64,000 nt of DNA from an uncultured bacterium (lineage in GTDB: Bacteria > Hydrothermota > UBA3072). The stretch lies in the NCBI GenBank assembly GCA_964523975.1, contig CAZGBM010000001.1, positions 6,116 to 70,115 on the forward strand. The letters run 5' to 3'. Position numbers and translations under genes: made by a program. The notes under the pieces were generated by a model. That model did no database searches. It was given only the letters and a program-made list of their open reading frames with translations, and was not told where the DNA came from. Positions 1 through 64,000 of the stretch are shown here, one piece after another (position 1 is the first letter of the stretch; the number at the start of each line of letters is the position of its first letter).

Positions 1-10
1 CTGTAAGCAG

Positions 11-2167
11 TTACATTTCTTTATTCTTGCACTGGAGGCAGTAAATATAATTTTGTCTCGCATTAAATTTTTCCACCATAAAGGGAGCGCCACATTTGGA
101 ACATTCTTCGGCAACAGGCTTGTCCCATAAAACGTTATCACAATCCTCCCGGGAACAGGGATAAAAAAGCCTGCCTTTTTTAGATTTTCTTTCTACGAAT
201 TCTCCTTTACCGCACTTGGGACATTTAACGCCCGTAGAAATAGAAGCACTCCAATCGCAATTCGGATAATTGGCACAGGCTTTGAATCTCCCGAACTTTC
301 CCTGCCTCAATATTACCTTCCCGCCGCATTTGGGACATTTCTCATCGAGAATATCGTCAGCGTGAGGCTCGATATAACCTTCACAACTATCGGGATAACC
401 AGAACAGGCAATAAACTTTCCGTAACGTCCCCATTTAACCACCAAATTCCTGCCGCATTTCGGACATTTTTTATCGGTTTTTTCGCTGATGCTATCTCTA
501 ATCTCGGGGAGTTTTTCTTCAACCGAAGCCACGGAATCTTTAAAGGAATCATAGAATTTTCCAACTGATTGTTGCCAGTCTTCCTTACCTTCTTCTATTC
601 TATCCAGAGTCTCTTCCATTTTGGAAGTAAAACCACAATTAATTATCGTGGAACCGAAATTAGAAACCAAAACCTTATTGACAATTTTGCCAATTTCTTC
701 CGGCACAAGAAATCCTTTGATTTTCTTTATGTAATTTCTTATCAAGAGAGTCGACATAGTAGGAGCATAAGTGCTGGGTCTCCCTATACCTAATTTTTCC
801 ATTTCCCTGACCATCGTTGCTTCGGAATATCTTGCCGGAGGCTCCGTCGTCTTTTTTTCATCCTGGAGTTTAGCAAGCCGAACCGAATCCCCTATCTCCA
901 TCAAAGGTATTTCCGCCTGTTCTTTCGGAGGAGAAAGAACTTTATAAAAACCTTCGAATTTCAAACCCTTTGAAGAACCCTTGAATTCATAGGGAGAACT
1001 TTCGACAGTAACTCTGCGAGTATCGAAAACCGCTGGTGTAAACTGGCTCGCCAGGGCTCTTTCCCAGACGAGTTTATAAATTTTATATTCGTCAGGAGTC
1101 AAATATTCCTTGATTGAATCCGGTATCTTATTTATATCGGTTGGTCTAATTGCCTCATGTGCTTCCTGTGCAGTTTTCTTCGATTTGAATATGTTGGGTT
1201 TCGAAGGAAGATAAGCATCTCCATATTTATCTTTAATAAACTGCCTCATACTTTCTTCCGCATCTTTAGAAATCCTGAAGGAATCCGTCCTCATATAAGT
1301 AATAAGACCCATAGTTCCTTCCGGAAGTGCAATACCTTCGTATAGTTTCTGGGCTACAAACATCGTTTTCTTTATAGCAAATCCGTAACTATTGGAAGCA
1401 CCTCTTTGCAGAGTACTCGTTATCAAAGGAGGAAAAGGAGATTGCCTGGTATCTTCTCTTTTAAACTCTTTGATTTTAAATTCGGCATTTTTCAAATCTT
1501 TTTTTATTTTTTCCATTTGCTCCGGACTTAAAACCTTCGCCTTTTTCCCATCAATCTTTTCAAGAAAAGCCTCGAATTCTCCATTGGGATGAATAAAATT
1601 CCCGTCAAACACCCAGTAATCCTGCGGAATAAATTTGGCTATTTCTTCTTCCCTTTCGCAGATAAGACGAAGAACCACGCTCTGAACCCTCCCCGCAGAT
1701 AAGCCTTTCCTAATGGCTTTCCAGAGTAAAGGACTGATTTTATATCCTACCAGCCGGTCCAGAATCCTTCTTGTCCTCTGAGACATAACTTTATTCATAT
1801 CTATATCGCCTGGTTCTTCAATACCTTTAGTTATGCCGTTTTTGGTCATTTCGAAGAATAAAACTCTTTTGGGCGCAACCGGAAGTTCTTCCGCAAGGTG
1901 ATAGGCAATAGCCTCTCCTTCCCTGTCCGGGTCGGTTGCGATGAAAACTCTATCGCTTTTCTTGCTTTCCTTTACTATCTGTTTAACAATTTTACTTTTT
2001 CCTTTTATTATTTTATAATCCGGCTTGAATCCATTATCGATATCTATACCCATCTTACTCTTGGGAAGATCCTTGATATGACCCATCGTTGCCATAACTT
2101 TTGTTTTCTTTAGATAATTTGTTATTGTTCCGGCTTTTGCCGGAGATTCAACAATTATTAAATCCAT
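11..2167 (-). CDS. topA: DNA topoisomerase I with C-terminal CxxC zinc-ribbon repeats
   Basis: 718 aa; TOPRIM N-terminus (MDLIIVESPAKA...), Topo IA core, and several C-terminal CPKCG...C zinc fingers. Confidence 0.9.
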   Translation of the reverse strand: MDLIIVESPAKAGTITNYLKKTKVMATMGHIKDLPKSKMGIDIDNGFKPDYKIIKGKSKIVKQIVKESKKSDRVFIATDPDREGEAIAYHLAEELPVAPKRVLFFEMTKNGITKGIEEPGDIDMNKVMSQRTRRILDRLVGYKISPLLWKAIRKGLSAGRVQSVVLRLICEREEEIAKFIPQDYWVFDGNFIHPNGEFEAFLEKIDGKKAKVLSPEQMEKIKKDLKNAEFKIKEFKREDTRQSPFPPLITSTLQRGASNSYGFAIKKTMFVAQKLYEGIALPEGTMGLITYMRTDSFRISKDAEESMRQFIKDKYGDAYLPSKPNIFKSKKTAQEAHEAIRPTDINKIPDSIKEYLTPDEYKIYKLVWERALASQFTPAVFDTRRVTVESSPYEFKGSSKGLKFEGFYKVLSPPKEQAEIPLMEIGDSVRLAKLQDEKKTTEPPARYSEATMVREMEKLGIGRPSTYAPTMSTLLIRNYIKKIKGFLVPEEIGKIVNKVLVSNFGSTIINCGFTSKMEETLDRIEEGKEDWQQSVGKFYDSFKDSVASVEEKLPEIRDSISEKTDKKCPKCGRNLVVKWGRYGKFIACSGYPDSCEGYIEPHADDILDEKCPKCGGKVILRQGKFGRFKACANYPNCDWSASISTGVKCPKCGKGEFVERKSKKGRLFYPCSREDCDNVLWDKPVAEECSKCGAPFMVEKFNARQNYIYCLQCKNKEM

Positions 2168-2239
2168 AACATTACTTCCGTCATTATATTTTTAACCAGT
2201 AAACTTTTTTAAACATATTACATTTAGTCTCGTTTTTAT

Positions 2240-2505
2240 AGTAAATAAAATATCAAAATTTAAAAAGCAAAATGACAAATAAAAATGCAAAATTATCTTT
2301 AAATCCCCACCCAAAGCAACCCATTTTTTAACAACAAATTGCACAAATTTCACGAATAATTTTTTTTGTTTTTTCAACTCGAAACTCGCAACCCGAAACA
2401 ACAGTTAATATTTGTGTTATTCGTGTGATTCGTTGTTTCTATTTTTAATTCATTTTTGAATTTTAATCTGTCATTTTCCATTTTGATATTTGATTTTTGC
2501 ACTCC
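2240..2505. mobile_element. MITE-like internally deleted copy of the IVS-like element (two inverted arms plus internal modules)
   Basis: Arm 2243-2297 and inverted arm 2447-2502. Only an 11-codon remnant (MENDRLKFKNE...) of the four-helix-bundle ORF remains. The interior carries the shared modules cacccattttttaacaacaaattgcacaaatttcac and attcgtgtgattcgttgtttct. Confidence 0.55.
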
Positions 2506-2529
2506 AATAATTTAACCCTCCAAAATTCC

Positions 2530-3558
2530 TTAGTGTCTTCGTGTCTTAGTGGCTGTACCTTTATTTAAAAATTTAATCAGTTCTTTCATATCATCATAAA
2601 GCGGCGCGGTAAAAATCATCTTCTTTTTCTTCACAGGATGAGTAAATTCGATTAATGCGGCATGAAGCGCCTGCCTATCTATAATCCCCATTATCTTATC
2701 GAAAGTATCTTTATAGTCAAGCCCTATTTCCCTCAAAATTATTTTATCTCTGCCTCCATAATCCGGGTCACCAATCACAGGGTAACCAAAATGCGAAAGA
2801 TGAACTCTGATTTGATGTGTCCTTCCCGTTTCCAGCATAACTTTTAGTATAGAAGCAAACCCATACGAATGTAGAACTTCAAATCGCGTAAGCGAGTCGC
2901 GTGAGTTCAACGGGGTAACCGCCATAAGCTTTCTGTCAAAAGAATTCCTCCCTATAGGTGAACTTATCTCGCCCTCTTTCATCGGAGGCGTTCCCCAGAC
3001 CACAGCCAGGTAAATTTTCCTAACTTGCCTTTTCTGAAATTGGCTGGCAATCTTAGAATGAACCCTTTCGGTTTTCGCAAACACTATAACCCCCGTGGTA
3101 TCCTCATCAAGTCTATGTATAACTCCGGGTCTTGCAAGACTCGAACCTTCCGCAAGAGTAGAACAATGATGTAAAAGTGCGTTAACGAGCGTACCGTCGG
3201 AATTCCCTTTCGCGGGATGTACGACTATGCCTTTTTGTTTATTTAAAACGATTATATCCTTATCTTCATATAAAATCGAGATCGGTATTTCCTGAGGCTT
3301 TATCTCAAAAGGCACAACCGCCTCATAGACCGCTTCAATTACATCTCCCCTCTTTACCTTGTAGGACGGTTTGGAACTTTCACCATTTACAAGGATTTCT
3401 CTATCTTTTATTTTTTTCTTTATATTACTTCTACTAAAAGGAAGACTGGTTTTAGACAAGTATGTGTCAAGTCTTATATTTTCGCTTCTGACTTCTTCCC
3501 GCCATGTCTTGGTAACACCAGAATCGCCGTTTTTATTATTTTCCATAGAATCTACCAA
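2530..3558 (-). CDS. rluD: 23S rRNA pseudouridine synthase, RluA/RluD family with N-terminal S4 domain
   Basis: 342 aa; S4-like region followed by the HRLDEDTTGVIVFAKT catalytic motif. Confidence 0.85.
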   Translation of the reverse strand: MVDSMENNKNGDSGVTKTWREEVRSENIRLDTYLSKTSLPFSRSNIKKKIKDREILVNGESSKPSYKVKRGDVIEAVYEAVVPFEIKPQEIPISILYEDKDIIVLNKQKGIVVHPAKGNSDGTLVNALLHHCSTLAEGSSLARPGVIHRLDEDTTGVIVFAKTERVHSKIASQFQKRQVRKIYLAVVWGTPPMKEGEISSPIGRNSFDRKLMAVTPLNSRDSLTRFEVLHSYGFASILKVMLETGRTHQIRVHLSHFGYPVIGDPDYGGRDKIILREIGLDYKDTFDKIMGIIDRQALHAALIEFTHPVKKKKMIFTAPLYDDMKELIKFLNKGTATKTRRH

Positions 3559-3595
3559 AGATATTTAAACAATTGACTTAATTCCATAGAATATG

Positions 3596-3815
3596 AAATA
3601 TTAAAAATTAAAAAGCAAAATGACAAATTAAAATGCAAAAACTAAAAATAAAAGGACGCAGTTGCTCGCAGATAAAAAAAGATTTTTGATTTGTTACTTT
3701 TCCCAAGAACCAACTACTAACTAATAATATATGATTCGTTATTTCTTTGCTTTTTGAATCATTTTTGAATTTTGATTTGTATTTTTCCATTTTGATATTT
3801 GATTTTTACATTTTT
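3596..3815. mobile_element. MITE-like internally deleted copy of the IVS-like element
   Basis: Arm 3596-3650 and inverted arm 3752-3812. The internal 60-aa ORF (3608-3790, minus) starts MEKYKSKFKN like the intact gene and then degenerates. Confidence 0.55.
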
Positions 3816-3879
3816 ACGGATTTGTATTTCCAAGCTGTTTATTTATTACTGCTTGACCCTTCTTTAAATAGCTCAAACT

Positions 3880-4593
3880 TCACTTTACTCCGAGCGCTTC
3901 TTTTTGCCTGGCAATAAGATTTTTTATTCCTTCTCTACCGATTTCAATCAATTTGTCAAGTTCTTCTTTCCTGAAAGGTCTTCTTTCCGCAGTACCCTGA
4001 ACTTCGATTACCCCTCCTTCTTCGTCCATCACGAGATTAATATCGGCATCGGCACTAGAATCCTCTTCGAAATTAAGGTCAAGGAAAATCTCATCATTAA
4101 TAATACCTCCTGAAACAGCCGCAACCCAGCGTTTTAAAGGAACTTTTCTAATCTCTTTCATAGCAACCATCTGGCGAAGAAGCTCATAGACCGATACTAC
4201 TCCAGCAGTTATTGACGCCGCCCTTGTGCCTCCATCTGCCTGAATAACATCACAATCCACAATAATGGTTTTCTCGCCTAATAAATCCATATCGAACGCC
4301 TGTCTTACGGAACGGCCTATCAATCTCTGAATCTCATAGATTCTACCGGATAAGCCATCCCTTTCTCTGTTTTGTCTTGAGTTACAGCTTTTGGGTAACA
4401 TACCGTATTGCGCCGTTATCCAGCCCTGCCCAAAACCTTTAAGAAAAGAAGGTACCGAATCGTTAATAGTCGAGGAAACAAGAACAATCGTATTTCCCTG
4501 TTCTATCAAGACCGAAGCCGGAACCAGCTTAAGATAATTAACCTGTATTTCTACCGGACGTATTTTATTCTTTTCTCTTCTCTTCCTGGACAT
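3880..4593 (-). CDS. rph: Ribonuclease PH
   Basis: 237 aa; RPVEIQVNYLK...GSVLIEQGNT...IQADGGTR motifs typical of RNase PH. Confidence 0.9.
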   Translation of the reverse strand: MSRKRREKNKIRPVEIQVNYLKLVPASVLIEQGNTIVLVSSTINDSVPSFLKGFGQGWITAQYGMLPKSCNSRQNRERDGLSGRIYEIQRLIGRSVRQAFDMDLLGEKTIIVDCDVIQADGGTRAASITAGVVSVYELLRQMVAMKEIRKVPLKRWVAAVSGGIINDEIFLDLNFEEDSSADADINLVMDEEGGVIEVQGTAERRPFRKEELDKLIEIGREGIKNLIARQKEALGVK

Positions 4594-4927
4594 TCCTGCT
4601 CTTATCTTTCATTGTTATATTCCCATCGATCGTCACACCTTCATCAACCACCAATTTTTTACATTTGATATCTCCATCTATTTCAGCAGTAGCATGAAGG
4701 AGAACACAATTTTCTATGACTACTTGGCCTGTACATTTCCCGGAAATATTCGCTTCCTTAGCTTTTATATCTCCTTCAATTACTCCTGTTTCTCCTACTA
4801 TAACAGATTCAGTCGCCTCAATCTCGCCTTTTAGTTTTCCATCAATTCTAATAGAACCGTTTACCCGTATCTTACCATCAATCGTAGAGCCTTTATGAAA
4901 AACGTTCATTATTGCATCTTGTCGCAT
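4565..4927 (-). CDS. Bactofilin (polymer-forming cytoskeletal protein)
   Basis: 120 aa; repetitive beta-helical G(K/E)I.GDIK pattern typical of the bactofilin DUF583 domain; overlaps the rph start by 29 nt. Confidence 0.8.
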   Translation of the reverse strand: MRQDAIMNVFHKGSTIDGKIRVNGSIRIDGKLKGEIEATESVIVGETGVIEGDIKAKEANISGKCTGQVVIENCVLLHATAEIDGDIKCKKLVVDEGVTIDGNITMKDKSRNVQEEKRKE

Positions 4928-4929
4928 AA

Positions 4930-5703
4930 TTACCTCCTGATTAGTAAATAATTAATTGGGTTAACCCACGTCCCCTGCATTTGTAAAGCATAGTGCAGAT
5001 GAGGAGCATCACTTCTTCCGCTACTACCGGAAAGAGCGACCAGCTCGTTCTTTTTAACCTCTTGTCCTTCCCGAACCAGAATCTCACTCAAATGACCGTA
5101 AACTATTGCAAAACCCTCATCGTTACGAATTTCCAGCGTTTTGCCGAGATATTCTCTATCTCCGGCAAAAAATACCCTTCCGTCCATCGTAGAATAAAGG
5201 GACGTTCCTTCCTTCAAAGATATGTCAAGCGCTTTATGGTCGTCGGAAAACTTCTTGCTCAACCATCCCTCCGATGTAGGCAAAATATTAGGAATAAAAT
5301 CCTGTAATAGCAAAGCCTCTTCTTCCAACGCTTCAACTCCGCTTAAATCATTGTATTCCGGAGATTTCTTAACTTCTTCAGTCTTATAAAATTCATCCAG
5401 TGAAATTTCAAGACCAAGAGCTTTATTTAATTTATCGGCGACATCGTAAAGTTTTTTTATCTTACTGTTAAGTTTTGCAATCTCGAGTCCCCTGTTATCA
5501 AGATACGCAACTTTTTTCTTCAATAAATTGTATTCCGCTTTATTTACAATCAATTCCCCAACACCTACGGAAAAATACACAATTGTGCCTATTATCAAAA
5601 AAATGAGCACACCCCAGAATACCACCATTTTCCCGGATAAATGTATCTCTTTAACTTCGCCGTTTTCTGGAATAATTTGGATTGTATAATTTTTAATTAT
5701 CAT
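4930..5703 (-). CDS. Membrane-anchored M23/LytM family metallopeptidase
   Basis: 257 aa; N-terminal TM helix, coiled coil, M23 motifs (H..LDI, GHLSEI, SGRSDAPHLHY). Confidence 0.8.
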   Translation of the reverse strand: MIIKNYTIQIIPENGEVKEIHLSGKMVVFWGVLIFLIIGTIVYFSVGVGELIVNKAEYNLLKKKVAYLDNRGLEIAKLNSKIKKLYDVADKLNKALGLEISLDEFYKTEEVKKSPEYNDLSGVEALEEEALLLQDFIPNILPTSEGWLSKKFSDDHKALDISLKEGTSLYSTMDGRVFFAGDREYLGKTLEIRNDEGFAIVYGHLSEILVREGQEVKKNELVALSGSSGRSDAPHLHYALQMQGTWVNPINYLLIRR

Positions 5704-5720
5704 CGCTGACTTTTAAAACT

Positions 5721-6530
5721 CTATTTTTTTCCTTTAATTATTATATCGATGATTCTTTCTAAATCCTCAATCGAATAAAATTCTATTATTAAATGACTTT
5801 TTCTCTTTCCGGTCTTTATCATTACTTCAGTATTAAACAAGTGCATGAGTTCTTCCCTCAAATCTTTATATTCCGAAGATATCTCTTTAGTCTTTTTCTT
5901 TACTGAAGCTCTTTCTGTTTCTCTTACTGTTTTCTCACTTTCTATTATGCTTTTTAATTCCTTTAAAATCTTATTTTTATCTTCGAAACCCAAAAGCGCT
6001 CTGGCATGACCCTCGGTTATTTTATTTTCGGATAAAGCTCGTTTTACCTCTTCGGGAAGAGAAAGCAATCTCATCTTATTGGTTACAGTTGTTCTTGCCT
6101 TTCCAACTCTTTCGGCTATTTCTTCCTGGGTAAGATTAAACCCAACATTCAACTTATAATAAGCATTGGCTTCCTCAATAGGGTTTAAATCTTCTCTCTG
6201 TATATTTTCAATAATGGCAATTTCGAGCACCTCCCTGTCGGAAAGCCTCCTGAAAACTGCGGGTATTTCTTTGAGACCTGCCCTTTTCGCTGCCTCAAAA
6301 CGACGGTGTCCGTAAACCAATTCGTATCTACCATCTTCTGCTTTTCTGAGCAGAACTGGCTGCAAAATTCCATTCTGCTTTATCGACGCTACAAGCTCCT
6401 TTAAATCTTCTTCATTGATTCTATTTCTCGGCTGCAGGGGAGAATGAAATATCTGCCCTATCGGTATTTTATCTTCCTCTATCTGAGGAATAAGAGCATC
6501 AAACCCTTTGCCAAGTGCCCGTCTTACCAT
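5721..6530 (-). CDS. parB: Chromosome partitioning protein ParB
   Basis: 269 aa; ParB/Spo0J N-terminal box (GKGFDALIP, GILQPVLLRK) and HTH. Confidence 0.85.
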   Translation of the reverse strand: MVRRALGKGFDALIPQIEEDKIPIGQIFHSPLQPRNRINEEDLKELVASIKQNGILQPVLLRKAEDGRYELVYGHRRFEAAKRAGLKEIPAVFRRLSDREVLEIAIIENIQREDLNPIEEANAYYKLNVGFNLTQEEIAERVGKARTTVTNKMRLLSLPEEVKRALSENKITEGHARALLGFEDKNKILKELKSIIESEKTVRETERASVKKKTKEISSEYKDLREELMHLFNTEVMIKTGKRKSHLIIEFYSIEDLERIIDIIIKGKK

Positions 6531-7281
6531 TTCTACGCATTACCTCCAGCGCAAGCATTTTATAAACTTCAGCACCTCTTGATCCAGGATCATAATCAAA
6601 AATATTTTTCCCATAACTCGGAGCTTCTGCAAGTCTAACATTCCTCGGAATTATGACCTCATACACTTTATCTCCGAAATACTTACAAACCTCGGTAGTA
6701 ACATCATTGGCAAGATTCAATCTTGTATCAAAAAGGGTTAAAAGAACCCCCTCGATAGTCAGCCTGGAATTTAACTCCTTCTGAATACTCCTAACGGTAT
6801 TTAAAAGTTTGCTTAAACCTTCCATCGCATAAAACTCCGTCTGAATAGGAATCAATACGGAGTCAGAACCGACCAGGGTGTTTACGGTAAGCAGTCCAAG
6901 CGAAGGAGGAGAATCAATCAAAATAAAATCGTATTCTCTCTTAAGCGTCATTATTTTACGCTTCAGCTGCATTTCTCTTCCTCTGACATTGACAAGTTCA
7001 ACTTCAGCTCCCACAAGAGAAATATCCGATGGAATAATATCCAGACCATCAATATTTGTCTTTTTTATTACTTCTTCCGGATTTTTTCCTTTTACAAGCA
7101 TATCATATACAGTCGGAGATTTGCCTGTAAAACCTAAACCACTTGTCGCATTCGACTGGGGATCCATATCGATTATCAGAGAACGTTGTTTATAAAGCGC
7201 AAGCGCGGCAGCCAGGTTTATTGCAGTAGTGGTTTTACCCACGCCACCTTTCTGGTTAACTATCGAGATACTTTTCCCCAT
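6499..7281 (-). CDS. parA: Chromosome partitioning ATPase ParA/Soj
   Basis: 260 aa; deviant Walker A KGGVGKTT; overlaps parB by 32 nt. Confidence 0.9.
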   Translation of the reverse strand: MGKSISIVNQKGGVGKTTTAINLAAALALYKQRSLIIDMDPQSNATSGLGFTGKSPTVYDMLVKGKNPEEVIKKTNIDGLDIIPSDISLVGAEVELVNVRGREMQLKRKIMTLKREYDFILIDSPPSLGLLTVNTLVGSDSVLIPIQTEFYAMEGLSKLLNTVRSIQKELNSRLTIEGVLLTLFDTRLNLANDVTTEVCKYFGDKVYEVIIPRNVRLAEAPSYGKNIFDYDPGSRGAEVYKMLALEVMRRNGKTGTWQRV

Positions 7282-7287
7282 ACCGCC

Positions 7288-9741
7288 TTAGATAACTTCT
7301 GCGACAGAACGAGACGAGAAAAATATTAAATCGTTGCCTTCTATGGAAACCACAATTTTATTTCCCTTCTCCCATTTCCCCTTTAAGAACCCTTCTGCCA
7401 ACTTATCTTCCAACTGCCTCTGCATAACTCTCTTTAGAGGCCTGGCTCCGAATTCGGGGTCAAAACCCTTCTCGATAAGGAATTCTTTCGCTTCTTCAGT
7501 AAGAGAAATCTCAAAACCCTTTTCCTCTACTCTCTCCCTTACCTCGTCGAAAAATATATCCACGATTAAAGCCATCATCTTTCTATCAAGAGACTGAAAA
7601 ACGATACTTTCATCTATCCTGTTTAGAAATTCAGGATTGAATTTATCTTTAATTTCCTCAAGAAGATATTCTTTCATCTGTTCATAGTCGATTCCTTTAT
7701 CGGGTTTCTTAAAACCAACATGTGTTCCGCGCATTATCTCCTTAGACCCTATATTCGAGGTCATAATGATAACAGTATTTTTAAAAGAGACTTTTCTGCC
7801 ATACGCATCCGTAAGCGTACCTTCATCAAACACCTGAAGAAGAATGTTGTAAACGTCAGGATGGGCTTTCTCTATTTCGTCCAGAAGGATTACAGCGTAA
7901 GGTCTTCTTCTGACAGCCTCGGTCAGAAGTCCACCCTCATCATATCCGACATACCCCGGAGGTGCTCCTATCAATTTGGAAACATTGAATCTCTCCATAA
8001 ATTCACTCATATCAATCCTGACCAGAGCTTCTTCCGTATTGAAAAGGAATTTTGCGAGTTGTTTTGCGAGTTCGGTCTTTCCCACACCGGTAGGCCCAAG
8101 AAAGAGAAAAGCGCCTAAAGGTCTTTTCATATCACGGAGACCCGCTCTGCTTCTTCGTATCGCACGAGAAACAACTTTAATTGCCTCATCCTGTCCCACC
8201 AATCTCTTTTTGATTTCTTCTTCCATAGAAAGAAGACGCTCGGTCTCTTCTTCTCTCAGCCGTTTAAGAGGAATCCCGGTCCACAGAGAAATGACTTCTC
8301 TTATATCGTCTTCCGTAACTTCGACTTTCTCGAGACCCCCGTACCTACCCCAGTCTTCTAAACTTTTCTCCAATTTTCTTTCGATTTCATCTCTCCTGTC
8401 ACGCAGTTCAATTGCCACTTCATATTTTCCCTCTTCTCTGGCTTTCATCAACTCCTCTTTAACTTCCCGCAGTTGCCCCTCCAGCTTCACGATTTCATCA
8501 GGCACTTTTGTTTCTCTTAACCTGACTTTAGCTCCGGTTTCGTCAAGAACATCGATCGCCTTGTCAGGAAGACTCCTGTCGGTAATATATTGACAGGAAA
8601 GTTTTACCGCTGCTTTGATCACTTTATCAGTATAAACAACTTTATGAAAATCCTCATATTTACGCTTGATACCCTTCAAAATATCTATCGTTTCATCTAT
8701 CGTAGGCGGGTCTATGAGAACCATCTGCAATCGGCGTTCCAGAGCACCATCTTTCTCTATATATTTCCTGTACTCCTCGGTAGTAGTAGCCCCAATTGTT
8801 TGAATCTCTCCCCTTGCCAGAACAGGTTTCAACATATTGGAAGCATCTATGGCTCCCTCTGCAGCTCCGGCACCTACGATAGTATGCATCTCATCGATAA
8901 AAAGAATATTCTCCGAATCTTTCAACGACTCTAAAATCTGTTTCAATCTTTTCTCGAATTGACCGCGATACTTCGTTCCGGCTATAACGGAAGCCAAATC
9001 CATCGAAAGAATTTTCTTACCCTGCAACATCTTGGGTATTCCACCGGAAATTATTCTCTGCGCGAGTCCTTCCACTATCGCAGTCTTACCTACACCGGGG
9101 TCACCCACAAGCACGGGATTATTCTTTTTTCTCCGACATAAAGTTTGAATAACCCTCTCCATTTCGCCCTCTCTGCCGATAACGGGGTCGATTTTTCCCC
9201 GCTTCGCAAGGTCGGTAAGGTCTCTTGTATAAAAATCCAGAGTTCTATCGCCGGTGGTTCTAGACTTTTCTTTATCCCTGTCGCCTAATTTTTCCTTTTC
9301 AAAAAGGTCAAGAAGCATCTGTTTCGCCAGATAATAATCCAGTTCTTCAGGCTTCAAAACTTCAATAAATGCACCTTCTTTCACCTTAAGCAAAGCCAGG
9401 AGAAGATGTTCGGTACCTATTATCTGCCTGCCAAGCATCAAAGCTTCTTCTTTAGCTTGCTCAAGAATATTAAGAGAATCTTCAGATAATCCGACAGGTT
9501 GTTCTTCCACCATCAAACTCTCTCTGTGTCCTCCAACAAGCCTCTGAATACGATTTTCAAGCACTTCGATATCTATTCCCGCTTCTTCAATTATGGTAAC
9601 CGCAACATTGCTACCGTGCTTTAATATCGCCAGAAAAAGAACGACTGGGGTCACTTCGTTTAACCCGGCTTCCTGTGTTAAATCTTTCGCTATCTTTACG
9701 ACATCTATAAGTTTTTTGGTAAAGCTTTCATCCATAAACAT
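7288..9741 (-). CDS. clpC: ATP-dependent Clp protease ATP-binding subunit ClpC (two AAA+ modules, UVR linker)
   Basis: 817 aa; duplicated Clp-N domain, NBD1 [18 protein letters not shown]-like coiled-coil linker, NBD2 [12 protein letters not shown]. Confidence 0.85.
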
Positions 9742-9745
9742 AATT

Positions 9746-10786
9746 CTATCCTCCTAAGTTACTTCTTATTAGTCGCGCTCTTAGAATATTTTCTTCTTTC
9801 TCATTATTCATATCTTCATTCAAAATATTCAGATGTCCGGGGAGAGCTTGAAAAAGCCATTTGTTCAAATCCATAATATTAATATCTCTTATAATGCCCA
9901 AACTCAACCCGAGCCTTACAGCCGACGTCAAATTTAAGAAATCGGTAACCGACAGAATACGCGCATTCTTAAGTATTCCATAAGATCTCCAGATTTTATC
10001 TTCCGTCTCATAGCCGACTTTTTGTGTTAAATATTCTCTGCTGCTAACTTCATTCTTCATTATACCTTTGATTTTATTCTCGAACAATTCCAATATTTCC
10101 TCTTCGGAAATACCCAGAGTAAATCTACTGTTTACTTTAAAATAACTTCCCTCCACGCTTTCCCCTATATTGAAAACGCCATCAATAGAGAAAAGAGAAT
10201 CCTCAAGATCATCGATAACTTCCACAAATTTACCTGTGATGACAAGAGCGGGAAGATGAACCACGGCAGAAACCACCATACCTGTTCCAACCTTATCGAC
10301 TGCAGAAGTAAGAAATCCTAATTCCTCATTATACGCAAAATTGAATTCCTCGTTAAGCTCGTCATCCAAATTATCGCATTGAACGAATGCCTCTTTGACG
10401 GATAATTCGGGAGATATAGAAGAAATTTCAAGATGTTCCTCCGAGTTCAAAACGAGTATATTGTTTTGCAAATCGTTTAAAGCCAAACCTAGAAACCTAC
10501 AATTACCTGCCTGATCTCGCGAAATGAAATTCCTCTCTACAAAGAATCTCTTCTCATTATCTTTCAGGTCTTTCAGCTGAATAACATTCTCGAAGGAAGA
10601 CGAGGTTGATATCCCTTCGATAAGTAAATCCAGAATTTCTTCTTTCTCTTTGTCCGAAGTCTTCTTGTTGAACTTATATCCTCCCAGGTTGCGGTACAGG
10701 GAAACTTTGGAAAACAGAACCATCTCCGAATAAGGACCAACCTTTTCCAGCCACACGGGAAGATGCTCTATCAGAGAATCAATCAT
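9746..10786 (-). CDS. mcsB: Protein arginine kinase McsB (phosphagen-kinase fold)
   Basis: 346 aa; resembles Bacillus McsB around EELGFLTSAVDKVGTGM...HLPALV and RSYGILKNARIL...RLGLSLGII. Confidence 0.75.
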   Translation of the reverse strand: MIDSLIEHLPVWLEKVGPYSEMVLFSKVSLYRNLGGYKFNKKTSDKEKEEILDLLIEGISTSSSFENVIQLKDLKDNEKRFFVERNFISRDQAGNCRFLGLALNDLQNNILVLNSEEHLEISSISPELSVKEAFVQCDNLDDELNEEFNFAYNEELGFLTSAVDKVGTGMVVSAVVHLPALVITGKFVEVIDDLEDSLFSIDGVFNIGESVEGSYFKVNSRFTLGISEEEILELFENKIKGIMKNEVSSREYLTQKVGYETEDKIWRSYGILKNARILSVTDFLNLTSAVRLGLSLGIIRDINIMDLNKWLFQALPGHLNILNEDMNNEKEENILRARLIRSNLGG

Positions 10787-11246
10787 TTTTTCCTCTTATG
10801 GATTTAAGTTCTTCTTTCCGTTCCTCAATTTTATCTCTTAGCTTCACAGCTTCTTCGAATTTTTCACCTTCAACGTAACTTTCAAGTTTCTTTTTCATTT
10901 CCAGGATTTCTTTTTTTACAATTAGAATCTTGCTGTTACTAACAGGCTCTTTTCCTTTGTGTAAAATTCCCAATTGCGATTCTTTAAGAAATATTTTAAT
11001 CTCGTCATTTAAAATCTTATAACATTCGACACACCCAAGACTACTGGAATCCTTATATTCGATAAAAGTAAGCCCGCAGTTCGGACATACTTTGTTTCTA
11101 TCCGCAAGAGTTTCCTCTTTGTTTTTTCCGTCAATACCCTTTTCTCTAGCACATTCCTCGCAAATATTTATCTCGCGAACTTTATCGGAATCCACTTCAT
11201 AATATTTATATTTCGCGTTATTTATTCCGCATAACTCGCATTTCAT
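10779..11246 (-). CDS. mcsA: McsA-like activator of McsB (CxxC zinc fingers plus UVR motif)
   Basis: 155 aa; CELC...CEEC and CPNC...CVEC zinc knuckles followed by a C-terminal UVR-like EEAVKLRDKIEERKEEL. Confidence 0.65.
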   Translation of the reverse strand: MKCELCGINNAKYKYYEVDSDKVREINICEECAREKGIDGKNKEETLADRNKVCPNCGLTFIEYKDSSSLGCVECYKILNDEIKIFLKESQLGILHKGKEPVSNSKILIVKKEILEMKKKLESYVEGEKFEEAVKLRDKIEERKEELKSIRGKND

Positions 11247-11947
11247 TTATTTTTTAACTTTCCTCCAATTAAATTATACGTTTTTTCACCCATTTGTGCA
11301 AGCCTCTGATTATGGCTTACAAGAATAATTGTCATTCCTCTATCGCGATGTATTTTACTCAACATTTTTAAAACTACGTCTGCGTGAACCCGGTCTAAAT
11401 CACCCGTAGGTTCATCCGCGAGTAACAATACAGGGTGATTTATAATTGCACGAAGCACGGCAACCCTCTGCCTTTCTCCTCCGGAAAGAGTCCTCGGCTT
11501 AGCATGTATCCTGTGTTTGAGATCAACTCGAGAAAGCAAATCTTCCGATTCTCTATAAGCTTCTTTAAGAGTAATACCCTTTATCAAAAGAGGTATCGTT
11601 AAATTTTCTAACACGGAAAAATCAAGAAGAAGGTGATGGAATTGAAATATAAATCCTATTCTCTCGTTTCTTATCTTTGCAAGTTCCTTATCCTGATGCT
11701 TATACAGAGATTTCCCTTCAAGTATAACATTTCCTTTATCGGGGTGCAGGAGCCCGCCCATAATATTAAGCAGAGTACTTTTCCCGGAACCCGAGGGTCC
11801 GGTTATTGTTATAAAATCGCTTTTCTTTATTTCCAGATTAATACCCTCCAGAACTTTTATTTCCTCATCACCGGAGGTAAAATTCTTTTTTATATCCTCA
11901 AGAGCTATTATAATATCACTCATTTCTGATAGCCTCCACGGGGTCAA
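11243..11947 (-). CDS. lolD: Lipoprotein-releasing system ATP-binding protein LolD
   Basis: 234 aa; Walker A GPSGSGKSTLLN, ABC signature LSGGERQR; 4-nt overlap with mcsA. Confidence 0.8.
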   Translation of the reverse strand: MTPWRLSEMSDIIIALEDIKKNFTSGDEEIKVLEGINLEIKKSDFITITGPSGSGKSTLLNIMGGLLHPDKGNVILEGKSLYKHQDKELAKIRNERIGFIFQFHHLLLDFSVLENLTIPLLIKGITLKEAYRESEDLLSRVDLKHRIHAKPRTLSGGERQRVAVLRAIINHPVLLLADEPTGDLDRVHADVVLKMLSKIHRDRGMTIILVSHNQRLAQMGEKTYNLIGGKLKNK

Positions 11948-13142
11948 GTTTCGAAGCTTTCATCGCGGGATATAAAGCTGCAAAGAGAGATAAAACTACC
12001 GCGGAAAAAGCCACCAAAAGAAAATCGACCACTTGCATCTCCACCGGCAATTTAGTAAGGAAATAAACATCCGAAGGCAAATCAATAAACTTATATTTAC
12101 CTAAAAGGAAGCAAAGCACCCAGGCAATAGTAATTCCGATAGCGGTCCCGCCTCCGCCTACTATAAGACCATCTATAAGGAAGACTTTCGTAATCGAAGA
12201 AGCAGAGGCTCCTAAAGCTTTAAGAATGCCTATTTCCCGCATTTTTCCTAAAACGATAAGGACCAGAGAAGAAATAATATTAAAAGCCGCAACAATTATT
12301 ATAAGAATCAATATTATAAACATGACTTTCTTCTCTATTTCCAGAGCCCTGAGTAACGTTCTGTTCCTATCCATCCAATTTATAGCCCGAAACGGATAAC
12401 CAAGTTCCGCTACAATAGCGACCGAAAGTTCCGGAGCATCATATGGGTCATCCACCGTAAAATCAATACCCGTTACCCCGTTAATCCCAAAAAGATTACC
12501 AGCATTTTCCAGCGATATTATGGCAAGCGTTGCATTGTATTCGTACATACCCATATCAAAGACTCCAGACAGTATATAATCATCAGAAGGGAGAAGAAAC
12601 CCAAAAGGGGTCGGCGCAGAAGAAAAAGGAGAAGAAATTGTTATCGTATCTCCCACATGAGCCCACAAACGGTCGGCCAGATAATTCCCGAGAACCACTT
12701 TCCTACCGGAAAGGTCAAATTCACCGGTTTCGATGTTCTTGGGAATATCGGAAACCAGAGAGAACGAATTGGGGTCAACACCTCTTATTATGGCTCCGTC
12801 AGTTCTTCTTTTGTGTCTCAAAAGAGCCTTTTCGTAAATATAAGGCGAGGCGTCTTTAATATCCGGCACACTTTCCTTTAAACTGTCCACAATCGACTGC
12901 CAATCGGTAAAAGCTTCCTGGTCTATTGTCATGACCGTAATCGGAGAACTAGCACCGAGAACTTTGTTTTTAAGGTCGGTCTGCATTCCATTCATTACCG
13001 AAAGTACCACCAGAAGTGTCGCAACACCCAGGCCTATTCCTCCTGCCGCAAAGAGTGTTATCAAAGACCTAAAGCCCTCTCCTTTCTTAATTCGAATATA
13101 TCTCTTGGCAAGAAAGAATTCTATATTAAACAGCTTCTTCAT
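11916..13142 (-). CDS. lolE: Lipoprotein-releasing system permease, LolC/LolE family (FtsX-like); single permease gene
   Basis: MacB-like periplasmic domain plus C-terminal FtsX 4-TM domain; start placed at ATG (MKKLFNIEFFLAKRY), the ORF-track start being an upstream TTG extension. Confidence 0.75.
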   Translation of the reverse strand: MKKLFNIEFFLAKRYIRIKKGEGFRSLITLFAAGGIGLGVATLLVVLSVMNGMQTDLKNKVLGASSPITVMTIDQEAFTDWQSIVDSLKESVPDIKDASPYIYEKALLRHKRRTDGAIIRGVDPNSFSLVSDIPKNIETGEFDLSGRKVVLGNYLADRLWAHVGDTITISSPFSSAPTPFGFLLPSDDYILSGVFDMGMYEYNATLAIISLENAGNLFGINGVTGIDFTVDDPYDAPELSVAIVAELGYPFRAINWMDRNRTLLRALEIEKKVMFIILILIIIVAAFNIISSLVLIVLGKMREIGILKALGASASSITKVFLIDGLIVGGGGTAIGITIAWVLCFLLGKYKFIDLPSDVYFLTKLPVEMQVVDFLLVAFSAVVLSLFAALYPAMKASKLDPVEAIRNE

Positions 13143-13189
13143 ACAATTTAGTATATTCTTTTTACTCCTTTGAGCAAGGGGGATGAAGA

Positions 13190-13400
13190 AAATCAAATAT
13201 CAAAAATCAAAATGACAAATAAAAATGTAAAATTATAAATCAAAACAAAAAAAGAGAAACAACGAATCACACAAATAGCACGAATAAAAACAAAAAAATT
13301 CTATTTTTTGTAAAAAATAACTATCGTTAATTCATTTGTGTAATTTGTGCTATTTGTTGTTAAAATAGGGGATGTTGGGGGATAAACAGAGAAATCTTTG
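13190..13400. repeat. Solo arm plus internal modules of the IVS-like repeat family
   Basis: Arm at 13190-13250; agaaacaacgaatcacacaaatagcacgaat and gtgtaatttgtgctatttgttgttaaaatagggg modules match the element at 2240-2505 in reverse orientation. Confidence 0.55.
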
Positions 13401-13419
13401 TGTTCTTTGTGGTTATAAC

Positions 13420-14214
13420 TCACTCCAGGCTTTTCAAAAAATCTTTAATTGCAGCGATATAAATCTCTTTCGACTCCGAAAAATAAGTGTTATGAAACCC
13501 ATGAATTTTGAGAAATCTTTTGGGCGCCGGAGCTTCATCGAATAACTTCTTTCCGTGATAAAAAGGTATTAAACCATCATTTTCGCTGTGTATAATCAAT
13601 TTCGGGGCTTTTATATTCTTTATTCTCTTAACAGATTCAAAACGATTCGATATTAAAGCTTGCGGGTAATTAAAACCAAGTTTTGCATAACTCATAGCTC
13701 GAATGGACTCGAAAGAACTATCCACTATCACTCCTTTGAATCCTTCAATTTCGCTCGCAAGAAAAACAGCGACAGCGCCTCCAAGGGACCTACCGAAAAG
13801 AACAATATCTCTACTGTCGAAACCTCTACTTTTAAGGTAATCATACGCACCCAAAGCATCACTATATAAACCCTTTTCGCTTGGTATGCCGTCACTTCTA
13901 CCAAAGCCTCTATAATCGAATATAAAAATATTATATCCAAGCAAATGCAGCTCTTTGATAGTATCTATTTCATACGAAATATTACCAAAATTACCGTGAA
14001 AAAAAAGAACAGCCACAGGGGACATCCCCCCAACGAACCAACCGTTAAGCAGAACATAGTCACGGGAAGCAAAATTGGCGTCTTCGAACTCAATACCGAA
14101 ATCGGAAGGAAAAGCAATTAATTCTCTTTTAGCCCTGTAGATTTTGATATGCTCGTAATATTTGAGTGCAAAAAAAAGAAAAAGAATTAAAAACAATAAA
14201 AAAAACAAAAACAT
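13420..14214 (-). CDS. Alpha/beta-fold hydrolase (membrane-anchored)
   Basis: 264 aa; N-terminal hydrophobic segment, nucleophile elbow GRSLGG, HG oxyanion region. Confidence 0.65.
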   Translation of the reverse strand: MFLFFLLFLILFLFFALKYYEHIKIYRAKRELIAFPSDFGIEFEDANFASRDYVLLNGWFVGGMSPVAVLFFHGNFGNISYEIDTIKELHLLGYNIFIFDYRGFGRSDGIPSEKGLYSDALGAYDYLKSRGFDSRDIVLFGRSLGGAVAVFLASEIEGFKGVIVDSSFESIRAMSYAKLGFNYPQALISNRFESVKRIKNIKAPKLIIHSENDGLIPFYHGKKLFDEAPAPKRFLKIHGFHNTYFSESKEIYIAAIKDFLKSLE

Positions 14215-14235
14215 TAATGATATAAGAAAGACTTT

Positions 14236-14481
14236 TTACTTATCGCTCTTATCCTCACTTTTCTCTTTTTCCTTATCCTTCCCCGTTTCACTACCGCTTG
14301 ATTTTTTATAATCGGTATGATAAAAGCCTTTGCCTTTGAATATAATACCCCCACCCATACCAATCAATCTCTTCAACCTACCACCGCATTCAGGACATAC
14401 AGTCAAAGGTTTATCTTTCATTCCTTGAGATTTTTCGAACTTATGTTTACAGTCCAAGCACTCATATTCATAAGTCGGCAT
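14236..14481 (-). CDS. FmdB-family zinc-ribbon protein
   Basis: 81 aa; MPTYEYECLDCKHKFE...CPECGG motif, acidic/Ser-rich tail. Confidence 0.6.
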   Translation of the reverse strand: MPTYEYECLDCKHKFEKSQGMKDKPLTVCPECGGRLKRLIGMGGGIIFKGKGFYHTDYKKSSGSETGKDKEKEKSEDKSDK

Positions 14482-14699
14482 ATAACCTCCTGCTTTACAG
14501 TATTACCAATCAACTTTTTGTTCTTTTGCAAAAAAATATCTCATTTAGTTCTACCTTCCTTTCACGGTAAATAAAATATCAAAATTTAAAAAGCAAAATG
14601 ACAAATGAAAATGCAAAATTATCTCCTACCTTTCAGCGTTAAAACACTTGAAGCAAAAATTTTACTGATTTCATCCAATTCTCTTAAGAACCAACCAAC

Positions 14700-14990
14700 T
14701 TATTCTGGCATGGCTCTTTTAATATCTCCAAGCAGATTAATCCATAGTTTACTTTCATTAGTAGATTTAAGAGAATAATTGAAATAATTTGTAAAATCTC
14801 TCTTACTGCTTGCAGATTGACCTTCAACATAATTACCTAAGATACTTGTACCACTGCAAAGCAATTGATCTCCAAGTCTTTTAGACACATTATCTTTAGG
14901 TAAACCATCTAAAAACTCAATAAGCTTCAGGACAAAGTTGTACAACCTTTTTTTGTATTCATTTTTGAACTTTGATTTGTCATTTTCCAT
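14700..14990 (-). CDS. Four-helix-bundle protein (23S rRNA intervening-sequence protein family)
   Basis: 96 aa; family-typical length and composition; its start codon and first ~11 codons lie inside the dispersed 'arm' repeat. Confidence 0.65.
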   Translation of the reverse strand: MENDKSKFKNEYKKRLYNFVLKLIEFLDGLPKDNVSKRLGDQLLCSGTSILGNYVEGQSASSKRDFTNYFNYSLKSTNESKLWINLLGDIKRAMPE

Positions 14991-15035
14991 TTTGATATTT
15001 AATCTTTACATTTTAGCGGCTTTGCCACTTTATCA

Positions 15036-15064
15036 AATATATTTCTCTAAAACCGCTTGTCAAG
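15036..15064 (-). promoter_or_regulatory. Sigma70-type promoter (TTGACA-17-TATATT) for the four-helix-bundle gene
   Basis: Minus-strand reading cTTGACAagcggttttagagaaatATATTTgat, followed by the gcggcaaagccgc hairpin and the arm containing the ATG. Confidence 0.45.
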
Positions 15065-15073
15065 TGAAGTCGA

Positions 15074-17788
15074 CTAACGACTCTTATCCCCTGATTCCAT
15101 CTTCCCTTTTTCGGCTCTCATATCTTCCAGAACCTTATCCAGATTTTTATCACCAGGGAATCTATCTTTAACTCTCCGAGTTAACTCAATAGCACTTCCA
15201 ATATTATCTCTTCTTAAAAGCATAAAAACGTCGGAAAACACCTTGTTGTCTTCTAACAATTTATCAATTAGATTCTCCAACTTTTCTCCTTCGCCGGAAG
15301 CAACATACGTTTCCACAAGACCCTTATAAGCGAACAAATGCCATCCTTTCATGGGAAGTAATTTATTGAAATCATCTTCCGCAAGAGCCAACATATTTTT
15401 TGCTTCTTCTTTATGCTCCGTACTTCCTGCCTTCATTACAAGTAACTCACCCCGCAACAAACGAAGTCTCGGGACATCTTTTATCTTGAGAAACGAATTT
15501 GCAAATTGGAGACCATCATCGTAATCATTCAATTTTTTATAAATCAACTTCTGTGCCTCAATCAAATTAACAGCCAAACGTAAGAAAACTCCGTCATTCT
15601 CAGCATATATAAAAACTTTACTGTAAAGATTTTCGAGCATTTTAAGTGTATCCTCTGCAGGCCCTGTTGTCTTTCCAGATATCAAATTAGGGTAAATATC
15701 ATAGAAAACTTCATCACTAAAAGAAAACAATGTTATAGCAAGGTTCACCAGAGTCATAATTTGAGCTTCGCTTTCCAAATTAGCCCAGAAGTTATCATAA
15801 TAACTATATGCAAATTCGTTCAGGAAAAGATTCATTGTCTTTTCTCTATTACTCTTGAAACCAACTTTTTCTTTAACAAGTTTATAAGCAAGTCCTTCCT
15901 GTAACAAATGTTCGCTAAACGCATTACGATAATCGCCGGGAATAGGAGAGGAAAAATATATATTGATTGAAGGATTGAAATCTTCACTGTTTACATACTT
16001 TTCGACAAACAAATCCAATTTCATAAAGATATCTTCCAGGCTAGGTTTCTTCCCTATTGCGGAAAGGATTATTGATTTAACCGCCATATCCTTCAATTCG
16101 ACCATACCGCCATCTCTGAGGACCATTGCTCCGGGTATAGTGTCTATAATCCAATCCTCGAAATCCTTATTCGTTCTGCCCATCTGTTTTTCCTGTTTGT
16201 ACTCGTTCCAAAATCTTGTATGCATAAAAGGTGACGCAAAATCCATCGGGATACCCGATTCTTTAAGCTCTTTTATATACCACTTGGTATTCATAAGAGA
16301 GAAATTACCCAGCCTGACGCCTTTCTTTTTCTCCGGGTCGAATTTTCTGAAATCTTTAACCTCCTGCAGGAACCAGACCGGGAACGTATCGTTGTCTCCG
16401 TATGTAAAGAGAATGGAATTATCATCCGGACTAACCAGTAAATTATGAGCGTAATCATGAGCAATCCAGTTCCCTCTCCTGTTTGCGTGAGAATTTATGT
16501 TGCTAACAAAAGGAAGAAAACCAATGATGCCGGAGAGCATTACTGCACTCCACGCATAACGTGGAATTCTTTTCTTTATCCAACTCCATATCCAGTACAG
16601 ACCTATCGATACATACAACATAAAGAGGAAAAATGCCGGACCCCAGAAGTAATCCCTTTCCCTTGGTTCTCGAGGCTTGTGTGCAGGATTCGGGTCGGAC
16701 GGGGAAAACTCATGATTCAGATAAACAACCAACCCTAATGTCAAAATAATATACAGTATGAAGAACAACCAGAAAGACTCCTTATCTTTCTTAAAATGCA
16801 CCCACATCCCCCAGATTCCTATTGAAACATAAATACAGGTTCCGAATATCGATAGATACCGAAGCAAAATTCCGGTAGAAACTCTCGGATAAGGGAAAAA
16901 CTGCCATGAAAAATACTTAAAGAAAACTTTAAGCTGCTCGATAAAAGCAGGTATCACACCCAAGTGGGTTTCCCATGAGGTGTGCCTTGGCAATATATCC
17001 ATTTTACCATATTGCTTCCTCGAAAACACTTCCCATAATTTTGAAAAAGTGGTTGGGTCTACTTCATTAATGGCGGGGTTAGCGTGTGCTCTTATCATTA
17101 AAACCAGGTATGTAGAAACTCCAATCAAAACCAAAGCTGCCGACAAAGCAAGAAATTTCGTGCTCTTCAACATTTTCCAATCAACCAGGATTAAAAATAA
17201 TAAAACTCCCGGTATCAGTAACAATGGCTCTAAACTAATCCCGATTGATAAAGAAATCAAATATACCAATAAAAGTAAATAATTATTATCTCCTTCTTTA
17301 CGAATATTTTCGCTCCAGAGCAGGGTCAGCCACAATCCCAAGGTCACTATCAATATTGACGTTGCATATACTTCTGCTTCTACGGATGAATCCCAGACAC
17401 TAAAACATAACCCTGCTCCAATTGCGGAAAAAGCCGCAATCAAATGATTTCCCAAAGAATGTTCTTTGCCTTTATTCTCTTTGAAGCGGCCTATTACCTT
17501 CAGTATCACAAGATATAAAAAGGCTCCGGCTAAAGCTCCGGATAACGCAGAAATAAAATTTATTCTCTTTGCAACTTCATTGAATGGTAAAAGAATATCG
17601 AATATCCTGCCGAGCAATATATAAAAAGGCGTACCAGGAGGATGCGGTACTCCCAATATATGGGAACAGGCTATAAATTCTCCGCAATCCCACAGGGATA
17701 CGGTAGGAGCTATGGTATATGAATAAACACCAATCAAAACCGCAAAAACAAAAATAAAACACGATATCTTTACCTTATCAAAATTCAT
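15074..17788 (-). CDS. DUF2723/TMEM260-like polytopic membrane protein (glycosyltransferase-like N-terminus, C-terminal TPR-like region)
   Basis: 904 aa; N-terminal motif LWDCGEFIACSHILGVPHPPGTPFY and more than 10 TM helices. Confidence 0.65.
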   Translation of the reverse strand: MNFDKVKISCFIFVFAVLIGVYSYTIAPTVSLWDCGEFIACSHILGVPHPPGTPFYILLGRIFDILLPFNEVAKRINFISALSGALAGAFLYLVILKVIGRFKENKGKEHSLGNHLIAAFSAIGAGLCFSVWDSSVEAEVYATSILIVTLGLWLTLLWSENIRKEGDNNYLLLLVYLISLSIGISLEPLLLIPGVLLFLILVDWKMLKSTKFLALSAALVLIGVSTYLVLMIRAHANPAINEVDPTTFSKLWEVFSRKQYGKMDILPRHTSWETHLGVIPAFIEQLKVFFKYFSWQFFPYPRVSTGILLRYLSIFGTCIYVSIGIWGMWVHFKKDKESFWLFFILYIILTLGLVVYLNHEFSPSDPNPAHKPREPRERDYFWGPAFFLFMLYVSIGLYWIWSWIKKRIPRYAWSAVMLSGIIGFLPFVSNINSHANRRGNWIAHDYAHNLLVSPDDNSILFTYGDNDTFPVWFLQEVKDFRKFDPEKKKGVRLGNFSLMNTKWYIKELKESGIPMDFASPFMHTRFWNEYKQEKQMGRTNKDFEDWIIDTIPGAMVLRDGGMVELKDMAVKSIILSAIGKKPSLEDIFMKLDLFVEKYVNSEDFNPSINIYFSSPIPGDYRNAFSEHLLQEGLAYKLVKEKVGFKSNREKTMNLFLNEFAYSYYDNFWANLESEAQIMTLVNLAITLFSFSDEVFYDIYPNLISGKTTGPAEDTLKMLENLYSKVFIYAENDGVFLRLAVNLIEAQKLIYKKLNDYDDGLQFANSFLKIKDVPRLRLLRGELLVMKAGSTEHKEEAKNMLALAEDDFNKLLPMKGWHLFAYKGLVETYVASGEGEKLENLIDKLLEDNKVFSDVFMLLRRDNIGSAIELTRRVKDRFPGDKNLDKVLEDMRAEKGKMESGDKSR

Positions 17789-18096
17789 TTTTTTAACCCA
17801 CCTTTTATGTTTTTTACGTTATAAAAAAATAAACTATCCGATTATATTTTAATTTTTTTATTATAACAACGAATAATATTATAGCAAGAGAAAAAATTCT
17901 TTTTACTAGCCTGAGAATTTTAACCACAAAGTTATCAAAGAACCATAAAATGATAATGGTAAAGTGAGATATCAGATACCGGGTACCGGATACCAGAAAT
18001 TAGTTAGAAGGTTATCGGTCAATATATCAGTAAATCAGTGAATCGGTAAATTAGTAATAAAAAACAGCTACAGTATCTACATGTCCTACATGTAAA

Positions 18097-18335
18097 AATG
18101 GTGTGTGGGTTGGATTTTAAACCGCAAAATATCCTGTTTATCTTGTTAATCCCGTCTGATTGATTCTTCGAATCGGTTAAATAGTTGAATTGTCGAATGG
18201 TTGAATAGTAGCAACAAAAATTTTTTTATCCGTGACCATCCGTGTTAATCCGTGGCTAATTTCGGGGTTGTGGGTTGGGTTTTAAAGAACAAAAAATCTT
18301 GTGTTAATCTTGTGAAATCTCGTGATTAATTTTCC
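18097..18335. repeat. G-rich modular repeat region in the divergent intergenic region (two blocks)
   Basis: gtgtgtgggttggattttaaaccgcaaaatatcctgtttatcttgttaatcc and ccgtgttaatccgtggctaa...ggttgtgggttgggttttaaagaacaaaaaatcttgtgttaatcttgtg. Confidence 0.55.
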
Positions 18336-18337
18336 CC

Positions 18338-18365
18338 TTGACATCATACAAATATCATATATAAT
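18338..18365 (+). promoter_or_regulatory. Sigma70-type promoter TTGACA-16-TATAAT upstream of the RHH/PIN pair
   Basis: ccTTGACAtcatacaaatatcataTATAATatt; GGAGG at 18387-18391; TTG start at 18398. Confidence 0.5.
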
Positions 18366-18397
18366 ATTAATACATAAACTGTATATAGGAGGCAAAA

Positions 18398-18637
18398 TTG
18401 AAGAGTCAGGCTGTAAATATTTCGTTTAAAAAGGATTTACTAAAGAAGATTGATGACATCGCTAAAGAAGAATCCCGTACCAGGTCTGAACTGGTACGTG
18501 AAGCGGCAAGAATTTACATTGAGAGAAAGGAGGAATGGAGTAAGATTTTTTCTTACGGGGATATTCTTACTCGAGAAAAGCAACTCTCCGAAGAAGACTT
18601 GAAGAAAGAAATAGAAACTTACAGAAAAGAGAAGTAA
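18398..18637 (+). CDS. Ribbon-helix-helix (CopG/VapB-like) antitoxin, TTG start
   Basis: 79 aa; N-terminal RHH pattern (SFKKDLLKKIDDIAKEESRTRSELVREAARIYI); 1-nt gap to the PIN gene. Confidence 0.7.
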   Translation: MKSQAVNISFKKDLLKKIDDIAKEESRTRSELVREAARIYIERKEEWSKIFSYGDILTREKQLSEEDLKKEIETYRKEK

Positions 18638-18638
18638 T

Positions 18639-19043
18639 TTGTTCAAAGTTGTTTTTGACACCAATGTTTTAATTTCCGCCATTCTATTTGGTGGTTATCC
18701 CAGAAAATGTTTCGAGCTTGTAATTGAAGGGAAAATAGAATTATATATTTCCGAAGAAATCATAGGTGAATTTGAGGGAGTTTTAAAACGAGAAAAATTT
18801 GGCGTCGCCAAAGAAAATTTGCATTATATAGTTTCTTCTCTTAATTCATTTGCAAATTTCGTAAAACCTGAAACAAAATTAAATATAGTAAAAAAAGACC
18901 CCGAAGACAATAAATTTGTTGAATGTGCAATAGCAGCAGAAGCTGATTTTATCATATCCGGAGATACTCATTTGCTCGAGCTTTCCAAAATTCGAAAAAT
19001 AAAGATATTAAATCCAGCCGATTTTTTAAAGCATTATTTTTAA
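18639..19043 (+). CDS. PIN-domain toxin (VapC-like)
   Basis: 134 aa; VVFDTNVLISAILFGG...CAIAAEADFIISGDTHLL, acidic residues characteristic of the PIN fold. Confidence 0.75.
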   Translation: MFKVVFDTNVLISAILFGGYPRKCFELVIEGKIELYISEEIIGEFEGVLKREKFGVAKENLHYIVSSLNSFANFVKPETKLNIVKKDPEDNKFVECAIAAEADFIISGDTHLLELSKIRKIKILNPADFLKHYF

Positions 19044-19049
19044 CTAAAG

Positions 19050-19262
19050 TGATTTTAGATGTTAGGAAGTTAGGAGGCTAAAACAGAAAATAAAAGATTG
19101 GGCTTAGTTGAGCTTTGTGCTCTCTGTGCCTCCGCGGTTATGAGAATTTTTTTTATTAGTGTGTATCCGTGTTAATCCGTGGCTAACTCAGTGGTTTTGG
19201 GTTGGGTTTCGAATAACAAGAAAATCCTTTTTAATCTGCGTCTATCTGTGTACGATTCTTTT
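19050..19262. repeat. G-rich modular repeat region
   Basis: gttaggaagttaggagg, ctttgtgctctctgtgcctccgcgg and gtgtatccgtgttaatccgtggctaactcagtggttttgggttgggtttcgaataacaag modules shared with other loci. Confidence 0.55.
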
Positions 19263-19265
19263 TAA

Positions 19266-19338
19266 ATTTTGCATTTTTATTTGTCATTTTGCTTTTTGAT
19301 ATTTGATTTTTACTTTTAAGCGGCTTTGCCGCTTATCT
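19266..19338. repeat. Solo arm of the IVS-like family plus GC hairpin aagcggctttgccgctt
   Basis: tttgtcattttgctttttgatatttgatttttac then a 7-bp stem/3-nt loop hairpin whose 3' end overlaps the TAA stop of the 782-aa gene. Confidence 0.55.
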
Positions 19339-21681
19339 GCTCTCAACAAATCTCACAATTGATGCCGTAAAAATGAGTAATATGACAAACATAAGAAGAG
19401 GGTAATATAAATAAATCCTTAAAGATAAACAGACGAGTAGAACTACAGTCACAATCGCAAGAAGTCCACCGGGTCTTAAAGCAAGTTTGAACCATTTCGA
19501 TAACTTAACAAGCTCCTTCCATAGAGCCTCGAACAGAGGAATAAAAATCCGTCTCTTACGGATAAACACATAAATCAAAATCAAAACCAGTAGAATAACC
19601 AGAGCTTTTATTATTAAATCATTCACATAATTGAAGCCTAAAAATAAAGCTTCTTCTCTTTCTACAATCTTTTTCTCAAAAGAATACTTATTACCGGAAA
19701 CCGGAATATTGACTCTGACGGACAGTACCCCGGCTTCTCCTGTAGCGAATACCTTTGCCGATTTATCGAGTATTGCTTGAGGCATTGAAGGTGCAAGAAT
19801 TTCTTTTGTTGCCGAAATTCCTCTCATTTCTTCATCCTTAGCCTCCTCTTCAAAACCTTCTGTTTCCGTAGGCATAGCAGTCGGCATAACAACAGGAATA
19901 ATTTCTTCAATCTTCGGTTTGAGATTACCACTAAATTTCATATAAGTATAATCTACAGGCAAATATAGACTCCACTCGGCTTTGTTGATTAGAATATCCG
20001 TAGTCGGGAAGCAATGCTTCTTCTTACCCAATAGATTAAAACCTCCCATTTTTTCGGTGTAAATAAGTTCGATATCAAAAGGCGTAAGACTTCCATCCCC
20101 TCCCCTTTCCGAGCGGACAAGCGGAATCAGCACTTTACCATCATCATCTTTAGAAGCCTTTTCTCTTTTGCCGTTAACATAAACACTCCAGATACTCACG
20201 TCTTGCGGTAAACTTACCTTCAGGAACTGGTCCCACAGATTTTGCATCGTAAAGGTAACCTGATAAACCAGTTTGCCGTCTTCCGTAAGGAGGGTAATTC
20301 CCTTCGCCAAATCGATAAAAGAAGTAAGAGCCTCTTCTTTTTTGTATTTGGTAATACGAACAACCATACCAAAGGGATGTTTTACATATCTGAAAGCGAA
20401 AAGAATCGGTCTGGCAGAAAGATTGCTGAGCTGGTAAGGAATCTTCTGAAAATCAATTCTTTCAAGGTTATTAAATTCCTGAACTTCAGCTCCGGCATCG
20501 CTTTTTACTTCTCCCGCCACATACCCAGATTCTCTCACTGCTCCCAGAACTTCAAACCCTTCGAAATCCGCAATTATCGTTTCTTCCGGCAATAATTTTT
20601 CCGATTTTACAGTCACCACCTTCGTTCCTTCAAACATATATTCGAAAGACACATCAAGAAGCTGCCTTCCTTTTTCCTCCCTGCTACTCCACCCCGATAC
20701 CCCATCGCCGCTTACCTCGATAACCTGATAACCCTCAGGAACGATAAGCGAAAGCAAATTGATTTTATTCTGCATTACGTTCAACTCGACCATCGTGGTA
20801 ACGGTAATCGCGTCTGCCTCAATAGAAAGAAGATTGAAAACCTCAGAGTATATCCTGGCCGAACCTCTCACCACTTTCCCTTCCTCTTTCTTCCAGGAAA
20901 TACTTACATAAGAAGCAGGAGAAAGATAGCTTCTTATGACGGTATGGCCTTTTGTCTCTACGGTTTTCACTTCCTGGGCATTCCCGATATTAACCTCAAG
21001 ATAGGGCTTGGGGATATCAAGAGAAAGGTAAGTAATCGGTGTTTGTGGAATACTGAAATTCAAACCCGGACTCCCATTATCCGGCGACGAATTAAGGGAA
21101 AACTTTATACCGACCGAATGCCGACCAACCTCACTGGTAGACAAATAATGCCACCCTCCCTCGGTTATTATAGAAGCAGGCTTTCCGTCAAGTTTAACTT
21201 CCGATATAGCAAGATTTTCCCCGAAAAGAGGAATCTTCAAATAAGATTTCTGATGTTTATCGAAAATCTCCAGGTCGAGGAAAACGGTAAAATTCGTACT
21301 CTGACTTCCCATAACACCATTGTACGACGCTCTCGTAATAATATAATCCGCGGGAGGCTTAAGCTCCCCTCCCACGGGAGCTATCATCCTATCCACGAGT
21401 TTTTTAAATTCCTCTCTCGTAAGTACCACTTCCCCACCCTCGACCCTGTACTCGGGCTGGTAAGTGGCTCCTGTCTGTTCCATCAGTTTAGCGAACTCAT
21501 CCCAGGAAAGTTTTATCTCATCAACGTCAAGTTTCAAAAGAGAACGGAATTCATTCCAATCTATTGTTACTTTTGAATCCTTCGAATCATCAGCACGAAG
21601 GGCGAACCCAAAAGAGGTGCATAACAGAATCAAAGATAAGCTAATTAAAAAAATATGATTTCCTGTTCTTTTCTTTGTCAT
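19333..21681 (-). CDS. Large secreted protein with C-terminal triple-TM anchor, paralog A, function unknown
   Basis: 782 aa; signal peptide, duplicated (I/L)SW(D/E)EF..L motifs near the N-terminus, three C-terminal TM helices; paralogous to the upstream gene. Confidence 0.6.
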   Translation of the reverse strand: MTKKRTGNHIFLISLSLILLCTSFGFALRADDSKDSKVTIDWNEFRSLLKLDVDEIKLSWDEFAKLMEQTGATYQPEYRVEGGEVVLTREEFKKLVDRMIAPVGGELKPPADYIITRASYNGVMGSQSTNFTVFLDLEIFDKHQKSYLKIPLFGENLAISEVKLDGKPASIITEGGWHYLSTSEVGRHSVGIKFSLNSSPDNGSPGLNFSIPQTPITYLSLDIPKPYLEVNIGNAQEVKTVETKGHTVIRSYLSPASYVSISWKKEEGKVVRGSARIYSEVFNLLSIEADAITVTTMVELNVMQNKINLLSLIVPEGYQVIEVSGDGVSGWSSREEKGRQLLDVSFEYMFEGTKVVTVKSEKLLPEETIIADFEGFEVLGAVRESGYVAGEVKSDAGAEVQEFNNLERIDFQKIPYQLSNLSARPILFAFRYVKHPFGMVVRITKYKKEEALTSFIDLAKGITLLTEDGKLVYQVTFTMQNLWDQFLKVSLPQDVSIWSVYVNGKREKASKDDDGKVLIPLVRSERGGDGSLTPFDIELIYTEKMGGFNLLGKKKHCFPTTDILINKAEWSLYLPVDYTYMKFSGNLKPKIEEIIPVVMPTAMPTETEGFEEEAKDEEMRGISATKEILAPSMPQAILDKSAKVFATGEAGVLSVRVNIPVSGNKYSFEKKIVEREEALFLGFNYVNDLIIKALVILLVLILIYVFIRKRRIFIPLFEALWKELVKLSKWFKLALRPGGLLAIVTVVLLVCLSLRIYLYYPLLMFVILLIFTASIVRFVESR

Positions 21682-21691
21682 TTTGATGCTC

Positions 21692-24187
21692 CTATTTCGC
21701 CCTTGGGTTTTTTGTTTTTTTTGTTTTCTTCTTTCTCCTGGCTGGAGATTTAACCTTCCGTGCGGGTATCAAGTCGGGTCTTATCCAGGCAATCAAAAAG
21801 ACGAGAACAAAAATAACAAAAAGAAATTTCGAAAGGAAGAAGAAAATGAATGCCCCCAGAACGAGGAGACTCTTTATGCCGGCAGGAGTCTTTAATCTCA
21901 TCCAGAAGTCTTTATTGGAATAAAGACGATTTTTAAATTCAAGAAAGAGGACTCTTATTTTAATTCTAAGACGATAAATAAGGTAAAGAACGATAAGAAC
22001 TATAAGAATCTTGATTAAAGAATAAATCCATCCTCTGGTATATTGAAAAGTCAAGAACAACTGTTCATCTTCTATCACGGTTTTCGCAAAACGGTAAAGT
22101 TGTCCCGAGGTAGGAACTTCAATCTTAAAGAGAGCTACACTGGTTACTCCGCTTTCCCTGTCTCTTTTTAGATTTTCCGCAAAGCCGATTTCCTGCCTGA
22201 CCTGGTTCAAGAAATCAGCCTGCTCATTAGCCGAACTCAACCTGAAATTGCTCTTTAACTTACTCTGTGTTTGTTGTATTTTTTTATCTTCGATTTGCTT
22301 CGGCTCTTCCCAACTTTGAAGAGCTTGTTCGTATCCGCGAACCTCCTCATAGGTAAAAACTCTGCTTCCTCCGAACAAAGGACGAATCCCGGTGGCGATG
22401 TCTTCTTTTTCGACATTTCCTCCGAAATGGACGTAACGATATTCTAATGGCAGGTAACAGGACCATAGCATCTTACTTATCACTACATCAGCCTTGGGAA
22501 ACAATATAGTTTTCGAGCCGACAAGCGGCAATGAATTTTCCTTGTAATAAAAGAGAAATTCGACATCAAAGGATTCTATACTTTCACCCGATAAGCCTGA
22601 ACGGACAAGAGGTATCATAAATTTTCCTTCGTTGTTTTTGGAAGGAATTTCTCTTTTGCCATCAACATAAAGACTCCATATCTCAGCATCGGCGGGCAAG
22701 CTCAACTCCAGAAATTGCTTACCGGTATTACGCATAGTGTAAATAACCCTGCTTATAACCTTACCTTCCGGAAGTAAAACCGACATAACACTGGCATTAT
22801 CAATAACGGTATTGACCATTGGAAGTTCTTCGTGCTTCGTAACTTTCAAAGTCAGCGAGAACGGATGTCTTAAATATCGCAGTCCCAGGATTAAAGGCCT
22901 CGTGGACATATTCACCAGATCTAAAGGCAATTCCTGTATATCAACAACATCGATGTCTTTATTCCCGACAATCTCTGCTTCAGCCGCACTTTTCTTTTCG
23001 ATTCCGACAAAACCGGTTTCCCTGACGGACCCGAGAACTTCAAAACCATTGAAGTCTATCTCGTTACTCTTTTCCGTAAAGATCTTTTCAACTACTACAG
23101 TAAATACTACTGTACCTTCTTTTTCTCCTCCGAAAGGAACGGTTAAAACTTCTTTACCTTCAACTTCTTCCGTACTCCAGTCTCTTATTTCTTCGTAGTT
23201 TTGTCCCCTAACATATAAAACGCTATAGCCACGAGGAACAGATACTTTAATACCGGAAATCGAATTTTGCAGGACATCAAGTTTGAATCTTGCAGTAACC
23301 TGCAAAGCATTGTCCAGAACGGAAAGCAAATTCATAACCTCCGTATAAATTTTTGCGGGAACTTTCTTCTTCTCTTTCACGATAGTCCGGTGAACCTTTA
23401 AGGAAATATAAGAGGTTGTTGAAAGAACCGACCTGACACTTATATAGCCACCCCTGTTCAAAACGGTAATATATTTAGCCTCCGGTATCTCAACTTTGGC
23501 GTCAGGCACGGGAATATCAATATTAAATAACGTAATTGCGGTTTGTGGAATAGTAATACTCAAAACATCAGGACCTTTATCAAGTTCAGTTTTGACGGAG
23601 AATGAGAGCGTTACCTTATGCCGACCCAGTTTATCTGTTGCAAGGACATACCAGCCGTTTTCAGCCATCACTAAAGCAGGGTTACCATCTAACTCGATAT
23701 TTCTGAGCGCTACTCCCTGCGGTATAAGCTTAATCTTCGGATAATCTGTTCTACCTGTTTTGAATATTTCCAGGTCAAATGTGACGTTGAATGTGGTACT
23801 ATTCTGCTCCATAACACCGTTATATTCAGCTCTGGTTATAATATAATCACCTGGAGGAATAACCGGAGAAATATCCGGCTTCTTCATTTTATCAAGCAAT
23901 TCTTTAAACTGCTCCCTGCTCAAAACCACCATACCATTTTGTATACTGTATTCTATCTTGACCTCACTGCCGGTCTGTGCCAAAAGTTTTTTAAACTCAT
24001 CCCAGGAAAGCTTAATCTCGTCTGCGTCAATCTTTAAAAGTTCTTTGAATTCTTCCCAGCTTATTCTTACTTCGCTCGATTCTTTCTTGGGTTCAGCTTC
24101 CTCAGCATAAAGAGGTAACGCCGATAAGAGAGAAAAAAACAACAGAAAAACAGATGCAACATTTGTTAAACTCCTGAACTTTATCAT
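21692..24187 (-). CDS. Large secreted protein with C-terminal TM anchor and basic tail, paralog B, function unknown
   Basis: 831 aa; same architecture; shared blocks include ISWEEFKELLKIDADEIKLSWDEF, PLVRS...FD(I/V)E(L/F), YLP(V/L)(D/E)Y.Y. Lys/Arg-rich cytoplasmic tail. Confidence 0.6.
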   Translation of the reverse strand: MIKFRSLTNVASVFLLFFSLLSALPLYAEEAEPKKESSEVRISWEEFKELLKIDADEIKLSWDEFKKLLAQTGSEVKIEYSIQNGMVVLSREQFKELLDKMKKPDISPVIPPGDYIITRAEYNGVMEQNSTTFNVTFDLEIFKTGRTDYPKIKLIPQGVALRNIELDGNPALVMAENGWYVLATDKLGRHKVTLSFSVKTELDKGPDVLSITIPQTAITLFNIDIPVPDAKVEIPEAKYITVLNRGGYISVRSVLSTTSYISLKVHRTIVKEKKKVPAKIYTEVMNLLSVLDNALQVTARFKLDVLQNSISGIKVSVPRGYSVLYVRGQNYEEIRDWSTEEVEGKEVLTVPFGGEKEGTVVFTVVVEKIFTEKSNEIDFNGFEVLGSVRETGFVGIEKKSAAEAEIVGNKDIDVVDIQELPLDLVNMSTRPLILGLRYLRHPFSLTLKVTKHEELPMVNTVIDNASVMSVLLPEGKVISRVIYTMRNTGKQFLELSLPADAEIWSLYVDGKREIPSKNNEGKFMIPLVRSGLSGESIESFDVEFLFYYKENSLPLVGSKTILFPKADVVISKMLWSCYLPLEYRYVHFGGNVEKEDIATGIRPLFGGSRVFTYEEVRGYEQALQSWEEPKQIEDKKIQQTQSKLKSNFRLSSANEQADFLNQVRQEIGFAENLKRDRESGVTSVALFKIEVPTSGQLYRFAKTVIEDEQLFLTFQYTRGWIYSLIKILIVLIVLYLIYRLRIKIRVLFLEFKNRLYSNKDFWMRLKTPAGIKSLLVLGAFIFFFLSKFLFVIFVLVFLIAWIRPDLIPARKVKSPARRKKKTKKTKNPRAK

Positions 24188-24295
24188 TTACTCCTCCTTT
24201 ATATTAATATTTATAAAAATATTAGACAGGACTCCTCCCCATTCGTTCCATAAAAAATTAAGTTTTCCCACTTTTCTTTTAAAGTATAGAGATTT

Positions 24296-24480
24296 TAGCA
24301 CGTTATGTCAAGAAGTTAAAAGTCGCCCCCCCGCTTACCGCTTACGGCTAACAGCAGGAAAAAAATCACATGTAGGAAATGTAGGGATTTTATTTTTTGT
24401 TTTTAAGCAACACAATAAATCTTTTTTTAATCCGTGTTTATCTGTGTTCATCCGTGGCTATTTCCTTTTTATCTATTCGT
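24296..24480. repeat. Composite repeat region (modules shared with both repeat families)
   Basis: taatccgtgtttatctgtgttcatccgtggcta. The block ttcgtgctattcgcctacctcataaggaagaatgactgtatcggggtg matches 56340-56390. acatgtaggaaatgtaggg matches 18070-18095 in reverse complement. Confidence 0.5.
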
Positions 24481-24788
24481 GCTATTCGCCTACCTCATAA
24501 GGAAGAATGACTGTATCGGGGTGTGTTAAACATAGCTCTTTGCCTTTAGACTTTGGCTCTTGGCCGAAAAAATAAATAAAAAATTTAGTGTATTTTGTTT
24601 GTTTAAAGCAAAAACCACAAATCTTTAGAAAAACAACAGAATTTTAAAAATAATCATCTATCTTCTCCTCGGAATGACCAAAAACACTCTTAATGCCCCT
24701 CATTGAGCCAGCAGCAAGGTACATAAGTTCATCTATAAAATAATTGTTATTTCTAAAAGCTAAAGGCAAAAAGCTAAAAGCTATTTAA

Positions 24789-25853
24789 TTACGAAAGTTT
24801 TTTCTTGAAAGCCGATATACTTAAAAACAAAAAAGTAAAGCCAAAGCAAAAGAGGATAACAGTCTCTCTCCACAGAATTTTTAAACCCACTCCTTTTAAA
24901 AATATACTTCTTAGAATTATTATATAGTACTTAACAGGTACGATATAAGTCAATTTTTGTATTACGGGCGGCATGTTTTCTATAGGAAACATAAATCCCG
25001 ACAGCATAATGTTTGGAAGCATTACCATAAATGCCGTCATAACAGCCTGCTGCTGAGTTTTTGAGGTTATAGATATAAAAATTCCAAGCGAAATCGTGGT
25101 AAGTATAAAAGGGAATGTCGTAAATACAAGAAATCCGAAATTTCCTTTAAAAGGCGTTTTAAAAATAAAAATACCCGCTGCAACCACCAAAAAAAGGTCA
25201 AATAAACCTATTATCATAAAAGGTAGTAGCTTACCCAGTATTACCTCCGAAGACGAAAGAGGTGTAACAAATATATGTTCAATAGTACCGATTTCTTTCT
25301 CTTTTACCAATATGGCCGACGCAAGTACCATGGTAATTATAAGTAGTACCAGTCCCGTAACGCCGGGAACCATAAAATTAACCGTCTTTAATTCAGGATT
25401 AAAAAGGACTTTGAATACCGGAACAATTACCGGAGTTTCTATCGAAGTATTACGCTTTTCGGCAAGTATCTTTTCGAAATATCCTTCAATCAATGCGGCG
25501 GTGTTATTATCGGAACCATCAATCACGATATTAGTTTGATTTTTGCCTAATATAAGCCCCGCCTTCACTCTACCACGCAAAATCGCATTTTCGACTTCGT
25601 ACATGCTGTGAACATTTTCTTTTATTACAAAATAATTGCTGGACACAAGAGAAAGCAATATTTCATTTGAGTAACTGTCTTGCTTCTCTTTCATAATTGC
25701 TATAGGGATTTCTTTTATGTCAAGACTGACCGCATAGCCGAAGAGGAAAAGCTGAATCACCGGAGCAAAAATTACCAGTGGAAACAATCTCCTGTCTCTC
25801 CTTATTTGAATAAACTCTTTTTTTAACATCGCAATCAGGTGAATTCTTTTCAT
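24789..25853 (-). CDS. ABC-2 family transporter permease
   Basis: 354 aa; N-terminal TM, large extracytoplasmic loop, five C-terminal TM helices. Confidence 0.75.
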   Translation of the reverse strand: MKRIHLIAMLKKEFIQIRRDRRLFPLVIFAPVIQLFLFGYAVSLDIKEIPIAIMKEKQDSYSNEILLSLVSSNYFVIKENVHSMYEVENAILRGRVKAGLILGKNQTNIVIDGSDNNTAALIEGYFEKILAEKRNTSIETPVIVPVFKVLFNPELKTVNFMVPGVTGLVLLIITMVLASAILVKEKEIGTIEHIFVTPLSSSEVILGKLLPFMIIGLFDLFLVVAAGIFIFKTPFKGNFGFLVFTTFPFILTTISLGIFISITSKTQQQAVMTAFMVMLPNIMLSGFMFPIENMPPVIQKLTYIVPVKYYIIILRSIFLKGVGLKILWRETVILFCFGFTFLFLSISAFKKKLS

Positions 25854-25854
25854 C

Positions 25855-26910
25855 TTAGCCTATTTTCTTTCTTGCTCCTTTTATTGAAATTAAAATATAA
25901 ACCAATCCCAGAGCAAAGAGACTCAGAGAATCTTGGGGGAAAAATGAAGTTCCCTTTAAAAATATACCCCTTACAATTTTCAGAAAATGTGTCGCCGGTA
26001 TTAAAGCAGATATCGGTTGTAACCATGAAGGCATATTTTCAACAGGAAATATAAAACCCGATAAAATAATCGAAGGAAGCATAGTAGAAATAAACGATGT
26101 GGTAAGTGCAGTAAGTTCCGTTTTCGCATAAGATGAAATCATTGCACCAAGAGATAGTGTAGGAAAAAGAAAAAGCATAGAATAGAAAGAAAGACTGAGG
26201 AGACTACCTTCAAACGGAATCTTAAATACAAAAAAAGAAAAACCGGTTATAATAAATACATTGATAAAAGCAATTGTTCCGTACGGTATTATTTTTCCCA
26301 GTATTATTATATACGCTCTCACGGGAGTTGTACTCAACATTTCGAAATTTCCTCTTTCTTTTTCACCAACTATCGAACGAGTTGTTAGGATAACACCCAA
26401 CATTGTCATAAGTACGACAATCAAACCGGGGATAACGAAATTTCTGCTTTTAAGTTCGGGATTATAAAGAAATCGAACATTGTTTTCAGATTCTATAAAA
26501 AACCTCTGTACTGTTTGCTGGACTTTTTTCGCCAGGTTGGCATCGCTTCCGTCTACCAAAATCTGCACTTCGGAAAAACCTTTAATGTATCTATTTTTTG
26601 AGAAATCATATGGAAAAACAAAGCCACATTTAATCTTACCCGCGGAGAGAGCCTCATACATTTCTCCGGTAGATTCGAAGTTGACTGTTCTGAAATAATC
26701 GGATGCCGAAAGAGACAATAAGACCTCTTCTACATAAACAGATTTATCGAACGAAACTATACCTGTTGGGATTTTTTTGAGGTCAAAAGATATTGCGTAC
26801 CCATATAAAATTGTCATAAATAATGGTAAAACGAAAGCAATTATTAGTGAACGACCGTCTCTTTTTAAGTGAACCGTCTCCTTCCAGATTATTATTCGGA
26901 GATTACGCAT
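25855..26910 (-). CDS. ABC-2 family transporter permease (paralog)
   Basis: 351 aa; same topology as the neighbour, 1-nt gap. Confidence 0.75.
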   Translation of the reverse strand: MRNLRIIIWKETVHLKRDGRSLIIAFVLPLFMTILYGYAISFDLKKIPTGIVSFDKSVYVEEVLLSLSASDYFRTVNFESTGEMYEALSAGKIKCGFVFPYDFSKNRYIKGFSEVQILVDGSDANLAKKVQQTVQRFFIESENNVRFLYNPELKSRNFVIPGLIVVLMTMLGVILTTRSIVGEKERGNFEMLSTTPVRAYIIILGKIIPYGTIAFINVFIITGFSFFVFKIPFEGSLLSLSFYSMLFLFPTLSLGAMISSYAKTELTALTTSFISTMLPSIILSGFIFPVENMPSWLQPISALIPATHFLKIVRGIFLKGTSFFPQDSLSLFALGLVYILISIKGARKKIG

Positions 26911-27652
26911 TTTTTACAAGACGCACAAAGGTTTCCTCAAGCGGTTCTTTTCCGTTTCTGGTAAGTTCTTTTGGTGTACCATATGCTACCAGCTTACCCA
27001 GATGCATGAAGCCCAGAGAATCACATTTGTAAGCTTCATCCAGAAGATGTGTAGAAACAATGAGACTTTTACCTTCTTTTGCAAGTCCTTTCAAAGTATC
27101 CCAGAATTCTTTACGGGTAATGGGGTCTACACCTACCGTAGGTTCATCAAGTATAAGAAGCTCCGGTTCATGAACAAGCGCACAAACAAGCGCCAATCTC
27201 TGTTTTAATCCTCCGGAAAGGTAATAAGATATTGTGTTTTCTCGACCAATAAGTCCGGCGAGTTCAATCATCTTTTTTATCCTGTCTTTTGCTTTTTGTC
27301 CGGAAATATCATATATATGTGTGTAAAAATAGAGATTTTCATATACTGTTAGGTCCTGATAAAGACTAAATTTCTGGGAAACGTATCCTATGTGAGATTT
27401 TAAAAGTTCGGTTTCCTTTATAATATCGTAACCACAGACTTTAGCCATCCCCGAAGTGGGTTGCAATATTCCGCAGAGCATTCTGATAGTTGTCGTTTTG
27501 CCCGCACCATTAGGTCCCAGAAAACCGAAAATCTCGCCCTTTTTTACAGAAAGATTGAGATTGTCGACGGCTTTAATTTTACCGAAATGCCTGGAGAGGT
27601 CAAAAGTTTGAACTATAAAATCATTAGAAGACGGCATCTCCGTATATACCAC
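26903..27652 (-). CDS. ABC transporter ATP-binding protein
   Basis: 249 aa; Walker A GPNGAGKTT, signature LSGGLKQR, Walker B LLILDEPT. Confidence 0.85.
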   Translation of the reverse strand: MVYTEMPSSNDFIVQTFDLSRHFGKIKAVDNLNLSVKKGEIFGFLGPNGAGKTTTIRMLCGILQPTSGMAKVCGYDIIKETELLKSHIGYVSQKFSLYQDLTVYENLYFYTHIYDISGQKAKDRIKKMIELAGLIGRENTISYYLSGGLKQRLALVCALVHEPELLILDEPTVGVDPITRKEFWDTLKGLAKEGKSLIVSTHLLDEAYKCDSLGFMHLGKLVAYGTPKELTRNGKEPLEETFVRLVKNA

Positions 27653-28406
27653 TCTTTATTTTCCCTTCCGGATTGTCAACTATAATTTTTACTCTGTAAA
27701 CGAGTAATGTCCTGTCTTCTTTTGTTTGAATATTCTTGGGCGCAAATTCAGCCTTTCCGGCTATAAAGGAAACTTTCCCTTTAGAAGATTCCCCCGGAAA
27801 TGCGTCAATTCTAATTTTAACAGATTGATTGATAGAAATTTTAGGTAACTCGTCTTCAGGAACATATATATTGAGATATATCAAAGAAGGGTCAAGAATT
27901 TCAACAATAGGTACACCAGGCAGAGTTGTTTCTCCAGCCCTTAAATATTTTAAGCTTATATAACCATTCACAGGAGAAATTATATGGAATTTTTTCAGAT
28001 TTTCTTTTTTTGCTTCAAGAGAAGCAGCGGCTGATTTAAGCTCCATATACACTAAATCACGATTTCTTTTGACTCTTTCAAATTCCATTTCCGAAATTGC
28101 CAAATCCTTGAAAAGTCCTTCTGATTTTTTAAGGTCATCATCCAGATTTTTAAGCTGAATTTTTAAACTCCCAACCTGATATTCTATTGACTTTATAACA
28201 AGTTTTATTTCTTCATTATCAATAATAGCTAGCGTATCACCTTCGCTGATTTTATCGCCTTCTTCAAAATTAAACACATTAAGCTTCCCTGCTACTTCAG
28301 CCTTCAGCAGATAACTTTCTTCTGTAAAAATTCCCGAGTAAACACCATTTTTGTTTTTGCCGCATGAGGCAATTAAAACAAAAAGAAAAAGCAAAAATCT
28401 TTTCAT
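27624..28406 (-). CDS. HlyD-family membrane-fusion / periplasmic adaptor lipoprotein
   Basis: 260 aa; lipobox LIASCGK, coiled-coil segment, beta-barrel C-terminus. Confidence 0.7.
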   Translation of the reverse strand: MKRFLLFLFVLIASCGKNKNGVYSGIFTEESYLLKAEVAGKLNVFNFEEGDKISEGDTLAIIDNEEIKLVIKSIEYQVGSLKIQLKNLDDDLKKSEGLFKDLAISEMEFERVKRNRDLVYMELKSAAASLEAKKENLKKFHIISPVNGYISLKYLRAGETTLPGVPIVEILDPSLIYLNIYVPEDELPKISINQSVKIRIDAFPGESSKGKVSFIAGKAEFAPKNIQTKEDRTLLVYRVKIIVDNPEGKIKSGIYGDAVF

Positions 28407-28516
28407 AATATATTAATTATAACTGCTACAACAAGCTTGTCAACAATTGATATATTGAAATAATAAGAGTTTCGTCTAATCTATTTTTTATTGTATGTCA
28501 AACTCTGTCATTATCC

Positions 28517-28544
28517 TTGACAGTTACCGGGCATAAGTTAATAT
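28517..28544 (+). promoter_or_regulatory. Sigma70-type promoter TTGACA-16-TAATAT for the TIM-barrel/methyltransferase cluster
   Basis: ccTTGACAgttaccgggcataagtTAATATtcc, 15 nt upstream of the ATG at 28560. Confidence 0.4.
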
Positions 28545-28559
28545 TCCATAGGATATAAA

Positions 28560-29345
28560 ATGAATTTCTTTTTATGTTTATCAGGTTACGAAAACGAAAA
28601 CGATATACTGCCGAAGCTTGAAGAATTAAATGTAGGGATTGAGCTGCAAAGCTATGGTCTGAAAGGAGTTACCTCTCCCCTACTCTGGGAAGAGAAAATG
28701 AAACAGCATAAAAAAATAATAAAAAATTTTTCCGGAAGGATTGCAATCCACGGACCATTTGCAGGTATTCAATATACACACAGAGATTATCTGTTTAAAA
28801 AAGCCGTAAAAAATAGAATGCAACTTACATACGAAATGGCAAAAGAATTAAAACCGGAAATTTTAGTTTTTCACAGCGGAATTATAGGAAATATTAAAAG
28901 ATGGAAATTAGAAGATTTTTGGCTGGGAGAGACGACAAAATTCTGGAAAGAAGAAATAAAAAAATATAAAAAAGAAGGAATCAAAATAGTTATCGAAAAT
29001 CTGGTCGAAGAATCACCAGATATTCTGATAGAACTCTGTGATGCAGTTAATAGCGAATTTTTTGCTCTCTGTTTGGATATTGGACACATGAATGTTTTCT
29101 CCGAATTATCACCATCTGATTGGGTCGAAAAAATGGATAGGAGACTCCAATATGTACACCTTCACGATAATAATGGTAAAAGTGACGAACACTTACCCGT
29201 AGGTAGGGGTAACATCGATTTTGAAAGTTTTTTCAATAGTATTAAAAATACCGGAAATGATATCATTATTGCACTTGAACTCGATAATTCAACTCTGGAA
29301 GAAAAGATCAAAAACCTAATCAAGGTTATGAATAAGTATACATAG
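28560..29345 (+). CDS. Sugar-phosphate isomerase/epimerase (xylose-isomerase-like TIM barrel)
   Basis: 261 aa; metal-ligand motifs LDIGHMNVF and VHLHDNNG. Confidence 0.6.
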   Translation: MNFFLCLSGYENENDILPKLEELNVGIELQSYGLKGVTSPLLWEEKMKQHKKIIKNFSGRIAIHGPFAGIQYTHRDYLFKKAVKNRMQLTYEMAKELKPEILVFHSGIIGNIKRWKLEDFWLGETTKFWKEEIKKYKKEGIKIVIENLVEESPDILIELCDAVNSEFFALCLDIGHMNVFSELSPSDWVEKMDRRLQYVHLHDNNGKSDEHLPVGRGNIDFESFFNSIKNTGNDIIIALELDNSTLEEKIKNLIKVMNKYT

Positions 29346-29373
29346 ATCTCATATTTACAGAAATAAAAAAACA

Positions 29374-30027
29374 ATGTTAGATAATGGTTCTATACATAAT
29401 CGTCAAGCAGAACATTACGATGAAAAAATTAAAGGAGATGTCAATGATTATCTCAGAGAAAATTACTTCGAAATCCTTGATAGAGTCGTAACTCTCGCTG
29501 ATCTTAAAAAGGGGATGCGAGTTTTAGATATCGGAGTTGGGACTGGTTTATTAACTGAAAGATTACCCAAAGGTTTATCGAACTTCGGCATCGACATTTC
29601 CGAAAAAATGTTAGAAAAAGCAAAAGAAAAGAATTTACCAATTAAGCTTCAGAAAGGTGATTTTTTAAATATTCCATTTGTCGATAATCGATTTCACAGA
29701 ATAATCAGCACTTTTGCCTTTCATCACTTATCTTCTAAAGAGAAAGAAAAAGCTTTCACTAAAATGGATTGTGCCTTACTTAAAAACGGAATTATTGTCA
29801 TCGGTGACTTTATGTTTAAAGATGAAAATCAAAAGAATGAAGTCATCAATAAATTTAAGAAGGAAAACAGAAAAGACATGCTGCTTGAAGTAGAAGATGA
29901 ATATTTCATGGATATAAGTAGTGTAGAAAAGGTCTTACGCAATCTAAATTACAATGTCATCTATGAAAGAGCTTCGGTACTTACCTGGATACTAAAAGCA
30001 AAAAAAGTAGTTGACAGTCCACCTTAA
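29374..30027 (+). CDS. Class I SAM-dependent methyltransferase
   Basis: 217 aa; motif I VLDIGVGTGLLTERL. Confidence 0.65.
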   Translation: MLDNGSIHNRQAEHYDEKIKGDVNDYLRENYFEILDRVVTLADLKKGMRVLDIGVGTGLLTERLPKGLSNFGIDISEKMLEKAKEKNLPIKLQKGDFLNIPFVDNRFHRIISTFAFHHLSSKEKEKAFTKMDCALLKNGIIVIGDFMFKDENQKNEVINKFKKENRKDMLLEVEDEYFMDISSVEKVLRNLNYNVIYERASVLTWILKAKKVVDSPP

Positions 30028-30069
30028 AAACTTGACAAACTGATTTACTCAGCCTAAAATCTAATAAAT

Positions 30070-30687
30070 ATGAAAACCGAAGATTCATATAATAAAAAAT
30101 ACTCAGGAAAAGATTATTACTGGGGTAAGAATCCTTCCTCTATAGCTATAAAGCTTACAGAATTAATTTCAAAAATAAATTATAACGGCAGTAAACTAAT
30201 AGACCTTGGATGCGGTGAAGGCAGAGATGCTGTTTTCTTCGCAAAGAAAGATTTTGAAGTACTTGCAATAGATATATCTGAAAAAGGGCTCGAAAAAACA
30301 AAAATGTATGCCAAAGAAGAAGGATTGAAGATTAAAACTTTAAAAAATAATATCATTGATTATTTATTAGAAGAAAAATATGATATTATTTTTTCAACTG
30401 GAGTTCTACATTATTTGCCTCCAGAGCAAAGAACTGAAAAATTTGAGAACTATAAAGAATTTACAAACGCCGGTGGAATCAACGCCTTTTCTGTTTTTGT
30501 AAAAAAGCCATTTATCAAAAAGGCACCTGACGCCGACCCGAAAGCATATTCCTTTAAATCCGGAGAAATAATGACATACTATTGGGACTGGGAAATACTA
30601 TACTGCGTGGAAGAAATATTTGATTGTAATTCCAGTAATATTCCACACAGACATGCAGTAAATCGAATCATAGCAAGAAAACCATAA
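30070..30687 (+). CDS. SAM-dependent methyltransferase, TehB-like
   Basis: 205 aa; LIDLGCGEGRDAVFFAKK motif I. Confidence 0.65.
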   Translation: MKTEDSYNKKYSGKDYYWGKNPSSIAIKLTELISKINYNGSKLIDLGCGEGRDAVFFAKKDFEVLAIDISEKGLEKTKMYAKEEGLKIKTLKNNIIDYLLEEKYDIIFSTGVLHYLPPEQRTEKFENYKEFTNAGGINAFSVFVKKPFIKKAPDADPKAYSFKSGEIMTYYWDWEILYCVEEIFDCNSSNIPHRHAVNRIIARKP

Positions 30688-30690
30688 ATC

Positions 30691-31473
30691 ATGAAGAAAG
30701 TCGACTATTCTCAGATTTTCTCAAAGTATGAACTTGATCCATTACGTCAAAAAATAATAGGAAATACTCTTATTAAAACACTCAAGAAAAATCATTCACA
30801 AAAAAATACTTTTAGAATAATAGATATCGGATGTGGAAGCGGAAGTTGGTTAAAAGTGAATTTCAATAATTTAGTTAATTACAAAAATATAAAATGGTTT
30901 GGGATTGATAAATCTAAAGAAATGCTTTCATTAGCAATAAATAAAATCTCCAATATAAATTGGATTCAAGCTTCAGCTAACGCATTGCCACTACCTTCTG
31001 ATTATTTCAATTTCGCAATAACAGAGTTTACCTACCATCATTTTGAAAATAAAGAAGTTTCTTTCAAAGAAATGTATAGGGTAATAAAAAAAAAGAGCAC
31101 CCTAGTAATCCGAAATATAGAACCCTGGAAGATGCAGGACTGGAGTCTATATCATTTTTTCCCGGGAGCAAGAAATTCCGATTTAGAGAGATTTTTGAAG
31201 CCGAAAATTCTAAAAGCCATCCTGAGTAATATAGGCTTTACGAAAATAGAGATACATTTCCAAATTATACATGGAAATTTATATGAAACAGTCGATGAAT
31301 GGTTCAAAATAATTAAAAATAGAACGCATTCCCAACTTAGGATTATAAGCGATGAAGAATATCAAAACGGAATCAAAAGAATCTCGGAACTATTTCTAAA
31401 TAAAAAGGAAGAATTAGAAGAAATTCTTTCTAATGATATTTCAGCCATAATTGAAGTAAACGCTATAAAATAA
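30691..31473 (+). CDS. Class I SAM-dependent methyltransferase
   Basis: 260 aa; IIDIGCGSGSW motif I. Confidence 0.65.
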   Translation: MKKVDYSQIFSKYELDPLRQKIIGNTLIKTLKKNHSQKNTFRIIDIGCGSGSWLKVNFNNLVNYKNIKWFGIDKSKEMLSLAINKISNINWIQASANALPLPSDYFNFAITEFTYHHFENKEVSFKEMYRVIKKKSTLVIRNIEPWKMQDWSLYHFFPGARNSDLERFLKPKILKAILSNIGFTKIEIHFQIIHGNLYETVDEWFKIIKNRTHSQLRIISDEEYQNGIKRISELFLNKKEELEEILSNDISAIIEVNAIK

Positions 31474-31490
31474 TTTCGGCATTATTCAAA

Positions 31491-31756
31491 GTTATTAGTG
31501 AGTGGGTGAGTTGGTTAAAAAACGGACCAACCGACCCACAGGCCAACGATTTAAAATCTCTTTGTCCTCTGTGTCTCTGTGTGAAAATAATTGGGTGTTG
31601 TGTGGAGGGTTTTTTAACAACAATAATGTTTTTTCTTTGTGTTCTTTGCGGCTTTGTGTGAGAATAACTTGGGGTGGTGGGTTGGGTTTTAAACAACAAA
31701 ATATCTTTTTGTTTTTTCTCTGCGGCCTTTGCGCCTCTGCGGTGAAATATTTTTTT
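31491..31756. repeat. G-rich modular tandem repeat (about 2.5 units of ~80 bp)
   Basis: Units of ctttgtgt(c/t)ctctgtgtgagaataa plus ttggggtggtgggttgggttttaaacaacaaaata. Confidence 0.6.
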
Positions 31757-31757
31757 A

Positions 31758-32165
31758 TTATTCAATAACCTGTATAACCATTTTCCTCGAACGTGGGCCG
31801 TCAAATTCACAAAAAAAGATTCCCTGCCATCTGCCAAGGTCAATATCTCCGCCCGTAACCGGAATAAAATCCGAACTACCTATAATAGAAGCTTTAATAT
31901 GACTATCTGCATTTCCTTCCGAATGTGAATATTCTGCTCCGGGAGGAACAATGTCCGACAATTTACTTAAGATATCATTTTTCACCGATGGGTCGTAATT
32001 TTCATTTATTGTAACCGCGGCAGTTGTATGCGGCACATATAAGTGGACATAACCATCCTCTACCCCACTCTCTCTAACAACTTTTCTCACTTTCTCAGTC
32101 ACATCTACAAACTCGTTTCTTCTGTTTGTCGAAACGGAAATTTCCGCTCTCTTTTTTATTCCCAT
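31758..32165 (-). CDS. YjbQ/UPF0047 family protein (secondary thiamine-phosphate synthase-like)
   Basis: 135 aa; HTTAAVTINENYDPSV and GRWQGIFFCEFDG motifs match the YjbQ family. Confidence 0.8.
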   Translation of the reverse strand: MGIKKRAEISVSTNRRNEFVDVTEKVRKVVRESGVEDGYVHLYVPHTTAAVTINENYDPSVKNDILSKLSDIVPPGAEYSHSEGNADSHIKASIIGSSDFIPVTGGDIDLGRWQGIFFCEFDGPRSRKMVIQVIE

Positions 32166-32252
32166 TTATTCCTCCTTTGATTGAAATAATTCTTATACAA
32201 ATTTATTTTCCTGTCAAGTGCGTACAGAAAAATCGAATAATCTTCAGCCACC

Positions 32253-32281
32253 TTGACATACAATCAAATTAAAATTATATT
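32253..32281 (+). promoter_or_regulatory. Sigma70-type promoter TTGACA-17-TATATT for the giant C25 peptidase gene
   Basis: ccTTGACAtacaatcaaattaaaatTATATTtt; AAGGAG RBS at 32330-32335. Confidence 0.45.
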
Positions 32282-32340
32282 TTAGTCTTACAAAAAACAA
32301 GATTCTTGTAATATTAAAAAATTTTCAATAAGGAGATTGA

Positions 32341-35300
32341 ATGAAAATTTTATGTAAGAAAGAGGTGATATTTCTTTTCTTTTTCGCATTAATTGCCTCA
32401 GCCGGCGTCATACAAAAAGAATTAACTTTTGATAAAAACGACATTTCTTTTGCCAAAATTGACAAGTACGACTTTATAAGATTAAAAGGATGCGAGTCGA
32501 CTGTAGAGACAGGGGCTCCTTCTCTTCCGAGAGCATCTTTTTCTCTTTTAATTCCTCAGGGTGCGGAGGTTATAGATGTTGAGGTTATTTCCGTCGATAA
32601 AGAAGTAATTAGCGGAGAATATGATATTTATCCAACTCAACATCCTCAGCCTTTCATAAAAGGTAAAGTCTTCCCATTTGTTGAACCTGACAAGAATATT
32701 TACACTCAGGCTACCCCATATCCCGAAAAAATTATCGAGTCTTCTCACACCGGCTCAATGAGCGGCTATAGACTTGCAAGTTTACTGATTTATCCAATAC
32801 AATATATACCTAAAGATAAGCAGTTGATTTTCTATTCGAGAATAAAGTTCAGGGTTACATACAAAGAGAACGTACGTTCGTTGAATACGAAAACAGAGAA
32901 ACAAAAAATGATATTTGAAGAAAGAGTCAAAAAATTAGTCCTCAATCCCGAAGATATCGGAATGTCCGAGCCTTCCGTCGGACTTAGCGGAAGTCTGGCA
33001 TTACTTTCGGATACGGTGGAATATGTGATAGTAACCACATCTTCGCTCAAAGAACCTTTCCAGGAACTTGCGGACTGGAAAACGAAGAAAGGGATTCCTG
33101 CGAGGGTTGTAACTCTTGATTCCATCTATGCGAATTATTCAGGTGTAGATAATGCCGAAAAGGTAAGGAATTTCATAATCGATGCTAATTCATCCTGGGG
33201 AACAATCTGGGTTCTTCTCGGCGGGCAATGCGACTATGAATGGGGACAGGAAATCGTTCCGAGAAGGAATGTCTGGTATGTAACCTCAGGTGGTGGAAAT
33301 TATAACGATGAAGATACCATTCCATCGGACCTTTATTTCTCCGACCTTGACGGGAACTGGAATGCGGACGGAGATGGTGTATTTGGTGAATCAACCGACG
33401 ACGTTGACTTCTATTCGGACGTGTTCGTGGGAAGAGCTCCTGTTCGAACTTTAGCTCAGGCAGAAATTTTTGTTAATAAGGTTCTCACTTACGAAAAAAA
33501 TCCTCCCAGTGGTTATCAAAAAAAGATACTTCTGCCTGCAGCCTATCTATGGCCATTTATATACGATGAGAGGACCTCACAGGAGGCAATTTCCAATATA
33601 GTTCCTTCGGACTGGCAGGTTACAAAGATGTACGAGCGGGACGGAAATTTAATCCACTCGACTTTTGTTGATTCGGTTCGCGCGGGATTCGGGTTCGCTC
33701 ATCTCATAGGACACGGCAACGAGTATGGTGTTTATACTTATTACGCCGATGCTTATATTAATTCCGATGACATGGATGCTCTTGGTAATGGCGATTTGCT
33801 TGGTATTCATAACTCTATAGCCTGTATGTCCGGCGGGCTTGACCTTGTGCCTGACGGAGACTGCTTTGCAGAACATTATCTGACTCCAAGTACAGGCGGA
33901 AGTTTCTCCATTATGAATTCAAGGTATGGCTGGGGACAACCCCCAAATATGGGACCTTCGGAGCATATCGACACCTGTTTCTACCATGAAATATTCAGAG
34001 AAAATTATCTTTATCATGACCATATTGGTGTAGCACACGCCTTTTCGAAAGACGGCTACGTACCTCAAGTTACCTGGTCATCTCTCTGGCCGTGGTGCAT
34101 TTATGAGTTAAATCTATTCGGAGACCCGGAAATGCCTTTATGGACGGATACTCCTGCTAAATTAACCGTAACTCATGACTTCGTAATACCCGTTGGCGGC
34201 AGCAGCTTTGCTGTGAATGTTACAGATGGTGGCTCAGGTGTAGAAGACGCGCTTGTTTGTTTATATAAAGAGGGAGAAGTATATGAAAGAGGATACACCG
34301 ATGCTTCAGGTAATCTTACCTTAACTCTATCTCCGCCTCCCGCTTCTCTCGGTTTAATGTGCTGTACGGTTACAAAAAGCAATTACCTTCCCTACGAAGA
34401 TAGTGTGGATGTTATTTCTCCTTTTGGTCCCTGGGTTATTTTTGATAGTTATTCAGTATTGGACATATCCGGAAATAATGATGGCAATGTTGACCCAGGA
34501 GAGAATATTAAGTTGTGGCTGATAGTACATAATGTAGGTCTTGATACTGCTTATAGTATCACGGGTATTTTGCGAACGACTGATTCTTATGTCATCATTG
34601 CTGACTCAATGGAAGGATTCGGAGATATCCCGCCCGATTCATTCTTGAGCAGCTTAGAGGACTTTGACTTTGATGTGGCACTGGAATGTCCGGCAAACCA
34701 TGTTATTACTTTTGAGCTCGTTGTTAGAGATATAAACGATAGTACCTGGGTTAGTTGTTTTTCTGTGCCTATATCAACGCCAGATATAACCGTTTCTGCC
34801 GACACCATAATTTTCGATACAGTATTTGTAGATTATTCTGATACATTGGAACTTCTGGTAAATAATATTGGTAGAGATACCTTAGTTATAAGTGATATTA
34901 CATCTGACAATATCGATTATTCCATTGATATTACTGGCTTTAATTTACCCCCAAATGAAAGTCAACCAGTAAGGGTGATATTTGCTCCGGCTTCTGAAGG
35001 TAGCTCCACTGGTAATCTGACTGTTGCGAGTAACGATTTAGATGAACCCAGCTTAACAGTCTTCTTACGGGGAGAAGGTTTAGAGCCGCCTGATATATCT
35101 TTTTCACCCGATTCCGTGAGTGATAGTTTATTTGCAGGTGAAACGACTACCCATACTTTAACGATTTATAACACGGGAGAAAGTGAACTTAATTTTGATA
35201 TATCGATTATGGAATTACTATCAACAACAAAAGCACCAAATATAAGTTTTAAAGTCACCGAATTCAAAAGCAATAAAATAGCAATACCTGACGAGAATTC

Positions 35301-38300
35301 GGGAACGGTAAATGAGTTTGGAGCGAAATTTTCCAAGCGGATTTACAAGAGTAGCGCGCCTACTTTAGCTTTAGAAAATATACTTGTTATGGAAAATGGT
35401 CCGGGTTCATATCATTATAATACAGCTCTGGATAATCTTGGACTATCAAGGACACTTGTAACTTACTGGGACGAATTGCATATGGAACTCAACAGTGGAA
35501 CCCAGTGGGAGCTGGTTATTGTTAATTCCTATAGCAATATACCTTCGAACGAAATACTTGATTTGCTCAATGATTATCAAGCAGAAGGTGGACTTTTAAT
35601 ATATGCCGATTGGGCTCTTTACAACTATTCTTCGCACTCTTTACTTACAAGTTTAGGTATCGGTTTCGTTTCGGATTTTACAACGCCTTTAAACTTCTAT
35701 GCCGTCAATACCGGGCATGTACTTTTTAATAATCCGAATGATATAGACAGTCTATACTGGACAGATAACCAGTATAACAGAGATGCTGAGATTGTTGACG
35801 TTCTTCCTGGTGCGACTCAACTGGCTTATCTCGAAGGTTATCCTGACAATGGAGCAATAGTGCTTAATGCGAGAAAGAACTGTCTGTTCAATGCTTTTCA
35901 GTCAATGAACTTTAACGTAGATGATGATGGCGATGAAAAACTCGACATTGTTGAACTTATAGAGAATGAGATTAGGTTCCTTTCGATGCGCTGGCTTTCG
36001 GTTGATCCATTCTCTGGCACCATTCCATCAGCCGATAGTGTACTTGTAGAAATTACATTTGACGCTACCAACCTTTATGGAGGGAACTACTTTGCAGATA
36101 TTATCATTACCAGTAATGACCCGGATGAGCCGAGAGTTAGGGTTCCTGCTCATTTGCATGTAACTGGGGTGCCTGATATTTCTGTTTCGGAAGACACCTT
36201 AAATTACGGTATTGTTTTCACTGGTTATTCTGCAACTGACACATTAATTATTGAAAATGTCGGGACCGATTCACTGAGTGTTAATGACATCTCGTCTGAT
36301 AATCCTGATTTTACTGTAGATGTAACTAATTTTACCTTGGACCCCGGAAAAACGCATGGTATTGTGGTAACCTTTACGCCCGGCTCACTGGGAATGGTTA
36401 CGGGAACCTTGACCATCGATTGCGATGATCCGGATGAGCCAACTATAGATATTGCCTTACAGGGGGAATGTTTAGAACCACCGGACATATCGGTTTCGCC
36501 TGATTCTTTGAGAGATAGTCTGTTTACGGGCGAGACTTCAACCCATACTTTAACTATTTATAATACTGGCTTAAGTGAACTGATTTTTGATATTTTGATT
36601 GAAGGAGAGGGCGAGGCGGAACCTCTGGTATCTCTGAATACAAGAATGTCTATAGAGGACAAGAAGATAAATACTACGGGACCTCAAAAAAGTATAAGCG
36701 GTGAAACTGCTGCCGTAAATCAGTCAAATAGTCCTGTTCAATTATACAAATCTTCAAAAACAAGGGGAACGCAGGATATCGCGATACTTGGACCGGATGG
36801 CTCCGACAGTAATTTATATCTTGATGATATAGCTCGGTATTTGATAAACTCGGGGCAATTTTCTTCAGTAACAACTATAAATGGATACCTGGTTACCCCT
36901 ACCTTAGCTGAACTGAAAACATTTGATGCAGTAGGTGCCTTTGGTTGGTATGGCTGGAATGACGCAGTTGCTGTTGGTGATATACTGGCGGATTATGTTG
37001 ATGCAGGAGGTAATCTTTTTATTGCCTTTGCAGCAAATGGAACCGGAGGCGATTGGATGATTGAAGGTCGGTTTGATACTGAAAATTATTGGTTGATTTC
37101 TCCATATTCTTATAATGGAGGAACTTCCTATCATATGGGTAACGTTTATGAACCAGATCATCCCATTATGGATGGGGTAAGTACGTTAATTTCAAGATCA
37201 AAATTGAACAGCGGAACTTCTGTTAGTCCCGGCACAACTTTACTGGCGGAGTTCCTAGATGGAACACCGCTTGCCGCTATTAATAAAGTAGGATATAGCC
37301 GACGTGTTGATATAAGTTTTCCGTTTTTCACCTCCGCTGTAAGTAATTGGGGAATAGATACGACCTCGGACACAAAACTGTTGATAATCAATGCACTTGA
37401 TTGGGTTATGGGTTCTGACTGGCTTTCCGAAAATCCCACCACAGACACTGTTCCCCCAGGTGATAGCGTAAAGATAGAAATAACTTTTGACGCAACTGGC
37501 CTATACGGTGGTGATTATTTTTCAAACATCATTATTGCCAGTAACGACCCGGACGAGCCGGGAGTTGTTGTTCCCGCTCACTTACATGTAACAGGAGTGC
37601 CCGATATAGATGTTTCAGAAGATACTTTAGATTACGGTATTGTTTTCGCTGGTTCTTCTGTTACCGATACGTTAATCATTTCAAATAAAGGAACCGATAC
37701 GCTAACAATAAGTAATATTGCAACTGATTACTATAATTTTATTATTGATACTACAAATTTTACCTTAAATCCCAAAGAATCTCAGAAAGTTCTGATAACA
37801 TTTACACCAATCTCACTGGGAACGATTATAAGAGTCTTAAGGATTTATTGCGATGACCCGGATGAATCAACTGTAACATTATTTCTGCGAGGGGAATGCT
37901 TAGAACCACCGGATATATCGGTTTCGCCTAATTCTTTGAATGATACTCTATCCGAAGGTGAAATATCCAGACATATTTTGGCGATTTATAATACAGGTGC
38001 AAGTGATTTGAATTTTAACATTACGATTGAGAAATCGGATTCATCTGGGGTAAAATCGGCAAAAAATAGCAAACAGCCTATAGCCTTATCTTCCTCTGTT
38101 ATTCGTGAGTCTTCTATATTAAGCCTCGAAGAGACGGCCGAACATACACCTTTTGATTTCCACAGTACTCCTCGTCAATTTGCTCCACCAATGATATTTA
38201 GAGATAATTTTGAAGATGGCAATTATGACGGCTGGCTTAGCGGAGAAGGCTCAGGTACAAAGGAAGTTACGAATTCTACAGCCGCTAATGGAACAGTATA

Positions 38301-39237
38301 TAGTTACCATGAGTACAATTCTCCGGACGGATACCATTTCAGCGGAATTTATCGCCAACTTGGCGCTGTACAACCTGGTTATATTAGTTTTTATATCCGT
38401 TCCGGGTCTACTACTACACATGATGCCTATTTTGTACTACAAAATAGCACTGGTTATGACGCAATCTGGTTTTTCGCAAAAGGAGGCGGATATCTTTATG
38501 TCAATTCAAATGTTGGTGGAGACGAAACGTATGCATATACCGCCGAAACATGGTATCATATCGAGTTTAAAAATATTGATTTCATTACAAAAACTTTTGA
38601 CTACTATGTCAATGAAAACATGGTAAAGGCAAGTATTCCCTTCCGAGATGCTCAGTATATTGAAGACTTTGACCATCTGGATATTTACAATTTTAGCGGT
38701 GGTTCGCAGGCTTGGTGGGATGAGATTTTAATTTTGACAGGAGAGTTCCCTACCTGGGTCGTGGTTGATACCCTTTCGGGTACAATTTCATCAGGTGACA
38801 GTGTTAATATAGAGGTTACTTTTGATGCGACAGGTTTAGACATCGGCTATTATTTCGCAGAAATCATTATTGAAAGTAACGATCCGGATAATCTCCAAGT
38901 AATTGTTCCAGCTCATTTGCATGTACTTGGCAGCGGGATAGAAGAAAGGGCGATTCCGAAAGTCTTCTCTATTTCTCAAAACTATCCTAACCCATTCAAT
39001 CGCCAAACAACGATAATGTACGGATGCCCGAAAAGTTCCAAAGTTGAGATTCGAATTTTCGACATTACGGGAAGGTTGGTAGCAACTCTTGTGAATAGAG
39101 AAGTCGAAGCCGGATATCACGAAGTAATCTGGAACGGATGCACCGATTCCGGCAATAAAGTTGTAGGTGGTATATATTTCTATAAAATGAAGACAAGTGA
39201 CTTTATGGCAACTAAGAAGATGATTCTTTTACGGTAA
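32341..39237 (+). CDS. Giant (2298 aa) secreted gingipain-like C25 cysteine peptidase with ThuA-like, choice-of-anchor-D/ASH-like and LamG-like domains and a T9SS C-terminal sorting domain
   Basis: Signal peptide; C25 propeptide; catalytic His (GHGNEYG) and Cys (NSIACMSGG) about 37 aa apart. Two flavodoxin/ThuA-like segments. At least four repeats ending ...DPDEP..VPAHLHVTG and three CLEPPDISVSPDSL...IYNTG repeats. Concanavalin-like region. C-terminus NYPNPFN...IFDITGRLV...GIYFYKM matches the Por/T9SS CTD. Confidence 0.8.
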   Translation: MKILCKKEVIFLFFFALIASAGVIQKELTFDKNDISFAKIDKYDFIRLKGCESTVETGAPSLPRASFSLLIPQGAEVIDVEVISVDKEVISGEYDIYPTQHPQPFIKGKVFPFVEPDKNIYTQATPYPEKIIESSHTGSMSGYRLASLLIYPIQYIPKDKQLIFYSRIKFRVTYKENVRSLNTKTEKQKMIFEERVKKLVLNPEDIGMSEPSVGLSGSLALLSDTVEYVIVTTSSLKEPFQELADWKTKKGIPARVVTLDSIYANYSGVDNAEKVRNFIIDANSSWGTIWVLLGGQCDYEWGQEIVPRRNVWYVTSGGGNYNDEDTIPSDLYFSDLDGNWNADGDGVFGESTDDVDFYSDVFVGRAPVRTLAQAEIFVNKVLTYEKNPPSGYQKKILLPAAYLWPFIYDERTSQEAISNIVPSDWQVTKMYERDGNLIHSTFVDSVRAGFGFAHLIGHGNEYGVYTYYADAYINSDDMDALGNGDLLGIHNSIACMSGGLDLVPDGDCFAEHYLTPSTGGSFSIMNSRYGWGQPPNMGPSEHIDTCFYHEIFRENYLYHDHIGVAHAFSKDGYVPQVTWSSLWPWCIYELNLFGDPEMPLWTDTPAKLTVTHDFVIPVGGSSFAVNVTDGGSGVEDALVCLYKEGEVYERGYTDASGNLTLTLSPPPASLGLMCCTVTKSNYLPYEDSVDVISPFGPWVIFDSYSVLDISGNNDGNVDPGENIKLWLIVHNVGLDTAYSITGILRTTDSYVIIADSMEGFGDIPPDSFLSSLEDFDFDVALECPANHVITFELVVRDINDSTWVSCFSVPISTPDITVSADTIIFDTVFVDYSDTLELLVNNIGRDTLVISDITSDNIDYSIDITGFNLPPNESQPVRVIFAPASEGSSTGNLTVASNDLDEPSLTVFLRGEGLEPPDISFSPDSVSDSLFAGETTTHTLTIYNTGESELNFDISIMELLSTTKAPNISFKVTEFKSNKIAIPDENSGTVNEFGAKFSKRIYKSSAPTLALENILVMENGPGSYHYNTALDNLGLSRTLVTYWDELHMELNSGTQWELVIVNSYSNIPSNEILDLLNDYQAEGGLLIYADWALYNYSSHSLLTSLGIGFVSDFTTPLNFYAVNTGHVLFNNPNDIDSLYWTDNQYNRDAEIVDVLPGATQLAYLEGYPDNGAIVLNARKNCLFNAFQSMNFNVDDDGDEKLDIVELIENEIRFLSMRWLSVDPFSGTIPSADSVLVEITFDATNLYGGNYFADIIITSNDPDEPRVRVPAHLHVTGVPDISVSEDTLNYGIVFTGYSATDTLIIENVGTDSLSVNDISSDNPDFTVDVTNFTLDPGKTHGIVVTFTPGSLGMVTGTLTIDCDDPDEPTIDIALQGECLEPPDISVSPDSLRDSLFTGETSTHTLTIYNTGLSELIFDILIEGEGEAEPLVSLNTRMSIEDKKINTTGPQKSISGETAAVNQSNSPVQLYKSSKTRGTQDIAILGPDGSDSNLYLDDIARYLINSGQFSSVTTINGYLVTPTLAELKTFDAVGAFGWYGWNDAVAVGDILADYVDAGGNLFIAFAANGTGGDWMIEGRFDTENYWLISPYSYNGGTSYHMGNVYEPDHPIMDGVSTLISRSKLNSGTSVSPGTTLLAEFLDGTPLAAINKVGYSRRVDISFPFFTSAVSNWGIDTTSDTKLLIINALDWVMGSDWLSENPTTDTVPPGDSVKIEITFDATGLYGGDYFSNIIIASNDPDEPGVVVPAHLHVTGVPDIDVSEDTLDYGIVFAGSSVTDTLIISNKGTDTLTISNIATDYYNFIIDTTNFTLNPKESQKVLITFTPISLGTIIRVLRIYCDDPDESTVTLFLRGECLEPPDISVSPNSLNDTLSEGEISRHILAIYNTGASDLNFNITIEKSDSSGVKSAKNSKQPIALSSSVIRESSILSLEETAEHTPFDFHSTPRQFAPPMIFRDNFEDGNYDGWLSGEGSGTKEVTNSTAANGTVYSYHEYNSPDGYHFSGIYRQLGAVQPGYISFYIRSGSTTTHDAYFVLQNSTGYDAIWFFAKGGGYLYVNSNVGGDETYAYTAETWYHIEFKNIDFITKTFDYYVNENMVKASIPFRDAQYIEDFDHLDIYNFSGGSQAWWDEILILTGEFPTWVVVDTLSGTISSGDSVNIEVTFDATGLDIGYYFAEIIIESNDPDNLQVIVPAHLHVLGSGIEERAIPKVFSISQNYPNPFNRQTTIMYGCPKSSKVEIRIFDITGRLVATLVNREVEAGYHEVIWNGCTDSGNKVVGGIYFYKMKTSDFMATKKMILLR

Positions 39238-39253
39238 GCAGGAAAAAATTACA

Positions 39254-39949
39254 TCATTTTCTACCTACAGGCATTATATATAAAGGAACCTCTTCCTTCA
39301 AATCCAGGAGTTCTTTAACCTTATCATCCCAGAAAGCGCCCACCACAACGGTCCCTAAACCTAAAGCTTCTGCCTGCAGGTAAACATTTTGAGCTGCATG
39401 CCCGGCTTCCATATATGTATATCTGATACCTCTTTCTCCATATTTTTTTGTTATTCTATCGTAAACTCCTGAAATTACTATATCTACAGCACCATTTTTA
39501 ACGCAAGATTGATCGAGCGCAGCAAACGAAAGAGCTGATCTAAAGTCACCATTCTTCATTTTAACAATTTCATGGCTAAAAGGAAGATACCTGTATATCC
39601 CTTCTTGGAGCGAAAACACTTTCCCTACAACAGCAAAGATTTCAAGAGGATAAAGTGCACCGGCAGAAGGAACTGTTCTAAAATTTCTTTCTTTGTCTGT
39701 GATTCCCTGCACCGACCACAAAAGTTGTGAAAGCTCGCTTAAATCGATCGGTTTATTGAGATAATTTCTGATTGACCTTCTATTTAATATGGCTTCTTCA
39801 ACCGAAACCTGACTTTTATATCTAGGCTCTGGTAGTTTTATTGTATTTTTCTTTCCGGGCATTGTTTCACCTCCTGAGATTCTTAAAAAAGTTACAAAAA
39901 AAGACGAAAAAGCGGCTAATATAACTATGATTTTCACAAATTTTTTCAT
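39254..39949 (-). CDS. SagB-type (nitroreductase-fold) dehydrogenase with N-terminal signal/TM segment
   Basis: 231 aa; RRSIRNY...LSQLLWSVQGIT...TVPSAGALYPLEIF signature of the SagB-type dehydrogenase domain; hydrophobic N-terminus MKKFVKIIVILAAFSSFFV. Confidence 0.7.
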   Translation of the reverse strand: MKKFVKIIVILAAFSSFFVTFLRISGGETMPGKKNTIKLPEPRYKSQVSVEEAILNRRSIRNYLNKPIDLSELSQLLWSVQGITDKERNFRTVPSAGALYPLEIFAVVGKVFSLQEGIYRYLPFSHEIVKMKNGDFRSALSFAALDQSCVKNGAVDIVISGVYDRITKKYGERGIRYTYMEAGHAAQNVYLQAEALGLGTVVVGAFWDDKVKELLDLKEEVPLYIMPVGRK

Positions 39950-40102
39950 ATAAACCTCCCTAATTAATAATAAACTAATAAGATACTTTAGGCAAGAGTT
40001 AATCGCCTGAAAAAAATATAAAAACCATAATTGGTAACTTCCAATAACAATAATTCTCTATAACAAGCTTGACAAATCTGATTTTTTACTTAAAATTATA
40101 AC

Positions 40103-40933
40103 ATGAAAATTAAAGTTCTGGGAACAAGAGGTTCTATCCCGACACCCGGTAAGGAAACAATTAAATACGGCGGCAACACAACATGCATAGATCTGACTAT
40201 AAACAGTGGAAAAAAAATAATCATTGATGCGGGCTCGGGAATCAGGCTTCTTTCGAAAGAGATTATTTCAAAAAAAATAAATCATATCGACCTATTTCTT
40301 ACCCACTCTCATTGGGACCATATACAGGGCTTCCCCTTTTTCGTCCCCATTTATAATCCCAATTTCTCAATAAAGATATTCGCTGCTTCTCCCACCTATG
40401 AAAAATTAGTGGATATCCTCAAAGGTCAAATGAAACACCTTTATTATCCTGTTCCATTTAGAAAAATCGGAGCTAAAATCGAATTCGAAAAGATAAGAAA
40501 ATCCGGTATTTCGATTGACGGTGTAAAAATCAGTTCGATATTAACAAACCATCCTCTCGACACTCATGCTTTCAAGTTTGAAGAAAACGGGAAAACATTT
40601 GTATTTATGAGCGATAACGAACTTGACCATCAGGATATTGCTACTGTGCCATATGAAAAACATCTGAATTTTGTAAATAACGCCGATATTCTTTTCCACG
40701 ACGCACAGTACGAAAAACCGGAGATAGATAAGCATAAAGGGTGGGGACATTCCTCGTGGGAGCAAACTGTTTCTTTCGCAAAAGAAGCAAAAATAAAAAT
40801 GCTTTACTTAACTCATTACGATCCGTCAAAAAAAGACAAACAAATAGATAAAATCCTAAAGATAGCTAATAAATTATCCGGCAAAGGATTAAAAGTAAAG
40901 GGCGCTCAAGAAGACAAAGAAATTAAATTATAA
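40103..40933 (+). CDS. MBL-fold metallo-hydrolase
   Basis: 276 aa; THSHWDHIQG metal-binding motif. Confidence 0.7.
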   Translation: MKIKVLGTRGSIPTPGKETIKYGGNTTCIDLTINSGKKIIIDAGSGIRLLSKEIISKKINHIDLFLTHSHWDHIQGFPFFVPIYNPNFSIKIFAASPTYEKLVDILKGQMKHLYYPVPFRKIGAKIEFEKIRKSGISIDGVKISSILTNHPLDTHAFKFEENGKTFVFMSDNELDHQDIATVPYEKHLNFVNNADILFHDAQYEKPEIDKHKGWGHSSWEQTVSFAKEAKIKMLYLTHYDPSKKDKQIDKILKIANKLSGKGLKVKGAQEDKEIKL

Positions 40934-40966
40934 AAACTCCTAAATTGAACATTTAATTTATGTTTT

Positions 40967-41965
40967 ATGAAAATTTTATTAGCAGATGATGATAAGAAAA
41001 TATTAAGTTCACTTTCAAATATTCTTTCTCTCCAGGGACACCATTGCAAAACCACTTCAGATGGTTACGAAGCAGTTACTGAGTATAAAAAAAACATCTA
41101 TGATTGTATACTTCTTGATATTGAGATGCCTATAATGAACGGTATAGAAGCAGCAAAAACGCTGATTAGCATAAATCCTGATGTATCAATAATAATGGTT
41201 ACGGCATTCAAAGACATTGACATAATAAGAAGTACCATGCGAGTAGGCGTATTTGACTATCTTGTAAAACCCGTTTTCCCCGAAGAAATTGTAAGAGTCC
41301 TCGAAAAAGTAAAAGAAAGAAATTTTCTCCTGCAAATAAAAAAAGATTATCAAATAGAGTTGGAAAAAAAGATTAAGGAACAACGCGAAAAAATTGAAAG
41401 GAAAATGTTAGATACCATTACCTCTCTGGTCAATGCTCTCGAAACAAAAGATCCCTATCAGGAAGGGCACTCAAAACAGGTTAAAGAAATTGCTCTAAAA
41501 ATTGCAGATAAGCTTGGCTATTCCAAAAAAGAAAAAGAAATGCTTGGATACGCATCTTTGATTCATGATATAGGTAAAGTCGGCATACCCGATTCTATAT
41601 TAATGAAACCTAATACTCTAACAGAAAAGGAATATGACATAATGAAAAAACACCCGGAAATAGGTAACTTCATAATTAATCCAGCTATCGGAAATAAAAA
41701 AATACTAAACGCCGTCCTTCATCATCATGAAAGATTTGACGGTGAAGGTTTTCCGGAAAGACTAAAAGGGAAAAATATTCCCCAATCAGCAAGGATACTT
41801 GCTATTGCAGATTCTTTAAGTGCAATGTTATCAAAAAGACCCTACCGAAAAGGACTCGAAAAAAAACACATTATAAAAGAACTAATAACTAATTCCGGAA
41901 CTCAATTTGATCCGGAATTAGTTGAAATAAGTCTAAACCTTATAAGAGAAAATAAAATCAAGTAA
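40967..41965 (+). CDS. Response regulator with receiver and HD-GYP domains (RpfG-like c-di-GMP phosphodiesterase)
   Basis: 332 aa; receiver domain with phospho-acceptor Asp (LLDIEMP); HD motif IHDIGKVGIPDSIL; HHERFDGEGFPERLKG. Confidence 0.8.
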   Translation: MKILLADDDKKILSSLSNILSLQGHHCKTTSDGYEAVTEYKKNIYDCILLDIEMPIMNGIEAAKTLISINPDVSIIMVTAFKDIDIIRSTMRVGVFDYLVKPVFPEEIVRVLEKVKERNFLLQIKKDYQIELEKKIKEQREKIERKMLDTITSLVNALETKDPYQEGHSKQVKEIALKIADKLGYSKKEKEMLGYASLIHDIGKVGIPDSILMKPNTLTEKEYDIMKKHPEIGNFIINPAIGNKKILNAVLHHHERFDGEGFPERLKGKNIPQSARILAIADSLSAMLSKRPYRKGLEKKHIIKELITNSGTQFDPELVEISLNLIRENKIK

Positions 41966-42049
41966 AAATTCTGAAAATTATTATACACAAATAAGTTAAG
42001 TCAATTTTTATTTTTCGACTAAAATCCTGTATCTAAAATTATAACCAAA

Positions 42050-42652
42050 TTATACTTCGTCAGGTCGCGAAAATTCAATAGATATTTTCTTATCAACGAC
42101 AGACACCTCTCCACCCACTCTACTAAGCGTTTTTTTCATGGCATAAAATGGGAGAAATTCAATGTTACCGGAAAGTTCCTGAAAAGCACTAACAGATAAT
42201 TTGGTAAAAGAAGGAGAAACAAAACTGATAAGACAACTCTTATCCGTCACATTAACAGATAAATCATAATTACCGCCACAAAATTCGATCAAGGTATCAA
42301 AAACAAAAATGAGTTTTTCTTTATCTATCTCCAAAACACAAGAATTTTCGGTTTTTATATTATAATTCTCTTCTATAAATTTACCTATTTCCACTTCTTC
42401 CAAATTAAGATTTCTATATTTTAAATAAGGTTCATAAAGCATCTGTAGTTCTTTTGTTTCTTCGTCTAAATCATTAAGTATGTTTTCTTCAATTAATCCT
42501 CGCAACGCTACAATGAATTGCTGAATTCCTCTGACCTTATGATCTATTGTCGAAAGTATCTCTACGGTAACTATTTTGTGAAATTTTTCCATTTCTCCGT
42601 ATTCCATATACAAAAACAATATACGAAAAAAACCCAATATGTCAAGAGCCAA
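42050..42652 (-). CDS. Hypothetical protein
   Basis: 200 aa ORF, no recognisable motif; convergent with the HD-GYP regulator. Confidence 0.4.
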   Translation of the reverse strand: MALDILGFFRILFLYMEYGEMEKFHKIVTVEILSTIDHKVRGIQQFIVALRGLIEENILNDLDEETKELQMLYEPYLKYRNLNLEEVEIGKFIEENYNIKTENSCVLEIDKEKLIFVFDTLIEFCGGNYDLSVNVTDKSCLISFVSPSFTKLSVSAFQELSGNIEFLPFYAMKKTLSRVGGEVSVVDKKISIEFSRPDEV

Positions 42653-42671
42653 ATTAGGGAAAAACCTAATA

Positions 42672-43829
42672 TTATTTTAATTCCTTTCTAATAACCTTTG
42701 TTTCGGAAAAAAGTCTTTCAATTTTTTTTCTGTAAGACTCATCTAAATCTTTATCTCTTCTCCGCATAACTTTAATGGCTGTATCGATAGCTTTATCCAC
42801 CTTATATTCTTCCATGTCTCCCCCCCACCAGCTAAAAGGAGGTACATATTTAGGAGGAAAACCTCTTCCAAACAAATTACAAAAAGGTTCAACAATTGTG
42901 CCCGTATTAAAAGAGGTATTGATAGCGGTTTTCGAGTGATCTCCAATTATCAATCCAAGAAACTGCATACCTGTCTCGTAACGTTTTCCCTCTAAGACAA
43001 CACTTATTTTACTATAATTATTTTTTAAATCGGAATTAGTTGTACCTGCTCCCAAATTCACCCATTCACCAACAAAAGCATGTCCAAGAAAACCTACATG
43101 CTGTTTATTAGAATAACCCTGAAATATACTGCCTTCAATCTCACCTGAAGCTTTCACTAACTCACCAATCGCCACAATATCCAAAAGACTTGCGGGCTTG
43201 ATTTTAGAACGCTTACCTATATAAGCAGGACCTTTGACACAACAATGGCTTTCAATAACCACACCGTCATCAATCCAGATCGGAGCATCTTCCGCATTTA
43301 AAACAACGTACTCCGCAAGCTCCACACCATTACCTATATAAACATTTTTCTTATTTCTTATACTAACAAAATTCCCTATCGGACTTAAAATTTCACCTAA
43401 AGACAAATCTTTACTTAAGTCCGTATTCAATCTTTCCGAGAGACCAGCTATTACGTCCCATATAAAATTATAAGCAGGTATTTCCTTTGTAATTACATTG
43501 AACCCACTAAAATTTTTATCTTCAATAATTTTATTACCTCTGTACCCAAGAATATCACCGTCGTTATTAATAACACATGTATTTCTGTCCAGATCATTAA
43601 AAAAACTAAAGTCCCTTAACCTCGCATTCAAAAAAAGAGTATCGTCCTTCACTTTAAATTTGTCCCCGTAATCCTTTCTTAAAGAAAGGGTTGACGGTTT
43701 TATCTTGAATTGCAGAAACACCCTTTCTTTCTGTGTCCACCTACCGGTCCTGATCTCATCGACTGTACGCAATCTTGCAATAGGAAAGAAATTGCTGACT
43801 TTTTCATCCTCAAATAAAACAATCTTCAT
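42672..43829 (-). CDS. Putative sugar nucleotidyltransferase with C-terminal left-handed beta-helix (GlmU-like)
   Basis: 385 aa; N-terminus MKIVLFEDE...PIARLRTVDEIRTGRWT; hexapeptide-repeat C-terminal half. Confidence 0.55.
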   Translation of the reverse strand: MKIVLFEDEKVSNFFPIARLRTVDEIRTGRWTQKERVFLQFKIKPSTLSLRKDYGDKFKVKDDTLFLNARLRDFSFFNDLDRNTCVINNDGDILGYRGNKIIEDKNFSGFNVITKEIPAYNFIWDVIAGLSERLNTDLSKDLSLGEILSPIGNFVSIRNKKNVYIGNGVELAEYVVLNAEDAPIWIDDGVVIESHCCVKGPAYIGKRSKIKPASLLDIVAIGELVKASGEIEGSIFQGYSNKQHVGFLGHAFVGEWVNLGAGTTNSDLKNNYSKISVVLEGKRYETGMQFLGLIIGDHSKTAINTSFNTGTIVEPFCNLFGRGFPPKYVPPFSWWGGDMEEYKVDKAIDTAIKVMRRRDKDLDESYRKKIERLFSETKVIRKELK

Positions 43830-43859
43830 AGTTGTATTTTATTGAATTAAGAGCATAAG

Positions 43860-46667
43860 TCAAGGGTTGAAATCGGCGGTAACACCCATTCTTATGTTAT
43901 AATATGTTTCTCCTGAACTAAGCTCATGAATTTTTCCGTTTATCACGAGATGAACTTTCTCGGTAAAATCGAGGGTAATGGAAGAATTCAAATCGTAAAA
44001 AAATCCTGGTGGATAAAGATCGTTCATCCTATAAGAATTAACGTTCCCATCAGCATAATAATTATAGCCTAGGGTGACCTGAATCAGGCCGTTTTTTTTA
44101 TCCCCGGAAATCATGTATCCTAAACCTATAATTGGGGAAAAAAGAGTATCTTCTCCTGTTGTAAAGAGACCTTCTAGTTTAAATTCGATGCCCTTCTCAT
44201 TCCAGAAACTTATAAATCCACCAAATTTATCTTCTTCCGAGCTCCACTCCCTTGTTAATCCCAGTTCCTTATAGCCACTTGAGCTGTTTTCCCATCCAAA
44301 ATCAATCTTTTTGTAATCGCGGTCAGGAAAACTCAAAAAGGCTTCTCCGTTATTGGATTTAAAATTTCCTTTAAAAAAGACTTTATTTTTGCTTTCCTTA
44401 GGAAACTTAACACCTATTAAACCATCGTTTGTAGACGCCAGTCCCGGATTATACGTCGAATTAAAGTATCCGTTGAGTATAATTGCCAGCTCGCTACGAA
44501 CAGAAATGCTTGCCGAGTATTCTTTCGAGTCTCTTTCCTCTCCTGTATATATAATTCTTTGAACATAATCTCCGTATGGATTTTCATAATAAGTATTGGA
44601 AGTTGAATCAAACGAGTAATTCCCCTCTCCGGGATTTACATTTTGATAATATTTTTCCCAGATGCTTGCCTTCTTTCTGGAAACATTAAACTGACTCCTT
44701 AAATGGAAATCATTTAAATTAAAATTCGTATTTAGAGTACCATTAGTAATTACTTTCATTTCCCCGGAACTCAAATGTTTCCTGTAAATTTGTGATGCAA
44801 TTAGCGATATTCCTCTGTATTTAAAATCGGTTTTTGCGGAATAAACTTTAGCTGTGTCTATCTGGTTTCTGCCTTCCAAGCCGTATGCCAGAGCAAGATA
44901 TGAACTGCTCAAAGAGATTTCCTTTTTATAATCATCTTCTCTCTGAAAATTCCTATAAAAAACTTCATAATTATTTAATTTAAATCCTCCTTTCAAATCT
45001 TTTCGGTAGTCCTTTATGTCTTCCCAATAGAAATAAAAAGGTAGGAAACTGAGATTTATTTTATCTTTACGAATAGAATCGGCTTTCCCATAAGTATAAG
45101 AACATTTAATCCTTGAATTCGGAATGAGCTTCACTCCGCATTCCAAAAAATCAGAAGGGAAAACAGCCAGTTCCCAGGTTTTCAATAAATCCTTTTCTCC
45201 TTCCCATTCTCTCGTAACAAAATCAGCTGTCTTTTTAGAATAATTAATAGAAAAACTTAAAAATCGATAGGGATTATAGTCGGTATCAATTTTTGCATTT
45301 AAACCATCCTTTTCTAATCCTCCGACAGGCATTCTAATTCTTCTGGCTTTAATATCACTCGATACAGCAATTTTTTCTGATTTCTTATTTAACCCAAACG
45401 AAAGAAGGTTATCCTCTTCTCCAAGAGGGACTTTCCTTTTAACGGAATATGGGCCGTCACCTGTCCATAAAAAATAATGCAAAGAATCTACATATAAATA
45501 TTCGCCATTTCCCTCTCCCACCCAATCAAAATACACTTCATATGAACCATTTTTATAACCTTCATAAACAAAAATAGAATCTTGCAGTTCGTAATCGCCA
45601 TTGCCTTCTCCGACATCCACAGCCGAATAACGATACCCGAAACCGGAATCAGGATAGGACTCTATTAATTCTTTCTCCGAGAAGTCTTCTTTCCTTGTAA
45701 AAGAAAGAGAATAATCTCTATTTTCAAAACCGGTTTTATAGAAAACATTACTTTCCCCATAAATGCTATATTGAAAAAGCACGAGAACCACTGATTCGTT
45801 ATCAAGGAAAACAGAAGGATTAAACGTAAGAGAATTTTCCGAGTAATTTATTACGTAATCTTTTTCTTTTCCGTTTTGCAATAGTCTTCCGTCGAGCCAA
45901 ACCTGTTCGGATCCTCTTACTATTGAAATGCCGCTTATGTTTTCTTCGGAACTGATTTTGTAAGGACCCTGTTTATTCTCGACGGTTTTAAAAGTGTTTT
46001 TTCCGTATTTAGCCTTGGAAATCCCCGCGACTCCGGATATATTTCTCCAGTTAGAAGATACTCCAAGTAATCTTTTATCTACATCTTCATCAACAGTCAC
46101 AATGTCACCGATTCTAAAAGACATATTATCGGAAATTGCTTCGATAAATATTTCGTCTATTTCGCGCAAGTTCTGAGAAACCGCCCCTTTAGGAATATTT
46201 TCATCGGAAAGGATTCCGGAAACATCAAACTGCCCGGCCCTCCCCCCTATTTTCATCCACAAACTCTGGCTTATGTCTGTTCCGCTTGATTTTACATCCA
46301 CAAACAATCCTTTGTTTCCATTTATAATAAGCTGATTTTTATCTTGAGGTTTTAAGTCCTCTATAATCTCCGCATTGGAAGGTTTTATTGTATCGGATAT
46401 CCATCTTAAGTAAGTTTCATTCAAAACAACATCCAGATGTGAAAATTTAAATTTTATCGATAATGAACATTTCTCTTTAATTTTCAATTTACCGTCTCTA
46501 TAATTTATTATATAAGCCGAATCTCTTATCAGCAGTTTCTCTCCACACCACAAACTGTCAGAGCCTTTAATAACAAAGGAATAACCAAGGTTAATCACCG
46601 ATGTATCCGGCGAATCAATTATTAATATTTCAGATGATATGGAAAACAATAATAATATCAAATACAA
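43860..46667 (-). CDS. Large secreted, probably outer-membrane protein, function unknown
   Basis: 935 aa; hydrophobic N-terminus, Tyr/Gly/Asn-rich alternating beta-strand-like pattern in the C-terminal half. Confidence 0.5.
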   Translation of the reverse strand: MYLILLLFSISSEILIIDSPDTSVINLGYSFVIKGSDSLWCGEKLLIRDSAYIINYRDGKLKIKEKCSLSIKFKFSHLDVVLNETYLRWISDTIKPSNAEIIEDLKPQDKNQLIINGNKGLFVDVKSSGTDISQSLWMKIGGRAGQFDVSGILSDENIPKGAVSQNLREIDEIFIEAISDNMSFRIGDIVTVDEDVDKRLLGVSSNWRNISGVAGISKAKYGKNTFKTVENKQGPYKISSEENISGISIVRGSEQVWLDGRLLQNGKEKDYVINYSENSLTFNPSVFLDNESVVLVLFQYSIYGESNVFYKTGFENRDYSLSFTRKEDFSEKELIESYPDSGFGYRYSAVDVGEGNGDYELQDSIFVYEGYKNGSYEVYFDWVGEGNGEYLYVDSLHYFLWTGDGPYSVKRKVPLGEEDNLLSFGLNKKSEKIAVSSDIKARRIRMPVGGLEKDGLNAKIDTDYNPYRFLSFSINYSKKTADFVTREWEGEKDLLKTWELAVFPSDFLECGVKLIPNSRIKCSYTYGKADSIRKDKINLSFLPFYFYWEDIKDYRKDLKGGFKLNNYEVFYRNFQREDDYKKEISLSSSYLALAYGLEGRNQIDTAKVYSAKTDFKYRGISLIASQIYRKHLSSGEMKVITNGTLNTNFNLNDFHLRSQFNVSRKKASIWEKYYQNVNPGEGNYSFDSTSNTYYENPYGDYVQRIIYTGEERDSKEYSASISVRSELAIILNGYFNSTYNPGLASTNDGLIGVKFPKESKNKVFFKGNFKSNNGEAFLSFPDRDYKKIDFGWENSSSGYKELGLTREWSSEEDKFGGFISFWNEKGIEFKLEGLFTTGEDTLFSPIIGLGYMISGDKKNGLIQVTLGYNYYADGNVNSYRMNDLYPPGFFYDLNSSITLDFTEKVHLVINGKIHELSSGETYYNIRMGVTADFNP

Positions 46668-46678
46668 TCATAACTCCA

Positions 46679-48430
46679 TCAGTGAATAGAATTATAGACA
46701 ATATCTGCCAGTTTTCTTCCGATTCCCGGCACTTCATTTATTTCTTCTTTAGACGCCGCAAGTATTCTATCTTTTGAACCAAAGTGCTGTATTAAAGAAA
46801 CTTTACGCTTATAACCTATACCTTCAATCTCATCCAATTCCGAAAGAGAGAGTTTTTTCCTTCTGAGTTTTTTATGATAATTCAAAGCAAACGAATGAGC
46901 TTCGTTGCGTACCCTGATTAACAGTCGTAATGCTTCCGACCGGAAAGGTAAAGAAATAATTTTTCCACTCGGTAAATATATCTCTTCAACTCTTTTTGCA
47001 AGAGCTATCACAGGGATTTTCAAAGATGTGATTTTCTCAATCACTTTAATAGCCGAATTTAACTGAGTTTTCCCTCCGTCAATTAAAATCAAATCCGGTA
47101 AATCTTCTTCGGAAATCAGTCTTTTTATTCTCCTGGAAACAATTTCTCCTATCATCGCAGGGTCGTTTATACCTTCAACACTCTTAATCTTAAAACGTCT
47201 ATATTTTTCCTTCACGGGAAATCCATTTATAAAAACAACACACGAACCCACGGAATCGGAACCTCCAATATTCGAAATATCAAATCCTTCTATTCTAAGA
47301 GGAACTTTTTCAAAAGAAAGAATATTCTGAAGTTCGACAAGAGAACTATTCAGTCCTCTCACGGGATGCAGAAACTCTCTTTCCAGTTCAAGTTTTGCAT
47401 TTTTCATAGCCATCTCTATTAATTTTCTCAAATCGCCTCTTTCAGGTATCCTGATTTTGGAAGGTAAAAGCTGTTCCAACAGAACCCTGTCCTCTATTTT
47501 AACCGGAATCAAAATTTCTTCGGGAATATATGAAACTTTAAGATATTTCCAGAGAATAAATCTACGTATATAGTCCCCTAACGACACATCTTCACCCGAA
47601 CGAAGAACATATCTCTCCGTGTTAATCAATTTCCCCTCTCTTATTTGAAAAAGAAAAATAGAAGCCATTCCAGATTTATTACCGATCCCAATAACATCTC
47701 TGGATTTTTTATCTTCAAGTACCATACGCTGCTTTTTTGTTAAATCCCGCAGGCTCATAAGCTGGTTTCTATAAATGGCAGCCATTTCAAAATTCAATTC
47801 TTCAGCAGACTTTTTCATTTTTTCTTGGATTATTTTCTCAAGTTTCTTCGTTTTACCCCGAAGAAAATCTATTATTTCTTCGATAAATCCTCCATATTCA
47901 TCTTTTCCGATTTTTCCTATACAGGGACCAATACATTTATCGATATGGTATTGAAGACAAACTTTATCCGGTAAATTTTTACCTCTACATGTTCTGACAG
48001 GAAAAAAATTTCTAACTGTTTTAAGTGATTTTTTGACAGCCTTTACATCCGCATACGGTCCAAAATAAAGAGAACCGTCATTTTCGATCTTTCTAGTATA
48101 AAAAATAGCCGGAAATTCATCTTTTATTGTTATTTTTATATATGGATATCTTTTATCGTCTTTCAATCTTACATTATATTTAGGCTGATGTTCTTTTATC
48201 TCATTTTCTTCCAGTATTAAAGCTTCCAGTTCGTTTGAGGTAGCGGTATAATCCAGAAATTTTGCTTTTTGTATTATTCTATTTTCCTTTATAGAGTTTC
48301 TGCCGGTAAAATAACTTTTGATTCTCTTTCTCAAATTTTTCGCTTTACCGATATAGAGTATCTCTTCTTCATTTCCGAAATGATATACTCCCGGAAGTTC
48401 AGGAATATCTTTTAATGAAATCTCTATCAT
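46679..48430 (-). CDS. uvrC: Excinuclease ABC subunit C
   Basis: 583 aa; GIY-YIG N-terminus (GVYHFGNEEEILYIGKAKNLRKR), UvrC homology region, C-terminal HhH. Confidence 0.9.
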   Translation of the reverse strand: MIEISLKDIPELPGVYHFGNEEEILYIGKAKNLRKRIKSYFTGRNSIKENRIIQKAKFLDYTATSNELEALILEENEIKEHQPKYNVRLKDDKRYPYIKITIKDEFPAIFYTRKIENDGSLYFGPYADVKAVKKSLKTVRNFFPVRTCRGKNLPDKVCLQYHIDKCIGPCIGKIGKDEYGGFIEEIIDFLRGKTKKLEKIIQEKMKKSAEELNFEMAAIYRNQLMSLRDLTKKQRMVLEDKKSRDVIGIGNKSGMASIFLFQIREGKLINTERYVLRSGEDVSLGDYIRRFILWKYLKVSYIPEEILIPVKIEDRVLLEQLLPSKIRIPERGDLRKLIEMAMKNAKLELEREFLHPVRGLNSSLVELQNILSFEKVPLRIEGFDISNIGGSDSVGSCVVFINGFPVKEKYRRFKIKSVEGINDPAMIGEIVSRRIKRLISEEDLPDLILIDGGKTQLNSAIKVIEKITSLKIPVIALAKRVEEIYLPSGKIISLPFRSEALRLLIRVRNEAHSFALNYHKKLRRKKLSLSELDEIEGIGYKRKVSLIQHFGSKDRILAASKEEINEVPGIGRKLADIVYNSIH

Positions 48431-48468
48431 GGATATAAATTAAGATTATTTCTTATCCTCCGCAAGTC

Positions 48469-48690
48469 TTAACTGAAATTTAACCACGAGATTACACAAG
48501 ATTAACACCAGATTTTTTTGTTGTTTAAAACCCACCCCCATCCCAAATATTTCGACAGGATTAACAAGATAAACAGGATATATTTTTTTTATTTTAACCC
48601 TCCAAACTTCCCAACCCCTAACTTCCTAACTGATATTTCACACAGAGTCCACAGAGAAAAAAAACAATATTTTTTGTTTTTATTGACTCG
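48469..48690. repeat. G-rich modular repeat region (reverse orientation)
   Basis: The reverse complement reads gggatgggggtgggttttaaacaacaaaaaaatctggtgttaatcttgtg and cagttaggaagttaggggttggg, matching loci at 18100-18335 and 19050-19260. Confidence 0.55.
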
Positions 48691-48800
48691 CGACCAGTGA
48701 CTAATGACAAGCGACTGCATTCCATAATGCGGTTGACAAACGAAAAAGAACAATTATTTTAACAATCAAGAACTCAAAAAAAGGGGGAGTAGATAAGATT

Positions 48801-49592
48801 ATGGAAATTACCATTACTTCCGATTATGATGAGATGAGCAGGGCGTCTGCTCGAATAATTTCAGAAGAGATTCAAAAAAAGCATGACCTTGTATTGGGTC
48901 TGGCAACCGGAGATACTCCAATCGGTACCTATAAAGAACTCGTAAAAATACATAAAAAAGAAGGCCTGGATTTTTCTAAAGTAAAGTCTTTCAATTTAGA
49001 TGAGTACCTGGGGCTCGCTCCACTACACAAAAACAGTTATAACTACTTTATGTGGGAAAATCTGTTTAAACACATAAATATAAACCCCGAGAACGTTTAT
49101 ATACCTCAGGGAAATATGAAGGACCCCGAACAATTTTGTATATGGTATGAAAAACAAATTGAAAAAGTCGGCGGCATAGATCTTCAGGTACTTGGTATCG
49201 GTGCCGACGGTCATATTGCTTTCAATGAACCGGGGTCTTCTTTTGCAAGCCGTACAAGAGTAAAAGCATTGTATAAACAAACAATAGAAGATAATGCCCG
49301 TTTTTTCGACAAAATTGAAGAAGTCCCTCGTTTTGCCATTACTATGGGAATAGGAACTATTATGGAAGCAAAAAAAATACTCCTTATAGCAAACGGAAAA
49401 AATAAAGCCGAAGTATGTGCTCAATTTATCGAAGGACCGGTTACAAGTCAGATAACTGCAACTGCTTTACAATTACACAGTTATGTAAACGTAGTTCTGG
49501 ATAACGAGGCTGCCTCAAAACTTACAAGAACCGAGTATTACAACTGGGTGCGCGATAACAAGCATTTAATCCAGAAAAAGGTAGGACGATAA
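48801..49592 (+). CDS. nagB: Glucosamine-6-phosphate deaminase
   Basis: 263 aa; LGLATGDTP and GIGADGHIAFNEPGSS motifs. Confidence 0.85.
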   Translation: MEITITSDYDEMSRASARIISEEIQKKHDLVLGLATGDTPIGTYKELVKIHKKEGLDFSKVKSFNLDEYLGLAPLHKNSYNYFMWENLFKHININPENVYIPQGNMKDPEQFCIWYEKQIEKVGGIDLQVLGIGADGHIAFNEPGSSFASRTRVKALYKQTIEDNARFFDKIEEVPRFAITMGIGTIMEAKKILLIANGKNKAEVCAQFIEGPVTSQITATALQLHSYVNVVLDNEAASKLTRTEYYNWVRDNKHLIQKKVGR

Positions 49593-49880
49593 TTTAAACA
49601 TTGAAGCAATTGAAAATATATAAGTGATTCATTTGTCAAAATAGAAGTCATATTGGATTTAAATTTAAATAATAGTACATTTGGACGTTTGAATTGTAAA
49701 TAACTTGACAAACAAGAACAATTATTTAATATTATTAACAACACAAAAGGCTTTTCAATTATATAAGGAGGTAAATTTATAAACCTAATAATTTTATTTT
49801 TATTTGCTAATGATTATACGCCCTTCCAGTCGTTCTGGGATTTTTATACAGATAACAGAATATCTTCTTCAGCCTGTGGT

Positions 49881-50522
49881 ATGGGTTATACCAGAGTAGC
49901 AAATAGAGGTAGCATATCAAGCACCTTCATAAATCCCGCTTCCCTATCTTTAGAAAATAAAAAGCAGCTCTATTTTGAATATGTTTACAAAGATGATATA
50001 GAATGGATTGCGGATATTAAATACAAAAACTTAAATCCCAATTTTTCCATTGGTTTTGGTCTGCCTATAAATGATTATTTCCAAATCGGTTTAACCTATC
50101 GGATAGAAAATTCTCTTAAGGCGGACTATGGAGAAATGCAGGGAACAGCGGTCAGCGATACAGCTGAAGATGGTTACATAGATACTGGTCTAATAGAAGC
50201 TTATAGAGACCTTAAAATCAGTTCTTTTTCAGTACCTATTGTATTTAAATTCAAAGATATGCTTAACATTGGAATCGACTTGAGTTATACCAATTTTTAT
50301 TCGAAATATTTTCTGGGAACCGACGCTGACACTCTGGAAGCAGAATCTAATACTCCAAAAGTAGAATTCAATAAAATAAGACCCAAAATTGGAATCATCT
50401 TCTCCCCTTTGAAAAATCTTTCTTTCGGTTTAACTTATTTAGCTGAAACAAAAGAAGCTGTCATCATTGAAACTGATACCTTAGACCCTAATATATTCCC
50501 ACATTCACCACCTTCGGGATAA
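49881..50522 (+). CDS. Outer-membrane beta-barrel-like protein, possibly PorP/SprF-like; N-terminus uncertain
   Basis: 213 aa from the ATG. The frame is open back to 49767 and encodes a hydrophobic segment (NLIILFLFA) with no ATG/GTG/TTG. GGAGG at 49766-49770 precedes ATA at 49779. FINPASL motif near the N-terminus. Confidence 0.45.
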   Translation: MGYTRVANRGSISSTFINPASLSLENKKQLYFEYVYKDDIEWIADIKYKNLNPNFSIGFGLPINDYFQIGLTYRIENSLKADYGEMQGTAVSDTAEDGYIDTGLIEAYRDLKISSFSVPIVFKFKDMLNIGIDLSYTNFYSKYFLGTDADTLEAESNTPKVEFNKIRPKIGIIFSPLKNLSFGLTYLAETKEAVIIETDTLDPNIFPHSPPSG

Positions 50523-50689
50523 CCTATAAAGTTAGTTCTCTAACATTAAATTTATCTTTAATGGACAGTCATTTGTTTTCCAGTGGCTCGGTCGAACAAA
50601 CTTACGTAAACACTGGAATAAGTTATGGTTTTTAAAACCTTTTTATTGGCCACTAAGTCACCAAGACACAAAGGACGGAGATTTCTAAA

Positions 50690-51036
50690 TAAAAATAACA
50701 AATTAGCTGTCAGGCTTTGTGTCTTTGCGTGATGAAAATTTTTGGGTGGTGGTATGGGCTTTAAACTAAAAATATATTGTGCTCTTTGTGTGCTCTGTGT
50801 GAGATAAATTTGGTGCGGTGGGTCGGGTTTTAAACAACAATATAATTTTTTTTCTCTGTGTGTTTTTTGTTTTCTCTGTGTCCTCTGTGGTAATTATTTT
50901 AGTTAGGATATTAGAAAGTTAGGTGGTCGGGAAGTTAGAACAAACATAATATAAGGGTTGCGTGGAAGGGCTTTGTGTTCTTTGTGTCTTTGTGTGAGAA
51001 TATTTTTGTTGTTTTAGGGTTGTGGGTGGTTCTCCC
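50690..51036. repeat. G-rich modular tandem repeat (3-4 diverged units)
   Basis: Repeated ctttgtg(t/c)(c/t)tctgtgtgaga(t)aa plus ttgg(g)tg(c/g)g(t)ggg(t)(c/t)gggttttaaacaacaa(t)ata units, with an inserted gttaggaagttagg-like module. Confidence 0.6.
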
Positions 51037-51064
51037 TTGACAAAAGCTTATATTTTAAATATTA

Positions 51065-51541
51065 ATGAACATGCGAATTGGTTTTGGATATGATTTGCAC
51101 CGATTGGTAGAAAATCGGAAACTTATAATAGGAGGAGTCGAAATAAAAAGCCCTCTTGGGCTTCTCGGACATTCAGACGGAGATGTGCTCATACATACTG
51201 TTATTGACTCCCTTCTTGGCGCTTTCGCTCTAAATGATATAGGAACACATTTCCCTGATACCGATGATTCTTATAAAGATATTTCGAGTTTACACTTGTT
51301 GAAAGAAACCATGAAGATAATTCCAGGTAAGGTTATCAATATAGATGCAACGATAGTTGCAGAATACCCAAAAATGGCTCCTTATATTTCTTCTATGAGA
51401 AAAAATATTTCGGAAGCTACCGGTATGGATGTTTCATCCGTTTCCATTAAAGCAAAAACTAACGAAGGTCTTGGATACGTCGGAAGAAAAGAAGCCATTG
51501 CCTGTTATTGCGTTTCTCTATGCAAGGAGGTAAGTAAATGA
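51065..51541 (+). CDS. ispF: 2-C-methyl-D-erythritol 2,4-cyclodiphosphate synthase
   Basis: 158 aa; GFGYDLHRL...GHSDGDVLIHTVIDSLLGA motifs; the second Met (51071) may be the true start. Confidence 0.9.
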   Translation: MNMRIGFGYDLHRLVENRKLIIGGVEIKSPLGLLGHSDGDVLIHTVIDSLLGAFALNDIGTHFPDTDDSYKDISSLHLLKETMKIIPGKVINIDATIVAEYPKMAPYISSMRKNISEATGMDVSSVSIKAKTNEGLGYVGRKEAIACYCVSLCKEVSK

Positions 51542-54303
51542 ACTTTCTTTTTTTGGTATTATCGCTTACACCGGTAAAGGATTTCAAATATGCAAAAGGA
51601 CTCTTTGAAGACGGGTTTTACGACCTTGCGGAAACCGAATTTGTTGACTTTATAAGTAATTATCCCAACAGCATATATGCTCCGGAAGCCGCTGTTCTTT
51701 TAGTCAAATCACTGAACATGCAAGGAAGCTCCGAAAAAGCAATTATAAAAAGTAAAGAGTTCATTTTTAAATACCCATCCCAAAAAGAGGATTTCCTTAT
51801 CGAGTGGAGTAAAGCAGAGATAAAACTTGCCAATTACGATTCGGCAATAGAAGTAATAAACCGAATTACAGATAAAGATAAAAGAGAACTCTATCTTGGC
51901 GAAGCTTACTACGCAAAAGGAGATTTTAAAGAAGCCCTTAATCATTATTCGAAGTCGGGTCTACCATACAGCAATCTAAGTATAGGCTGGACTTATACGG
52001 CATTAAAAGATTACAAAAAAGCTGCATCGTTTTTTGCAAAAGCAAAAGGAGAGTATCCGGAAGAAAGCTCTTTCCTTTACGCTAAATCACTATTTCTTTC
52101 AAATAATAAAGACTCGGAAAACGCTTTTCTCTCATATCTTAAAGATTTTCCCGAAGGGAAATATACCGCTCGAACATATTCCTACCTTGCAGATATTAAA
52201 GAAAACGAGGGAAAAATCGAAGAAGCAATTCAATACTTAAAAAAAATTCCGCTTGGGGACCCTTCTCTTGCAGGTTTCTCTTATTACAGAATAGGACTCA
52301 TTGAACACGAAAGAGGCAACTACAAAGAAGCGATAGAATATTTTGATAGCGTTGGCGAAAACGACCTGTATTTCTGGGACGCCCGGTACTGGAAAGCTTT
52401 AACTTTAAGTAAACAAGGCAATGAAAACGAAGCGCTTACAAACCTTATTCCGATAAGCAAAAGCAGTTCTACTTTAAAGAACGAATCACTATTTGAAATA
52501 GCACTGATATACAAAAAACGGGGTGATTACAACCAGGCTAAAGAAATCTTTAAAAACGTAGAAGGCGAATTATGGGATGAGGCGTGCATTGAAGTTGGAA
52601 ATATTTTACTGAAAGAGGAAAATTACGTTGAAGCCTATTCCGAATTCATGAAAGTAGTTGAAATGGGAAAGGGAAATGTTAATCTTGCGTTATTTCAAGC
52701 CGCATTAACAAAGAAAAAACAAGGTGAATTCAATAATTCTCTTGGTCTTCTGGAGAAATATGAGCAGAAATTTCCCGGAGGTAACGAAATTGGTAAAGTT
52801 CATCTGTTAAAAGGTGATATCTATCAAAACCTTAAAGAATACCGGAAAGCAATGGAAGAATACAATAAAGTTGATACAGAAAAGTCTCCCGAACTGGCTC
52901 CCTATGTTCTTGAGGCAAAAGGATGGGCATGGATGGGGCTAAAAAGATATGATATGGCATTTAATAACCTTGAAGAATTATCTAAAAAATTTCCCGATTT
53001 TTGCAGCAGAGCCGAGATTTATTTCCAGCTTGGTAATGCAGCTTACGCAATGGGAGATACGAAAGCGGCTGAACGGGCTTTCCGTCAGGTACAGGGCGAG
53101 CGAAAACCCGAAGCCTTATTCAACCTCGGAAAGATGTATCTCGAAAACAAGGAATATAATAAAGCAATCGAAGAATTTGTGAATATAAAAAGAGATTTTT
53201 CCGTTTCGAATTACAGCGAAGTAAGTTCTTATTATATCGCTCTAGCTTTACGAAAAAGTAACGATTTAAGGGCTTCAAATGAACATCTTTATACGATGAT
53301 TTCCGAATCCCAAGATGCTGAAATCTTGGTAGAATCTTTTTTGCTTCTCGGTGATAATTACTTCGACCAGGCTAAATTTGACTCTTCGTTTAAATACTAT
53401 ACCAGAGGATTCGAGATGACAAGAGAAAAGCTACAAGGCGCGGATGCGTCTTCCTTAACGATCTCTGCAGTCCGGGGTATTTTATTATCCGTAAATAAAT
53501 CATGGGGAAGTTCACAAATGGAGAAAGAAGCAAAAGATCTTATAAGAAAATTAAAGGGGAGTAATTTAGAAGGAAAAGTTAATCTCCTTGTAGGAAGCAT
53601 GCTTTTCAACTCCGGAGAATACAACAGAGCTATTAATTACCTGGAATATTCCAACGAGCCGGATAGTTACTACCAAGTGGGTCTTGCCTTTTTGAAATTG
53701 GGACGGAGAGAACAGGCAATTCAATTTCTGAATAAAGCAGCAAAAACAAATGAATTTAAGGATAAAGCCCTCCTGGAACTTGGCAGGATTGAATTTAATT
53801 CAGGCAATATAGAAGGGGCAAAAAAATACCTGGTCAAATCTTCGTCTAATGAAGCATCTCTTTTGTATGCGCTGTGTTTGAAAAAAGAGGGAAAGGAAAA
53901 AGAATCCGTGGAACAGCTACTGCAATTGAGAGGTAAAGTTGAGGGTCTGGCTTATATTGAACTCGCAAAAATCCAGATGGAAAATAAAGATTTTGCCTCC
54001 GCATTAAAAAATCTTCAAGAAGCTATAGCATTTGAACGCTCGGAAGCTGAAGCTTACTATCTTACCGGTCAAATATTAATCAATACCGGAAAGGAAGAAG
54101 AAGCTTTAAAAACGCTCCTTAAAGTTAAATACTTACACCCGGAAAGCGAGTGGGTATCCGCATCTCTTTTACTTTTATCCGAAATAACCATAAAAAGAGG
54201 TGAAAAAGAAAGAGCGTTGAATTATTTACAGGAAATAGTCGAAAGAGGCGATGAACCCTGGAAAACGAAAGCCAAAAACAAAATTTCAGAGTTGAAAAAA
54301 TGA
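51538..54303 (+). CDS. Large TPR-repeat protein with N-terminal signal sequence
   Basis: 921 aa; numerous 34-residue TPR-like repeats (W/Y...A..Y....G.Y..A...F); overlaps ispF stop by 4 nt. Confidence 0.7.
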   Translation: MNFLFLVLSLTPVKDFKYAKGLFEDGFYDLAETEFVDFISNYPNSIYAPEAAVLLVKSLNMQGSSEKAIIKSKEFIFKYPSQKEDFLIEWSKAEIKLANYDSAIEVINRITDKDKRELYLGEAYYAKGDFKEALNHYSKSGLPYSNLSIGWTYTALKDYKKAASFFAKAKGEYPEESSFLYAKSLFLSNNKDSENAFLSYLKDFPEGKYTARTYSYLADIKENEGKIEEAIQYLKKIPLGDPSLAGFSYYRIGLIEHERGNYKEAIEYFDSVGENDLYFWDARYWKALTLSKQGNENEALTNLIPISKSSSTLKNESLFEIALIYKKRGDYNQAKEIFKNVEGELWDEACIEVGNILLKEENYVEAYSEFMKVVEMGKGNVNLALFQAALTKKKQGEFNNSLGLLEKYEQKFPGGNEIGKVHLLKGDIYQNLKEYRKAMEEYNKVDTEKSPELAPYVLEAKGWAWMGLKRYDMAFNNLEELSKKFPDFCSRAEIYFQLGNAAYAMGDTKAAERAFRQVQGERKPEALFNLGKMYLENKEYNKAIEEFVNIKRDFSVSNYSEVSSYYIALALRKSNDLRASNEHLYTMISESQDAEILVESFLLLGDNYFDQAKFDSSFKYYTRGFEMTREKLQGADASSLTISAVRGILLSVNKSWGSSQMEKEAKDLIRKLKGSNLEGKVNLLVGSMLFNSGEYNRAINYLEYSNEPDSYYQVGLAFLKLGRREQAIQFLNKAAKTNEFKDKALLELGRIEFNSGNIEGAKKYLVKSSSNEASLLYALCLKKEGKEKESVEQLLQLRGKVEGLAYIELAKIQMENKDFASALKNLQEAIAFERSEAEAYYLTGQILINTGKEEEALKTLLKVKYLHPESEWVSASLLLLSEITIKRGEKERALNYLQEIVERGDEPWKTKAKNKISELKK

Positions 54304-55466
54304 AAAGAAATCCGATTCTTTCCGTAATTTTCGTTTTCTCTGTATTAAATTTAAGTGCCGATATTCTGGATATACCCGAAGTAAAAGTATACGGAGAAAG
54401 GAAAATCGAATTTAAGACGATAAAAAAAGAACTCCTGCCGTTCGAAAAAGAATACCTGGAACCTGCGGTCACCAAAAAGAAAAAAGGGCTGCCAATTTTT
54501 GAAGTCCGCAAAGAAAAAATAAATATGAAAAATATTGGATGTCAAATACAGGGAAATGCCGGAACATACCTGGGAGGCCATCTTCTCGGTTACGCAAGAA
54601 AAAACTTATATCCATTGGAAGTAGGCATGAATTTCATTACAGGTTCAAAAGCAGTGGACTCATCCCTACAGGTCTTTTCAAGGACTTCCATAGAAAATCT
54701 TTACGTTAGTTCGGCTGTTTTGGGCAGAAAATCATTTAAACCTGTTTACCGATTAAATGTTAGCAACATTCACGATATTATCGATTTTGATTTATTTGGA
54801 ATATATTCCGACTCTCTCATAGGAGTTGCCGATATTGACTTTAAATACAGTTACTTTCGATTGAATTTACAAGTCGAAACATCTATGAACTACAACGTAA
54901 AAGTTGCATATGAAGAATATCCGATTCAAGCCGGAATAGTATTGTTTGAGAATAATAGAATCTATCCTGAATTAGTTTTCTTTCTGCCTGTTTACGACTT
55001 ATACATTAAAGGTAATTTATTTAATAAAACAGGTATAGCTTATTTATATTGCCAATCTCTCCCGTATCTGCCAGAATACTCATCTTCCGATACCTATTAC
55101 CGCATCGAATTCGGTCAATCGACAAACATCCTGCCATTATCCCTGATTTATTCCCGTTATTTAGACAACTCTTTAAATTACATAGGTATAAAAGGCACTT
55201 ACAGAGAAATATTTTTCGAATTCGAATATCCTTTGGAATCCGATTACGATTATATCTTAAGAACAGGATTAGGCACCGAATTCTCAGGATTAATATATGC
55301 AAATATTTTCGGGTATATGAACGGTTCGGAAAATTACTTTATAGGAGCTGATTTAGGATATAACTTAATGAATTACTTAAAAGTGGGAATAGAAGCTGAT
55401 TATATTTACAATCTGAGCAGCGAAAACGGTTTCGATATAAGCGGATATGTCTTTGTTTCCTTTTGA
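54300..55466 (+). CDS. Outer-membrane beta-barrel protein
   Basis: 388 aa; signal peptide, alternating amphipathic strands, C-terminal YVFVSF with terminal Phe; 4-nt overlap with the TPR gene. Confidence 0.55.
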   Translation: MKRNPILSVIFVFSVLNLSADILDIPEVKVYGERKIEFKTIKKELLPFEKEYLEPAVTKKKKGLPIFEVRKEKINMKNIGCQIQGNAGTYLGGHLLGYARKNLYPLEVGMNFITGSKAVDSSLQVFSRTSIENLYVSSAVLGRKSFKPVYRLNVSNIHDIIDFDLFGIYSDSLIGVADIDFKYSYFRLNLQVETSMNYNVKVAYEEYPIQAGIVLFENNRIYPELVFFLPVYDLYIKGNLFNKTGIAYLYCQSLPYLPEYSSSDTYYRIEFGQSTNILPLSLIYSRYLDNSLNYIGIKGTYREIFFEFEYPLESDYDYILRTGLGTEFSGLIYANIFGYMNGSENYFIGADLGYNLMNYLKVGIEADYIYNLSSENGFDISGYVFVSF

Positions 55467-55956
55467 TATAGAGATATTCAACGAGCAAAAAGAACAAAAA
55501 CAAAAAAGAGTTACCACTTGCACCAAGTGTGGCAAAAAAATGCAAATCCCCGAAGAACACTACAAAGAAGAACAAATAAAAACTCTAAACTTCGTATGTT
55601 CCGATTGCACCAACAACGAAATAGTAGAAACAGAAATACAATTAGAAAAAGAGATCATCTCAAAATCAGATATCAATCCGGATAAAAAATACAGCACGCC
55701 AGAAGCAGCCAAAAGATTGGGACTCTGTATCGGGACAGTCCATAAAGAAATACGAAGAGGCAAAATAAAAGCCGGAAGAGGAAAAGGAAAAATCAAACCC
55801 CGTTACCGCATTTCAGGAAAAGAACTCATTAAATACGCGAAGAACTGCCATAAACGACAAATAGGCGCTCATAAAACCCCCAGGAAGCGTTTCTCCGCCC
55901 CAACCCGCAGTTGTATACCCTTGATTTTGGAGTATAAAGATGAGTATCCTGTATAA
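55447..55956 (+). CDS. Zinc-ribbon plus helix-turn-helix (excisionase/MerR-like) DNA-binding protein
   Basis: 169 aa; CTKCGKK...CSDCTNNE zinc ribbon then STPEAAKRLGLCIGTVHKEIRRGKIKA HTH; basic C-terminus. Confidence 0.5.
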   Translation: MSLFPFDIEIFNEQKEQKQKRVTTCTKCGKKMQIPEEHYKEEQIKTLNFVCSDCTNNEIVETEIQLEKEIISKSDINPDKKYSTPEAAKRLGLCIGTVHKEIRRGKIKAGRGKGKIKPRYRISGKELIKYAKNCHKRQIGAHKTPRKRFSAPTRSCIPLILEYKDEYPV

Positions 55957-56079
55957 AATTAAGGAGGTTTAAAAGTATCAGAGTGAAAAAATCAATTATA
56001 TTACCCAAAACTAAAAGAAACGACCTTTAAACAAGGAGAGAGAAAGAAGAAAGAAGGCAAATCGAGAGAATTGTTTTAA

Positions 56080-56292
56080 ATGAAAAAGAAAACTAAAGAA
56101 TTAGAGTATTATTTTAATCCCTTGGTCTTATACTTAAACGATTTGGAAAAAATTGAAGAGTTCTTCAAAGAAGCTGGTTGCAATGTAAAAATTGAAACCG
56201 AAAATTTTGTCCTCGGGAATATAAAAGAATTAAAAGAGCAACTAGTAGATAATGTTTTTAATGGTTGGACGGTTAGCCAGTGTGTCAGTTAA
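56080..56292 (+). CDS. Hypothetical small protein
   Basis: 70 aa ORF followed by an IVS-like arm; no recognisable motif. Confidence 0.35.
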   Translation: MKKKTKELEYYFNPLVLYLNDLEKIEEFFKEAGCNVKIETENFVLGNIKELKEQLVDNVFNGWTVSQCVS

Positions 56293-56415
56293 TCATTTAG
56301 TCTGTTGGCCTGTAGAAAAACTACACCAATAAATTTTGATTCGTGTTATTCGCCTGCCCCGTAAAGAAGAATGAGTGTATCGGGGTGCAATTCGTTGTTT
56401 CTTCGTTTCTTTGAA

Positions 56416-56488
56416 TTCCTTTTTGGATTCTGATATATCATTTTACATTTTGATATTTGATTTTTACTTTCTAGCGGCTCTGCCGCTT
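56416..56488. repeat. Solo arm plus hairpin of the IVS-like family
   Basis: ttttggattctgatatatcattttacattttgatatttgatttttac followed by tagcggctctgccgctta. Confidence 0.55.
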
Positions 56489-56494
56489 ACCCGC

Positions 56495-56523
56495 TTGACA
56501 TTCCCCCGCTTTCAGCATATACT
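56495..56523 (+). promoter_or_regulatory. Sigma70-type promoter TTGACA-17-TATACT
   Basis: cTTGACAttcccccgctttcagcaTATACTataaatacAGGAGGtaaaaATG upstream of the 99-aa ORF. Confidence 0.45.
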
Positions 56524-56542
56524 ATAAATACAGGAGGTAAAA

Positions 56543-56842
56543 ATGGAACAATCAAAAATCTCAATGAAATTTTATAAGGACGCAGATATGGGAAACCAAA
56601 CTCAAGGGGCGTATTGGTTAAGTTTATATAAAAACGGCAAAAACATTAGTAACGAACCTTTTGTTAAACAAGACCTTGCACAATTGAAGTCTATTGCTCA
56701 AAAGAAAGGAGATTCAGGACACATTGAACTACACAAGTGGTTAAAAAATAACCGCCCTAGATTTTTTGAAAAATCCATTACAGATTCCGATCCGGATAGG
56801 ATTGTTGTAGAAATCCTTAAATTTTTAAAAGAAATTTTATAA
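56543..56842 (+). CDS. Hypothetical small protein
   Basis: 99 aa ORF with strong RBS AGGAGG at 56533-56538; no recognisable motif. Confidence 0.45.
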   Translation: MEQSKISMKFYKDADMGNQTQGAYWLSLYKNGKNISNEPFVKQDLAQLKSIAQKKGDSGHIELHKWLKNNRPRFFEKSITDSDPDRIVVEILKFLKEIL

Positions 56843-56911
56843 GTAGTATAAATGAATGAAAAAGCTAATCCCTATAATTCTATTTATCCTCTTCTGCACC
56901 TCTATTTTTTA

Positions 56912-56968
56912 AATTCATTTTTGAACTTTGATTTGTAATTTTACATTTTGCTATTTGATTTTTAAATT
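56912..56968. repeat. Solo arm of the IVS-like family
   Basis: ttcatttttgaactttgatttgtaattttacattttgctatttgatttttaaatttcag. Confidence 0.5.
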
Positions 56969-57083
56969 TCAGAAGTTTCCCTCTATCCAATTATAAATTG
57001 CTAATAAACGGTCGTGAATATGTAGAGTAGTATAAACTTATATTGTATTGACTTATAACCTCAATTTAATTATTATAGTATAT

Positions 57084-58280
57084 ATGAGGATTTATGAAAC
57101 ATTAATCGAAATAGGAATCAAATTATCATCAGAGAAAGATCTTAATAAATTACTCAATATAATCCTTGAAGACGCCTGTAAAATTTGTAAGGCTGATGCA
57201 GGAACTTTCTACCTGAAGAACAACAACAGCCTGGAGTTTAAAATTTCGCGTAATTTGACCCTCGAAGAAAAAATGGGCAAAAAAAACTTCCTTGAATCGA
57301 TTTCTCCGCATGCTTTACCCATATCGAATAAATCCATCGCTGGCTGGAGTGCTCAAAACAAAAAAATATTAAATATAAAAGATTTGAACTCGATAAAAAA
57401 TTGCCCTTACTGTCACAACACGGAGTTCGAGGAGAAAACAGGATACAAATGCAAATCTATGTTAACGGTTCCGATTATTGACAGGGAAGATAAATTAGTA
57501 GGCGTATTTCAGCTCATAAACAAAACGGAAAAATGGGAAGTAACGTCTTTTAAAAAGGCAGACGAAAAAATAGCCGAATCGCTTGCTTCACAGGCTGCAG
57601 TGGCAATAAGAAATGCTCAACTTACCGATGAGCTCAAATCCGCTCAGCTTGAAACCATATATGTACTTGGTGAAGCCGCCGAATATAAAGATAAAGAAAC
57701 GGGAAATCACATCAAAAGAGTCGCCAGTTTCTCAAAAATAATCGCAGAAAATCTGGGACTGGATGATAATTTAATCGAAACGATTTATAAAGGAAGCCCT
57801 CTGCATGACATCGGTAAAATCGGCATTCCCGATAAAATACTCACAAAACCCGGTAAACTGGATGCAGATGAGTGGGAAACAATGAAAGAACACACAACTC
57901 TTGGATTTAAGCTATTAAAGGATTCTCAATCGGATATAATTAAAACTGCCGCCGAAATTGCCTACACACATCACGAAAAATGGAACGGAAAAGGCTACCC
58001 GCAGGGACTTGCAGGTAAAGAAATTCCTCTTTCAGGCAGAATTGTAGCTTTATCCGACTTCTTTGATGCATTGACTTCGGAAAGACCCTACAGAAAAGAG
58101 CCTTTTTCTCTTTCGGAAACATTTTCTATGATTGAAGAAGAGAAAGGTAAACATTTTTGCCCGGAGGTTACCGATGCGTTCTTCAGGGCGATAAAACACA
58201 TCGAAGAAATCAGCGATTATTTTTCGAAACACACGGAGCCCACACACAACCACACCAATAAATTTAACAACAGAGAATAA
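57084..58280 (+). CDS. GAF-domain plus HD-GYP-domain phosphodiesterase (possibly leaderless; ORF-track start is an upstream TTG at 57048)
   Basis: GAF-like N-terminal half; HD-GYP motifs LHDIGKIGIPDKIL and HHEKWNGKGYPQGL; TTGACT-17-TATTAT ends 7 nt before the ATG at 57084. Confidence 0.75.
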   Translation: MRIYETLIEIGIKLSSEKDLNKLLNIILEDACKICKADAGTFYLKNNNSLEFKISRNLTLEEKMGKKNFLESISPHALPISNKSIAGWSAQNKKILNIKDLNSIKNCPYCHNTEFEEKTGYKCKSMLTVPIIDREDKLVGVFQLINKTEKWEVTSFKKADEKIAESLASQAAVAIRNAQLTDELKSAQLETIYVLGEAAEYKDKETGNHIKRVASFSKIIAENLGLDDNLIETIYKGSPLHDIGKIGIPDKILTKPGKLDADEWETMKEHTTLGFKLLKDSQSDIIKTAAEIAYTHHEKWNGKGYPQGLAGKEIPLSGRIVALSDFFDALTSERPYRKEPFSLSETFSMIEEEKGKHFCPEVTDAFFRAIKHIEEISDYFSKHTEPTHNHTNKFNNRE

Positions 58281-58289
58281 AAAAATTTT

Positions 58290-58497
58290 TGTTGTTTTTC
58301 ACCACACCACCCATTTTTTAACAACAAATTGCACAAATTTCACAAATAAATTTGAGAATAGTCAGTATCTGTTTTTTAAATATTCGTGCTATTCGTGTTA
58401 TTTGTTGTTTCTCTTTTTTTTAATTCCTTTTTGAATTTTGATTTGTAATTTTGCATTTTGCTATTTGATTTTTGAATTTCAGTGGCTTTGCCGTGCT
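58290..58497. repeat. Internal modules plus solo arm plus imperfect hairpin of the IVS-like family
   Basis: caccacaccacccattttttaacaacaaattgcacaaatttcac...attcgtgctattcgtgttatttgttgtttct...ttgaattttgatttgtaattttgcattttgctatttgatttttg...cagtggctttgccgtgctg. Confidence 0.55.
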
Positions 58498-58600
58498 GAG
58501 TTCTTTCTACCTTCTGTAGTTAAAGAATGCGGCAGGATACACTTTTAGGCTCTTGACAATAAATTACTTCTATTTATTTTCCATTATATATGGAGGAACA

Positions 58601-59452
58601 ATGTCATCGATTTTAATACCTGTACTGGTACTCGGAGGATTAGCGCTTGGGTTCGGAGCTTTCCTTGTATTCAGTGCTGAGAAATTTAAAGTCATAAAGG
58701 ATAAAAGAATTGAAAAAATTCTTGAAATATTACCCGGTATCGATTGTGGTGCCTGCGGAGCTCCGGGTTGTGCTGCGTTTGCCGGTGGCGTAATTAAAGG
58801 GGAATACGCTGTAAACGGTTGTAAAGTAGGCAGAGAAGAAGTCGCTGGTAAAATTGCCGGAATCCTGGGCGTTAAAGCAAAAGACGCAACTCATGAAGAA
58901 GTAGCTGTGCTTTGTTGTCTTGGAGACTACGAAATAGCAGTAAGAATTGCAGATTACGACGGAATTTCCACATGTGAAGCTCTTGATTTAATGGGTGGAA
59001 ATAAGGGATGTCAGTATGGATGCCTTGGACTCGGAGATTGCGTGCGTGAATGTCCTTTTGACGCAATTGTAATGAGCGAAAAAGGGTTACCATACATAAT
59101 AGAAGATAAATGTACTGCATGCGGAATTTGTGTAGAAACCTGCCCGAGAAGACTTTTCGAAATTATTCCCAGAAATCAGGATATATACATTGCCTGCCGT
59201 TCTTATGACGACGCAAAAACCGTAAAACAGGTTTGTTCACGTGGATGCATTGCCTGTACTCTCTGCGTAAGAGTAACAGAAGACGAAATAATAAAAATGG
59301 ACGGGAACCTCGCAAAAATACAGTGGAACAAGATAAAAGATAATAAACAATTAGAACCTGCTTTAGAAAAATGTCCTGCCAGGACTTTCGTAAGAAGATC
59401 AGAATTGAAAAAGAAACAAAAAAGCGAACGGTCAATTATAAATGTCAATTAA
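58601..59452 (+). CDS. RnfB-like iron-sulfur protein (N-terminal TM helix, CxxCGxxGC cluster, 4Fe-4S ferredoxin motifs)
   Basis: Start placed at ATG 58601 (GGAGG 5 nt upstream); ILPGIDCGACGAPGCAAFA and CTACGICVETCP / CIACTLC ferredoxin motifs. Confidence 0.6.
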   Translation: MSSILIPVLVLGGLALGFGAFLVFSAEKFKVIKDKRIEKILEILPGIDCGACGAPGCAAFAGGVIKGEYAVNGCKVGREEVAGKIAGILGVKAKDATHEEVAVLCCLGDYEIAVRIADYDGISTCEALDLMGGNKGCQYGCLGLGDCVRECPFDAIVMSEKGLPYIIEDKCTACGICVETCPRRLFEIIPRNQDIYIACRSYDDAKTVKQVCSRGCIACTLCVRVTEDEIIKMDGNLAKIQWNKIKDNKQLEPALEKCPARTFVRRSELKKKQKSERSIINVN

Positions 59453-59482
59453 CAATCTTATATTATATTTCAGGAGGAATTA

Positions 59483-60340
59483 ATGCACAGGTATTTGCTG
59501 GTAATTAAAGACTTTTCTTTGCCTGCTTACGGAGTTATGGCAGTAATGGGATATCTCGTAGGTATGTTTTTCATAATGAAAGAAGCAAAAAGAAAGAAAA
59601 TCGAACCTATCCTTTTACAATCTCTTACAATGTGGATTATTGTTGGAATGTTAATAGGAGCAAGAATATGGTACGTGCTGGAAAACTGGGACCAATTCAG
59701 TTCGAATTTTATTTCGATTTTCAAGCTCTGGGAAGGAGGAATGGTATTCTACGGAGGTTTTATAGGTGGATTTTTGGGCGGATTTTTATTTGTTAAAATA
59801 GCAAAATTACCATTATCAGAAATCATGGATATTGTTGCTCCCGGAATCGCAATAGCTATTGCCATTGGCAGGATAGGATGTTTTCTCAACGGATGCTGCT
59901 ACGGTAAAGTTACAGATAGCTGCATTGGTGTCAGCTTTCCTTCAAGATGGTTACCTCCTGCATATCTAGACCAGGTACAAAAAGGGCTGATTTCTCAAGA
60001 AGCCCAGCGAAGCCTGCCGGTTATCCCAACACAACTTATATCAACCTTGAATCTTTTGATAATTTTTGCAATATTATGGAAAGTAAGAAAGAAAAGAGTC
60101 TTTAAGGGCTTTCTTTTCACTTTATTCTTAGGCTTATATGGACTTCATCGTTTTATAATCGATTTTTTCCGGCAGTATTCGGAAAACGCTTTAATACTCA
60201 AATATCTCACCCTCTCACAAGTTCTGAGTATAATTTTTATGATAACTTCTACCCTGGTCATAATGTTTAGCTATAGAAAAGACAAGAACCAAAAAGTAAA
60301 ACCAAAACTCTTAAAAAATAATAAAGAAACACAAAAATGA
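59483..60340 (+). CDS. lgt: Prolipoprotein diacylglyceryl transferase
   Basis: 285 aa; polytopic; IGRIGCFLNGCCYGK signature. Confidence 0.85.
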   Translation: MHRYLLVIKDFSLPAYGVMAVMGYLVGMFFIMKEAKRKKIEPILLQSLTMWIIVGMLIGARIWYVLENWDQFSSNFISIFKLWEGGMVFYGGFIGGFLGGFLFVKIAKLPLSEIMDIVAPGIAIAIAIGRIGCFLNGCCYGKVTDSCIGVSFPSRWLPPAYLDQVQKGLISQEAQRSLPVIPTQLISTLNLLIIFAILWKVRKKRVFKGFLFTLFLGLYGLHRFIIDFFRQYSENALILKYLTLSQVLSIIFMITSTLVIMFSYRKDKNQKVKPKLLKNNKETQK

Positions 60341-60466
60341 TTTTAAAGTTGCGGGTTTTAAGTCAATTTTTTCGAGTGTAACAACGATTGATATGATAAT
60401 ATATTCTCTAAACAGCCCAACACACCAACAGTCCAACGGACCAACATATTGCAAAAAGGAATAATA

Positions 60467-62521
60467 ATGAGAAAAATATTCTCATTATTATTATTTATTT
60501 CCTGTGTTGTTTTCTCTTATAAAATTGAATTGAATAACGGGGAGACTATAAGTTCGGATTCGCTCCGGATGAGAAACGACTCCATTTACGCAATCGACAC
60601 CGTTTTTTTAAGAAGTGATATAAAATCCATCATATTTGGTGCGGGAGATGTGGAAAAAGGTACGGGAGGGCTCCCCCAGGATATTAAAAAAATTCTTGAA
60701 GATAGAGAAAGATTAATAGTAGAATATTCCGATTTCGACGGAGTGGTTATGCTCGATAAAGGCATAAATACGCTCTTTTCTGACGGCACACGCAGTTATG
60801 AATATCACTTCCAAGGTTTGATTTTAAAAGATTCCAAAAGAACCTGGGCTAACTTCCAACGACAGTTTGACCAACAAAGAGAAAAAATGAAAATCGATAT
60901 GGCAAGAGTTATAAAAGAAGATGGCAGAATAATACCTCTCGATATGAACAAAGTAACCATAACAAAACCAAAAGCAGATGATATGTTCTTCGATAAAGAT
61001 AAAATAATCTCATTCAGCATTCCTGAAGTAGAAGTAGGAGATATCATTGAATATAAATACACAGAGGAAATTTTTAACCCCTGGGATAAGAAAATCTTTT
61101 CGATGGGATGGTTCTTCGGAGGGTCGGAACCGGTAATTGAATCGTCCGTCAGAATAATTGTTCCTTCTGAAATTTATTTAGGATTTAAGATAAAAAACGA
61201 TGGGAATGTCAAAGTAGATTCTGCATCTACCGATTCAACGAGAGAATATGTATTCGAAAAAAACAATACCTTACCACCTATAGAAGAGCCCTTAATGCCG
61301 GTTACAGCAGAACTGGTACCTTTTCTCAATATTTCGAATCAGAAAGACTGGAATTATATATTCAACTGGTACGCCGATTTCCAGAAAAGCAGAATGGAAA
61401 TTACCGAAGAAATCCAAAGAATTACCGATTCTTTGACAAAAGGTTTGAACACTCATGAAGAAAAAACAGCAGCTTTATACCACTGGATTCAACGAAATAT
61501 AAGATATATATCAATAAAAGGAGCTGTGGCAAGCGGAGTCTCAGGTCATAGTGCTTCCCAGACCCTGGAAAACGGGTACGGTGATTGTACTGATAAGGCT
61601 ATTCTCTTCTCTACCCTATTAAAAGCAGCAGGCATCGAAGCATATCCCGTCTATTTGCACACCTATCCTGCTCCTGAGTTAGTCAAAGAAATTCCTTCAT
61701 TCTGGGGAAACCACGCTATTGTAGAAGTTTTCCCAAAAGAAGGGAAACCTTACTTTCTTGACCCTGTCTCTGAATATTTTCGATATCCTTCCTTTGCCAC
61801 AATGGACCATGGAATGGATGCAATATGCGCACAAAAATCAAGGATTGACTTAATCGAAGTACCACTACCAGAAAATAACCGTAGAAATTACCAATACACA
61901 ATCGACATACCGAAAAACGGCGGAGCTACGGTAATCTTTAAGTCGAATTACAACGGAAGTTATGAAGCCGGAATAAGAGCTTATTGGGAAAGGCTCGACC
62001 CCAGCGAAAAAAAGAGACAATTCGAAAAGATGGCAAAAAGCGTTTCTTCCTCTGCCCTATTAGTTGACTATAATATATCAAATATAACGGATATTTCCCA
62101 ACCTTTAGAAATGACAATAAAATATGAAGTACCGGATTTTCTAAAAAAACAGGGCGAGTTATATGTATTGAAGCTTCCCGAATTGGAAGGAAGATATACG
62201 AAAGACGAACTTTCTCTTTCGACTCGCAATTATGACTTAATTTACGACACATCCGAAGAAATTGTCCACACATTTAAAATAACTTTACCAAATGAAATAA
62301 AGATTGTATCTGTTCCGGAACAGTTCTCCGGAAAATCAAAAAATGCCGAATATACAGCCTCATATACCCAAAAAGAAGATACATTGATATTTAAGGACGA
62401 CTGGAAAAGAAAAAACCGTAAAATAAGTGTTTCCGAGTACAAAGATTATAAGACTTTATGCAATGAAATATTGAATTACGTAAAAAGACCTGTAATTATG
62501 CAACTAATAGGAGGAAACTAA
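60467..62521 (+). CDS. Transglutaminase-like (DUF3857/TGase/DUF3858-type) protein
   Basis: Signal sequence; ENGYGDCTDKAILFSTLLKAAGIEAYP with the putative catalytic Cys of the transglutaminase-like cysteine-protease fold; start at ATG 60467 (track begins at an upstream TTG). Confidence 0.6.
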   Translation: MRKIFSLLLFISCVVFSYKIELNNGETISSDSLRMRNDSIYAIDTVFLRSDIKSIIFGAGDVEKGTGGLPQDIKKILEDRERLIVEYSDFDGVVMLDKGINTLFSDGTRSYEYHFQGLILKDSKRTWANFQRQFDQQREKMKIDMARVIKEDGRIIPLDMNKVTITKPKADDMFFDKDKIISFSIPEVEVGDIIEYKYTEEIFNPWDKKIFSMGWFFGGSEPVIESSVRIIVPSEIYLGFKIKNDGNVKVDSASTDSTREYVFEKNNTLPPIEEPLMPVTAELVPFLNISNQKDWNYIFNWYADFQKSRMEITEEIQRITDSLTKGLNTHEEKTAALYHWIQRNIRYISIKGAVASGVSGHSASQTLENGYGDCTDKAILFSTLLKAAGIEAYPVYLHTYPAPELVKEIPSFWGNHAIVEVFPKEGKPYFLDPVSEYFRYPSFATMDHGMDAICAQKSRIDLIEVPLPENNRRNYQYTIDIPKNGGATVIFKSNYNGSYEAGIRAYWERLDPSEKKRQFEKMAKSVSSSALLVDYNISNITDISQPLEMTIKYEVPDFLKKQGELYVLKLPELEGRYTKDELSLSTRNYDLIYDTSEEIVHTFKITLPNEIKIVSVPEQFSGKSKNAEYTASYTQKEDTLIFKDDWKRKNRKISVSEYKDYKTLCNEILNYVKRPVIMQLIGGN

Positions 62522-64000
62522 TGAAAAAGGTTTTTACTATAATAATTATTTCAATCAATATCTTTATCTTTTCTTGCAACCGGCAAGCTTTGAAAAACGA
62601 AAATGAATGGAAAGAAGATATAATATACACCGAAAAAGGCGAAGAATATAAATGCAGAGTGACAAAAATAACTCCTGATTCAATATACATAGCAACATCG
62701 GAAGGCACGGCTACATTTCCTCAAAAAGAAGTTCGCAGTATCGACCTGGCAAAGAAAAGAGAAGGTTATTTGTGGAAAACCGTAAAAGATATAAACGACC
62801 CTATATTATTGCAAAGTTTAAAAACCGACCTTTCGAAGTTCACGGAGAAAAAATATGTAGACATTTATCTTAGGAAAGAATTGAAAATAAAAAAAGATTC
62901 CAGTTATGCTTATTCTATAAGATGCATACGGGCTATTTTTTCCGAAAAAGGAAGAAGTTACGGGAATATAAGTTTTGAATATCAATCGAAAGAAGAAGAC
63001 ATCGAAATAAATTTCGCAAGGACGATAACAAAAGAAAGCGAAATACTTCACCTAAGAGAGAATGCTATCGAGGATGCCTCTGTTTATTCCAGAATACCGC
63101 CTTACGAGAACACTCATGAAATGAAAATAGCAATGAGAGAAGTAAAACCCGGAAATTTTCTTGATTTTAAAGTTACTATTTACGGAAAAATATCCGAGGA
63201 ATTCCCATTCATTTTAGAAAATACTCTGGGAAGTTCCGGCCCAACTCTTAAAAGTATTATCAGGGTTGAAGCACCCAGAAGTTTTGATATAGCCTGGCAG
63301 AACTGGAAAACAGATTCACCCGAATTAAAATTCTCGGGCAGAAATAAAATTTTTGAATGGAAAATTGGCTTTCTCGAAGAAGTAGAAAAAGAAGAAAATG
63401 CGCCGCCAAAATCTTATATTTTTCCGAGGGTAGCTGCCGGACTTAAAAATGATTGGAATAAAATAGCCGGAGACTTCGAAAAACGCTTAAAGGGAGAATA
63501 TACTGCAGAAAAGAAAGAACCGGAAGAGATATATAGTGAAATTACATCTTTGATTAGATTTGCAGATATACCTTCCTATGAATACAATGTTTATTCTAAA
63601 AATGTAGAAGAAATACTGGAAAACAAATTAGCAAACTCACTTGATAAATCCTGTCTTCTGTATTCTGCTTTTAAATCACAAGAACTTCCTGCGGAACTTA
63701 TATTAGTTCGTTCAAAGACAAGAGGCGAATTAGCCAGAGATGTCCCGTCTTTATATCAGTTTGATGGTGCTCTGGTAAAAATGGGAGAAATCTTTCTCGA
63801 CCCTTCATCAGAACTCAATCCATACGGATATATAAGAGCTGAATATCAGGGTACGGAAGGGCTTTCTGTAACAAAAAAAGAGTTCACCCAAATACCTCTA
63901 TTCGAAGGGGATAAAGAAAAAACATCCGTAAAAAGGATAGTAGAACTCGATAAAGACGGCGATGCAGAAATAGAAGAGAAAATCAAATCTTTTGGTAATA
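62521..64000 (+). CDS. Transglutaminase-like lipoprotein paralog, 3'-truncated by the window edge
   Basis: Open frame from ATG 62521 to the window end; lipobox IFIFSCN; LDKSCLLYSAFKSQELPAELILV aligns with the catalytic-Cys region of the upstream gene. Confidence 0.55.
   Translation, partial: MKKVFTIIIISINIFIFSCNRQALKNENEWKEDIIYTEKGEEYKCRVTKITPDSIYIATSEGTATFPQKEVRSIDLAKKREGYLWKTVKDINDPILLQSLKTDLSKFTEKKYVDIYLRKELKIKKDSSYAYSIRCIRAIFSEKGRSYGNISFEYQSKEEDIEINFARTITKESEILHLRENAIEDASVYSRIPPYENTHEMKIAMREVKPGNFLDFKVTIYGKISEEFPFILENTLGSSGPTLKSIIRVEAPRSFDIAWQNWKTDSPELKFSGRNKIFEWKIGFLEEVEKEENAPPKSYIFPRVAAGLKNDWNKIAGDFEKRLKGEYTAEKKEPEEIYSEITSLIRFADIPSYEYNVYSKNVEEILENKLANSLDKSCLLYSAFKSQELPAELILVRSKTRGELARDVPSLYQFDGALVKMGEIFLDPSSELNPYGYIRAEYQGTEGLSVTKKEFTQIPLFEGDKEKTSVKRIVELDKDGDAEIEEKIKSFGN

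What the first reader, a model, noticed from the sequence alone, without database searches (positions are those of the whole stretch)
32341..39237. 2298-aa T9SS cargo combining a gingipain-type C25 peptidase with ThuA-like, ASH/choice-of-anchor-D-like and LamG-like domains
The N-terminus has a C25 propeptide and a catalytic domain with His (GHGNEYG) and Cys (NSIACMSGG) about 37 residues apart, as in gingipains. Two flavodoxin-like/ThuA-like segments follow, around residues 1000-1120 and 1490-1600. There are at least four beta-sandwich repeats ending in the nearly identical block DPDEP..VPAHLHVTG(V)PDI. Three repeats start CLEPPDISVSPDSL...IYNTG. A concanavalin/LamG-like module comes next, then a canonical T9SS C-terminal sorting domain (NYPNPFN...IFDITGRLV...GIYFYKM). 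The protein has its own strong TTGACA-17-TATATT promoter. Putative glutamine-amidotransferase-like folds inside a secreted cysteine peptidase are an unusual combination, and the internal repeats are conserved at the DNA level.
Basis: partly seen in the sequence, partly recalled or inferred. Interest (0 to 1): 0.6.

Follow-up and report, generated by a model that had tools for sequence, protein, structure and literature searches.

The report
Modular secreted cysteine protease, WOR-3 bacterium
This is an intact gene for a very large secreted gingipain-type cysteine protease from an uncultured WOR-3 bacterium; its tail is a chain of Ig-like domains, three of which each carry a whole extra globular domain inserted into one loop, so it is a known kind of protein with an unusual nested build.

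Summary
Window 32341-39237 (+) is one intact 2298-aa ORF. Curated models confirm a C25 propeptide, a C25 catalytic domain, the C25 Ig-like domain, choice-of-anchor-D/HYDIN-type Ig domains and a type A T9SS sorting domain. His458 and Cys495 align with the catalytic His and Cys of Kgp and are conserved in 119 and 118 of 120 homologs.

The two "ThuA-like" segments have no Pfam hit of their own. X2 is homologous to paralog modules that pass the ThuA threshold. X1 is homologous to X2 (hhalign 97.7%). A confident AlphaFold model of X1 (pLDDT 90.7) matches class I glutamine-amidotransferase domains. Neither module has the catalytic Cys. X1 defines a Pfam-less family with a conserved EF-hand-like loop.

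The "LamG-like" module is only weakly CBM4/9/22-like.

The "CLEPPDIS…IYNTG" and "WLS…VPAHLHV" blocks are the two halves of one Ig domain split by an inserted domain, three times over. Paralogs carry different inserts at the same position.

The host is WOR-3. T9SS core genes could not be checked.

Most likely role: a surface or secreted protease whose nested modules bind substrate. This is a new variant of a known kind, of moderate interest.

The parts
32253..32281 (+). Sigma-70-like promoter match TTGACA-17-TATATT, about 60 nt upstream of the ATG
   Evidence: 11 of 12 consensus positions. This is a consensus match only. The upstream gene is divergent (31758-32165, -) and the downstream gene is convergent (39254-39949, -), so the gene is a stand-alone transcription unit.
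32341..39237 (+). Complete ORF, 2298 aa plus stop codon
   Evidence: A 100% identical protein (P0001) and full-length orthologs at 65-76% identity exist in metagenomes.
32341..32403 (+). Predicted Sec signal peptide (aa 1-21, MKILCKKEVIFLFFFALIASA|G)
   Evidence: Read directly from the sequence: a basic N-region, a hydrophobic core and an A-S-A site. No predictor was run.
32473..32961 (+). C25 (gingipain-type) propeptide, aa 45-207
   Evidence: Pfam PF08126, 54.6 bits against a cut-off of 22. It also matches the Kgp prodomain 5mun.
33022..34140 (+). Peptidase C25 catalytic domain, aa 228-600; catalytic His458 (33712-33714) and Cys495 (33823-33825)
   Evidence: PF01364, 196.9 bits over the full-length profile. 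The HMMER alignment to Kgp 4rbm puts H458 on the His of AHGSE and C495 on the second Cys of GNCC, 33 residues after that His. H is conserved in 119 of 120 homologs and C in 118 of 120.
34153..34407 (+). C25 C-terminal Ig-like domain, aa 605-689
   Evidence: PF03785, 31.2 bits against 25. It aligns to the Kgp Ig-like domain.
34420..34779 (+). Conserved Pfam-less domain, aa 694-813
   Evidence: No Pfam hit. phmmer finds it in 106 of the 120 homologs, sometimes in two copies.
34780..35076 (+). Intact choice-of-anchor-D / HYDIN-type Ig domain 1, aa 814-912
   Evidence: PF22544 and NF012200; repeat map.
35077..35214 (+). N-half of split Ig domain A, aa 913-958
   Evidence: Alone it matches PF22544 profile positions 2-39 (19.6 bits, below the cut-off). 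Joined to its C-half it gives one match over profile 3-95 of 100 at 46.2 bits. AF2 strands have pLDDT around 90.
35215..35985 (+). Insert X1, aa 959-1215: a short beta-strand lead-in followed by a class I glutamine-amidotransferase-like alpha/beta domain; EF-hand-like loop D1194-E1205 at 35920-35955
   Evidence: No Pfam hit. AF2 on a 41-sequence alignment gives pLDDT 90.7 and pTM 0.83. Foldseek matches GMP synthase and CPS GATase domains with probability 1.00. hhalign against the X2 family gives 97.7%, E 1.8e-12. The family has 376 representatives. The loop is conserved and no elbow Cys is present.
35986..36168 (+). C-half of split Ig domain A, aa 1216-1276 (WLSVDP...SNDPDEP..VPAHLHVTG)
   Evidence: Alone it matches PF22544 profile positions 49-95 (23.3 bits). 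AF2.
36169..36468 (+). Intact choice-of-anchor-D Ig domain, aa 1277-1376
   Evidence: PF22544, 61.6 bits over the full profile; NF012200.
36469..36606 (+). N-half of split Ig domain B, aa 1377-1422
   Evidence: The concatenated halves give one PF22544 match at 43.4 bits.
36607..37413 (+). Insert X2, aa 1423-1691: a linker followed by a ThuA-related GATase1-like domain (about aa 1478-1691)
   Evidence: No direct Pfam hit. It is homologous (E 1e-37 to 1e-73) to P0013 2422-2638 and P0014 2342-2559, which overlap ThuA hits above the gathering score (36.1 and 40.5 against 33.4).
37414..37596 (+). C-half of split Ig domain B, aa 1692-1752
37597..37896 (+). Intact choice-of-anchor-D Ig domain, aa 1753-1852
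37897..38034 (+). N-half of split Ig domain C, aa 1853-1898
   Evidence: The concatenated halves give one PF22544 match at 38.3 bits.
38035..38748 (+). Insert L, aa 1899-2136: a linker followed by a module with weak similarity to carbohydrate-binding (jelly-roll) domains (about aa 1946-2136)
   Evidence: CBM_4_9 at 17.8 bits against 25.9, sub-threshold in 7 of 16 family members. Laminin_G_3 hits 1 of 16. The family profile hits the CBM22 tandem of Xyn10C (4xup) at E 6e-4. There is no similarity to true LamG_3 inserts. No structure was modelled.
38749..38931 (+). C-half of split Ig domain C, aa 2137-2197
38983..39234 (+). T9SS type A C-terminal sorting domain, aa 2215-2298
   Evidence: TIGR04183, 34.7 bits against 23. 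PF18962, 30.4 bits against 27.

Best explanation
The gene encodes a modular extracellular cysteine endopeptidase of MEROPS family C25 (gingipain type) from an uncultured candidate-division WOR-3 bacterium. The likely sequence of events is as follows. A Sec signal peptide takes the protein to the periplasm. The type A C-terminal domain directs it through a type IX secretion system. The N-terminal prodomain keeps the protease latent until it is removed. The His458/Cys495 dyad then cleaves protein substrates outside the cell. The C-terminal 1500 residues are not a simple string of domains. They consist of three copies of a super-module, each made of one intact HYDIN/choice-of-anchor-D Ig domain followed by one Ig domain of a second subtype. 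In each copy, the loop after the N-terminal ~45 residues of that second Ig domain carries a complete inserted globular domain. Two inserts (X1 and X2) have the class I glutamine-amidotransferase/ThuA-like fold but lack the nucleophile Cys. X1 also has a conserved EF-hand-like DxDxDGxxDxxE loop, which suggests Ca2+ binding. The third insert is a lectin/CBM-like module. The inserts most likely act as substrate- or surface-binding modules held on an Ig stalk, playing the role that haemagglutinin/adhesin domains play in Kgp and RgpA. Close paralogs keep the same scaffold but carry different inserts in the same loop. Shown here: domain identities, the conserved dyad, the nested architecture, the X1 fold and the variation of inserts among paralogs. 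Inferred: secretion route, zymogen activation, Ca2+ binding, and a binding rather than catalytic role for the inserts.
For: Domain calls above curated cut-offs. The dyad aligns to Kgp His and Cys and is conserved in 119 and 118 of 120 homologs. Split Ig: removing each insert in silico restores a single near-full-length PF22544 match (46.2, 43.4 and 38.3 bits), whereas the halves alone match profile 2-39 and 49-95 below threshold. AF2 of aa 913-1276 gives pLDDT 90.7 and pTM 0.83, with both halves as confident strands. Foldseek aligns the single PapD-like domain 6fvi across 365 columns that span the insert. X1 fold: GMP synthase (5tw7_F) and CPS small subunit (1a9x_B, 1jdb_F) GATase domains match with probability 1.00, and there is a weak GH42 trimerisation-domain hit. 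X1 and X2 are homologous: hhalign 97.7%, E 1.8e-12, 194 columns. X2 links to ThuA through P0013 and P0014. No Cys at the elbow, with W in 153 of 202 copies; EF-hand-like loop about 85-95% conserved over 209 copies. Insert variation: paralogs carry X1, X2, DUF4350, L, genuine Laminin_G_3 (92.4 bits) and several Pfam-less inserts in the same loop, and P0029 has uninterrupted copies of this Ig subtype. The nested Ig-X1 unit occurs in 52 of 180 complete X1 domains, in sequences down to about 27% identity. Host: UvrC is 64-77% identical to WOR-3 MAG proteins.
Confidence: 0.75

Rival explanations
1. The glutamine-amidotransferase-like inserts are enzymes, for example ThuA-type sugar-modifying or amidohydrolase activities that use a non-Cys nucleophile. 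The protein would then be a multi-enzyme and not a protease carrying binding modules.
For: The X1 family has strongly conserved positions: W1091, the acidic loop and N1209. Paralog modules pass the ThuA model, and that family is linked to sugar catabolism. X1 also occurs as small stand-alone secreted proteins.
Against: No column at the nucleophile elbow carries Cys in more than 6 of 209 copies. The same loop position carries lectin-type modules (Laminin_G_3, CBM-like) in paralogs, which fits interchangeable binding modules. Other non-catalytic GATase1-like domains are known, such as the GH42 trimerisation domain, which gave a weak hit.
Confidence: 0.15
2. The protein is a PorU-like T9SS sortase or signal peptidase component and not a degradative protease.
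For: NCBIfam T9SS_sortase PorU gives a partial match of 93.9 bits at aa 170-395. PorU is also a C25-type protein with a CTD.
Against: The score is far below the cut-off of 420 and covers only model positions 307-530 of 1095. A gingipain-type propeptide is present. Several divergent paralogs with variable inserts occur per genome, with three in one MAG and a tandem pair in L003. That pattern suits cargo and not a single-copy machine part.
Confidence: 0.05
3. The protein is mainly a non-proteolytic surface adhesin or cell-envelope protein in which the C25 domain is vestigial.
For: Two thirds of the protein is Ig and binding-type modules. The nested Ig-X1 unit occurs mostly in giant non-C25 secreted proteins, and only 2 of 149 X1 representatives carry C25.
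Against: His458 and Cys495 are conserved in 119 and 118 of 120 homologs. The full-length C25 profile, the propeptide and the Ig-like domain are all retained.
Confidence: 0.05

Closest known systems
Gingipains Kgp and RgpA of Porphyromonas gingivalis (MEROPS C25)
   Same: The overall layout is the same: signal peptide, inhibitory prodomain, C25 catalytic domain with a His/Cys dyad, Ig-like domain, a long C-terminal non-catalytic region and a T9SS CTD.
   Different: Similarity is remote (E 3e-7 to Kgp). The Kgp S1 segment around Asp516 is not aligned. The non-catalytic region here consists of choice-of-anchor-D Ig domains with nested GATase1-like and CBM-like inserts, not haemagglutinin or cleaved-adhesin domains. 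The host is WOR-3, not Bacteroidota.
The roughly 1260-1370-aa 'C25 family cysteine peptidase' or 'T9SS type A sorting domain-containing' proteins of WOR-3, Stahlbacteria and Edwardsbacteria MAGs
   Same: They share the N-terminal ~800 aa (propeptide, C25, C25_C and the aa 694-813 domain) at 37-54% identity, and a CTD.
   Different: The Pfam lists on record for the examples with a source name show no HYDIN/choice-of-anchor-D Ig array. The target and its about 28 close relatives add two to five [Ig + split Ig with insert] super-modules.
ThuA (PF06283), DUF4350 (PF14258) and other non-catalytic class I glutamine-amidotransferase-like domains
   Same: X1 has the flavodoxin-like GATase1 fold. X2 is homologous to paralog modules that pass the ThuA model, and another paralog insert passes DUF4350.
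   Different: X1 and X2 match no Pfam model themselves. They are extracellular, sit inside an Ig domain and lack the Cys nucleophile. X1 has an EF-hand-like acidic loop.
HYDIN/ASH/PapD-like Ig domains and bacterial choice-of-anchor D domains
   Same: All six Ig units match PF22544. Four stretches match NF012200.
   Different: Three of the six are interrupted after the first ~45 residues by a 238-269-aa insert. I know of no published description of this, but I did not search the literature for it.
PorU, the T9SS sortase
   Same: It has a C25-type fold and a CTD.
   Different: The score is 93.9 bits against a cut-off of 420, with partial coverage. A propeptide and adhesin-like modules are present.

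Membership tests
Peptidase family C25 (gingipain family, clan CD) | Full-length match to the C25 catalytic-domain model above the curated threshold | tested here: met
   PF01364 at 196.9 bits against 23, profile 1-374 of 374, aa 228-600.
Peptidase family C25 (gingipain family, clan CD) | Catalytic His and Cys at the positions of the Kgp dyad (my recollection: His444/Cys477) | tested here: met
   H458 aligns with the His of AHGSE. C495 aligns with the second Cys of GNCC, 33 residues after that His in Kgp 4rbm. Conserved in 119 and 118 of 120 homologs.
Peptidase family C25 (gingipain family, clan CD) | N-terminal prodomain and the Ig-like domain after the catalytic domain | tested here: met
   PF08126 at 54.6 bits against 22. 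PF03785 at 31.2 bits against 25.
Peptidase family C25 (gingipain family, clan CD) | Peptidase activity and S1 specificity | not testable with these tools
   The Kgp S1 segment around Asp516 falls in an alignment gap, so specificity is unknown.
T9SS type A cargo | C-terminal type A sorting domain at the extreme C-terminus | tested here: met
   TIGR04183 at 34.7 bits against 23. PF18962 at 30.4 bits against 27. aa 2215-2295 of 2298.
T9SS type A cargo | N-terminal Sec signal peptide | tested here: met
   Judged by eye only: MKILCKKEVIFLFFFALIASA|G. No predictor was available.
T9SS type A cargo | T9SS core machinery (PorK/L/M/N, Sov/SprA, PorU/V) encoded in the same genome | not testable with these tools
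   None lies in the 64-kb window; the best is a TPR protein at 78.7 bits against 250 for PorW/SprE. WOR-3 is not in the list of T9SS phyla in PMC11285876.
ThuA family (PF06283) | Match to the ThuA model above the gathering score | tested here: not met
   X1 and X2 give no Pfam hit even at E up to 10. Only the paralog modules P0013 2448-2558 (36.1 bits) and P0014 2366-2481 (40.5 bits) pass the 33.4 cut-off.
Class I glutamine-amidotransferase-like superfamily (fold level) | Flavodoxin-like alpha/beta fold that superposes on GATase domains | tested here: met
   For X1: AF2 pLDDT 90.7 and Foldseek probability 1.00 to 5tw7_F, 1a9x_B and 1jdb_F. For X2 by homology only: hhalign 97.7% to X1 and E 1e-37 or better to the ThuA-positive modules.
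Class I glutamine-amidotransferase-like superfamily (catalytic members) | Nucleophile Cys at the elbow after the central strand | tested here: not met
   The elbow is D1090-W1091 in X1, with W in 153 of 202 copies and Cys in at most 6 of 209 in any nearby column. X2 has AANG at the position aligned by hhalign. The elbow position was taken from the AF2 secondary structure, so this is partly inference.
Choice-of-anchor D (NF012200) / HYDIN-VesB Ig (PF22544) | Match above the curated cut-off | tested here: met
   NF012200 at 153.6 bits against 45, four stretches. PF22544 at 209 bits, seven stretches.
Laminin G / concanavalin A-like lectin (PF13385 and relatives) | Match to a LamG model, or profile similarity to true LamG modules | tested here: not met
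   No LamG hit for the query module. One of 16 family members hits at E 0.0018, below threshold. hhalign against the genuine Laminin_G_3 inserts of paralogs gives probability 0.8%.
CBM_4_9 (CBM4/9/22) carbohydrate-binding module | Match above the gathering score | tested here: inconclusive
   17.4-17.8 bits against 25.9. Sub-threshold hits in 7 of 16 family members. The family profile hits Xyn10C CBM22 (4xup) at E 6e-4 over only about 55 residues.

The most novel reading that the evidence does not exclude
One subtype of HYDIN/ASH-type Ig domain may act as a conserved insertion scaffold. A single loop accepts whole, unrelated globular domains: two kinds of GATase1-like module, DUF4350, Laminin_G_3, a CBM-like module and several Pfam-less folds. 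These inserts differ between paralogs. That would retarget a T9SS-exported C25 protease, and many other giant secreted proteins, to different substrates. X1 would then be an undescribed, probably Ca2+-dependent, extracellular binding domain family.
Probability: 0.3. Interest if true: 0.6.

Novelty: new variant of a known kind. Interest (0 to 1): 0.42.

Why it matters
The finding extends gingipain-type T9SS proteases into the uncultured phylum WOR-3, where no T9SS is listed in the review consulted. It gives a concrete candidate for how such organisms attack extracellular protein. The nested build (Ig domain, inserted globular domain, rest of the Ig domain) is repeated three times with different inserts and varies between paralogs. 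This is a clear natural example of domain insertion at one fixed position in a scaffold, and may be of use for protein-engineering scaffolds. It also flags a Pfam-less domain family, with 376 representative clusters, that has a GATase1-like fold and an EF-hand-like loop and deserves a family definition. None of this overturns current understanding, and no function was demonstrated.

Tried and rejected
- **Self-BLAST.** A whole-protein self-BLAST returned only the identity hit. I replaced it with a windowed BLAST.
- **Direct family and PDB searches of the inserts.** Pfam gave nothing for X1 and X2. A PDB sequence-profile search gave only a weak GH42M hit at E 0.08.
- **First AF2 run.** The run on a shallow 14-sequence ortholog alignment was poor for X1 (pLDDT 54). 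I redid it with 41 diverse sequences.
- **LamG reading of the third insert.** hhalign to true LamG_3 inserts gave probability 0.8%.
- **T9SS core genes.** None in the window, including the TPR lipoprotein (78.7 against 250 bits for PorW/SprE) and the putative OM barrels. Exact-sequence look-ups of window-end proteins, meant to extend the contig, failed. The UvrC look-up returned only a 16-kb fragment that lies inside the window.
- **Literature.** Searches for WOR-3 with T9SS found nothing. ThuA searches gave nothing mechanistic.
- **Synteny.** The window's flanking genes are not found next to homologs in nine MAG loci.
- **Rejected readings.** The PorU-sortase, pseudo-protease and misassembly or pseudogene readings were considered and rejected. 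The reasons are given under the rival explanations; for the last one, the ORF is intact and orthologs share the same architecture.

Full report
**1. Observation**

Window 32341-39237 (+) is a single intact ORF of 2298 codons with an ATG start. GHGNEYG contains His458 and NSIACMSGG contains Cys495, 37 residues apart. The three LEPPDIS…IYNTG blocks start at aa 913, 1377 and 1853. The C-terminal NYPNPFN…GIYFYKM block is also there.

The TTGACA-17-TATATT match lies at 32253-32281 and scores 11 of 12. The 800-nt region holds four promoter-like sites against 2.7 expected, so this is only a consensus match. The upstream gene is divergent and the downstream gene convergent, so the ORF is its own transcription unit. 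No terminator-like hairpin follows it.

The internal repeats are real at protein level (42-74% identity, E down to 1e-49). They are also real at DNA level (70-79% identity).

There is one small correction. VPAHLHV occurs three times, not four or more.

**2. Domain identities**

Pfam and NCBIfam give the following, all above curated cut-offs:

| Domain | Residues | Score (bits) | Cut-off (bits) |
|---|---|---|---|
| Propeptide_C25 | 45-207 | 54.6 | 22 |
| Peptidase_C25 (full-length profile) | 228-600 | 196.9 | 23 |
| Peptidase_C25_C | 605-689 | 31.2 | 25 |
| HYDIN/VesB Ig (seven stretches) | several | 209 | 25.5 |
| Choice-of-anchor D (four stretches) | several | 153.6 | 45 |
| T9SS type A sorting domain, TIGR04183 | 2215-2295 | 34.7 | 23 |
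| T9SS type A sorting domain, PF18962 | 2215-2295 | 30.4 | 27 |

The only solved relatives by sequence are the Kgp and RgpB catalytic domains and the Kgp prodomain, plus HYDIN Ig domains.

In the HMMER alignment to Kgp 4rbm, His458 sits on the His of AHGSE. Cys495 sits on the second Cys of GNCC, 33 residues after that His. By my recollection this matches the Kgp H444/C477 spacing. His is conserved in 119 and Cys in 118 of 120 homologs. The Kgp segment that includes Asp516, its S1 determinant by my recollection, falls in a gap, so specificity cannot be inferred.

The PorU model matches only partially, at 93.9 bits against a cut-off of 420.

**3. The two alpha/beta segments**

Neither X1 (about aa 1004-1215) nor X2 (about aa 1478-1691) matches any Pfam model, even at E up to 10.

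X2 links to ThuA through paralogs. It is clearly homologous to a module in P0013 (2422-2638) and P0014 (2342-2559). phmmer gives E 1e-37 and jackhmmer E 1e-72. Those regions overlap Pfam ThuA hits above the gathering score (36.1 and 40.5 bits against 33.4). A further insert in the same proteins passes DUF4350.

X1 is a separate family:
- An exhaustive phmmer search of 1.84 billion representatives finds 376 proteins at E up to 1e-3 and 121 at E up to 1e-10.
- The hits are mostly giant secreted proteins, but they include 200-330-aa stand-alone proteins.
- Ten of those small proteins were scanned and none has a Pfam family for this domain. One carries an IPTL-CTERM tag and one a Por_Secre_tail.

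Profile-profile comparison of the X1 family (209 copies) with the X2 family (37 copies) gives 97.7% probability and E 1.8e-12 over 194 columns. The two are therefore remote homologs.

**4. Structure of X1 and its host**

A first AF2 run on a shallow ortholog alignment was poor for X1, with pLDDT 54. A second run used 41 sequences down to 27% identity (alignment A2). It covered aa 913-1276 and gave mean pLDDT 90.7 and pTM 0.83.

X1 shows alternating beta-alpha-beta units. Foldseek against PDB returns class I glutamine-amidotransferase domains with probability 1.00. These are GMP synthase 5tw7_F (220 columns, rmsd 4.9) and the carbamoyl-phosphate synthetase small subunit (1a9x_B, 1jdb_F). The same search returns HYDIN/ASH/PapD-like Ig hits. 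A profile search of PDB sequences gives a weak GH42 trimerisation-domain hit at E 0.08; by my recollection that domain also has a GATase1-like fold.

The position after the central strand, where catalytic GATases have their Cys, is D1090-W1091. Across 209 family copies it is W in 153 of 202, and no nearby column has more than 6 Cys. X2 has AANG at the aligned position. Neither module is therefore a Cys-dependent amidotransferase.

X1 also has a strongly conserved twelve-residue acidic loop: D1194-x-D1196-x-D1198-G-K-x-D1202-x-x-E1205. The five acidic positions are conserved in about 85-95% of copies and the Gly at position 6 in about 75%. The loop follows the EF-hand pattern DxDxDGxxDxxE and leads into the C-terminal helix. 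Ca2+ binding is my inference from this.

**5. Nested architecture**

The block 'LEPPDIS…IYNTG…NFDI' (about 46 aa) and the block 'WLS…FDAT…SNDPD…VPAHLHV' (about 60 aa) are not separate repeats. They are the N- and C-halves of one Ig domain interrupted by a globular insert.

The evidence is:
- Each half alone matches PF22544 only partially and below threshold: profile 2-39 at 19.6 bits and profile 49-95 at 23.3 bits.
- Joining the halves in silico gives a single match over profile 3-95 of 100 at 46.2 bits for unit A.
- Units B and C give 43.4 and 38.3 bits, all above the 25.5 cut-off.
- In the AF2 model both halves are confident strands and the whole 364-aa unit has pTM 0.83.
- Foldseek aligns the single 142-aa PapD-like domain 6fvi across 365 columns, spanning the insert.
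- I could not inspect coordinates.

The tail is therefore three super-modules, each an intact Ig followed by a split Ig with an insert. The inserts are X1 (aa 959-1215), X2 (aa 1423-1691) and L (aa 1899-2136).

**6. The third insert**

The third insert (L) gives only sub-threshold hits:
- CBM_4_9 at 17.8 bits against 25.9, seen in 7 of 16 family members.
- Sialidase-like CBM, also below threshold.
- Laminin_G_3 in 1 of 16 members.
- A family-profile hit to the tandem CBM22 of Xyn10C (4xup) at E 6e-4 over about 55 residues.

hhalign against the genuine Laminin_G_3 inserts of paralogs gives probability 0.8%. It is best called a lectin- or CBM-like module of unsettled family. 'LamG-like' is not specifically supported.

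**7. Family context**

Full-length orthologs at 65-76% identity exist in at least nine metagenome contigs. About 28 close relatives share the N-terminal 900 aa and the same scaffold.

A module map shows two to five [Ig + split Ig] units per protein, with inserts of 235-310 aa. Examples of the insert order:
- P0015-P0018: L, X1, L.
- P0009: L, X2, L.
- P0013 and P0014: X2-like, X2, DUF4350, ThuA-positive X2-like.
- Other paralogs carry genuine Laminin_G_3 (92.4 bits) and at least four Pfam-less insert types.

P0029 has uninterrupted copies of the same Ig subtype.

Among the representatives found with X1, 52 of 180 complete X1 domains are flanked by both Ig halves. Only 2 of 149 such proteins carry a C25 domain, while 33 carry a T9SS-like CTD. 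The nested unit is therefore a widespread extracellular module, and its fusion to C25 is particular to this lineage.

One MAG holds three paralogs. Locus L003 has two in tandem. The window's flanking genes are not conserved next to these homologs.

**8. Organism and secretion system**

The window encodes housekeeping genes: topA, a ClpB/ClpC-type ATPase, uvrC, lolCE, lgt, rnfB, ispF and nagB. Its UvrC is 64-77% identical to proteins named 'candidate division WOR-3 bacterium'. G+C content is 32-42%.

No T9SS core component lies in the window. The best candidate is a TPR lipoprotein at 78.7 bits against 250 for PorW/SprE, which reflects generic TPR similarity.

[quoted passage not shown] My searches found no paper pairing WOR-3 with T9SS. 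Many WOR-3 homologs carry the same CTD. The export route is therefore a reasonable inference, but it is untested.

**9. Mechanism**

Best reading (about 0.75 for identity and layout, and lower for the role of the inserts):
- The protein is a Sec- and T9SS-exported zymogen.
- The C25 head is freed by removal of the prodomain and degrades extracellular protein.
- The Ig array acts as a stalk.
- The nested GATase1-like and CBM-like modules bind substrate or the cell surface, much as the adhesin domains of Kgp and RgpA do.

Rivals are catalytic inserts (0.15), a PorU-like sortase (0.05) and a vestigial protease in an adhesin (0.05).

**10. Verdict**

There are three corrections: the architecture is nested and not serial, the ThuA link is indirect, and LamG is unconfirmed.

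This is a new variant of a known kind (a gingipain-type T9SS cargo). Its scaffold with varying inserts is structurally interesting, and it contains an undescribed domain family. Interest is moderate.

Noticed in passing
window 19333-24187 (-): Two tandem paralogous ORFs of 782 and 831 aa, 39% identical over about 790 aa. Each has a signal peptide and a hydrophobic/basic C-terminal tail. Neither has a Pfam or NCBIfam hit.
   Followed up: partly
window 43860-46667 (-) and 54300-55466 (+): ORFs of 935 aa and 388 aa with no family hit. Their C-termini look like outer-membrane beta-barrel ends (…GVTADFNP and …GYVFVSF). The second directly follows a 921-aa TPR lipoprotein (51538-54300) that matches YbgF/BamD repeats and matches PorW/SprE only weakly, at 78.7 bits against 250.
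   Followed up: partly
window 15074-17788 (-): A 904-aa membrane protein with a strong TMEM260-like protein O-mannosyltransferase domain (PF11028, 148.6 bits). This is a possible protein-glycosylation enzyme in a WOR-3 genome.
   Followed up: no
window 34420-34779 (aa 694-813 of the target): A conserved ~120-aa domain between the C25 Ig-like domain and the first choice-of-anchor-D domain. It has no Pfam family, is found in 106 of 120 homologs and is sometimes present in two copies.
   Followed up: partly
window 35920-35955 (aa 1194-1205, within X1): An EF-hand-like DxDxDGxxDxxE loop is conserved across 209 copies of the Pfam-less X1 domain family. The five acidic positions are conserved in about 85-95% of copies and the Gly in about 75%. 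This suggests Ca2+ binding.
   Followed up: partly
L003 1352-2467 and 10098-11216; L002, L005 and L007 (one MAG, CAZALG01): C25 paralogs of this family occur in tandem on one contig, and three occur in one MAG. The genes flanking the window copy are not conserved at these loci.
   Followed up: partly
window 29374-31473 (+): Three consecutive SAM-dependent methyltransferase genes, one of them TehB-like, lie just upstream after a xylose-isomerase-like TIM-barrel gene.
   Followed up: no
window 40967-41965 (+) and 57048-58280 (+): Two HD_5 (HD-GYP-type) domain proteins. One is fused to a response-regulator receiver and the other to a GAF domain.
   Followed up: no
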